From a bacterium (GTDB lineage: Bacteria; SAR324; NAC60-12), in NCBI GenBank assembly GCA_965233585.1, contig CBDDTI010000670.1, positions 1 to 44,432 on the forward strand: 44,432 nt of DNA, written 5' to 3'. The notes beneath the pieces were generated by a model. That model did not search any database. It saw nothing but the letters and a program-made list of their open reading frames with translations, and had not been told where the DNA came from. A program made the translations under genes and the position numbers. Positions within the stretch are counted from its first letter, which is position 1. Every line of letters starts with the position of its first letter. Below, piece after piece: positions 1 to 44,432 of the stretch.

Positions 1-828
1 GGATGAATACCAGAACCGCTTCCTCCCGGAGAGTGATTCCCAGTTCTTAAGGGCCCAGTTTGCTTGCGTGGTCAAGCCACCTAATGAGTCCGTGCAGAAG
101 CTGCACGCACGCATGCGGGTACTTTACCACTTGGCCTATCCTGATGCAAACACGAGGAACGAGGTATATTTGATTGAGAAGTTCATCTCATCCTTAAACA
201 ACCGCAAGGTGCAGAACTACGTTTGCCGAAGGAAGGCCCCTACCTACGCCCCCTACCTATGCCAAGGCCTACACATCACCAACAAGGAAACATCCTTCAT
301 CCTGATGGACCTCGCTACCCATGCTCCGGGCGGTCTTCAAGCCCAGTGCCAGGCGACACCAGCTTCATCGCTGTTCTAAAGGCCCGACGTACTGAACCCG
401 GGAAGAGCTCAGTGCCTCGACGTAAATGCTATTATTGCGATGAGGAGGGCCACTTCAAGGAGCGATGCCCCACCCGACTCAAGCATTTCCTCAAGCAACG
501 AGCTGACCGTGGAAATCTCCAAGTGACTCGTCCTCAGGCCACCACCGGCAACAGGGCCAGTTGAACTGCTTCCCCGGCTGCACAGAAAAAGCAGGTGAAG
601 TTCGTGGAGGCCACCCAGACACTGCCGGTAGTCGCCGAGAGTTATGGGCGAAAGAGGGTTGCCGCGATCGCCAACAACACAGATCCTACAGATGCTCCAG
701 ACAGTCAGGACCTCCTCGCTGACGTGGACCTGGCCACCCTTGATGAAGGGACTGTGGCCGCTCTGAATGAGGAGCTCCAACAACCGGATCTTCTAGAAGA
801 TGAGTTGCATTTTCCCGAGGGACAGTAG
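1..828 (+). pseudogene. gag: gag (frameshifted, 5' partial)
   Basis: Zinc knuckle CYYCDEEGHFKERC (ORF 223-564), capsid-like KPPNESVQKLHARMRVLYHLAYP, stop TAG at 826-828. Confidence 0.8.
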
Positions 829-969
829 ATAAGAGGGTCTGACCCTACTGTCCTTTCTTCCACAGGACCCGTCCTCCTGAAATTTCAATATCATTATCAT
901 TAAATGACTGTTCATTACTGCATCTGTTCAAGGAGTCATATTTTTCATACTTTGTTCTATATTGCAGCA

Positions 970-3900
970 ATGTCCACCTCCAACACCCAGGTTGCGGAGA
1001 TCAATCTCCAGCCCAGCCAGGCACAGGATTATGGTGCGTACGTCCCTGTCCGGTTGGGAAACTTGACCACCGCAGCCTTCATCGACAGTGGCAACACCTT
1101 TGCCAACGTCATCTCACCCCCAGCCCACGACCGCGTTGGGCATCACAACCGCGTAGTTGGAACCCATACCTCAACTCTCGGTGGGAACCGCGGCTGCCGG
1201 TAAGAGGATGAAGATTTTAGGCCAAGCTCCGCGGATCGACCTTCAGCTCTGACAACACCCAACGAAATTCCGCATCTGGCTGCTCATGCTCCAAAAATTG
1301 GTACACCCCGGCAACATCTGTGGCCACTTCCTCGCACGAGCAGGTATTGATCAGATCCACACAAAGGGTGTCTTGAGGGTTTGCAGGAAAGATGTCCCGA
1401 TGTGTCCACCCCGCCAACCAGGCTGCTCATCTCGGCTACCACCTCCCCAACCTTCCCCCAGAGTTTGTACCTTGCATGTATCAGATGTTCCTGTCCAACA
1501 ACAACAGTACACCCCCAGCGGTCCGCTGGCAGAAGCCCGCCTGGGCACCAACGCTGTCAAGGTTGCCGGAAGGTCTCACACCATCTTTACCCCTCCAGCT
1601 CTGTCCACAGCTCCCTGGCGGTACCTTGGTCCTGCTGCAGCCCCACCGTTAAGTCCCTTTTGGGCGACAACCCTATCCTGCAGGAAGTTCAGCCAGATGG
1701 GAGCCTGTCAGTCCTCGCTGACAACCTGGAAGCCACCAAGCTAGAGCTTACCCCCGAGGCCCTCATCGGATCTGTCCAAGAAGTCACCACCACCCCATCT
1801 GACATTTACCCCGAGACGTAGCCTCCTCCAGAAGCCACCACCCACGCCGAGTTTGACGCTCTTCCCCGGAGTGCCAAAGATCAAGTGGTTAGTGGCTCAC
1901 TTCCACCTCAACTCCTCACCACTGCTCCAGAGGGATTCCTGCCTGCAAAAAGAGGTCATTAGGGTCCTCCTCCAGTTTGCAGATGTGATCTCCATTGGAG
2001 GACATGGGGAAACAAACCTCATTTCGCATGCCATCACGGTCAACCCGGGAACCGCCCCGATTAAGATGAAACATCGGCCCTTGAACCCGGTGATGGAGGA
2101 ATCCTTGTCCCAACAGATCGACCGATGGCTAGAACAACGAGTGGTGGAAGAAGCCGACTACCCCTGGTCCTTTCGTCTCGTCCCTGTACCGAAGAAGAAC
2201 GGCAAGGAAATCCGCTGGGCAGTAGACTACCACTGGCTTAACGCCATTCTTTTTTTTAAAAATAATTTTTTTTGAAAAATTTCTATTTTTTTTTAATCTT
2301 GATAACTGTGTTTTTTTGAAACTCTCAATTTTTAATTAAAATTATTCCTTTCCGAAGTTTCACAACATCCGCAAAAGGCTGGAGTTATTATTTTATTTTT
2401 TTTAAAGAATTTGTTCACCGTCACCAAGAAGGATGCCTTCCCCTTGTCCAACATTGCGGAAAATCTGTCCTGCCTCTCTGGCAGCTGCATCTTCTCGGCT
2501 CTCAACGGCGCCGGAGCCTTCCATGCTGTCCCAGTCAGACCAGCTGATCGGGAAAAGACTGCCTTCTCTTCCCCTTTCGGTCAGTACCTATTTATCAAGA
2601 TGCCGTTTGGGCTGGCCAACGCACTTGCTACTTATTCCCGGCTCGTTGCAAAAGCCCTTCGTCACCTCCCCTCCTCGGAAGTCTTGTGTTATCTGGATGA
2701 CACCGCTGTACACTTCGCGGACGCCCGGGGCCATATGCGGATCCCCAGAAAGGTCTTGGCCGCCTTTCGTGCAGCTGGGCTTCAAATCTCCCCAGAAAAG
2801 GCACAGTTATTCCAGGACCACATCAAGTACCTGGAACATGAGGTCAGTGCACAGGGGATCAGCATCCCCCAGGAACACACCTCGGCCATCAAGGATTGGC
2901 CCATTCCTAACACCCTCAAGACTTTACGAGCGTTCCTGGGGAAGTGTAGGTACTATCGGCGGTTCATCGTGGATTACGCCACCATCTCTGCCCCGCTGGT
3001 CCAATACACCTGGCAGGATCAACATGAGGGGGAGATTCCTCACCTCTACGAGGACTCGGCGGCAGTCAAGGCCTTCCGGGTCATGAAACAGAATTTGATG
3101 TCGGCGCCCATTTTGGCTTATCCCTAATTCCATGGCAAGCTTTTCATCTTGGATACCGACTTCAGTGTTGACCCGGGGGCGATCGGTGGCGTACTTTCAC
3201 AAGAACAAGATGGGCAGGAACGGGTGATCACTTATGGGGCCTGACGACTTCAGCCCCGCAAACGGAATTACACGTCCACCAAGGGAGTGTTGCTAGCGGT
3301 GATATTTTTCCTGCAGTACTATAAATATTACTTATCACATCACCCCTTCATTTTACGTACTGATAACCGAGCACTCACCTGGATTCGGTCTTTGGAGTCT
3401 CCCACGGGAATGATTCTTCGCTGGCTGGAAATTTAGGCCAGCTTTGACTTCACAGTTCCCCACCGTAAGGGCACCCTTGATGGGAACGCCGACTCTTTCC
3501 CTCCTGAGCACCACATGCCGCCCTTCCTACCCCTCTTGAGAGGAAGATCTTGGTCAGCGACGAGGGTGCCGTTGTTGCAGCCCTACAGGCACCCCCTGGC
3601 TTCACCCTGGAAGAGGTAAGAGAACAGCAACAAAGAGATGACCCCCTCCAGGATGTCCAGTGATGGAAAGCGGAACCACCAACCGATGCTGAGAAACAGC
3701 TATTGTCCCTGGATCAGCAGAAATTACTGGCTTTCTTGCCTGCACTTCAGCAAGATGCCACCTCTGGGTTGTGGGGCCTGCGAGGACAGGAACACGGGAT
3801 GGATAACCACCGCCTCTACGTCCCCCATGCACTGCATCATAGGATCATCTAGGCCGCCCATCAATTCCTGGGACATGAGGGCATTAATGCAACTTCCCAT

Positions 3901-4953
3901 TTTTGCAGGAAGAGGGCCTAGTTCGGGAGGTCCACCGAGTGATCCAGCGGTGCCACTTGTGTCAAGTGAAGAGTCAGAAAGCTCCAAAGCAGAAAGATGT
4001 CCACCACCCGAGCGTCCAGGCCGGTGCACCATTCCAGGTCTGGAGCATGGACATCCTGGGACCTTTACGCGTTAGCTCCGAAGGCCACTGGTACCTGCTC
4101 ACGCTGAAAGACGTCTTCAGCGAATGGTTTGAGGCCATACCCCTCAGCAGCACTACAAGCGAGAAGGTATTATGCGCTTTGCAGATGTTGTATGCGCGGT
4201 TTGGCCATCCATTGCAGGTACACACGGACAACGCAACGTACTTCCGGTCCCAGATGATGAAGGAAGCTTTCCGGAGGGCTGGCATTCAACTGACCTTCAC
4301 GCTGACCTACAATCCTCAGTCCAACTCTGTGGAACGGGTCCGCGATCTGAACACCATGCTGCGGGTCCTCTGCCATCAGCACGCGGCCGATTGGGAGGAA
4401 GTCTTGCCCGCCGCTCTCCTTGCCCTTCACAGCGCCATCCACGAAAGCAATGGGGTCACCCATTTTGCCTGCGGGAGGGAACCAACTACTCCTCTGGACC
4501 TGTTGAGCTGCTTCCCCGGTGCTCCTCTAGCCACCCACAGTTATGTACACCGATTGGAGGATCACCAGTTCAAGGCTCATCAAATGGTCCAGGTTCAGCT
4601 CACCTGTGACATACAGCTAGCGCCCGCCGATATGGGGACAAAAAAGATGCTATCCAGCCAGGGGAAAAGGTATGGTTGTTTTCATCTAAACCTTTGGCAG
4701 ATTGCAAACTGGCCATTCCCTACACTGGCCCCTGGTGGGTTGTCCAACAGCAGTCCGGGACCCTCTGCACGATACAACCTGCACAATACAACCTGAAGGC
4801 AGCTGGTGTAAACAACCCAGGACCATCACCGTGTCCTTGAACCGGCTAAAGCGCTGCCATGGCGAGGAAAGCGCCCCGCAACAGATCGACTTTGACCTTC
4901 ACCAACTGGAGGATGCAGACGATGATGCTGAAGGCCCCATGAGGAACGCGTGA
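970..4953 (+). pseudogene. pol: pol polyprotein (aspartic protease, RT, RNase H, integrase), disrupted
   Basis: Protease AFIDSGN. RT: KMPFGLANA and YLDDT. RNase H: FILDTDFS and FILRTDN in frames lacking an ATG. Integrase: HHCC (AHQFLGH..CHLC), WSMDILGP, VHTDNATYF, YNPQSNSVER and a GPW motif. Confidence 0.92.
2246..2419. other. ~174-bp AT-rich insertion interrupting RT
   Basis: RT reads ...WLNA (to 2245) and resumes VTKKDAFP (from 2420). The intervening sequence is T/A-homopolymer rich, unlike its flanks. Confidence 0.75.
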
Positions 4954-5712
4954 ATCATGACTGAGGGTGCTGCAGCCACCCGTGCCCTGGACCAAGACAT
5001 CGGGGATGTCCACGTGCCAAGCCTTAGAGAGAAGAGAGCTCTGAGTACTGCCACGGAACTACCTCCGACTCGTCGATTGGTTGTCCACCACAAACATACA
5101 AATGTCGTAAGTCAACCTGATCTTTCTGGTAGTACTCATCGCTCTCCCCCTCAAAAGGTTTCAGCCACCATGACGATCCAGGATGTTTCCGCCACACCCC
5201 GTGCCCTCCCCGAGTGCCACGAAGCCCTGGGAACTTCCATGCTTGCAAACTTCTTTTGACCGGAGTGCGCAGATCTGCCCATGCAGCAGCCAGGCCTAGG
5301 AAGAAGGTGCTCTTCCCCCTGTTCCCGAAGTCTCCCAAGACGATGTCTTTGCCCCCTCACCATCAGCCCAGCACGACACTCCGACTACGGCAACAGCACC
5401 TTCCACCACTGACACTGCTCCCTCTGATCCTGACCATGATGACCCACAGTGTCAAAAGAGAGCACCTTCCTCATCTGGCACATCGTACTCCTGGGTACAC
5501 TGGACACCCATCGCAGGTCCCCTCAACTACCCGAAACGGCCAAACCGACCTCGCACCTCATCCAACTCCGACAAGGACAATACTCCACCTCTACGACCAC
5601 GACGATGCCTGTCCTCTGATACTGACTACTCATCGGAACATCGAGCCGAAGCAGCCAACCAGCACTGATATCCAAAGCACCAACTCCGGAACCGCCTCCT
5701 TACCATCTTAGG

Positions 5713-7302
5713 ATGAGGGCCCGTTCTCTCTCTCCTTGCGCTGTTCACCTTCATCGGCCTCCTATCATTGCCCCTCGACAACCGCCAACCGTTTCGCACT
5801 CCACAACGGATATGGAATTGTCGAGAACCGATACCACCTGGCAGCATATGATTGTTCCGACCATACCGAGGTACAAGCCTACAACAGTATTCCGGCCAGG
5901 AAATGCAGCATCTGAGCGACCCCTGTTCAGCAAGAAAGACCAACCCGGTTCCAGCTCCTACAGAAGGAGGACGAAATCCACCTTCGGACTGTGAGTATGG
6001 TTGTAGAGGACGGGGAGGTCGTAGACCAAAACCATCAATGGTCACTGCCCTGCCCTTGGGAAGCTGGACAGTGCTATGCTGAAGGGAGGACCTACATCCA
6101 AAACCTCATGGAGCCGGACTACTGTCAGGTCGCGGTGGTCAAGGAATTTCTCGGACACCGGATTCATGCCAACGGATCTGAACCCCACACCCCTCAGGGT
6201 CAACATCAGGCCAAAGCAATTGTCAGCTCGGAGGTAGGAGAGAAGATCCTAATCAGACCGATGGGGCTGATCAGCCAGCGCGGGCCGGTTGTGACGGCGA
6301 CCAACATTGAGGACATGTTCCTCTTCCCCATCACGGAGAGTGACGGCCGAGGCGACATCGTTGTGGACAACCAAGACCGCATGTTCACCCGCACTATCCA
6401 TCCGAGTGAAGTTGATTTGCGCAAGTATATTGCTAATCACGATGAGTATTTGTACTTCCATATCACTTCACAGGCAGAGAAAGAGTTTGACACCATCCTG
6501 CACCAAGACTGTCTTCACTGGCAGGACGAGGCCCGCAAGGCTCACTTTTTCGAGCAGGGCCTCCCTGGGCATCAGCCCTTCCTCCTCCAGGATGGGGTGT
6601 TCTCCACGCGCTCTAGAGAGACCAATTACAGGTACCAATGCATGTCTCGAATTGTAGGTCCTGTCTCCAACTCTAGATGTTACAACAAGCTGTCTGTGGT
6701 CCTCCGGCTCCCTCAGCACCTCGCGGTGAACACTGTCCTCAACTTCTCCTCGAGCACAATGTACTTCTTGGATCCCTACTCAAGGCTACTCTCGCCCATC
6801 GCATCTGAAGTACCTTGCTCCTCATTATTTCCGGCAGTCTACCAGAGGTGGATTTCCGTCACGCCCGAGATTCATCAGGCCCCATCGCCAAAGCCGCTGC
6901 CCATCCCGCCACCACGTTGTACTGAGGATGTCTTCTGCGACCAAAACTACAATGAAGGCGGCCTCTATCAGCCCCCATGCTAGATGCCATGCAGGACTTC
7001 TTGTTAACACCTCTCCTCTGTGAGGCAGTGACCTACAAGTTGGCCCATCAGGTTTACAACATGCGGCCTGAGAATGACTACGCCCTCGGTCCATTGTACA
7101 TGTTCCCCGCAGACATCCTGCGGCAGACTGGCGGAACCTCCTCTTCGGTGGCAGGTGGAGCTGGCTAGAAAAATGGGGAAAGCTGGTTAGTATATTCCTC
7201 GCCATATACTATCTTTATGTCGTAGGTCGCTGGCTACTCACCACGCTCTTCTCGCTCCGGGTTCTGTATCAAGAGCATGGGTTCGGCCCCAACCTTCTGT
7301 AA
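5713..7302 (+). pseudogene. env: env-like envelope glycoprotein resembling chuvirus (Jingchuvirales)/class III fusion glycoproteins
   Basis: AAYDCS...QLLQ at 5841-5963, in frame with ORF 5991-6983. Core YRYQC..V....RCYNKLSV..FLDPYSRLL....EVPC...FPAVY..W..GGLY. TM segment WGKLVSIFLAIYYLYVVGRWLLTTLF near 7170-7260. Contains stops and frameshifts. Confidence 0.7.
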
Positions 7303-7748
7303 GGGTTAGGCCCCAGGCAAGGCGTCTTCCCCATGCGGTTCTACCGCCGGTGGAGGCGGTTCAAACAACACTTCCCTTGCCCGGAAGCTTACGAGGCAAC
7401 CTGAGTCCCTCAGGCTCCAGTCCCCCACGATTACCTGGCACTCAATGAGACTGAAGGTCCACCACTTCCACGGCGTAACCCAGCCATGCGGAATGTCTAT
7501 CCCGCTCTCCCCACCAAGTCTTCCTCCACCTACAGCGATGACCCCCGGGTTGCTGCCTACACTGTTCATGATCGCCAGGTGACAGTGGAAGTGTTGCATC
7601 GGCAGATCTAGCAGGAGCGGTTCATCATCCGGTTACGCTGTGTAATGCTTTACTTCAAACGTTGTTGTTGATAATATATTTTAATCGTGTTACGGATTCC
7701 GAGGTCGTCGCCGACACAAAATATATTTGGAGAAGCTGGTTCCAATAG

Positions 7749-7765
7749 TGGTGACCCCGACTTGA
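7749..7765 (+). other. Primer-binding site complementary to the tRNA-Trp 3' end
   Basis: TGGTGACCCCGACTTGA versus the expected TGGTGACCCCGACGTGA (16/17). Confidence 0.7.
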
Positions 7766-8207
7766 GATTTCTTCGGACACGCAAGGCAACGGCGGTTACG
7801 GTCAGCAGCATCAAGCTCCCTCTCCGCGATTAGATAAGTTTCCGACAGGTTTGATTGTGATATCCTTTAAAAACTCTTACTTTCTCCCGGCCAGGCGGAC
7901 GACAGCCCCGGTCGAGAAGTCATCATCGCCCCGGTCCTCGTCTTTGGCGGACAAGCTCGAGTTGAAGGGACGGTTACGGCAGTTGACGTGTAGCTCCTGC
8001 CTTGTGGAGTAATGTCCCTACATCACTCTCATTCGAGCTTGTTACGCTCTAAAATCACCTTAAAACGTTCTCAAAACACCTTAAAACAGGCTGAAACCGT
8101 CTTTCAACCATCCGTTTACCGATAAAAACCATCTTGATGCGCTCTCAAAACACCTTGATGGCATCTACATTAAGGTTGTTTCAACCTGAAACCGGCTTGT
8201 AATCGTC

Positions 8208-8482
8208 TGCAACCGGCTTGTTTTCGTCTGCAATCGGCTTGCAACAACCTCAATCGAGCCTGCAATCGGCTTGTTTTCGTCTGCAATCGGCTTGCAACAG
8301 GCTCAATCGAGCCTGCAATCGGCTTGTTTTCGTCTGCAATCGGCTTGCAACAGGCTCAATCGAGCCTGCAATCGGCTTGTTTTCGTCTGCAATCGGCTTG
8401 CAACAGGCTCAATCGAGCCTGTAATCGGCTTGTTTTCGTCTGCAATCGGCCTGTTGCAAGCCGATTGCAAGCCGTTTGCAAC
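8208..8482. repeat. 53-bp tandem array (~4.5 units) ending in an inverted subunit
   Basis: Unit TGCAATCGGCTTGTTTTCGTCTGCAATCGGCTTGCAACAGGCTCAATCGAGCC starts at 8208, 8261, 8314, 8367 and 8420. 8451-8469 is the reverse complement of part of the unit. Confidence 0.95.
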
Positions 8483-8550
8483 ATCAATTTTTCCCACTTT
8501 CCACGTCTTGAATCAGTTCGGGGGCGCGAAGAAAGGTTCTGAGAACGACA

Positions 8551-8841
8551 ATGTTTAAATTTCCGTTCTTTAAAACAAACAAAATTCAAGCGCAACTCGT
8601 TTTGCATCAACAAATCTCAACTCGCGCCAAAACTATTGTCTTAAACTATAATTTCCGCTCGATAATTTTATCAAAAATACATACATGTTCAACTTTTCAA
8701 CAGTTATTGTTTATCAGTGTTTACGAAAAGATTCTCAATCCAACTAAATGTCGCAATTATTTATTAACAGAAGAAATCACGTTTGTTTTTATTTTGATTT
8801 TATGGATGATTTTTCTGCCGCTGTGTCTAATTTTTAAGTAG
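8551..8841 (+). CDS. Hypothetical small protein (left terminal cassette gene 1)
   Basis: 96-aa ATG ORF with only weak resemblance to the 35440-35918 region (KFPFFKT vs NFPPIKT). Confidence 0.3.
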   Translation: MFKFPFFKTNKIQAQLVLHQQISTRAKTIVLNYNFRSIILSKIHTCSTFQQLLFISVYEKILNPTKCRNYLLTEEITFVFILILWMIFLPLCLIFK

Positions 8842-8963
8842 CAGACTATTATCCTTAATTCCAAAATAAAAGAGCGCGCTTAATTTTAAATTTATTATTT
8901 TTATGTCATAAACTATTTCAGTAATACATCACACGTCTTTCTATAAACATTTGCTGCAAATTC

Positions 8964-9308
8964 ATGGTCAACAACAACAATCTCACGTATCGACATTTAA
9001 AGAATCCCCACGTTTTGTTGCGAAATATCTCAATTCTTCTCAACAGGATCAACAAAATCTTAAAGTCGTTGGATCAACGAGTATTTGCGTATCGTAAAAA
9101 CGTTAAAGACCGCACGTGTTTCTTTTATATTCCAACATATGATTCCGAAACACGCGCGCAAATGATTTTTGCTATTCAAAAAGAATTACGAGTGTACCAT
9201 TATTATAAAAAAGTAACCATTAAGTTTTTGTCTAAAACGTTTTGTTTGAAAAACAACAACATTATTAATGATGTGGAGCAACGACTCGCCTCCCGCCAAT
9301 CGCCGTAA
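8964..9308 (+). CDS. Hypothetical helical protein, paralogue of 35921-36235
   Basis: 114 aa. Ungapped hand alignment gives 21/65 identities with ORF 35921-36235. TATAAA at 8942. Confidence 0.65.
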   Translation: MVNNNNLTYRHLKNPHVLLRNISILLNRINKILKSLDQRVFAYRKNVKDRTCFFYIPTYDSETRAQMIFAIQKELRVYHYYKKVTIKFLSKTFCLKNNNIINDVEQRLASRQSP

Positions 9309-9525
9309 TTGTGTCCGAAGAAACAGAGATGGAGAAGATCCTTTTAAATATATTTATTTTGTAAAAGACACTATTTCCCCTTGGCTTTTAGTTTTTCTTT
9401 GGTCTTTTTTAATGCTGCTCGGTTTATACGCTTTATTCGAACATGAATACAAATTATGGAGGAATATAAATGTTAACAACAAAACTGTAGATTTTTCTAT
9501 CCCTCAAAATACAAATGTGTTGTAA
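9268..9525 (+). CDS. Small single-pass membrane protein
   Basis: TM segment ISPWLLVFLWSFLMLLGLYALF. C-terminal NNKTVDFSI resembles NQTLVDISL of 36284-36589. Confidence 0.6.
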   Translation: MMWSNDSPPANRRNCVRRNRDGEDPFKYIYFVKDTISPWLLVFLWSFLMLLGLYALFEHEYKLWRNINVNNKTVDFSIPQNTNVL

Positions 9526-9835
9526 GCGCGGTGTGTTTTACTTTCTCAGCGTGAGTTTTCTCGTTTCTTTGCGTAAATTTCGCTCAGCCCTCCCTTTGCG
9601 AAGTTTTCTTCATAAAGAATCTTTCAAAGCATTTTATTGTATAAAAAAGTTCTTTTTATTTAATTTCGACAAAAACTTCTAACTTTATTTATAATAAATG
9701 TACATATGTTCGCGTGTTTGACCGCCCGCTTTATTATAGAAAATAAATAATTTCAAGTTTGCGATTTAAAAACTTCACTTCATTTTCAATTTTTGGACAT
9801 TTCAAACTTTAAAGTAAATTTCCAATTCTGCCATA

Positions 9836-10860
9836 ATGAACTTTAACATCATCATCGTCTTCGTCATTTGGGCCTTTTATTTGGCACAAAAAATTTCATG
9901 CGAGGAAGACATCACTCTACTAAAAAATCTCCTCGCCAAAATTGTCGCATCTTCCAATTCTTCTTCTGAAACAACCATCGTGCCAACAACTGACTTTGCT
10001 CCAACCACCACAACGGCTTCTTCCACTTCAAGTACCACGACTTCTACCAGCACTACCACCGTCCCGCCCACTACCGTTGCTACCACTTTGACGAGCTCTA
10101 CTCTCTCAACCACGACTGTTACTTCACCCGCGCCTGTGTTGGAAACAAGCACCGGTTCTGCCACCACTTCTAATCCACCGACCTTTTCCGCTTCGCCTAA
10201 TGTATCAACAATACATAGTACTTTTTCCTTCGCGGGTTTTGACTTCACAACCTTTGACAGTAAGTATTGATTATTTTTTTCAAGTCAACATTTTAATACA
10301 AATGCCTTATTATTTTCAGATGTCTTCAAAATATTTGTTGGAACTGTGTTCGTCTTCATTTTTGTAACGTTCGCCATAATAATGTATAAATTAAGAAGAC
10401 TGAGCCATCACCACCAAGACCCGTCTAACGTCGAAGTATGATTATTGCATTTTATAAAATATTTTGTCTACTCTATTTTTTTTTTAGCCTATTGAAATGA
10501 TTCAAATAGAAGCTGCTGCGGATTCATCAGCAAACGACGAGGTTGTGGAAGAATCGAGTGTTGAAATTTTGCCGTTTGAGTCAACCGCATCGGCGTTGCC
10601 GTCCGATGCAACTACTTTTTTGCCAATTCCCGAAAAAGTAGATAAAGCAACCAACACGGAGTATACGGTAGGAAATTTATTATTATTTTTAAATCGCTTA
10701 TTATATATAAATTATTTTTTAGGTTTATCATAGACGACCGTACTTTTCGAGCATGATTCCTCCGTTATTCAACATACCTCGGACGGAACCTGCGACGGAT
10801 TCTTCAGTAGCCGTTGACCCTTCTCTTTCTGCCAGGCTAAATTTGTCTACTCCCGTATAA
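9836..10860 (+). CDS. Four-exon type I mucin-like membrane glycoprotein (~285 aa); exons 9836-10259, 10320-10435, 10488-10667, 10723-10860
   Basis: Signal peptide, Thr/Ser-rich ectodomain and TM (IFVGTVFVFIFVTFAIIMY) followed by KLRR. Three GT-AG introns (60, 52 and 55 nt) join in frame. AATAAA at 10891. Confidence 0.8.
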
Positions 10861-10964
10861 TACATATAATCTAGTTTTTATTTTTATTTGAATAAAATAA
10901 ATGCGCATTTCATTTTATTTCTCAAAATACATTTATGCATATGTACATCTTTGGTCGTTTTATT

Positions 10965-12177
10965 TTATTGTTGGATATGAGGCAGTTTTTTCTTGATGCC
11001 AAAACACAATTCCATAAAGGCTTTTGTTATTTCCTCCAGTCCTCTTAGTGGTACCTGAATCTTCATAATCTTGGTCGAATATTGTTGGTTGTTTTCGTTA
11101 TACTAAAAAAATGTCTTTTTTAGATAAGATTTTTCATGCTATCTGACGTACTCACGTGTTCCTTTTTCACATAAATCACCGGCCAGGCTGATAGCCCTCC
11201 GGCCTTTTGAATATGCCTCAAGCCGGTTATTCCGACGGTCACTTGCGGATTAAGGTATACTACCTTGTACATCGGCTTGATTGGGAGGCTGATGCTTTTC
11301 TCATCCACTTTTTTTGTCTTGATCAGCTCAATAAATTTTTTGAGCGTGGCCGGATTTATGTACATATACTAAAATAAAAATTAAAATTATTTTGATTCAT
11401 CAAATTAAATTAATATAGATTTACATTGTCTGGACCAAAAAAGTAGGCTTCTCTTGTTGAATGTTCTTTTTGCCATTCAGCAAAATCGATATCCCTTGTT
11501 TCGCATATTTTTTCGGTGGTCCAATTTCGAAAATATTGCTTTTGCTCATCTTCGTCCATTAAAATTTGATACGACATCAATGACGCGCCTTCATAGACCG
11601 CATGATTGTTAATTTCATTGTCCACCAACAATCCTTTTTTATTTGACCTTTTTCTTTTCTTTCCTAAAATGTCTTGAGTCTGCTCATTAAGATCTTCGTC
11701 ATCATCATCATCATCATCATCATCGTCATTGTCATCATTTTCTGAACTTTCAACGCTTAACTCCTCCGCATCGGTTGAAACATCATCATCATCAGATTGA
11801 ACAGTCGAAATTTCTGACTCTGATTCTTCTTCCGTTTCTTCATTTACAGACTCCGATTCTGATGACGAAATGTCGTGGTTCCTTTTTTGTTTTTTTCCTT
11901 TAATTATAAAATATTATTATTAATTGTAATGCGTGTAAAAAAACGACTTAAAATTAGAATTACCTGATTTCAATTTATGTTTTTTATTTGTATTCTTCTT
12001 GGATTTTCCATTACCAATCTTCTTTTTATCAGTCTTTTTATTTTTCTTTTCCGCCTCTGACGTATTTTCAGCCTTTTTTTTCTTCTCATCATCAACGGCT
12101 TTATAATTAATCTCTTCCGATTTGCCATTTTTATTGGCTGTGTTAGGCTTTTTCTTTTTTGCTGGTGATTTTTTCAT
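10965..12177 (-). CDS. Four-exon Lys-rich/acidic nuclear protein (~345 aa); exons 12177-11964, 11897-11425, 11368-11156, 11102-10965
   Basis: Introns start GTAATT, GTAAAT and GTGAGT, end in AG, and join three annotated ORFs in frame. Lys-rich N-terminus, Ser/Glu/Asp tract, NLS-like KKRKR and a globular C-terminus. Confidence 0.75.
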
Positions 12178-12841
12178 CTTATTGCTTTAAATGCGGGTGA
12201 TTTATTCTGACAATAAATCTGTACTGACGTTTGTCATCAAATGTAGGTTCTTTTTAAACCTTCTTGAGTTTAAGGGAGTGTCAGTATGACAATGTTCTAA
12301 GGGGCTCTTGATTCCACATGCGCGGGCAAGTAGCTGATAAGTTTCATCAATTTTGATTGGTTACACAGCATAAATGAGCTATGGCGCTAAAGGTTGTAAA
12401 TTTTAACGATGCTGAACGCGTTTGAGGTCAATTCTTGTTAATGTTTTTGGCTCATCCTAAATTATAACGCGTCAAGTCGTTAACAGACAATGGTCTAAGG
12501 AAATTATGGATAATTTGTGTTTTTGAACGTGTTAAATTGTGAATTAAACAATGGTTTAAGAAAATTATAGATAGTGGGTGCACTGTGTGCGTGTGTGTGT
12601 GCGTGTGTGCGCGTATTTTCCATCAATTTTTTCTCATTCAACTAGTCCGTATTTGTAACAAATTATATTTGTCAAAACTCAATCAAATCGCCATTAATTT
12701 TTCCAAGTACTTAACGTTTCTCATGCTCAAGATTTGTAATTTGCTGTGGATATCTTTAATTTTTTTGTGCTTAATTTGTCATTAATTTTTTCTCATGCAA
12801 TTGGCTCGTAAATGTGCCAAACTATTTCCCACCAAAAATTG

Positions 12842-12875
12842 TATAAAAACGCGGTCATATTTCCAAATTCATTCA
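12842..12875 (+). promoter_or_regulatory. Pol II core promoter: TATA box plus initiator
   Basis: TATAAAAA at 12842 and TCATTC at 12869-12874. The initiator A (12871) is 29 nt after the TATA start. Confidence 0.65.
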
Positions 12876-12937
12876 TTATAAATTTGAACATTCGTTGAAA
12901 GAAGATCTTCTGCCATTCGCTGCCAAAGGTAATTCAA

Positions 12938-13768
12938 ATGTCTAATTCACCAAATGACTCAAACAACCCTCGCCAAGTTTTTCTTGGCCCTGCCGGGTTA
13001 AGAATAAGATTTCACCTAAGAAACGCTGATGATTTAACATCACCGCCATCTCCACCGGTTGTGCCGATTGGACGAGGCCGAAGAGATTTGAGGTCAAATG
13101 ATGGCCCAAGTTCTTCTCTCGCCGCTCGTGGTGTTGGTCGGGGCCAGACAACATCTTCCTCGTTTAATCAACGGGGTCGAGTATCTGAACCGATAGTTGT
13201 AAACCCCGAAGGATTTGGAATTATGGTTCGGATCAATAACAATTTAGCCGATGATTTAACATCGACCAATAACTCCGCCGATGATTTAACATCGCCATCA
13301 TCAAACAACGCTGTCGATGATTCAACATCGAACTCCATGTCTCAAAGAATTTTTGCTGAGCGCAACACCTCAAGTACTTCGGTCGCTGGTCGTGGCGTTG
13401 GTCGGGGTCAAAATATTTCTCGCCCCTTCAATCAAACGACTTCAGCCTCGATTGGACGAGAGGTCAGACGCGGTGTTGGTAGGGCTGGAAGATATTCTTC
13501 TCCTTATCAACGTCCAACTCGATCAGCAGAAGAAGAAATAGAAGAGGAAAATTATTTCCCCGCACCCTCAAATTTTGAAAGATCGAGTGACGGTCGTTTA
13601 GCCTCTTTCATTCTTGATTTAATTGATGTAGAAGGAGGCTCACCTTATGATTTGTTCAATCGTTATGCTGAGTACGTATTGCGTCAACGCATTCAAACGC
13701 TTGAGCGTGAACGCGAACGCTTACGTGCTCAATATCAAAGATTGTTGCGTCATTTTAGACAAGAATGA
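12938..13768 (+). CDS. Disordered RG-rich protein with C-terminal coiled coil
   Basis: 276-aa ATG ORF. Internal repeats ADDLTS (x3) and RGVGR (x3). C-terminal helix LRQRIQTLERERERLRAQYQRLL. AATAAA at 13839. Confidence 0.75.
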   Translation: MSNSPNDSNNPRQVFLGPAGLRIRFHLRNADDLTSPPSPPVVPIGRGRRDLRSNDGPSSSLAARGVGRGQTTSSSFNQRGRVSEPIVVNPEGFGIMVRINNNLADDLTSTNNSADDLTSPSSNNAVDDSTSNSMSQRIFAERNTSSTSVAGRGVGRGQNISRPFNQTTSASIGREVRRGVGRAGRYSSPYQRPTRSAEEEIEEENYFPAPSNFERSSDGRLASFILDLIDVEGGSPYDLFNRYAEYVLRQRIQTLERERERLRAQYQRLLRHFRQE

Positions 13769-13868
13769 TTTGTATTAATTAGTCTGAGCTATATAGTTTT
13801 AATGTGTTTGTATATATTATTTCCAAATTTTATGCGTCAATAAATTTTGTTTCAGAATTTTAACAGAA

Positions 13869-14630
13869 ATGCCAAAATCCTACGTCTGCCGCGAATGCCA
13901 AAAATCGTTTGCTAGAAAATCTTCCCGAGACAAACATGAATTGTTTCGTCATCGTGAAACATCGTCAAAATTCCGAAATCGGACTCCATTAAATCAATCG
14001 CTTCAGTGTCCGTTTTGTAAGAATGAATTAAGTTCCTTTAAATCAAGAAATGATTTGGTCTCTCACATCGATTCCTCTCATTTAGAAGACTTAAATTACT
14101 CTCTTTTTAAATCTGCTTTAAACGGTAAAATTAAAATTTTTCGGAAACATATATTTTCTACAGAAACGCTTCACGCCTTTGTTGTTAATAGAACAAATAG
14201 ACAAGAAATTGTTGATGTTATTCGTCATGAATTAAGTAAAACCTTTACAGTAAAAGTTGCTTTAATTTTATCAGCGGCGTATCAGATTCCTGATTTGAAT
14301 TCAGCTACAAAAGACAAAGACACTGAGACGGAAGCTGTTGTTGATAATACTTCAACACAGCCTCAAACGGTTGTTAGCAACATTGATGATTCAACTGAAA
14401 AAAGTTTTGATCAGTCGTCACATGAATTAATGCCTAGCGATCGAGATGTCTTTGCTTTAAGAACCGGCTATATTCAATTCACGTCTTTTGATTCTTCTCG
14501 CTCGTTAAAAGGTAAAGTTCAAAAATTATTAAACAATTTAATAACTCGAGAAGAGGATTTGTTGATGAGAGGTTCCGGATGGAGATTCGAATCTCTGTCT
14601 TTTAGCGACATCCAAATTACCAATATTTGA
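13869..14630 (+). CDS. C2H2 zinc-finger protein corresponding to the N-terminal (GSGW) module of Polinton pPolB
   Basis: CRECQKSF...KHELFRH, CPFC...HIDSSH, and C-terminal EEDLLMRGSGWRFESL. Confidence 0.75.
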   Translation: MPKSYVCRECQKSFARKSSRDKHELFRHRETSSKFRNRTPLNQSLQCPFCKNELSSFKSRNDLVSHIDSSHLEDLNYSLFKSALNGKIKIFRKHIFSTETLHAFVVNRTNRQEIVDVIRHELSKTFTVKVALILSAAYQIPDLNSATKDKDTETEAVVDNTSTQPQTVVSNIDDSTEKSFDQSSHELMPSDRDVFALRTGYIQFTSFDSSRSLKGKVQKLLNNLITREEDLLMRGSGWRFESLSFSDIQITNI

Positions 14631-14679
14631 TTTTAAGGACTTATTTTGTTGTATATAAAAATTCAAGTAAGCTTTGGAA

Positions 14680-17600
14680 ATGGATTTTATAGAAATTCCG
14701 CGAAATTTAAAAAGATCTAACTGCTTGGAATGGAATACTCGATATGATAAATTCAACTTTCTTTATCTGTACATTAGACATCTTTTTCCAGAAACTGCTT
14801 CCATTACAGATTTTCGTCAAATGCCAATAAAATATCTTAAAAAATTCAACATAAAAGGTTTTACGTTTCCTCTTCAATTTTGTGACATAAAAAAATTTTT
14901 GTGTAGAAATCGTCATTTACCAATTTCAATTTCCGTACTTTATGAGAGTGAAGGTCACGTTTCAAATTTAGGGTTTATTACTAACAAAAACAATGATATA
15001 AGAGAAAATACTCTCCATTTGTTAATGATAAAACACGATCCTAAAATCTCTTCCGATAAAACTTCGAGTAATTCCCGCCCCAAAAAATCGAGTTTTTCTT
15101 CCAAGTTTAAAAAAATCAAAGATTTAAATCAACAGCATCATTTCTTTAAAATTACAAAACTCCAAGGTTTTTTGAATAATCGGGCCGGACTGTTGTCGAT
15201 TAATAAAGCGGGTCAACAGAAGTACATCCACTGTGAAAAATGTCTGCTGCGTTTCCGATCAAAATCCAAGAAAGAAAAGCATGAGCGGATTTGCTACGAT
15301 AAGCAACGCACCATTTATCCCGGCAAAAATGCCGCTATAAGTTTTTCTAACCACAAACATAAGTTTAAAGCACCTGTTGTGGGATTTTGTGATTTTGAAA
15401 GTGTACTTCAAAGAAACAAGGAACGATCTAAATGTCGACTTTGTTCTAAATTGGAATGCTTGTGTGCTTTTCCCACAAGTGACGATATAAATGTGCATAG
15501 ACCGGTAGGCTACAGCCTGATTTTTGTGGACTCCGAAAATGAAGTATTCTTTCAAGAAGAATATTTAGGAGAGGATGCGGCCAAACGTTTTTTGGATCGG
15601 ATACCTCTCTACGAAAAAGTTGTTGAAGAAAGAAAACAAAAATTCAGAGATGTTCTCAAAACTCAAGCCACTCAGGAGGAATGGCAAATGTTTCGAAAAG
15701 CAACCGTTTGTCATATATGCGGTCTTCGATTTGCTACCCATCCTAAAAAGTATAGAAAAGTTTTGGATCACGATCATGTCACAGGAAAAATAATGGGTGC
15801 GGCTCATTCGCTGTGTAATTTGACAAGATCCGGACCTTATCACACGCCAATTTTTTTCCACAACGCTCAAGGGTAAAAATTTTTTATTAACTTTATTTTT
15901 TAATTAATTTTTTAACAAATTGAACGTTTCAGATACGATTTGCATTTAATCATAGAAGAGTTAAACATTTGCCGATTCAAGAAAATGCCGGAAGTCTTGG
16001 CTAGAAACAGTGAAAAATTCCGCACTCTTACATTGGGCAAATTTAAAATCCAAGATTCATTAGAGCACATATCTGCCAGCTTAGACGCTCTTGTCCAAGA
16101 TTTGAATCAAACTTCAAACTTTTCTTTCCCTATTTTACAACAGATGAAAAGATTTCAAAAAATTCCTATCCGTCAAAAATCAAAAGCTTTTAAACTTTTA
16201 AAAAGAAAAGGCATTTTTTGTTACGAGCATTTTCAATCATTACAAGAAATGAAAAAAAGTCGAAACCTCCCAACCAAAGATGCTTTTTATTCTGAATTGA
16301 ATGAAGAACACATCTCGGAAACGGATTATTCTCATGCGCAAGAAGTCTTCAAACTGTTCAAGTGCAAGAATGTGGCGGATTACATGATGCTTTATTGTTC
16401 TTTGGATGTCATCCTGCTATGTGAAGCATTTCTTCAATACAGGAAAATGGTTATGGAACACTTTCAATTGGATCCAATCTATTACTTAGGTGAATTTCTT
16501 TTTCTGTTGCTTGACATATAAAGTTTGAATATAAAATTTATTTTGTATAATTTTAGGAATTCCTGGACTAAGTTTTGATGTTATGCTTATGTTCTATCAA
16601 AACTCTGAACGAGCTACAACAACAAAAGATAACCTCGCGGGTGAATCTTCCAAACCTCCAGGATCTCTGGATATCTATTCCGATCCTGAAATGGAGCAGT
16701 TTTTTACAAAGGGTATCAGAGGCGGACAAAGCTTTATCTCTCAGCGTTATGCAAAAGGAAACAGCAATCCGAGAAAAAGCGGCGATCATTTACTTTACAT
16801 TGACGGTAATTTTATACTGCATCGTTTGATTAATCTATTTATTTAAAATCGGTGACTTTTTAGCAAACAACTTGTACGGGAGCATGGAAACTTTAAAATT
16901 GCCAGTTTCTGATTTCGAGTGGGTTGCAAAAAAAGATCTTGAAAAATGGACTGCCAAAGATATTATCAAGATTCCTTCTCAAGACGAGACCGGGTACGCA
17001 TTCGAAGTTGATTTGCATTATCCTTCTCATCTTCACCCGGTAAATCTGATCTTTTTAACACGTTTTTTGCATTTTGATAAACGGTAAAATATTTACAGAC
17101 ACATGATCAATTTCCGCTGGCTCCGTATACAGACACGGTTTCTTACAAACATCTGTCTCCTTATAATCGCCGTTTACTAAAACATCTCAACCCTCGAGAT
17201 TATAAGAACAAAAGATACCGAAGCAAGAAACTGTTGAGCACTTTTTATGATCGAAAAAAGTACGTGGTGCATCTGGAAAATCTACAATATTATTTGAAAA
17301 AAGGCATGAAGCTGTTGAGGATAAGAAGAGCCGTGAAGTTTCGGCAAAAAGCTTTTTTGAAGGAGTTTATTGAAAAGGTCACGATGCTACGATCAAACGC
17401 CCGCAACGATTTTGAACTTCGGCTTTTTAAGCTTTTTGCCAACTCTACTTTTGGAAAGTTTATCGGTAAGTAAATACCCAGATTTAAGATCTTTTTTATA
17501 TTTTTATATTTGCACAAGCGTGTGGTGGTACTGCCAATATTTCGTGCAAAATGTGTTGGCAGTACACACCACACGCTCATCCGCATCTTCAATGTCATCG

Positions 17601-19428
17601 GGAGGCGCGTGGACCTCGGCCTCCACGGTGATGACCTCCCCGTCAAAATCGGACATTCGGTTTGCCGCTGCCCGGATTTTGGCCAGGCGGACAATCTCCG
17701 TTGCCCGACGTCTGGCGGCAATAGACCTGTCGTCGGCGGGGAGTCTGATGGGGATGGGGGCCTCAATAGGAACGTCAGTGGGGATCTCGATGGGGAACTC
17801 GATAAACGCCTCGGTGGGGAACTCGGTGGGGGCCTCGATGGGCACCTCGATGGGGACGGGGACCTCAATTGGCACCTCGGTGGGGACGTTGGTGGGAATC
17901 TCGGTGGTAGGGAACTCGATGAGAAACTCGGTGGGGGCCTCGATAAGGGACTCGGTGGGAGCTTCGATAAGCATCTCGATGGGGGACTCGGTGGGAGCTT
18001 CGATGAGCATCTCGATGGGGGACTCGGTGGGAGCTTCGATGAGCATCTCGATGGGGGACTCGGTGGGAGCTTCGATGAACGCCTCAACGGGGACGGGGAC
18101 CTCAGTGGACGCTTCGGTGGGAAGGTCGACAAGGATGCCGGTGGGGACGTCGGGCTCAATAAAATTTTCATTTTGAAAGCCTCGGACATCACGACCGCCG
18201 CCGCCACTGCTAGCGCCGCTGGCGGCGAGCACAGCAACGCCAACGGAGAGTGCAACGGCAGCGGCGCTAGCGGTGGCGGAGGCGGCAGCGGACGGCGGAG
18301 CATCAAAAATCCCGGCCACGACCGACCGGATCCGCCGGATCAGGCCCGGTCTCCGGTTCTTCTTCTTCTTCTCCTCCTCCACCTCCTCCACCGCCAAAAG
18401 CGGCTCTCCATCCTCCTCCCTTAACCTCCTGTACCCCCTCCTCATCTCCATCATCATCATTTTCCTTTTCTTCTTCCTCCTCCTCTTCCTGTCCAAAGTT
18501 TGTTTTGAAAATTGCCACATGGTTTTGGGAAGTTTTTAAAAAATGAATCTCCAAACTCCTACACACTTTATAATGAATTTTTATAAAAATGTTGTATTCT
18601 TTATAAAATATTTATTTTATTTTATATTTTTCAGAAAATGTTCGAAATTACATCGAAGTGGTCCTTTGTGGAGATGAAAAAAGTCTGAGGAAAGCCAGTC
18701 TTGGTCAACACATCAACAATTTTCAAATCATTAATGAGAATTTGGTGGCTGTCAACAAGAAGCCGGCAATGATAGAGCTTAAAAAGCCTTTAGCCGTCGG
18801 ATTTTCCATTCTAGAGTTGTCCAAGTTGTTTATGTACAGATCATACTATGACACCATTCAAAAACATTTCGGCAAAGACAATGTATCTTTGTGTTTTTCG
18901 GACACGGATTCTTTTCTTTTAAAAGTTAAATGCAACAATTTGGAAAGGGAAATGGAGAGATTGAAACACATGTTTGATTTTTCAAAGTACCCTAAACAAC
19001 ATCCACTTTTTGACGACAGTAAAGCCAATCAACTTTTTTATTTTAAAGATGAATTAAAAGGTAGAGCGGCTATTACTGATTTTATAGGCTTACGTCCAAA
19101 ATGTTATTCTATGAAAATAGCCGATTTTTTGGACAAAAACAAAACTGATGAGAAAAAAGTATGCAAAGGTTTAAAAAAATCTAGTATAAAAAAGCAATTA
19201 ACTTATGCAGATTACAAAAAGTGCTTAAAGCAAACTGTTGTAATTTACAAATCTTTTAAAAATTTAAGATCAAAGAATCACAAAATCCGAACGTGTTTTC
19301 AAAGAAAAATTGCGTTGTCGGCAATGGATTCCAAAAGATATGTTTTAAATTGCGGATGTCACACTTTATCGCTAGGAAATTGTCTTATTGTTAACAACAA
19401 AATGTCTAAATGTCAAATTTGTAAATAA
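14680..19428 (+). CDS. polB: Protein-primed family B DNA polymerase, six exons (14680-15872, 15933-16489, 16557-16805, 16864-17039, 17099-17465, 18635-19428), ~1111 aa
   Basis: Splicing restores HNAQG/YD, LDPIYYLG/IPGLSFD, YID/ANNLYGSM, HLHP/THDQFPLAP and KLFANSTFGKFI/ENVRN. Also FCDFES (Exo I), an EndoVII-like CHICG..DHDHVTG..HSLCN insert, FSDTDS and LRPKCY. Confidence 0.93.
17504..18520 (-). CDS. Nested antisense gene inside polB intron 5 (basic N-terminus, hydrophobic segment, Pro/Glu/Thr repeats)
   Basis: 338-aa ATG ORF that fills the intron. On the minus strand: TATAAAG at 18572, TCATTT initiator at 18544 and CAAAACCATG start context. Confidence 0.65.
   Translation of the reverse strand: MWQFSKQTLDRKRRRKKKRKMMMMEMRRGYRRLREEDGEPLLAVEEVEEEKKKKNRRPGLIRRIRSVVAGIFDAPPSAAASATASAAAVALSVGVAVLAASGASSGGGGRDVRGFQNENFIEPDVPTGILVDLPTEASTEVPVPVEAFIEAPTESPIEMLIEAPTESPIEMLIEAPTESPIEMLIEAPTESLIEAPTEFLIEFPTTEIPTNVPTEVPIEVPVPIEVPIEAPTEFPTEAFIEFPIEIPTDVPIEAPIPIRLPADDRSIAARRRATEIVRLAKIRAAANRMSDFDGEVITVEAEVHAPPDDIEDADERVVCTANTFCTKYWQYHHTLVQI
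17951..18079. repeat. 36-bp coding tandem repeat (IEAPTESPIEML), within a degenerate 12-bp periodic tract at ~17760-18150
   Basis: Units CTCGGTGGGAGCTTCGATRAGCATCTCGATGGGGGA start at 17951, 17987 and 18023, with a partial unit at 18059. Confidence 0.9.
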
Positions 19429-19494
19429 AAAATAATTAAATCATTACTTTTATTTAAAAGAAAATTTTGTAATTTCTTTTTTAAAATTAATAAA

Positions 19495-20190
19495 ATGAAC
19501 GGTTTTGATTTGAGGTTTAATATTCCGTCCAACATGTTGGTTGTCGGTCCAACATCAAGCGGAAAAACAACGTGGCTAAAACATTTAGTGCTTCGTCGGC
19601 ACGAATATTTTGCAACTCCGCCTGAAACAATGTTGTTGTTTTACAAGGAACCGCAAAAAGCATATCAGTACATGGAAGACGACATGAATGAGGGCAGAGG
19701 TTCTGACACACAATTTCCGTCTTTTCGTAAATTCAAAAATATTCCAAATTCAATTGAAGAGTTGAAAGATATTTTAGAATTATATCCGAGAAAAATGCCC
19801 AAATTGATTGTTTTTGACGATTATTTAGACGATGTTGGGCAAATATTAAAACATTTTTTTACGGTTTTGACCCATCATTACAATTGTTTCACCATTTTTC
19901 TTTGTCAAAATTTATTTGACAAAAAAGGCGATTTACGGACATTAAGCATAAATACGCAATACATGATCCTTTTTAACAATCCGCGGGACAGAAGCGCCGT
20001 CACACATTTGGCAAAACAAATTTTTCCCGGTCGTGTTGGAATCTTAAATAAAGCATATAGAGAAGCAGTTAACGGTCGAAGTCACGGATATCTTCTTCTA
20101 GATTTCCATCAACAGCAAGACGATAAAGTCAGAATTCGAAGTAACATCTTTCCTTATGAAGGATTAATGAAAGCCTACGTTACTGTTTAA
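19495..20190 (+). CDS. A32/FtsK-like genome packaging ATPase
   Basis: Walker A GPTSSGKTT, Walker B LIVFDDY, then THHYN, LCQNLF and GYLLLDFH. Confidence 0.92.
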   Translation: MNGFDLRFNIPSNMLVVGPTSSGKTTWLKHLVLRRHEYFATPPETMLLFYKEPQKAYQYMEDDMNEGRGSDTQFPSFRKFKNIPNSIEELKDILELYPRKMPKLIVFDDYLDDVGQILKHFFTVLTHHYNCFTIFLCQNLFDKKGDLRTLSINTQYMILFNNPRDRSAVTHLAKQIFPGRVGILNKAYREAVNGRSHGYLLLDFHQQQDDKVRIRSNIFPYEGLMKAYVTV

Positions 20191-20236
20191 AAATTTCATA
20201 TCTATTTAAGAAAAATTAAAAATAATTACTGTTAAA

Positions 20237-20611
20237 ATGTCAAAAAAATTAGAAAAAGCTAGTTCGCTTTTTAATGCAATAAAAAAATTAAAACATCAAG
20301 ATTGCGCTAATTTTTTAAATTATTTGGACGATCGCGGCGTTGAATTGCTTTGTCGTATTTTACATTACGTTTTGAACGGCGAATTGCCCTTACATGGCGA
20401 AGTGCGAACACGACTTCAGAAAAAAATAAGAGCTCATTTAGGGGAGTTCAGACGTCTTGCCACGCCGCCTCGTCGCTCTTCCGACATTTCAAAAAAAAGA
20501 ACAATACTACAAAGGGGCGGAATTTTAGGAACTTTATCGGCAATTGCCAGCATTATCGTCCCTATTTTAGCTCAAATTATTGCAAAAAAGAGCTTGCAAC
20601 GTCGTCGTTAA
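20237..20611 (+). CDS. Conserved small Polinton virion/core protein with a QRGG motif and hydrophobic tail
   Basis: VLNGELPL...FRRLA...KKRTILQRGGILGTLSAIASIIVPILAQII. Lies directly after the ATPase, as is typical. Confidence 0.7.
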   Translation: MSKKLEKASSLFNAIKKLKHQDCANFLNYLDDRGVELLCRILHYVLNGELPLHGEVRTRLQKKIRAHLGEFRRLATPPRRSSDISKKRTILQRGGILGTLSAIASIIVPILAQIIAKKSLQRRR

Positions 20612-20614
20612 AGG

Positions 20615-21460
20615 ATGAGTACAGGCGTGAAAAGAAAAACAAATGATGAAATATACTCCATGTTTTTAGTCCCCAAAAGGCTATATCATTCTTTAATAAA
20701 AAATATAGAAGATAATGAAACAAAAAAAGAACTTATTTCTATGAATGAAAAACCAAATACGTCCAATTACATTGAAAATGCCATTAATTTTAAAAATTTA
20801 CAAGACAGGCAAAAAATGAATCAAAGCGGTGATAAATTGTACCGTTTTGGTTCTGATAATATATCAAATGTTATGCCGCCAGTACAAGTCGATAGCAGTA
20901 CGGGTCGTACGTATCAATCTATTTCAAGATCAACAACCGCTCAAACTCCCCAACAAAAAGAAAATACCGCTCAGTTTTTGCCCACTACTCCCGTTATGGA
21001 AAGGGAACCCGATCCAGACTTGTTTTATACCGCTTCAAGACCAAAAAGCAAGGACGATACTTCAACTCCTGACGTGCCAGAATGGCGAAATTCGCCTGTT
21101 ATAAAGGCATTGACACAAAAAAATTCAGACGGCAAAATAGTTTGTCCTTTCACCGCATGCGGGAAGCAGTATGTTGACGATGCGCAATTCGGCAAACACC
21201 TTGTAAGAGATCATATGAAAGAATTGTCCATATTTGACACAGAAAAAATTGGTAAAGATATAGCCTCGGTCTCTTCACAAGCATCAAAATCCCCTTCGGC
21301 TTCAATGTCATCCCTCAAAACAGGATCAGGAGGTGCGAAAAAGAAAACTTTTACTATTTCTCCCGTACAAACTAGATCTAAATCAAAAAAACTTTCAACA
21401 ACTGATGCAGATGCTGTTAAAAAAAAATTACTTTTTCCGGGAAAATACCCAAAATTATAA
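20615..21460 (+). CDS. Polinton protein with one C2H2 zinc finger
   Basis: 281 aa, with CPFTACGKQY..QFGKHLVRDH. Intact in copy C. Confidence 0.75.
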   Translation: MSTGVKRKTNDEIYSMFLVPKRLYHSLIKNIEDNETKKELISMNEKPNTSNYIENAINFKNLQDRQKMNQSGDKLYRFGSDNISNVMPPVQVDSSTGRTYQSISRSTTAQTPQQKENTAQFLPTTPVMEREPDPDLFYTASRPKSKDDTSTPDVPEWRNSPVIKALTQKNSDGKIVCPFTACGKQYVDDAQFGKHLVRDHMKELSIFDTEKIGKDIASVSSQASKSPSASMSSLKTGSGGAKKKTFTISPVQTRSKSKKLSTTDADAVKKKLLFPGKYPKL

Positions 21461-21477
21461 TGAAAGTAAAATATATA

Positions 21478-21960
21478 TCATCGTTTATTTTCAAGTTTTT
21501 TTATAAAATGAGTTACAATTTCATCATTTTTTATTTTGGGTTTTTTTACAAATATTTTAACAAATTGTTGAGGAGACATTAAATTGTTGCCCACGGATAA
21601 ACAAAAAGCGGTCACGTACCAGCCGCAAAACAAAGAACGAAAATCCTGAATGGAATAAGACAGGATTGTTTTGAATGAGTTTTTTTCTATCCAAGGTCGT
21701 AAGAACTTCATCAAACATTGATTCCATATCGGCGGTAAAAAACCGAATGAATCAAAATAATAGAGTTGATTTTTTCCGTTGATATACATCGCTATGAAAT
21801 GTGATCCTTTTTGATTTTTTTTGGATAAGTTGGTGATGAAGCAACAAGGCAACTCAAGCGAATCGGACGGCAAATTATCGCTTGAAAAAACCCCGATGAA
21901 ATATTTACATCTTGGTCGAATATAATTGGATAAAAAGATATTTGATAATCCGTTTTCCAT
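21478..21960 (-). CDS. Adenain-like cysteine maturation protease
   Basis: GVFSSDNLP, GSHFIA, YFDSFG and IQ..SLFCGWY (His-Asp-Gln-Cys set). Confidence 0.93.
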   Translation of the reverse strand: MENGLSNIFLSNYIRPRCKYFIGVFSSDNLPSDSLELPCCFITNLSKKNQKGSHFIAMYINGKNQLYYFDSFGFLPPIWNQCLMKFLRPWIEKNSFKTILSYSIQDFRSLFCGWYVTAFCLSVGNNLMSPQQFVKIFVKKPKIKNDEIVTHFIKKLENKR

Positions 21961-21963
21961 GAT

Positions 21964-23307
21964 TTAATTTGTTCCTTTTATAACTTGTTGGAATTGATCT
22001 ATTTTAATGCCGGAGTTAAAAACAGAAAAAGCCAGAACGTATATAGGATGAGGAGTTATTACGGAAAAAGCCAATTCTAAATCTAAATTTCCGTAATTTT
22101 CCGGATGCACGTGGAACGAATTACATTGATCTGGTGTTAAATCGGCCGCTAGAAAAAATCTTCCGTTTAAATATTGTTCATACGTTAAACCAATGGATTG
22201 ATTGCCGTGCGAAATGCCAATACTGTCGTATAAATGCCGATACAAGTCAATGGCGTCCCCCTCGTTTATATTAGGTTGAAATGGTCTGGGAAATACGCAT
22301 TGTCCGTTCTTTTTTAAATTAAAAGTAGACAGATTAAAATGTTGAAAATTGAAAGGGTTTTTGTCCGGGGCGTGTGACATGGCTTGATTGTGAACCATCA
22401 CAAAAAACACTTGTTTCGGCAAAGTACCATTAGCGATATTGGCGATGTTAAAGGACGACACGCCTTGAGGAATAACATAATGTCTTAAACGTGTGGCGCT
22501 AAAAGGCAGGTAGCACGGTTCTTTTAAGAGTTTGTTTTTAAAACTTTCCCGTAGCAATAATGTGGGCAACACCTTTCTCATATGTAATTTGACATCTTTT
22601 AAAACAATTTTAAAAGGTTTTTCTGCCGCGGCATCTTGAAGCAAACCAAACTTTTCAGCGGATCTAACCAGCTTAATTTTGATGTCCACATTCGGAGGTA
22701 AAAATCTGTCGGTGTCAAACAGATCAACGGCTAAGCGCGTATTGAAATACACTTTTTTACCATCCATAATTAACTGCTTTCTTTTATTCAAAGACGGTGT
22801 GGCGGTTGTAACATTTATGGTATCAACTTCGTTAGCACTTTCGGGATAATAACCTTCAGCAGCCAGATAAGTTTTTTTCACCTCCGAATTGTAACTTAGG
22901 AATGATTGTATGAACATTCTCCAAGGATAAGTGACCGCTGAACTTAAATCAGCTACTTGGACCCCGTTTAAATATACTTCTACTTGGCTGAATAAACAAG
23001 CGGCAAAATGATTAGCCAGTGTGACTTTAGTATCATTTTTTACCTGTTCACCATCGTCATTTGTCACTACAAAATAGCCGCTAAGTCTGGTTTGATTCAG
23101 TATAAAAGAGCATTCGTTATCGCGAGGAACAAGAAATTCGACCGGTCCGGTGTTGGTGATAGAAGCCACGCTATTGTAAATAACGTGAGCCCCATCTAAT
23201 AAACCTGTTTCTACTTCTAACGGTGAGTGAAGCGCTAAACCACTTTCAGTGCCGTCGTTTTGTTCAACGGCCAATCCGGCAATTCCGCTTTTTTCAGGTA
23301 CGCCCAT
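21964..23307 (-). CDS. Double jelly-roll major capsid protein (PY/hexon-like); likely start MGVPEK
   Basis: GPVEF, ACLFSQVEVYLNG, YPWRMFI, DRFLPPNVDIKIKL, LPKQVFFVMV, NPFNFQHF and ADLTPD. Confidence 0.9.
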   Translation of the reverse strand: MGVPEKSGIAGLAVEQNDGTESGLALHSPLEVETGLLDGAHVIYNSVASITNTGPVEFLVPRDNECSFILNQTRLSGYFVVTNDDGEQVKNDTKVTLANHFAACLFSQVEVYLNGVQVADLSSAVTYPWRMFIQSFLSYNSEVKKTYLAAEGYYPESANEVDTINVTTATPSLNKRKQLIMDGKKVYFNTRLAVDLFDTDRFLPPNVDIKIKLVRSAEKFGLLQDAAAEKPFKIVLKDVKLHMRKVLPTLLLRESFKNKLLKEPCYLPFSATRLRHYVIPQGVSSFNIANIANGTLPKQVFFVMVHNQAMSHAPDKNPFNFQHFNLSTFNLKKNGQCVFPRPFQPNINEGDAIDLYRHLYDSIGISHGNQSIGLTYEQYLNGRFFLAADLTPDQCNSFHVHPENYGNLDLELAFSVITPHPIYVLAFSVFNSGIKIDQFQQVIKGTN

Positions 23308-23313
23308 AACAAG

Positions 23314-23856
23314 ATGGAAGTGCTGGTCAGCAATGTAAAAATTAGTTGTAAAGTTCATCTTATTAACAGCGACGAAATTTCTTTTAATACCGATAATACA
23401 ATAAAACGTTATAATAATTTTGTTGTAATAAGAAAAAAATATTCCTTTATTATATTTACCAAAACAAAGCAAAATCGACATTTTCACGTAAACATTACAA
23501 AAATTCCCTCTACAGAACACATTGCGAAAGCATTAGACGAACTAAAACTTGTTATAAATAGCGAATTTGTTGTTAAAATATTTAAAGTAGAAAACATGAC
23601 TTGTTTGTATCAATCAAAAGAAGAGATCAAATTATTAAGATTTTACAACCATTTAAAATCGAATGAAGATTTTGAAATCATTCATAAGAGATACGACCCA
23701 GAAAAATTCCCAGGCGTATTTTTAAAAGTAAAAAAGTGTTCGGCTTTAATATTTTCGTCGGGAAAAATAGTTATAATTGGAGCCTCCAGCGAAGAAGATG
23801 CTAAACAAGGAATAAAAATTATTATTAAATTATTAAAAAAATATAAAATCGAATGA
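23314..23856 (+). CDS. TBP: TATA-binding protein-like (divergent, 180 aa)
   Basis: C-terminal repeat KVENMTC...YDPEKFPGVFLK..SALIFSSGKIVIIGASSEED. Diverged N-terminal repeat VSNVKISC...NNFVVIR.KYSFIIF..VNIT. Confidence 0.88.
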   Translation: MEVLVSNVKISCKVHLINSDEISFNTDNTIKRYNNFVVIRKKYSFIIFTKTKQNRHFHVNITKIPSTEHIAKALDELKLVINSEFVVKIFKVENMTCLYQSKEEIKLLRFYNHLKSNEDFEIIHKRYDPEKFPGVFLKVKKCSALIFSSGKIVIIGASSEEDAKQGIKIIIKLLKKYKIE

Positions 23857-23912
23857 TGTAAATAATGTTTATTTAGTTGAGTTTCGATATCTATACAATA
23901 AACATCGAAATT

Positions 23913-24671
23913 ATGCACGAGAAAGTAGATTATACTAAAATATGCAATCATGAATATCCAGTAGAAGACACCAGGCAAGGGGACGTGGTGTGTACCGAGT
24001 GTGGATTAGTTATTGATAAAATATATTGCTATAATTCAACAAAATCAAATTTGGAAACAGAATGGGACAAAATAAAAACATTTGATAAAGAAATTAAACA
24101 AAAAAACCAGCATTTAGAGAAAGAAAAAAATATTTTAAAAATTTTATGCAATAAATTACATTTAAATAATGATGTTACAAATGTTATTTTGAATCTATGG
24201 TCAGATATAGCAGCGTGGCATTATCGAAAAGGTGGAAAAATTAAAATAGATGCCAAAGGATTGGTGGTTATGGCGTTGTATCAAGGGTTGATAAAAGAAA
24301 AAATTCCCCGTCCGATAAGTCATTTGTGTCAAGAAGTCGGCATTAATCCAAAGATAGTGTGGCGTTGGATGAAATTATACAGACGGGATTTGACTGACAT
24401 GAATAAATTAGACAATTACATAAAGGCGAAAGATATGAAAGAATATTTTTTACAGCCGCTGCAGTTAAATTATCAAGAAATGACGTCCATTGAACAAATA
24501 TTAAAAAAAAATGAAAATAGTTCTTTTGCTCCAAGAACTTTATTAGCTGCATGCGCTTATGCCTTTTTAAAAGAATCCAAATTGCGATATTTAAGCGTCA
24601 AAAACATGGCTCACATTTTAGGCGTCAGTGTTATGTCGTTGTACAGATGTCGTAAAAGTCTAAATCAATAA
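23913..24671 (+). CDS. TFIIB: TFIIB/Brf-like transcription initiation factor (252 aa)
   Basis: Zn ribbon CNH..VEDTRQGDVVCTECGLVID. Cyclin-fold-like repeats: LCNKLHL, PRPISHLC, PRTLLAACAY and KNMAHILGVSVMSL. Confidence 0.85.
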   Translation: MHEKVDYTKICNHEYPVEDTRQGDVVCTECGLVIDKIYCYNSTKSNLETEWDKIKTFDKEIKQKNQHLEKEKNILKILCNKLHLNNDVTNVILNLWSDIAAWHYRKGGKIKIDAKGLVVMALYQGLIKEKIPRPISHLCQEVGINPKIVWRWMKLYRRDLTDMNKLDNYIKAKDMKEYFLQPLQLNYQEMTSIEQILKKNENSSFAPRTLLAACAYAFLKESKLRYLSVKNMAHILGVSVMSLYRCRKSLNQ

Positions 24672-24680
24672 AATACATAT

Positions 24681-25082
24681 ATGAATTACCACAGCGGTTT
24701 ACATTGGCAACGAGGTTCGGGAATTGGATCGCTTTTTTCCGGAATTTTTCGCGGATTAATGCCGGTAGCAAAATCGACGATAAAAACTATTGGACGTGTA
24801 GCCAAAAGCGCCCCGATAAAATCTGTAGGAAAAGCTTTAAAAAAAGAAGCGACAAGAGCGGCTGTAGAAACGGCGATAGAAGCTTTGGAGGGTCAACCGG
24901 TGGGCAGAAAAGCAAAACAACGTTTAAAATCCGCTACACGAGGTATTTTGCTTAACGCTGCCAGACAAGCCGATAGCAACGACGACTATCGAACTCAAAA
25001 TTCGAACAGAAAAAGGAAACCCTCGTCAATTACGCAATCTAGGAAAAAAAGGCGCAAAATATCGAAAGAACCTCTGTTTTAA
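24681..25082 (+). CDS. Basic Polinton core protein with an N-terminal amphipathic helix
   Basis: QRGSGIGSLFSGIFRGLMPVAK and an Arg/Lys-rich tail. Confidence 0.78.
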   Translation: MNYHSGLHWQRGSGIGSLFSGIFRGLMPVAKSTIKTIGRVAKSAPIKSVGKALKKEATRAAVETAIEALEGQPVGRKAKQRLKSATRGILLNAARQADSNDDYRTQNSNRKRKPSSITQSRKKRRKISKEPLF

Positions 25083-26171
25083 ATGTCGACAACAACAAAA
25101 GAGATTTTTTTAAAAGAATACGCGAAACCGGGTTCGCCAATAGCTTTTGCATCTCCCGCCCTAATCTATCATTATTATAAGAAACAAATCCCTTTGACGT
25201 TAATCGAGGAGTGGCTAAAAGGAACAGACTCCTACACATTACACAAACAGCCTAAATTTCCCAGACCGAGAAATCCAACATTTGCTTATCGAAAACGGTA
25301 TCAGTTTCAAATTGACCTTATAGATTTAGGAAATTTGGCTGAACAAAATGATTCTAATAGATACCTTTTGACAGCCATTGATATTTTTACACGATTCGCC
25401 TTTGTAGAACCACTAAAAAATAAAATGGCAAAAACATTTATGGAAGGCTTTGAATCTATTATGAAAAGAGCAAAACAATTTCCGCGTAGAATTTTAGCCG
25501 ATAAAGGAGCGGAAATTAAGAATAAATTGTTTCAAGCCTACTGCAAAAACAATAACATTCTTCTGTTACACAGCAATAATTTTGTGCACGCCCCCTTTGT
25601 GGAAAGATTTAACCGAACTTTAAAAAACCTGTTGTTTAGATACATGACTCACGAAAATACCGATAGGTACATTGACGCGTTACCCTTTCTTGTCCATACC
25701 TACAACAATCGTAAACATCGCATGATCGGAATGTCACCTGCCGAAGCCGAACTCCCCGGGAGAACCTATCACATTAGAAGAAAACAAGAATTGGTTTATT
25801 CAAAGATTAAAAGAACGAAACCAAAATACAAAATCGGTCAAACCGTGCGTATTAGTATTATGAAGGGGAAATTTGACAGAGGATTTACGCCGCAATTCAA
25901 AGAAGAAATTTTTAAAATAAAATCAATTTCTACACGTTTGCCAAAACCCACTTATGAGTTAGAGACTTTGGAACAGGATGAAACTTTGGAAGGAAATTTT
26001 TATGAAAGTGAGCTTACACCCGTAGATGAGCCAGAAGTATTTGCCATCGAAAAGATTCTTCGGACAAAAAAAGATAAAAAAACCGGTGAAAAAATGGCTT
26101 TAATAAAATGGAAAGGGTATAAAAACCCTAGTTGGACATACGAAAAAGACATAGTCGATATGCCACAATAG
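25083..26171 (+). CDS. int: Retroviral-like DDE integrase with C-terminal chromodomain
   Basis: QIDLIDL, AIDIFTRF, ADKGAE, VERFNRTLK, and chromo-like IEKIL...IKWKGY..SW. Confidence 0.95.
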   Translation: MSTTTKEIFLKEYAKPGSPIAFASPALIYHYYKKQIPLTLIEEWLKGTDSYTLHKQPKFPRPRNPTFAYRKRYQFQIDLIDLGNLAEQNDSNRYLLTAIDIFTRFAFVEPLKNKMAKTFMEGFESIMKRAKQFPRRILADKGAEIKNKLFQAYCKNNNILLLHSNNFVHAPFVERFNRTLKNLLFRYMTHENTDRYIDALPFLVHTYNNRKHRMIGMSPAEAELPGRTYHIRRKQELVYSKIKRTKPKYKIGQTVRISIMKGKFDRGFTPQFKEEIFKIKSISTRLPKPTYELETLEQDETLEGNFYESELTPVDEPEVFAIEKILRTKKDKKTGEKMALIKWKGYKNPSWTYEKDIVDMPQ

Positions 26172-26177
26172 CGCGGA

Positions 26178-27917
26178 ATGGATTATAATATTTATTGCGT
26201 GTCAAACGCTAGTTCCGATACGGATGACAAAAATACTTTGAATTCTTTTACCAATTTATTTCCACAAAATTTAGACTTGAAAGATAGAGAATGGGAAATT
26301 GGAATAGTGTCTATTGGATTACATTATAATTACAACCAATTAACTTTGTCAAAAGGCCAATCTTGTTTTATCACGCTAAAAAACGAATTAACATCTATAG
26401 ACTCTTCGGAAGAAGACATAAGGTCCGAAATTTTAGACCAGACAAAATCCATTTGGGTTTTGCCTGATTTAGATGAAGATGTATTGACAGTGCATAGACT
26501 GATGCAAAACTTGATGCAATATATTTACAAGGAAGGAATGGGATTGTATAGTTTTAAACCCAAATCAGGGGGTAAAGATGAAAAAGCTTATGTAATAGAT
26601 GAAAATCCGAAAAAAGAAATGGAAAATGAAAATTACAATTATAATAGGTATTTGTTGATACATAAACATTTAATAAAAATTTTAAGATTAAAATGTTACC
26701 AAAACGGCTTTGTGTCCTCCCAAGCAAAAACAATTAAGTTATTTGACAACGAATATGCATACTTTTCTGTAAAGAAAAATTTTGCGCTTCTAACTACAGC
26801 AATTAAAGCGTATTCCGTTTTGAAGCCCGGTCTGGTTCAAATAAAATCAAATATTATTTCCGACGTTCCCAGCGGAAATAGTTATTCCACAATTATGTTT
26901 ACAATGACTTTGCCTAATCAAATGGAAGGTTATTATTTTTACCATAATGTAAAAAAAATCAGATATTATCAGGTGCGACAAACCAATATCGAAACGATAA
27001 ACACACAATTTACAGATTCTTTTGGAAATCTTTTAAGTTTAAACGAAGGACAGCCGTCTATAGTGCATTTTCATTTAAAAGAAAAAGACAAAAATATGGA
27101 TTACGAATTAACGCACGTACGAATTGATTCACAAGTAGATACCAAATTGAATTACGAAAATACAAATAGTAGCTTTTGGGTGCACTTAAAACATCCAATA
27201 AGTTTGAATCAAAACGTAAAAATAGCCTTGATGGATATATCTTTTCCCAACACCATATGTAGCATTCCAGAATCAATTGGAAGGAATCCGTTTATCTTTA
27301 ATGTGTTAATGACCCAAAACGAAACAAAAAGACACGTCGTGGAAATACCAAAACTTTATTTCTGCAACTCTGATGATCTAACAACATCAATGAACCGTCT
27401 GTTATCTGAAGAACTAAAGGAAATTTTACATTTTGACAACTTTAACGGGTTCTTTAGGATTGTGGCTAAAACAGATAAACCCTTTTCGATAAGCATTCCC
27501 AAAAACTTTTGCCCGTTTTTAGGAATGTACGATTACTCGGAGAAAGAACTTGCAAGAATTGAGGAACGAGGTGATTACGTCACGCTTGCAGTGACTAAGG
27601 AAAGATTTTTTGAAGCACCACAACCAATAGACGTTTACAAGTTATATCCCGGTGTTATGATATGTTATGCAAATTTTGTTCAACATTCCATTATTGGAGA
27701 CAAATTTTACCCAACATTTAGAGTTATACCAACAATCGGCCAATCCACACAAAATGATTACTGTTCTATCCATTTTGAACATTTAGAATTCATAAGATGC
27801 AATGTCGATTATTTAGACAACATGAAGATCGAACTGAGGAGATTAGACGGGAATTTGATTGAATTTAACGACGATCGAAGAATAATTTTAAACATTGTAA
27901 TAAAAAATCCAATTTAA
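26178..27917 (+). CDS. Minor capsid (penton/PX-like) protein made of two tandem units
   Basis: Unit 1: SNAS....NTLNSF...LDL..EWEIGIVSI...FTDSFGN...VHFHLK. Unit 2 (from 27096): NTNSSF.V.L.HPISL...IALMDISFP...IIGD...RVIP...IELRRLDGNLIEF. Confidence 0.8.
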   Translation: MDYNIYCVSNASSDTDDKNTLNSFTNLFPQNLDLKDREWEIGIVSIGLHYNYNQLTLSKGQSCFITLKNELTSIDSSEEDIRSEILDQTKSIWVLPDLDEDVLTVHRLMQNLMQYIYKEGMGLYSFKPKSGGKDEKAYVIDENPKKEMENENYNYNRYLLIHKHLIKILRLKCYQNGFVSSQAKTIKLFDNEYAYFSVKKNFALLTTAIKAYSVLKPGLVQIKSNIISDVPSGNSYSTIMFTMTLPNQMEGYYFYHNVKKIRYYQVRQTNIETINTQFTDSFGNLLSLNEGQPSIVHFHLKEKDKNMDYELTHVRIDSQVDTKLNYENTNSSFWVHLKHPISLNQNVKIALMDISFPNTICSIPESIGRNPFIFNVLMTQNETKRHVVEIPKLYFCNSDDLTTSMNRLLSEELKEILHFDNFNGFFRIVAKTDKPFSISIPKNFCPFLGMYDYSEKELARIEERGDYVTLAVTKERFFEAPQPIDVYKLYPGVMICYANFVQHSIIGDKFYPTFRVIPTIGQSTQNDYCSIHFEHLEFIRCNVDYLDNMKIELRRLDGNLIEFNDDRRIILNIVIKNPI

Positions 27918-27925
27918 ATTTTATT

Positions 27926-28162
27926 TCAATAAAACAATTTATTTGAAAATAACGAATTATTGGTGAGATTTAATAAAGAAATATCTAAAGTTTGATTCGC
28001 AAGATTAAGCGCCTTTAAACCGTTATAAGTTAGTCTGTACATTAACCAAAGAAAAACGGAAGTAATAACAAAAATTGATAAAATCATCGCGCACAGACTA
28101 CAACAATCGTTTCTTGAACAAAGATCAGGAGATTACAAATCTTGATGAAACGTATCTTGGTC
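27926..28162 (-). pseudogene. 5'-truncated copy of the small membrane-protein gene (36284-36589)
   Basis: Reverse-complement match to ~36350-36589, cut at the duplication junction. Confidence 0.8.
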
Positions 28163-28338
28163 ATTCATAAGAGATACGACCCAGAAAAATTTCCAGGCGT
28201 ATTTTTAAAAGTAAAAAAGTGTTCGGCTTTAATATTTTCGTCGGGAAAAATAGCTATAATTGGAGCCTCCAGCGAAGAAGATGCTAAACAAGGAATAAAA
28301 ATTATTATTAAATTATAAAAAAATATAAAATCGAATGA
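28161..28338 (+). pseudogene. TBP: 3' fragment of the TBP-like gene
   Basis: Encodes HKRYDPEKFPGVFLK...; has a 1-nt deletion near the end. Confidence 0.85.
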
Positions 28339-28394
28339 TGTAAATAATGTTTATTTAGTTGAGTTTCGATATCTATACAATAAACATCGAAATT

Positions 28395-29153
28395 ATGCAC
28401 GAGAAAGTAGATTATACTAAAATATGCAATCATGAATATCCAGTAGAAGACACCAGGCAAGGGGACGTGGTGTGTACCGAGTGTGGATTAGTTATTGATA
28501 AAATATATTGCTATAATTCAACAAAATCAAATTTGGAAACAGAATGGGACAAAATAAAAACATTTGATAAAGAAATTAAACAAAAAAACCAGCATTTAGA
28601 GAAAGAAAAAAATATTTTAAAAATTTTATGCAATAAATTACATTTAAATAATGATGTTACAAATGTTATTTTGAATCTATGGTCAGATATAGCAGCGTGG
28701 CATTATCAAAAAGGTGGAAAAATTAAAATAGATGCCAAAGGACTGGTGGTTATGGCGTTGTATCAAGGGTTGATAAAAGAAAAAATTCCCCGTCCGATAA
28801 GTCATTTGTGTCAAGAAGTTGGCATTAATCCAAAGATAGTGTGGCGTTGGATGAAATTATACAGACGGGATTTGACTGACATGAATAAATTAGACAATTA
28901 CATAAAGGCGAAAGATATGAAAGAATATTTTTTACAGCCGATGCAGTTAAATTATCAAGAAATGATGTCCATTGAACAAATATTAAAAAAAAATGAAAAT
29001 AGTTCTTTTGCTCCAAGAACTTTATTAGCTGCATGCGCTTATGCCTTTTTAAAAGAATCCAAATTGCGATATTTAAGCGTCAAAAACATGGCTCACATTT
29101 CAGGCATCAGTGTTATGTCGTTGTACAGATGTCGTAAAAGTCTAAATCAATAA
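28395..29153 (+). CDS. TFIIB: TFIIB-like protein, copy B
   Basis: Near-identical to 23913-24671. Confidence 0.82.
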   Translation: MHEKVDYTKICNHEYPVEDTRQGDVVCTECGLVIDKIYCYNSTKSNLETEWDKIKTFDKEIKQKNQHLEKEKNILKILCNKLHLNNDVTNVILNLWSDIAAWHYQKGGKIKIDAKGLVVMALYQGLIKEKIPRPISHLCQEVGINPKIVWRWMKLYRRDLTDMNKLDNYIKAKDMKEYFLQPMQLNYQEMMSIEQILKKNENSSFAPRTLLAACAYAFLKESKLRYLSVKNMAHISGISVMSLYRCRKSLNQ

Positions 29154-29162
29154 AATACATAT

Positions 29163-29564
29163 ATGAATTACCACAGCGGTTTACATTGGCTACGAGGTTC
29201 GGGAATTGGATCGCTTTTTTCTGGAATTTTTCGCAGATTAATGCCGGTAGCAAAATCGACGATAAAAACTATTGGACGTGTAGCCAAAAGCGCCCCGATA
29301 AAATCTGTAGGAAAAGCTTTAAAAAAAGAAGCGACAAGAGCAGCTGTAGAAACGGCGATAGAAGCTTTGGAGGGTCAACCGGTGGGCAGAAAAGCAAAAC
29401 AACGTTTAAAATCCGCTACACGAGGTATTTTGCTTAACGCTGCCAGACAAGCCGATAGCAACGACGACTATCGAACTCAAAATTCGAACAGAAAAAGGAA
29501 ACCCTTGTCAATTACGCAATCTAGGAAAAAAAGGCGCAATATATCAAAAGAACCTCTGTTTTAA
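29163..29564 (+). CDS. Basic core protein, copy B
   Basis: Near-identical to 24681-25082. Confidence 0.78.
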   Translation: MNYHSGLHWLRGSGIGSLFSGIFRRLMPVAKSTIKTIGRVAKSAPIKSVGKALKKEATRAAVETAIEALEGQPVGRKAKQRLKSATRGILLNAARQADSNDDYRTQNSNRKRKPLSITQSRKKRRNISKEPLF

Positions 29565-30653
29565 ATGTCGACGACAACAAAAGAGATTTTTTTAAAAGAA
29601 TACGCGAAACCGGGTTCGCCAATAGCTTTTGCATCTCCCGCCCTAATCTATCATTATTATAAGAAACAAATCCCTTTGACGTTAATCGAGGAGTGGCTAA
29701 AAGGAACAGACTCCTACACATTACACAAACAGCCTAAATTTCCCAGACCGAGAAATCCAACATTTGCTTATCGAAAACGGTATCAGTTTCAAATTGACCT
29801 TATAGATTTAGGAAATTTGGCTGAACAAAATTATTCTAATAGATACCTTTTGACAGCCATTGATATTTTTACACGATTCGCCTTTGTAGAACCACTAAAA
29901 AATAAAATGGCAAAAACATTTATGGAAGGCTTTGAATCTATTATGAAAAGAGCAAAACAATTTCCGCGTAGAATTTTAGCCGATAAAGGAGCGGAAATTA
30001 AGAATAAATTGTTTCAAGCCTACTGCAAAAACAATAACATTCTTCTGTTACACAGCAATAATTTTGTGCACGCCCCCTTTGTGGAAAGATTTAACCGAAC
30101 TTTAAAAAACCTGTTGTTTAGATACATGACTCACGAAAATACCGATAGGTACATTGACGCGTTACCCTTTCTTGTCCATACCTACAACAATCGTAAACAT
30201 CGCATGATCGGAATGTCACCTGCCGAAGCCGAACTCCCCGGGAGAACCTATCACATTAGAAGAAAACAAGAATTGGTTTATTCAAAGATTAAAAGAACGA
30301 AACCAAAATACAAAATCGGTCAAACCGTGCGTATTAGTATTATGAAGGGGAAATTTGACAGAGGATTTACGCCGCAATTCAAAGAAGAAATTTTTAAAAT
30401 AAAATCAATTTCTACACGTTTGCCAAAACCCACTTATGAGTTAGAGACTTTGGAACAGGATGAAACTTTGGAAGGAAATTTTTATGAAAGTGAGCTTACA
30501 CCCGTAGATGAGCCAGAAGTATTTGCCATCGAAAAGATTCTTCGGACAAAAAAAGATAAAAAAACCGGTGAAAAAATGGCTTTAATAAAATGGAAAGGGT
30601 ATAAAAACCCTAGTTGGACATACGAAAAAGACATAGTCGATATGCCACAATAG
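29565..30653 (+). CDS. int: Integrase, copy B
   Basis: Near-identical to 25083-26171. Confidence 0.93.
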   Translation: MSTTTKEIFLKEYAKPGSPIAFASPALIYHYYKKQIPLTLIEEWLKGTDSYTLHKQPKFPRPRNPTFAYRKRYQFQIDLIDLGNLAEQNYSNRYLLTAIDIFTRFAFVEPLKNKMAKTFMEGFESIMKRAKQFPRRILADKGAEIKNKLFQAYCKNNNILLLHSNNFVHAPFVERFNRTLKNLLFRYMTHENTDRYIDALPFLVHTYNNRKHRMIGMSPAEAELPGRTYHIRRKQELVYSKIKRTKPKYKIGQTVRISIMKGKFDRGFTPQFKEEIFKIKSISTRLPKPTYELETLEQDETLEGNFYESELTPVDEPEVFAIEKILRTKKDKKTGEKMALIKWKGYKNPSWTYEKDIVDMPQ

Positions 30654-30659
30654 CGCGGA

Positions 30660-31419
30660 ATGGATTATAATATTTATTGCGTGTCAAACGCTAGTTCCGA
30701 TACGGATGACAAAAATACTTTGAATTCTTTTACCAATTTATTTCCACAAAATTTAGACTTGAAAGATAGAGAATGGGAAATTGGAATAGTGTCTATTGGA
30801 TTACATTATAATTACAACCAATTAACTTTGTCAAAAGGCCAATCTTGTTTTATCACGCTAAAAAACGAATTAACATCTATAGACTCTTCGGAAGAAGACA
30901 TAAGGTCCGAAATTTTAGACCAGACAAAATCCATTTGGGTTTTGCCTGATTTAGATGAAGATGTATTGACAGTGCATAGACTGATGCAAAACTTGATGCA
31001 ATATATTTACAAGGAAGGAATGGGATTGTATAGTTTTAAACCCAAATCAGGGGGTAAAGATGAAAAAGCTTATGTAATAGATGAAAATCCGAAAAAAGAA
31101 ATGGAAAATGAAAATTACAATTATAATAGATATTTGTTGATACATAAACATTTAATAAAAATTTTAAGATTAAAATGTTACCAAAACGGCTTTGTGTCCT
31201 CCCAAGCAAAAACAATTAAGTTATTCGACAACGAATATGCATACTCTTCTGTAAAGAAAAATTTTGCGCTTCTAACTACAGCAATTAAAGCGTATTCCGT
31301 TTTGAAACCCGGTCTGGTTCAAATAAAATCAAATATTATTTCCGACGTTCCCAGCGGAAATAGTTATTCCACAATTATGTTTACAATGACTTTGCCTAAT
31401 CAAATGGAAGGTTATTATT
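30660..31419 (+). pseudogene. Minor capsid gene truncated by the non-LTR element
   Basis: Identity to copy A stops after NQMEGYY. Confidence 0.88.
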
Positions 31420-34400
31420 GTTGTTGTTGTATTGATCGCTGGGGGAACTCCATGGAACGGTCGAACCCCGCTCGAGCGAGCACCAGACAGGGTGCTCATG
31501 GCTCTCTGAGCGATGTGAGTTTAATACAACATCAGAGATTACCCCGGCTGACCAGGGCAAGTCTCAGGATGTTCTGACCTATCATGGTCCAGCAGTTCAG
31601 CAATTATTGGCTCCCTGAGGAACCTGCTGAGCTGACATATTGACCATTTGATAGGACCCCTAGCAGGCTCCCCTCCCCCCAGGCCCCGTGTTGCCAAACA
31701 CTCGGTCCATAGGTGAAGGGCATCCTCTTTACTCCCCCCACACAATCTGCACACATTACTTCCCCCCCCCCCCCAGCAAGTTTACACCTGTGTCTGAGAA
31801 GGTTGTTGTGCCCAGTGGTGAAGTGGATAACATGGCTCAAATCGTAGCGATTGAGCCTTCTAACAAAATGTGCAGGCACATTTTTAATTGCAGGGAACCA
31901 GACCTTTGTCTGTTGACAAGCTGCCAACTTTGCCCACCTAAGCTGCCATTTGTTGTTCCCCCATTGCTTAATTGCATTTTTAATTGCCTGCTTGCTCAGT
32001 GGGGCAGTGTGGGTCTGGACCAATGCCCAATCCACTCCTACCCCACCTTGCCCAGCAGCAGAAAAGTGGTCCAACCAACTTTTGTTGTTGGACACACAAA
32101 CTTTATTGCCCGTTTTCTCTGCCAGTTTGGACATTGCAGAGAGAAGGGCCTTAGAATCGGAGTCCCTAATCAAAGGTTGTTTGAGGGAGGATGGGCTATG
32201 ATGGGAGAGGATAATTACCCTCACCCCTCCCTCCACCAGGTGATATAAGGCCCCTAAAATAGTCTCAAACCCCTTGTATAAACAATTCAGTTTTTGACCA
32301 ATAACTATGCACTGATGTGAAACCTGGCCCATCAAGCCACACCCCTCGAAGAGAGACATGAACCTGACTGAATGGTCCAGGTATTCAGTAAAAACAGCAC
32401 ATACAAGAACCTCTTTGTCAAAGACAAAGTTATCAACAAAGGTACATGGAGGGTCCCAGTTAAAGTGTCTGAGACCAGTTTTCTCAGGCGGGGCATTGCC
32501 CAACCCAAGCCCCAGCCTCAGCTTATTCCAGGTCCACACATGCCCCCTTGTACTTCGGAAGCCTATTCCATCCCACCTTATCCTAGGTTTCCAACGGATC
32601 GAATCTGCCATACCAGATTCCAGTGCAACCAAATCAAGGGGTTTTAACCCAAGAATCACCTCCAGACCTGCTGAAGGTGTACTTTTCTTGACTGGTGAAG
32701 TTAAGCAGGCAGCCAACCTATTGAGCTGCCTCAATTTGTCAAGGGTGATCTTGTTCAATTCAAGGTGGCCCCAGACCAGGGAACCGTAGGTGAGCGAGGG
32801 CACTACCAGGCTTTCGAAGGCCCAGAGCACCATCTTGGGGGACGGCCCCCATTTCACCCCCAGAGCCGACCTCAAAGAGCACAATTTCCCCTTGCATTTG
32901 TTAACTTTCTTAGTAATATGCGGATTCCAGTTCAACTTCTTGTTCAGGGTGAGGCCAAGGTAGGTGACCTCATCCGAGAAGGAGAGCTTGGTCCCATTAA
33001 TGTAAAGGTTTTCCTTTACCACAAGTTTGTTCTTCCTATGAAACAGGATGACCTGCGTTTTCATAGGGGAGAACCTGAGGCCATTGTCCTCACCCCACTG
33101 GACTGCCACATCAATGGCAGGTTGGGCGAGGTTGACCAGGATATCCGGATCCTTTCCTGTTATCAGGAACATCCCATCATCAGCATAGCCTTTAGGCCTA
33201 ACGCCGGGAATCCTCTCAAGACCGTCCAGAAGACTGTCAAAGACAATGTTCCAGACCAGTGGTGAGAGGATTCCCCCTTGAGGTGTGCCTCTGGTTAGAG
33301 ATCGACACCTAGTGGTTTTCCCTAGGGAAGCCTGTACAAAGCGGGTGGTCAGGTAATGACCATACCACTTTATAATATCAGGGGGGACCTTTTTTGCTCT
33401 GAGGCCCTCCAATACCTTGGAGGTTTGGACATTATCGAATGCCCCTTCTATATCGAAGAAAACCCCCAGAGCCAGATCCCCTCTGAGAATCACAGATTCA
33501 ATACTGTCCACCACCTCTGAGATACAAGAGGAGGTGGACCTACCTTTCCTGAAGGCATGCTGGTGTCTGGATAGAGCATCCACAACACCAATCTCCTCCA
33601 GGTACCACACAATAACCCGTTCCATTCCTTTGAGCAAGAAAGAGGTCAGGGAGATTGGGCGGAAGGACCGGGGTGAGGAGTAGTCACTCTTTCCCACCTT
33701 GGGGATAAGGACAGCTTTGGCCCCCCTCCACCTTTCCGGGACATAACCCAGGGCCAGGCTCACATTGTAAATGAGAGCCAGCCTCCCCAGGCTCACCCCA
33801 TCCAGGTTTTGAAGGACCTCAGTGCCAATCCCATCCGGTCCAGGAGCTTTCCCTTTTTTAAAGGATTTGAAGGCGACTTCAAGTTTCCTAGGGGAAAAAA
33901 GGTCAGGAATGTCATCCTTGATGACATAATGCAGAGGAGATGTTTGGACCCCTTTGAGCTTGGTTGAATCTGGAAAGAACTCATCCAGAAGGGTGTCCAA
34001 CACCTCCCCCCTAGATTGAGTGTAAGTGCCATCCCTCTTTTTTAGGTGTCCAACCTGCGGTTGCCTTTTTTGAAGGATGGCCCTTGACACTTTCAACATG
34101 CCGTCCATATTGGACGCATCCTCTGTAAAGGATTTCCAGGCCAGCTTCTTTGCCACACGAATGGCTTTGCAGAAGTTGTTCCTGGCCTGCTTATACTGAA
34201 CCCACAGGGAGAAGTCATCCCTGTGTTTCATAACTTGCTGTTGGAGATGCCTAACCTTACTTCTTTGTGAAGATAGGTCAGCATTCCACCAAGGATTGGT
34301 TTGTCTACGCCTAACCTTAATCTTCGGACACACCCTTGAGATACAGTACTTAAGGTCACCGTAGAAGAGCCTTGTTTCCCTATCTAAAGTTTTTGCTGTC

Positions 34401-35390
34401 CAAAATCGGTGTGGTCTGAAGTTCGAACTTCTATCACCCATCAAGGTCGAAAATTTACACCAGTCGGCCTTCTTGGTTGCCCAGACCTGAGACGGTTGTG
34501 CTTGGGCTTCCATGTCCAGCCTAAAAGTGATCCTTCTGTGGTCAGACAAGTGATCTCTGGTGTCAACTTTCCACCTACTTATGTATTTAAACATACCACT
34601 AGTACACAGAGTAATGTCAATTATTGTACCTGTGCCTCTGCCAACAAAGGTGGGAGAAGAGCCTTTGTTGCAAATGATGAGTCCATGTTGGAAGATGAGC
34701 TCTTCGATCATGTCCCCCCTAGAATTGGAGTCCAAGGACCCCCACATAGGACTGTGTGCATTGGCATCCATGGAGATGAGAATGTTACAGTCACCCCTGT
34801 CCTCAAGAAGCTGGACAAGCTGAAGAGGAACATGGTTAATGGTAATGTCACAATAGACAGAAACCACAAAAGCTTCTTCACCCGTTCCCATTTGAAGTTG
34901 ACATGTAACTATGTCCCTCCCTGTGTACTCTGGGCAAAGAAGTAAATTGCAACCCTTGGTGAGGATGGTTGACCTACCCCTACCCCCTTCCCCTTGGTAG
35001 TAGCAGCCAAAAAGTTTGGGGATGCCCACAGGGTAGTTCCTTCCCCCCAAGTAAGGTTCTTGAATCAGTGCTACCACCTGACATTTAGCCAACATCATGT
35101 CATGAACAAGACAATCTGTTGCAAATTTAGAGTGATGAAGATTTGCTTGGATAATCAGGCCACTCATTTACCCAAATTATCTAACAAGAATAAAGAAGTG
35201 TAAAAGTTTTGCAGAAAGTTCCTGAAAAATTATTATTAATTTCACAAAAACCTGTACAAAAGTTTCCACCCAACAATGGACTGTAGTCTTTAGGCTTGCT
35301 GTCCTTGACCACAGACCCAATGTAGGCATTGTCCTTGTTGTCCATGTTTGGAAAGCAAATTCCGGATCATCAAGAGACAAGCTGGAATGA
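31420..35390 (-). mobile_element. APE-type non-LTR retrotransposon (LOA/R1/I-group-like), 5' boundary approximate
   Basis: APE-RT ORF, short 3' UTR and a (CAA)n tail (TTGTTGTTGTTG on the + strand). No target-site duplication visible. Confidence 0.9.
31539..35167 (-). CDS. ORF2: AP endonuclease, reverse transcriptase, RNase H-like remnant and CCHC finger (frameshift near 31750)
   Basis: IIQANLHHS, LIQEPY, MDANAHSPMWGS, LSDHR, KAPGPDG, FRPISLTS, FFDIEGAFD, GTPQGGILSP and YADD. CRLCGGSKEDALHLWTEC lies in a shifted frame. Confidence 0.92.
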
Positions 35391-35507
35391 GACACGTATT
35401 GTATATATATCTCAGAGAGTTTTGGTGAGCTAAATTTTTGAAATTTCCCGCCCATCAAAACAAAATCGTCAACAAGTGACGTAGACAAAAGTGACAGTAC
35501 ATCGAAT

Positions 35508-35918
35508 TTGAATTTGAATTTAAATTTAATGAAACTGAAACTTATCTCGTTGCAAGACGTCTTGAGAGTAGCAACAATCCTCCATCCACCAATCAGAAGC
35601 GTGGCGAGTTCGAGTTCGCCAGCCTCGAAGCTGGACGGCGGAGCGAAGAACGAATTGATATTGATCGGCGAAGCGTTCGAATTCGTCTTCAGTACCGGGT
35701 GCAGTGGTGCCGAAGGCAACGTCGATGCCGCCGACGATGACGCCACCCCCGATGAGGACGACGATGAGGATGGGGACGACGACGAAGACGACGTCCGGAT
35801 CTCCGGAAACCACTCAGCCGCAACAGCAAAGCTGAAATTAGTTTTAAACAAGCTAAAAAACTTAATTAAAACAATGCGCAAAATTGCTATTTCTTTGATC
35901 GAGATCTCCGAAATATAA
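35508..35918 (+). CDS. Hypothetical protein with acidic tract (start uncertain, possibly decayed)
   Basis: Open frame with DDDATPDEDDDEDGDDDEDD. Confidence 0.35.
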   Translation: MNLNLNLMKLKLISLQDVLRVATILHPPIRSVASSSSPASKLDGGAKNELILIGEAFEFVFSTGCSGAEGNVDAADDDATPDEDDDEDGDDDEDDVRISGNHSAATAKLKLVLNKLKNLIKTMRKIAISLIEISEI

Positions 35919-35920
35919 TC

Positions 35921-36235
35921 TTGCCAAATATTCAAAGCAACGATTATTTTTCCGATGCGACTTGTCTGTTTGAGTGCTGCATCGCAACTCCCCCGAACCG
36001 CGTTGTGCATCATTCTTTGCGTCGCATGTGCGCGCATCTTCGTAAAATCAACGAAGCATTAGAATCTCTGGACAGTGAATTGGTGCAGTACAGGGCTTGC
36101 ATCAAAGACAAACTTCTTGGCAAACTTAATAATTCACGCGACTCCGATACCAAATTATGGTGGCATCGTGAAATTTCGAATGAAATGAAAGTTTTCCATT
36201 TTTTATGCGTCATTTTGCATGAAATTGTTGTGTAA
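35921..36235 (+). CDS. Hypothetical helical protein, paralogue of 8964-9308 (start uncertain)
   Basis: LRKINEALESLD...YRACIKD...DSDTK...EMKVFH aligns without gaps to LNRINKILKSLD...YRKNVKD...DSETR...ELRVYH. Confidence 0.6.
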   Translation: MPNIQSNDYFSDATCLFECCIATPPNRVVHHSLRRMCAHLRKINEALESLDSELVQYRACIKDKLLGKLNNSRDSDTKLWWHREISNEMKVFHFLCVILHEIVV

Positions 36236-36283
36236 AGATTTTTGTTTAGAACATTATCCAATTCGTGAAGAAGTAGTAGAAGC

Positions 36284-36589
36284 ATGAGCATCTCTTTGCG
36301 CCGAACGCCAAATTCTGACCAAGATAAAACATCCCGTTTTGAAGAAGTAGACCAAGATACGTTTCATCAAGATTTGCAATCTCCTGATTTTTGTTCAAGA
36401 AACGATTGTTGTAGTCTGTGCGCGATGATTTTATCAATTATTGTTATTACTTCCATTTTTCTTTGGTTAATGTACGGACTAACTTATAACGGTTTAAAGG
36501 CGCTTAATTTTGCGAATCAAACTTTAGTAGATATTTCTTTATTAAATCTCACCAATAATTTGTTATTTTCAAATAAATTGTTTTATTGA
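36284..36589 (+). CDS. Small single-pass membrane protein
   Basis: TM segment LCAMILSIIVITSIFLWLMYGL, sequons NQT and NLT, and AATAAA right after the stop. Confidence 0.65.
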   Translation: MSISLRRTPNSDQDKTSRFEEVDQDTFHQDLQSPDFCSRNDCCSLCAMILSIIVITSIFLWLMYGLTYNGLKALNFANQTLVDISLLNLTNNLLFSNKLFY

Positions 36590-36597
36590 AATAAAAT

Positions 36598-38337
36598 TTA
36601 AATCGGATTTTTAATTACAATGTTTAAAATTACTCTTCGATCGTTGTTAAATTCAATTAAATTCCCGTCTAATCTCCTCAGCTCGATCTTCATGTTGTCT
36701 AAATAATCGACATTGCATCTTATGAATTCTAAATGCTCGAAATGGATAGAACAGTAATCATTTTGTGTGGATTGGCCGATTGTTGGTATAACTCTAAATA
36801 TTGGGTAAAATTTGTCTCCAATAATGGAATGTTGAACAAAATTTGCATAACATATCATAACACCGGGATATAACTTGTAAACGTCTATTGGTTGTGGCGC
36901 TTCAAAAAATCTTTCCTTAGTCACTGCAAGCATGACGTAATCACCTCGTTCCTCAATTCTTGCAAGTTCTTTCTCCGTGTAATCGTACATTCCTAAAAAC
37001 GGGCAAAAGTTTTTGGGAATGCTTATCGAAAAGGGTTTATTTGTTTTAGCCACAATCCTAAAGAATCCGTTAAAGTTGTCAAAATGTAAAATTTCCTTTA
37101 GTTCTTCAGATAACAGACGGTTCATTGATGTTGTTAGATCATCAGAGTTGCAGAAATAAAGTTTTGGTATTTCCACGACGTGTCTTTTTGTTTCGTTTTG
37201 GTTCATCAACACATTAAAGATAAACGGATTCCTTCCAATTGATTCTGGAATGCTACATATGGTGTTGGGAAAAGATATATCCATCAAGGCTATTTTTGCG
37301 TTTTGATTCAAACTTATTGGATGTTTTAAGTGCACCCAAAAGCTACTATTTGTATTTTCGTAATTCAATTTGGTATCTACTTGTGAATCAATTCGTACGT
37401 GCGTTAATTCGTAATCCATATTTTTGTCTTTTTCTTTTAAATGAAAATGCACTATAGACGGCTGTCCTTCGTTTAAACTTAAAAGATTTCCAAAAGAATC
37501 TGTAAATTGTGTGTTTATCGTTTCGATATTGGTTTGTCGCACCTGATAATATCTGATTTTTTTTACATTATGGTAAAAATAATGACCTTCCATTTGATTA
37601 GGCAAAGTCGTTGTAAACATAATTGTAGAATAACTATTTCCGCTGGGAACGTCGGAAATAATATTTGATTTTATTTGAACCAGACCGGGCTTCAAAACGG
37701 AATACGCATTAATTGCTGTAGTTAGAAGCGCAAAATTTTTCTTTACAGAAAAGTATGCATATTCGTTGTCGAATAACTTAATTGTTTTTGCTTGGGAGGA
37801 CACAAAGCCGTTTTGGTAATATTTTAACCTTAAAATTTTTATTAAATGTTTATGTATCAACAAATATCTATTATAATTGTAATTTTCATTTTCCATTTCT
37901 TTTTTCGGATTTTCATCTATTACGTAAGCTTTTTCATCTTTACCCCCTGATTTGGGTTTAAAACTATACAATCTCATTCCTTCCTTGTAAATATATTGCA
38001 TCAAGTTTTGCATCAGTCTATGCACTGTCAATACATCTTCATCTAAATCAGGCAAAACCCAAATGGATTTTGTCTGGTCTAAAATTTCGGACCTTATGTC
38101 TTCTTCCGAAGAGTCTATAGATGTTAATTCGTTTTTTAACGTGATAAAACAAGGTTGGCCTTTTGACAAAGCTAATTGGTTGTAATTATAATGTAATCCA
38201 ATAGACACTATTCCAATTTCCCATTCTCTATCTTTCAAGTCTAAATTTTGTGGAAATAAATTGGTAAAAGAATTTAAAGTATTTTTGTCATCCGTATCGG
38301 AACTAGCGTTTGACACGCAATAAATGTTATAATCCAT
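36598..38337 (-). CDS. Tandem-unit minor capsid protein, copy C
   Basis: Intact 579-aa homologue of 26178-27917. Confidence 0.8.
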   Translation of the reverse strand: MDYNIYCVSNASSDTDDKNTLNSFTNLFPQNLDLKDREWEIGIVSIGLHYNYNQLALSKGQPCFITLKNELTSIDSSEEDIRSEILDQTKSIWVLPDLDEDVLTVHRLMQNLMQYIYKEGMRLYSFKPKSGGKDEKAYVIDENPKKEMENENYNYNRYLLIHKHLIKILRLKYYQNGFVSSQAKTIKLFDNEYAYFSVKKNFALLTTAINAYSVLKPGLVQIKSNIISDVPSGNSYSTIMFTTTLPNQMEGHYFYHNVKKIRYYQVRQTNIETINTQFTDSFGNLLSLNEGQPSIVHFHLKEKDKNMDYELTHVRIDSQVDTKLNYENTNSSFWVHLKHPISLNQNAKIALMDISFPNTICSIPESIGRNPFIFNVLMNQNETKRHVVEIPKLYFCNSDDLTTSMNRLLSEELKEILHFDNFNGFFRIVAKTNKPFSISIPKNFCPFLGMYDYTEKELARIEERGDYVMLAVTKERFFEAPQPIDVYKLYPGVMICYANFVQHSIIGDKFYPIFRVIPTIGQSTQNDYCSIHFEHLEFIRCNVDYLDNMKIELRRLDGNLIEFNNDRRVILNIVIKNPI

Positions 38338-38343
38338 TCCGCG

Positions 38344-39432
38344 CTATTGTGGCATATCGACTATGTCTTTTTCGTATGTCCAACTAGGGTTTTTATACCC
38401 TTTCCATTTTATTAAAGCCATTTTTTCTCCGGTTTTTTTATCTTTTTTGGTCCGGAGAATCTTTTCGATGGCAAATACTTCTGGCTCATCTACTGGTGTA
38501 AGTTCACTTTCATAAAAATTTCCTTCCAAAGTTTCATCCTGTTCCAAAGTCTCTAACTCATAAGTGGGTTTTGGCAAACGTGTAGAAATTGATTTTATTT
38601 TAAAAATTTCTTCTTTGAATTGCGGCGTAAATCCTCTGTCAAATTTTCCCTTCATAATACTAATACGCACGGTTTGACCGATTTTGTATTTTGGTTTCGT
38701 TCTTTTAATCTTTGAATAAACCAATTCTTGTTTTCTTCTAATGTGATAGGTTCTTCCGGGGAGTTCTGCTTCAGCGGGTGACATTCCGATCATGCGATGT
38801 TTACGATTGTTGTAGGTATGGACAAGAAAGGGTAACGCGTCAATGTACCTATCGGTATTTTCGTGAGTCATGTATCTAAACAATAGGTTTTTTAAAGTTC
38901 GGTTAAATCTTTCCACAAAGGGGGCGTGCACAAAATTATTGCTGTGTAACAGAAGAATGTTATTGTTTTTGCAATAGGCTTGAAACAATTTATTCTTAAT
39001 TTCCGCTCCTTTATCGGCTAAAATTCTACGCGGAAATTGTTTTGCTCTTTTCATAATAGATTCAAAGCCTTCCATAAATGTTTTTGCCATTTTATTTTTT
39101 AGTGGTTCTACAAAGGCAAATCGTGTAAAAATATCAATGGCTGTCAAAAGGTATCTATTAGAATCATTTTGTTCAGCCAAATTTCCTAAATCTATAAGGT
39201 CAATTTGAAACTGATACCGTTTTCGATAAGCAAATGTTGGATTTCTCGGTCTGGGAAATTTAGGCTGTTTGTGTAATGTGTAGGAGTCTGTTCCTTTTAG
39301 CCACTCCTCGATTAACGTCAAAGGGATTTGTTTCTCATAATAATGATAGATTAGGGCGGGAGACGCAAAAGCTATTGGCGAACCCGGTTTCGCGTATTCT
39401 TTTAAAAAAGTCTCTTTTGTCGTTGTCGACAT
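38344..39432 (-). CDS. int: Integrase, copy C
   Basis: Intact 362-aa homologue. Confidence 0.95.
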   Translation of the reverse strand: MSTTTKETFLKEYAKPGSPIAFASPALIYHYYEKQIPLTLIEEWLKGTDSYTLHKQPKFPRPRNPTFAYRKRYQFQIDLIDLGNLAEQNDSNRYLLTAIDIFTRFAFVEPLKNKMAKTFMEGFESIMKRAKQFPRRILADKGAEIKNKLFQAYCKNNNILLLHSNNFVHAPFVERFNRTLKNLLFRYMTHENTDRYIDALPFLVHTYNNRKHRMIGMSPAEAELPGRTYHIRRKQELVYSKIKRTKPKYKIGQTVRISIMKGKFDRGFTPQFKEEIFKIKSISTRLPKPTYELETLEQDETLEGNFYESELTPVDEPEVFAIEKILRTKKDKKTGEKMALIKWKGYKNPSWTYEKDIVDMPQ

Positions 39433-39834
39433 TTAAAACAGAGGTTCTTTCAATATTTTGCGCCTTTTTTTCCTAGATTGCGTAATTGACGAGGGTTTCC
39501 TTTTTCTGTTCGAATTTTGAGTTCGATAGTCGTCGTTGCTATCGGCTTGTCGGGCAGCGTTAAGCAAAATACCTCGTGTAGCGGATTTTAAACGTTGTTT
39601 TGCTTTTCTGCCCACCGGTTGACCCTCCAAAGCTTCTATCGCCGTTTCTACAGCCGCTCTTGTCGCTTCTTTTTTTAAAGCTTTTCCTACAGATTTTATC
39701 GGGGCGCTTTTGGCTACACGTCCAATAGTTTTTATCGTCGATTTTGCTACCGGCATTAATCCGCGAAAAATTCCGGAAAAAAGCGATCCAATTCCCGAAC
39801 CTCGTTGCCAATGTAAACCGCTGTGGTAATTCAT
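39433..39834 (-). CDS. Basic core protein, copy C
   Basis: Intact 133-aa homologue. Confidence 0.78.
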   Translation of the reverse strand: MNYHSGLHWQRGSGIGSLFSGIFRGLMPVAKSTIKTIGRVAKSAPIKSVGKALKKEATRAAVETAIEALEGQPVGRKAKQRLKSATRGILLNAARQADSNDDYRTQNSNRKRKPSSITQSRKKRRKILKEPLF

Positions 39835-39843
39835 ATATGTATA

Positions 39844-40601
39844 TTATTGATTTAGACTTTTACGACATCTGTACAACGACATAACACTGACGCCTAAAAT
39901 GTGAGCCATATTTTTGACGCTTAAATATCGCAATTTGGATTCTTTTAAAAAGGCATAAGCGCATGCAGCTAATAAAGTTCTTGGAGCAAAAGAACTATTT
40001 TCATTTTTTTTAATATTTGTTCAATGGACGTCATTTCTTGATAATTTAACTGCAGCGGCTGTAAAAAATATTCTTTCATATCTTTCGCTTTTATGTAATT
40101 GTCTAATTTATTCATGTCAGTCAAATCCCGTCTGTATAATTTCATCCAACGCCACACTATCTTTGGATTAACGCCGACTTCTTGACACAAATGACTTATC
40201 GGGCGGGGAATTTTTTCTTTTATCAACCCTTGATACAACGTCATAACCACCAATCCTTTGGCATCTATTTTAATTTTTCCACCTTTTCGATAATGCCACG
40301 CTGCTATATCTGACCATAGATTCAAAATAACATTTGTAACATCATTATTTAAATGTAATTTATTGCATAAAATTTTTAAAATATTTTTTTCTTTCTCTAA
40401 ATGCCGGTTTTTTTGTTTAATTTCTTCATCAAATGTTTTTATTTTGTCCAATTCTGTTTCCAAATTTGATTTTGTTAAATTATAGCAATATATTTTATCA
40501 ATAACTAATCCACACTCGGTACACACCACGTCCCCTTGCCTGGTGTCTTCTACTGGATATTCATGATTGCATATTTTAGTATAATCTACTTTCTCGTGCA
40601 T
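39844..40601 (-). pseudogene. TFIIB: TFIIB-like gene, copy C, with a 1-nt frameshift in an A-run (~40004-40011)
   Basis: A8 here versus A9 in copies A and B. Could be a sequencing error. Confidence 0.78.
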
Positions 40602-40657
40602 AATTTTGATGTTTATTGTATAAATATTAAAACTCAACTAAATAAACATTATTCACA

Positions 40658-41200
40658 TCATTCGATTTTATATTTTTTTAATAATTTAATAATAATTTTT
40701 ATTCCTTGTTTAGCATCTTCTTCGCTGGAGGCTCCAATTATAACTATTTTTCCCGACGAAAATATTAAAGCTGAACACTTTTTTATTTTTAAAAATACGC
40801 CTGGGAATTTTTCTGGGTCGTATCTCTTATGAATGATTTCAAAGTCTTCATTCAATTTTAAATGGTTGTAAAATCTCAATAATTTGATCTCTTCTTTTGA
40901 TTGATACAAACAAGTCATGTTTTCTACTTTAAATATTTTAACAACAAATTCGCTATTTATAATAAGTTTTAGTTCGTCTAATGCTTTCGCAATGTGTTCT
41001 GTAGAGGGAATTTTTGTAATGTTTACGTGAAAATGTCGATTTTGTTTTGTTTTGGTAAATATAATAAAGGAATATTTTTTTCTTATTACAACAAAATTAT
41101 TATAACGTTTTATTGTATTATCGGTATTAAAAGAAATTTCGTCGCTGTTAATAAGATGAACTTTACAACTAATTTTTACATTGCTGACCAGCACTTCCAT
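40658..41200 (-). CDS. TBP: TBP-like protein, copy C
   Basis: Intact; three amino-acid differences from copy A (V>I, S>L, V>I). Confidence 0.88.
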   Translation of the reverse strand: MEVLVSNVKISCKVHLINSDEISFNTDNTIKRYNNFVVIRKKYSFIIFTKTKQNRHFHVNITKIPSTEHIAKALDELKLIINSEFVVKIFKVENMTCLYQSKEEIKLLRFYNHLKLNEDFEIIHKRYDPEKFPGVFLKIKKCSALIFSSGKIVIIGASSEEDAKQGIKIIIKLLKKYKIE

Positions 41201-41206
41201 CTTGTT

Positions 41207-42550
41207 ATGGGCGTACCTGAAAAAAGCGGAATTGCCGGATTGGCCGTTGAACAAAACGACGGCACTGAAAGTGGTTTAGCGCTTCACTCACCGTTAGAAG
41301 TAGAAACAGGTTTATTAGACGGGGCTCACGTTATTTACAATAGCGTGGCTTCTATCACCAACACCGGACCGGTCGAATTTCTTGTTCCTCGCGATAACGA
41401 ATGCTCTTTTATACTAAATCAAACCAGACTTAGCGGCTATTTTGTAGTGACAAATGACAATGGTGAACAGGTAAAAAATGATACTAAAGTCACACTGGCT
41501 AATCATTTTGCCGCTTGTTTATTCAGCCAAGTAGAAGTATATTTAAACGGGGTCCAAGTAGCTGATTTAAGTTCGGCGGTCACTTATCCTTGGAGAATGT
41601 TCATACAATCATTTCTAAGTTACAATTCGGAGGTGAAAAAAACTTATCTGGCTGCCGAAGGTTATTATCCCGAAAATGCTGACGAAGTTGATACCATAAA
41701 TGTTACAACCGCCACACCGTCTTTGAATAAAAGAAAGCAGTTAATTACGGATGGTAAAAAAGTGTATTTTAATACGCGCTTAGCCGTTGATCTGTTTGAC
41801 ACCGACAGATTTTTACCTCCGAATGTGGACATCAAAATTAAGCTAGTTAGATCCGCTGAAAAGTTTGGTTTGCTTCAAGATGCTGCGGCAGAAAAACCTT
41901 TTAAAATTGTTTTAAAAGATGTCAAATTACATATGAGAAAGGTGTTGCCCACATTATTGCTACGGGAAAGTTTTAAAAACAAACTGTTAAAAGAACCGTG
42001 CTACCTGCCCTTTAGCGCCACACGTTTAAGACATTATGTTATTCCTCAAGGCGTGTCGTCCTTTAACATCGCCAATATCGCTAATGGTACTTTGCCGAAA
42101 CAAGTGTTTTTTGTGATGGTTCACAATCAAGCCATGTCACACGCCCCGGACAAAAACCCTTTCAATTTTCAACATTTTAATCTGTCTACTTTTAATTTAA
42201 AAAAGAACGGACAATGCGTATTTCCCAGACCATTTCAACCTAATATAAATGAGGGGGACGCCATTGACTTGTATCGGCATTTATACGACAGTATTGGCAT
42301 TTCGCACGGCAATCAATCCATTGGTTTAACGTATGAACAATATTTAAAGGGAAGATTTTTTCTAGCGGCCGATTTAACACCGGATCAATGTAATTCGTTC
42401 CACGTACATCCGGAAAATTACGGAAATTTAGATTTAGAATTGGCTTTTTCCGTAATAACTCCTCATCCTATATACGTTCTGGCTTTTTCTGTTTTTAACT
42501 CCGGCATTAAAATAGATCAATTCCAACAAGTCATAAAAGGAACAAATTAA
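41207..42550 (+). CDS. Major capsid protein, copy C
   Basis: Intact homologue of 21964-23307. Confidence 0.9.
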   Translation: MGVPEKSGIAGLAVEQNDGTESGLALHSPLEVETGLLDGAHVIYNSVASITNTGPVEFLVPRDNECSFILNQTRLSGYFVVTNDNGEQVKNDTKVTLANHFAACLFSQVEVYLNGVQVADLSSAVTYPWRMFIQSFLSYNSEVKKTYLAAEGYYPENADEVDTINVTTATPSLNKRKQLITDGKKVYFNTRLAVDLFDTDRFLPPNVDIKIKLVRSAEKFGLLQDAAAEKPFKIVLKDVKLHMRKVLPTLLLRESFKNKLLKEPCYLPFSATRLRHYVIPQGVSSFNIANIANGTLPKQVFFVMVHNQAMSHAPDKNPFNFQHFNLSTFNLKKNGQCVFPRPFQPNINEGDAIDLYRHLYDSIGISHGNQSIGLTYEQYLKGRFFLAADLTPDQCNSFHVHPENYGNLDLELAFSVITPHPIYVLAFSVFNSGIKIDQFQQVIKGTN

Positions 42551-42553
42551 ATT

Positions 42554-43036
42554 ATGGAAAACGGATTATCAAATATCTTTTTATCCAATTATATTCGACC
42601 AAGATGTAAATATTTCATCGGGGTTTTTTCAAGCGATAATTTGCCGTCCGATTCGCTTGAGTTGCCTTGTTGCTTAATCACCAACTTATCCAAAAAAAAT
42701 CAAAAAGGATCACATTTCATAGCGATGTATATCAACGGAAAAAATCAACTCTATTATTTTGATTCATTCGGTTTTTTACCGCCGATATGGAATCAATGTT
42801 TAATGAAGTTCTTACGGCCTTGGATAGAAAAAAACTCATTCAAAACAATCCTGTCTTATTCCGTTCAGGATTTTCGTTCTTTGTTTTGCGGCTGGTACGT
42901 GACCGCTTTCTGTTTATCCGTGGGCAACAATTTAATGTCTCCTCAACAATTTGTTAAAATTTTTGTAAAAAAACCCAAAATAAAAAATGATGAAATTGTA
43001 ACTCATTTTATAAAAAAACTTGAAAATAAACGATGA
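42554..43036 (+). CDS. Adenain-like protease, copy C
   Basis: Intact homologue. Confidence 0.93.
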   Translation: MENGLSNIFLSNYIRPRCKYFIGVFSSDNLPSDSLELPCCLITNLSKKNQKGSHFIAMYINGKNQLYYFDSFGFLPPIWNQCLMKFLRPWIEKNSFKTILSYSVQDFRSLFCGWYVTAFCLSVGNNLMSPQQFVKIFVKKPKIKNDEIVTHFIKKLENKR

Positions 43037-43053
43037 TATATATTTTACTTTCA

Positions 43054-43899
43054 TTATAATTTCGGGTATTTTCCCGGAAAAAGTAATTTTTTTTTAACAG
43101 CATCTGCATCAGTTGTTGAAAGTTTTTTTGATTTAGATCTAGTTTGTACGGGTGAAATAGTAAAAGTTTTCTTTTTTGCACCTCCTGATCCTGTTTTGAG
43201 GGATGACATTGAAGCCGAAGGCGATTTTGATGCTTGTGAAGAGACCGAGGCTATATCTTTACCAATTTTTTCTGTGTCAAATATGGACAATTCTTTCATA
43301 TGATCTCTTACAAGGTGTTTGCCGAATTGCGCATCGTCAACATACTGCTTCCCGCATGCGGTAAAAGGACAAACTATTTTGCCGTCTGAATTTTTTTGTG
43401 TCAATGCCTTTATAACAGGCGAATTTCGCCATTCTGGCACGTCAGGAGTTGAAGTATCGTCCTTGCTTTTTGGTCTTGAAGCGGTATAAAACAAGTCTGG
43501 ATCGGGTTCCCTTTCCATAACGGGAGTAGTGGGCAAAAACTGAGCGGTATTTTCTTTTTGTTGGGGAGTATGAGCGGTTGTTGATCTTGAAATAGATTGA
43601 TACATACGACCCGTACTGCTATCGACTTGTACTGGCGGCATAACATTTGATATATTATCAGAACCAAAACGGTACAATTTATCACCGCTTTGATTCATTT
43701 TTTGCCTGTCTTGTAAATTTTTAAAATTAATGGCATTTTCGATGTAATTGGACGTATTTGGTTTTTCATTCATAGAAATAAGTTCTTTTTTTGTTTCATT
43801 ATCTTCTATATTTTTTATTAAAGAATGATATAGCCTTTTGGGGACTAAAAACATGGAGTATATTTCATCATTTGTTTTTCTTTTCACGCCTGAACTCAT
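43054..43899 (-). CDS. C2H2 zinc-finger protein, copy C
   Basis: Intact homologue of 20615-21460. Confidence 0.75.
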   Translation of the reverse strand: MSSGVKRKTNDEIYSMFLVPKRLYHSLIKNIEDNETKKELISMNEKPNTSNYIENAINFKNLQDRQKMNQSGDKLYRFGSDNISNVMPPVQVDSSTGRMYQSISRSTTAHTPQQKENTAQFLPTTPVMEREPDPDLFYTASRPKSKDDTSTPDVPEWRNSPVIKALTQKNSDGKIVCPFTACGKQYVDDAQFGKHLVRDHMKELSIFDTEKIGKDIASVSSQASKSPSASMSSLKTGSGGAKKKTFTISPVQTRSKSKKLSTTDADAVKKKLLFPGKYPKL

Positions 43900-43902
43900 C
43901 CT

Positions 43903-44277
43903 TTAACGACGATGTTGTAAGCACTTTTTTGCAATAATTTGAGCTAAAATAGGGACGATAATGCTGGCAATTGCCGATAAAGTTCCTAAAATTTCGCCCC
44001 TTTGTAGTATTGTTCTTTTTTTTGAAATGTCGGAAGAGCGACGAGGCGGCGTGGCAAGACGTCTGAACTCCCCTAAATGAGCTCTTATTTTTTTCTGAAG
44101 TCGTGTTCGCACTTCGCCATGTAAGGGCAATTCGCCGTTCAAAACATAATGTAAAATACGACAAAGCAATTCAACGCCGCGATCGTCCAAATAATTTAAA
44201 AAATTAGCGCAATCTTTATGTTTTAATTTTTTTATTGCATTAAAAAGCGAATTAGCTTTTTCTAATTTTTTTGACAT
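43903..44277 (-). CDS. Small core protein, copy C (QRGG changed to QRGE)
   Basis: Homologue of 20237-20611. Confidence 0.7.
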   Translation of the reverse strand: MSKKLEKANSLFNAIKKLKHKDCANFLNYLDDRGVELLCRILHYVLNGELPLHGEVRTRLQKKIRAHLGEFRRLATPPRRSSDISKKRTILQRGEILGTLSAIASIIVPILAQIIAKKCLQHRR

Positions 44278-44323
44278 TTTAACAGTAATTATTTTTAATT
44301 TTTCTTAAATAGATATGAAATTT

Positions 44324-44432
44324 TTAAACAGTAACGTAGGCTTTCATTAATCCTTCATAAGGAAAGATGTTACTTCGAATTCTGACTTTATCGTCTTGCT
44401 GTTGATGAAAATCTAGAAGAAGATATCCGTGA
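44324..44432 (-). CDS. 3' end of packaging ATPase, copy C (partial)
   Basis: Reverse complement encodes HGYLLLDFHQQQDDKVRIRSNIFPYEGLMKAYVTV*. Confidence 0.9.
   Translation of the reverse strand, partial: HGYLLLDFHQQQDDKVRIRSNIFPYEGLMKAYVTV

Follow-up and report, generated by a model that had tools for sequence, protein, structure and literature searches.

Adjacent TBP and TFIIB homologues in the conserved gene set of an animal Maverick/Polinton lineage

All three nuclear polymerases work with TBP and TFIIB-like factors. Cellular TBP presents the surface of its C-terminal repeat and stirrup to TFIIB while its N-terminal repeat meets TFIIA and regulators, and the B-reader/linker of cellular TFIIB is required to select the start site and to open the DNA. 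Viral versions of TBP and TFIIB have been described in large viruses equipped with an RNA polymerase of their own; the Nucleocytoviricota encode a multisubunit enzyme that is served by their TBP and TFIIB. Small nuclear DNA viruses are, to our knowledge, thought to rely on the basal factors of the host, with the TBP mimic of herpesviruses as the exception. This mimic (BcRF1, ORF24 or UL87 in beta- and gammaherpesviruses) acts on TATT-type late promoters, is large and unrecognisable by sequence, and contacts Pol II itself; we know of no TFIIB homologue in the herpesviral late complex.

Poxviral VITF-3 is described in one report as a TBP/TFIIB-like factor (PMC12917281). For the mid-size eukaryotic linear dsDNA (MELD) viruses, figure legends label one gene 'TBP' and describe it as homologous to a host protein (Starrett et al. 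2021, PMC8502044; bioRxiv 10.1101/697771). These viruses are likewise Polinton-related and are the only precedent found in this group, but they derive from non-animal data sets, and the legends mention no TFIIB and hold no analysis of linkage, asymmetry or function. An earlier reading of the present locus, made from the sequence only, had known of no characterised Polinton with a TBP-TFIIB pair. For the pair this stands, as no description of it in Mavericks or Polintons was found in the literature, while for TBP alone the label in the MELD legends is a precedent. Here, we report that both genes encode genuine viral homologues of TBP and TFIIB and belong to the conserved gene set of an animal Maverick/Polinton lineage that lacks an RNA polymerase.

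The element and its copies

The window, that is the whole stretch of 44,432 nucleotides that was analysed, is animal DNA mis-binned with a bacterium. It harbours a multi-copy Maverick/Polinton that is bounded by terminal inverted repeats (TIRs) and integrated in an animal genome. Complete copies of about 22.9 kb were found on contigs C30 and C77, with TIRs of about 540–690 bp (about 550) at both ends, and the 'Polinton-like virus' of about 20 kb proposed by the sequence-only reading is instead a true TIR-bounded Maverick/Polinton of this larger size. Described Polintons carry a 6-bp target-site duplication; no matching flanks were found at the two full copies, the exact termini of which are uncertain.

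Three copies were delimited in the window by a repeat map. Copy A (8009–28162, plus strand) starts where coverage by other copies begins, near position 8000, with a left TIR (8009–8550, unstranded) that includes 53-nt tandem units at 8154–8471 and is found inverted at both ends of the full copies. Its right end is absent from the window, and for this reason an inverted-repeat search within the window gave no TIR pair. The partial copy B (28161–31422, plus strand) begins inside TBP, which is reduced to its last 58 or so codons, has an intact TFIIB at 28395–29153 and is followed by a LINE. Copy C (36350–44432, minus strand) is inverted and runs off the window. The pair had been noted to recur there with TBP intact, and the TBP (40661–41200, minus strand) is indeed 98% identical and free of stops; the TFIIB, which starts at 40601, is on the other hand frame-shifted near 40011 by a one-base difference in the length of an A-run after about codon 197.

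The Polinton set of capsid, ATPase, protease, integrase and protein-primed PolB is present in the element, with ATPase and protease assigned by sub-threshold Pfam matches. The replication region (14674–19428, plus strand), placed by Pfam and by tblastn collinearity with the S3 element, consists of a 400-aa Endonuclease_7 ORF followed by PolB pieces at 15997–16491, 16553–16810 and 18700–19389, which share 59–66% identity with the S3 homologue; a GC-rich repeat at 17290–18520 interrupts it. Pfam DNA_pol_B_2 scored above its cut-off in the S3 element and at 14 sites across the assembly. The probable packaging ATPase (19495–20190, plus strand) has a Walker A motif, is putatively A32-like (Pox_A32, E 0.0024, below cut-off) and shares 62% identity with its counterpart in the S3 element. 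A probable adenain-like protease of 160 aa (21478–21960, minus strand; Peptidase_C5, E 0.046, below cut-off) follows the capsid gene, a position that is conserved.

The major capsid protein (447 aa, 21964–23307, minus strand) is encoded head-to-head with TBP, the two start codons being 6 nt apart. It has 81 relatives, including an NCBI 'F54H12.2-like' protein of a lizard (30% identity, E 5.6e-48); one of 28 aligned relatives matched Pfam DJR-like_dom, and the Atlas lead to DJR-like_dom clusters was 0.98. A search of the capsid profile against PDB sequences returned nothing, as did searches of the capsid and six other element proteins against PHROGs. Directly after TFIIB lies a gene for a 133-aa protein, Gly-rich at its N-terminus and basic at its C-terminus (24681–25082, plus strand), which has no family match in Pfam or PHROGs and may be a core protein. 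It is followed by an integrase (25083–26171, plus strand) with an rve core (Pfam E 4.9e-9, 36.8 bits against a cut-off of 32.6) and a C-terminal chromodomain (Chromo, E 7.6e-5), and by a 579-aa protein (26178–27917, plus strand) that the sequence-only reading took for a putative penton and for which Pfam, PDB and PHROGs gave no matches. No RNA polymerase domain was found in Pfam scans of the ORFs of the window or of the scanned ORFs of the S3 element, in agreement with what the sequence had suggested. In the right-end region of a full copy, inspection of the ORFs by eye showed nothing of the size of an RNA polymerase.

The TBP and TFIIB homologues

The two genes had been read as adjacent, co-oriented and uninterrupted, and are placed as claimed: a TBP of 180 aa (23314–23856, plus strand) and a short TFIIB of 252 aa (23913–24671, plus strand). 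The TFIIB coordinates are counted from the first ATG, and the ORF under translation table 11 opens at a TTG at 23877. In 41 of the 42 TBP matches of the assembly, TFIIB starts 56–113 nt downstream of TBP on the same strand, and the one exception is a fragment of a broken copy; TBP is free of stops in 39 of the 42. The capsid gene lies head-to-head upstream of TBP, and the genes for the 133-aa protein and the integrase lie downstream of TFIIB. Pair and gene order are kept in all subfamilies, down to 36% identity for TBP and 28% for TFIIB, with adjacency retained across subfamilies at 28–39% identity. The identical order, including the gene for the 133-aa protein directly after TFIIB, recurs on an unrelated metagenome contig, L017. 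This was the one locus found when metagenome contigs were scanned with P0326; the same contigs scanned with the TFIIB alignment yielded no loci, and viral contigs scanned with the TFIIB alignment, the TBP alignment or P0326 yielded no related loci.

Both genes are under purifying selection. Between S1 and S2, at dS of 0.55–0.71, dN/dS was 0.18 for TBP and 0.25 for TFIIB, compared with 0.11 for the capsid, 0.06 for the integrase and 0.135 for the protease, and within S1 it was 0.17 for TBP and for TFIIB. These ratios cover the S1–S1, S2–S2 and S1–S2 comparisons, those for S3 having been set aside for saturated dS or heterogeneous grouping. Related elements were found neither to lack the genes nor to show ratios near 1. 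Nor do the genes look like recent copies of host genes: the viral TBP shares 19–27% sequence identity with the solved TBPs among its Foldseek PDB matches, and the short TFIIB belongs to a family of 1084 clusters at 50% identity.

The folds claimed from the sequence were borne out for both proteins by Pfam, profiles, AlphaFold2 and Foldseek. The TBP of the window matched Pfam PF00352 with E 1.6e-18 and 66.8 bits against a cut-off of 22.9, the match covering the C-terminal repeat only (residues 108–195 of the 198-aa TBP ORF). In five other element variants TBP likewise passed PF00352, and in all six TBPs scanned it was the C-terminal repeat alone that matched. The AlphaFold2 model, for which the input alignment included four canonical-type TBPs, reached a pLDDT of 91.4 with strand and helix elements in both halves. 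When this model was compared with the PDB by Foldseek, ranks 1–44 among the matches listed were all TBPs (E 1e-10 to 5e-7), with TM scores of 0.58–0.74 over 190–204 alignment columns against TBPs of about 180 residues, so that both repeats were spanned. Two tandem repeats of the TBP saddle are thus seen in the model as well as in the Foldseek alignments.

The asymmetry that had been described for this TBP is real, as seen from Pfam, the model and the alignment. Its C-terminal repeat is near-canonical and the N-terminal repeat strongly diverged; both the motif YDPEKFPG and LIFSSGKIVIIGA are found in the protein. The N-terminal repeat alone had no Pfam match, a profile-profile comparison of the two halves revealed no similarity (probability 0.1), and helix H1 is missing from the N-terminal repeat in the model. 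Of the DNA-contacting Asn and intercalating Phe positions, N7, F48, N94, F132 and F147 occupy invariant columns in a MAFFT alignment with the four canonical-type TBPs, where the residue equivalences of the N-terminal repeat rest on this one alignment and on the model built with the same four proteins. The first Phe of the N-terminal stirrup adjoins a 7-column gap and has no assignable counterpart, and beside the last Gly of the C-terminal repeat the family has Ile or Val where the canonical residue is presumably Thr. Compared with the cellular Pol II pair (e.g. the human TBP/TFIIB/DNA structures 1c9b and 1vol, both among the fold matches), the viral TBP shares the two-repeat saddle, the C-terminal stirrup and, where the alignment assigns them, the Asn/Phe positions, but differs in its low identity and in an N-terminal repeat that fails Pfam and is without helix H1 in the model. 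Another difference is that the viral genes reside on a mobile, virus-like element present in dozens of copies.

Among named viral structures, those closest to the TBP model were TBPs of giant viruses (Heterosigma akashiwo virus, E 9.8e-12; Terrestrivirus; ChoanoV1) and an asfarvirus-like B263R homologue, at 8–20% identity. The Nucleocytoviricota (giant viruses, asfarviruses, iridoviruses) and poxviruses resemble the element in encoding TBP and TFIIB homologues, whereas the element has no RNA polymerase among its scanned ORFs and measures about 23 kb against more than 100 kb. Weak fold matches were obtained to BcRF1 (E 1.8e-3) and to an ORF of ranid herpesvirus (E 1.4e-5).

The viral TFIIB consists of a zinc ribbon (C-x-H...C-x2-C), a short variable spacer and two cyclin folds, and is identified by profiles, model and Foldseek. 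Pfam Zn_Ribbon_TF scored 28.8 bits on the TFIIB of the window, just below the cut-off of 29, and 33.8 bits on that of a sister S2 copy; across the family it (PF08271) matched 31 of 58 representatives at E≤1e-3, and the four metal ligands of the ribbon (C11, H13, C27, C30) are identical in all 18 aligned members. The cyclin family PF00382 matched 24 of the 58 representatives, with no match on the TFIIB of the window itself. A profile from 25 relatives matched human TFIIB twice and collinearly, once over the ribbon and once over the cyclin core (E 4e-7). One from the 58 representatives gave a single match to human TFIIB residues 14–287 that begins in the ribbon and reaches the second cyclin fold (E 3.2e-28), with weaker matches to yeast TFIIB (1e-17), archaeal TFB (1.4e-16), Brf1 (1.5e-16) and Brf2 (1.7e-9). 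The model shows ten helices within residues 69–251, and Foldseek with this model placed TFIIB, TFB, Brf1 or Brf2 at ranks 1–35 of the PDB matches (best E 5.9e-9).

Human TFIIB is the best-scoring solved relative and shares with the viral protein an N-terminal C-H-C-C ribbon and two cyclin folds, but its ribbon knuckle, as read from the profile alignment, is C-x2-H where the viral one is C-x-H, and about 42 of its residues, in the B-reader/linker, are without counterpart in the viral family profile. The short reader/linker region noted from the sequence, along with the ribbon and cyclin repeats, is thereby confirmed. As the conserved B-reader and B-linker are missing, the viral TFIIB is a homologue of a shortened type and not a canonical TFIIB. 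The stretch EWDKIKTF, which had been read as a B-reader, occurs in the window's own subfamily only; the spacer between ribbon and core varies in length and sequence, with pLDDT below 50 over residues 36–65, and this variability in the alignments rules the stretch out as a feature of the family. At 50% identity, 1084 representatives of the short-TFIIB family reach E≤1e-3 and 259 reach E≤1e-10; the 150 best are mostly 200–290 aa long, and none of ten clusters sampled bore a name. A search of the assembly for a host TFIIB with PF00382 gave no matches.

Candidate promoters and proposed function

The 8-mer TATTTAAG is positioned with a strong bias in six variants of the element, where 11 of its 15 occurrences lie 30–130 nt upstream of a gene start and in sense, compared with 144 of 2466 for the 8-mers of the same composition (all 280), the next best of which has 4; TATTTAAG was found post hoc in related elements, and its occurrences are therefore not independent. 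Five of the 11 upstream copies are in short non-coding spacers and six within coding sequence, where codon constraint could account for them (antisense TBP codons, TFIIB codons). The count of TATTTAAG in the window was not above chance (6 against 3.2 expected, with at least 6 in 13 of 100 shuffles), and the distant relative L017 had no exact TATTTAAG and 3 one-mismatch matches against 5.8 expected. Among 75 upstream regions the most enriched 7-mer was ATTTAAG (13 regions, 1.7 expected), followed by TATAAAA (12 regions, 2.6 expected).

The genes behind TATTTAAG or its TATT[T/A]AA variants are those for the capsid, a second capsid, the ATPase, a 124-aa protein and the 133-aa protein. In the window, TATTTAAG is found at 20203–20210 (plus strand), in a non-coding spacer of 46 nt and 34 nt ahead of the 124-aa gene, and at 24588–24595 (plus strand), inside the 3' part of TFIIB and 93 nt before the 133-aa gene. 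The variant TATTTAAA (19451–19458, plus strand) lies in a non-coding spacer 44 nt before the ATPase gene, at a place where the S2 copy has TATTTAAG. Another variant, TATTAAAAG (23381–23389, minus strand), is about 82 nt before the capsid start and antisense to the TBP codons ...SFNT..., and S3 elements have TATTTAAG at the equivalent place upstream of the capsid. A canonical TATAAAA is present at 23842–23848 (plus strand), 71 nt before the TFIIB start, and TATAAA[AT] is found 58–88 nt upstream of TFIIB in five of the six element variants. Given the canonical TATAAA before TFIIB, it seems that host TBP could read the element at least in part.

On balance, and with some reserve, we favour the view that TBP and TFIIB cooperate in the nucleus and form an initiation module, specific to the virus, for host Pol II, a view in which DNA specificity, TBP-TFIIB contact, recruitment of Pol II and timing are what we infer. 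The saddle of the viral TBP would bind a viral sequence of TATA-like type, the best candidate being TATTTAAG with its TATT[T/A]AA variants. The C-terminal repeat and its stirrup (YDPEKFPG) would then grip the viral TFIIB by its cyclin core, and the zinc ribbon of this TFIIB, which is invariant, may dock host Pol II. The diverged N-terminal repeat of TBP and the absent B-reader/linker of TFIIB might confer insensitivity to host regulators and alter the setting of the start site. The analysis suggests that the element can start transcription of its own genes without host start factors.

A fuller version of this view is possible and is advanced tentatively. An old and large clade of animal Maverick/Polinton viruses, with about a thousand clusters of the short TFIIB at 50% identity, may own a self-contained TBP-TFIIB module, in which TBP gave up the face for host cofactors and TFIIB gave up the B-reader/linker, and which loads host Pol II on a TATT-type promoter of virion genes. 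Such a module may have arisen in convergence with the herpesvirus late complex, which also belongs to a nuclear DNA virus without its own polymerase and also employs a protein of TBP fold; the candidate TATT[T/A]AA(G) is similar to the TATT element of herpesviral late promoters. Unlike in the herpesviruses, both proteins of the element are recognisable and true homologues of cellular factors. If this is correct, control of initiation is part of the conserved tool kit of widespread animal genome parasites and a possible route to expression of the element despite host control. It would also offer a naturally minimal TFIIB that lacks the B-reader/linker, along with a one-sided TBP, for dissecting what Pol II loading needs. 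The sequence profiles A1, A4 and A5 would serve the annotation of Mavericks and studies of their activity.

The module for a virus-specific promoter must be weighed against a simpler function, in which the pair has no promoter specificity of its own and adds to the basal factors, in surplus or in a form insensitive to regulators, wherever host TBP or TFIIB is limiting, replaced by paralogues or repressed; the germ line, silenced chromatin or the early embryo would be examples. Ordinary TATA boxes would then be the target of the viral TBP, in keeping with the Asn/Phe positions of the saddle that are retained in the alignment, with TATAAA[AT] before TFIIB in most variants and TATAAAA as the second most enriched 7-mer, and with the absence of TATTTAAG from L017. 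We nevertheless think this function unlikely, since the N-terminal repeat is strongly diverged in every variant, which is hard to square with unchanged DNA recognition, and since the placement of TATTTAAG is far from random.

The missing B-reader/linker counts against the favoured module, as a TFIIB without it might recruit Pol II without supporting initiation. A protein that has lost these 42 or so residues and kept the Pol II-docking ribbon and the cyclin core could, with the diverged TBP, act as a decoy, forming initiation-incompetent complexes with host Pol II, TBP or TFIIB that damp host transcription or antiviral responses. For this purpose one protein would suffice, yet both are encoded side by side in 41 of 42 matches and on L017, and a general shut-off factor would presumably harm a germ-line element at dozens of copies; we regard such a role as improbable.

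Brf1 and Brf2 are among both the fold and the profile matches of the viral TFIIB, and a Brf-like function with Pol III, or a non-transcriptional one at the ends, the origin or a packaging signal of the element, was considered accordingly. The profile favours TFIIB (3.2e-28) over Brf1 (1.5e-16) and Brf2 (1.7e-9), and the proteins are too short for a C-terminal extension of the Brf type, which leaves these roles little chance. Least of all can the genes be seen as captured host genes decaying without function in the element, for all that speaks for this is that some copies are broken, with TFIIB frame-shifted in copy C and TBP truncated in copy B, while 39 of 42 TBP matches are open, dN/dS is 0.17–0.25, order and adjacency are kept across subfamilies and on L017, and the TFIIB family comprises 1084 clusters at 50% identity.

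The TBP and TFIIB proteins

The uninterrupted 180-codon frame at 23314–23856 (+ strand) encodes a member of the TBP family. Its Pfam TBP match (E 1.6e-18) covers the C-terminal half only, and the C-repeat alone was matched in all six TBP variants scanned. An AlphaFold2 model, built from 23 aligned sequences that included canonical-type TBPs, had a mean pLDDT of 91.4, and among the PDB matches listed for it ranks 1–44 were all TBP (E 1e-10 to 5e-7, TM 0.58–0.74, 190–204 aligned columns), which together with the Pfam match bears out the fold proposed in an earlier, sequence-only reading. When the PDB was searched with the single viral sequence, only residues about 124–179 aligned; the best PDB scores for the C-repeat were those of archaeal TBPs (E 6e-19), with eukaryotic ones next (2e-14). 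The C-terminal half of the model has the complete strand-helix-four-strands-helix pattern, the N-terminal half is without the first helix, and a profile comparison detected no similarity between the two halves. Alignment with four canonical-type TBPs gave the invariant columns N7, F48, N94, F132 and F147 and an N-terminal stirrup 7 columns shorter in the viral protein. The description of an asymmetric TBP that keeps its Asn and Phe positions is largely upheld by the C-repeat-only Pfam match and these invariant columns, except that the first Phe of the N-repeat was not assignable.

The 252-codon frame at 23913–24671 (+) encodes a member of the TFIIB family of a shortened type that lacks the B-reader/linker feature. 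Its Pfam zinc-ribbon match reached 28.8 bits against a cut-off of 29, short by 0.2. A profile of 25 relatives matched human TFIIB in two collinear stretches, the ribbon and the cyclin core (E 4e-7, only 33 bits), and a profile of 58 representatives aligned human residues 14–287 (E 3.2e-28); human TFIIB outscored yeast TFIIB, TFB, Brf1 and Brf2 against the family profile. In a fold search with the model (pLDDT 74.9, residues 1–9 and 36–65 below 50), ranks 1–35 were TFIIB, archaeal TFB, Brf1 and Brf2 (best E 5.9e-9), followed by cyclins, and the TM-scores were low, about 0.33, because the model positions the ribbon and the two cyclin domains differently. The profile matches and top-ranking folds agree with the original assignment of this gene. 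The ribbon ligands C11, H13, C27 and C30 were invariant in 18 of 18 family TFIIBs aligned. The family profile leaves unmatched about 42 residues of human TFIIB that separate ribbon from core, which we take to be the B-reader loop and B-linker region, and the ribbon-core spacer varies in length and sequence across the short family. The proposed shortening of the reader/linker thus stood, but the "EW...TF" resemblance cited with it is confined to the window's subfamily. The two proteins may differ in history, the TBP C-repeat scoring best against archaeal TBPs and the TFIIB family against human TFIIB; alternatively, archaeal TBP repeats may simply be nearer the repeat consensus.

Linkage, breadth and selection

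The assembly contains 42 TBP matches, 39 of them without stops, with identities to the window protein of 93–100% in its own subfamily S1, 76–79% in S2 and 36–39% in the distant S3. For 41 of these a TFIIB match starts 56–113 nt downstream on the same strand, the remaining one being an N-terminal piece in a broken copy, and all have a capsid gene upstream, head-to-head, and the 133-aa gene and integrase downstream. Across S1–S3 the integrase remains about 60% identical, while TBP (36–39%), TFIIB (28–32%) and capsid (38–42%) have diverged to a similar degree. Outside the assembly, a public protein collection gave 40 TBP matches, comprising 36 family TBPs and four of canonical type, and 48 TFIIB matches, all without names and from metagenome or run assemblies. 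The length reported for the longest contig (e.g. 8156, 10894, 6759) is the same in several of the TBP, TFIIB and capsid clusters, which is indirect evidence that they share contigs. On an unrelated 3.2-kb metagenome contig (L017), a capsid gene on the opposite strand is followed by TBP (Pfam E 1.3e-14, C-repeat only), TFIIB and a Gly-rich basic protein. When a profile of 18 family TFIIBs was used in an exhaustive search, 1084 representatives (at 50% identity) reached E<=1e-3, of which 259 had E<=1e-10 and 21 E<=1e-30. The 150 best of the 1084 were mostly 200–290 aa with end-to-end matches, and names were absent from 10 of 10 TFIIB clusters looked up, one of which pointed to contig L017. Since human TFIIB scored so low with the narrower profile, we infer that most of the 1084 probably belong to the short family rather than being cellular TFIIBs.

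Purifying selection acts on both genes, if somewhat less strongly than on the capsid and integrase genes. Nei-Gojobori dN/dS, from codon alignments of intact copies in the unsaturated S1–S2 comparison (dS 0.45–0.83), was 0.18 for TBP and 0.25 for TFIIB, far below 1, as against 0.11 for capsid, 0.06 for integrase, 0.135 for protease and 0.18 for the 133-aa gene; within S1 (dS about 0.08) both TBP and TFIIB gave 0.17. Comparisons with S3 were left out because dS was saturated or the grouping heterogeneous. That the pair is dead cargo is contradicted by these values and by the linkage, and is very improbable.

The element and its host DNA

The window belongs to a 12-Mb assembly of 747 contigs filed as a prokaryote genome (92% complete, 2% contamination). 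The same assembly holds animal DNA, with 41 matches to the rhodopsin-type receptor (GPCR) family, many of them full length, and many animal contigs (e.g. C26, C3, C5, C93). These 41 matches and the 42 TBP copies in Mavericks mark the window as eukaryotic DNA that was binned with a bacterium by mistake. The label "Polinton-like virus" is replaced here, as this is an animal Maverick/Polinton, unlike the capsid-only viruses of that name.

Of its three copies in the window, A extends from about 8009 to 28162 with the left inverted repeat only, B (28161–31422) begins within TBP, and C (36350–44432) is inverted and runs off the window. Full copies on two other contigs (C30, C77) are about 22.9 kb with inverted repeats of 540–690 bp at their ends, of which the window holds the left one alone; no target-site duplication was seen at the flanks of these two. 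A 53-nt tandem unit is present six times at 8154–8471, within the terminal inverted repeat.

The genes come in the order C2H2 zinc-finger ORF, endonuclease-VII-domain ORF, protein-primed PolB, packaging ATPase and two small ORFs, then on the opposite strand protease and major capsid protein, followed by TBP, TFIIB, the 133-aa basic protein, an rve-chromo integrase and a 579-aa protein; ATPase and protease are assigned from sub-threshold Pfam matches. The labels "core" for the 133-aa protein and "penton" for the 579-aa protein are tentative, as neither had a match in Pfam or PHROGs, nor the 579-aa protein in the PDB. At the right end of a full copy the ORFs are small. For the capsid protein 81 relatives were found, including a lizard NCBI protein, "F54H12.2-like" (30% identity, E 5.6e-48), and one that matches Pfam DJR-like_dom. 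S3 elements carry two tandem capsid paralogues (L011:7973–10717, L013:6775–9533, L014:6449–9310, L015:6394–9299), 40–53% identical to the window's single capsid protein. PolB exceeds the Pfam DNA_pol_B_2 cut-off in a sister subfamily and is in pieces in the window, with a GC-rich repeat in between. This repetitive stretch (17290–18520, about 47% GC) has long open frames on both strands and is common to about 10 other copies, its flanks to about 26. At 16491–16553, a gap of ~61 nt, which is a short intron or else a disruption of the frame, separates two PolB pieces whose S3 homologue is a single continuous frame. The left arm has an ORF at 9836–10270 (+) for which no family match was found; its N-terminus is hydrophobic and it includes a long Thr/Ser-rich (mucin-like) stretch.

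The first 8 kb of the window (1–8000, about 53% GC) contain LTR-retrotransposon remains, with a reverse transcriptase (2411–3127), an rve integrase (3903–4796) and an ORF matching a Monjiviricetes-type viral fusion glycoprotein (5991–6983, Pfam E 8.6e-12), and may derive from an envelope-bearing retroelement. An apparently intact LINE (31604–36037, − strand; also given as 31604–35167) lies between copies B and C; its 1187-aa ORF carries an endonuclease and a reverse transcriptase domain and is preceded by a 286-aa ORF.

A possible role in transcription and candidate promoters

In the Pol II system a TATA-type element is bent by TBP, whose C-terminal stirrup is bound, together with flanking DNA, by the core of TFIIB; the polymerase is docked by the TFIIB ribbon. 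The N-repeat surface of TBP and the B-reader/linker serve in cells in host-cofactor regulation and in start-site selection or DNA opening. The viral pair has kept the C-terminal stirrup, cyclin core and ribbon and, it appears, most of the saddle positions, and has lost the N-repeat surface and B-reader/linker; the kept parts would be exactly those required for a minimal TBP-TFIIB-polymerase chain. Pfam found no RNA polymerase domain among the scanned ORFs of the element, in line with the original statement that none is encoded. Use of the pair as a private loader, bringing host Pol II onto the element's own promoters with a TATT-type box before the virion genes as candidate site, would be most economical for an element without its own polymerase, and we consider it somewhat more likely than not. 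Alternatively, the pair may be a generic booster insensitive to regulators, which we regard as possible but considerably less probable, or a decoy incompetent for initiation, which appears unlikely. That the pair works with another polymerase, or binds DNA for a purpose other than transcription, is more doubtful still.

In giant viruses, asfarviruses and poxviruses such factors work with a polymerase that the virus itself encodes, and giant-virus TBPs are the closest viral structures to the present one (8–20% identity). The herpesviral TBP mimic is a weak structural match and, to our knowledge, herpesviruses have no TFIIB. Among the openly searchable full-text papers listed for Polintons/Mavericks, none describes a TBP+TFIIB pair, and neither protein was found by term in PMC11071296, PMC11131425, PMC10748475, PMC8363768 and 10.64898/2026.06.19.733378. 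The only precedent found is in Starrett et al. 2021 (PMC8502044), whose figure legends label a gene "TBP" in viruses that come from non-animal data sets; the figures and supplements of that paper could show more, such as unnamed conserved genes matching the pair.

The start codons of capsid (23307, −) and TBP (23314) face away from each other 6 nt apart, so each promoter must lie within the coding sequence of the other gene, lie far away or be supplied through splicing. In S3 elements the capsid and TBP frames share a few bases. Over the 125-nt stretches that precede 75 gene starts in six element variants, the most enriched 7-mers were ATTTAAG (13 regions, 1.7 expected), TATTTAA (12, 1.8) and CTATTTA (8, 1.0), followed by TATAAAA (12, 2.6). 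The sequence TATTTAAG, which was both discovered in and tested on this one set of related elements, has 15 occurrences over the two strands of the six variants. Eleven of them are in sense 30–130 nt upstream of a gene start (four for capsid, two for the second capsid paralogue, two for the 124-aa gene, one for ATPase and two for the 133-aa gene). Same-composition 8-mers were so placed at 144 of 2466 occurrences, each of the other 279 at most four times. Five of the 11 upstream sites are in short non-coding spacers and six within coding sequence. The count of TATTTAAG is not above chance in the window, it is absent from L017, and in S1 and S2 the variant TATTAAAAG precedes the capsid gene. TATAAA[AT] is found 58–88 nt before TFIIB in five of six variants. 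Between TBP and TFIIB, three variants have an AATAAA 1–12 nt ahead of the TFIIB start codon (window 23895–23912, with equivalents in L016 and L011), and TTTCAG-like or TTGCAG-like sequences resembling splice acceptors lie 25–35 nt upstream in several; judged by motif, the two genes could have poly(A) and splice signals between them.
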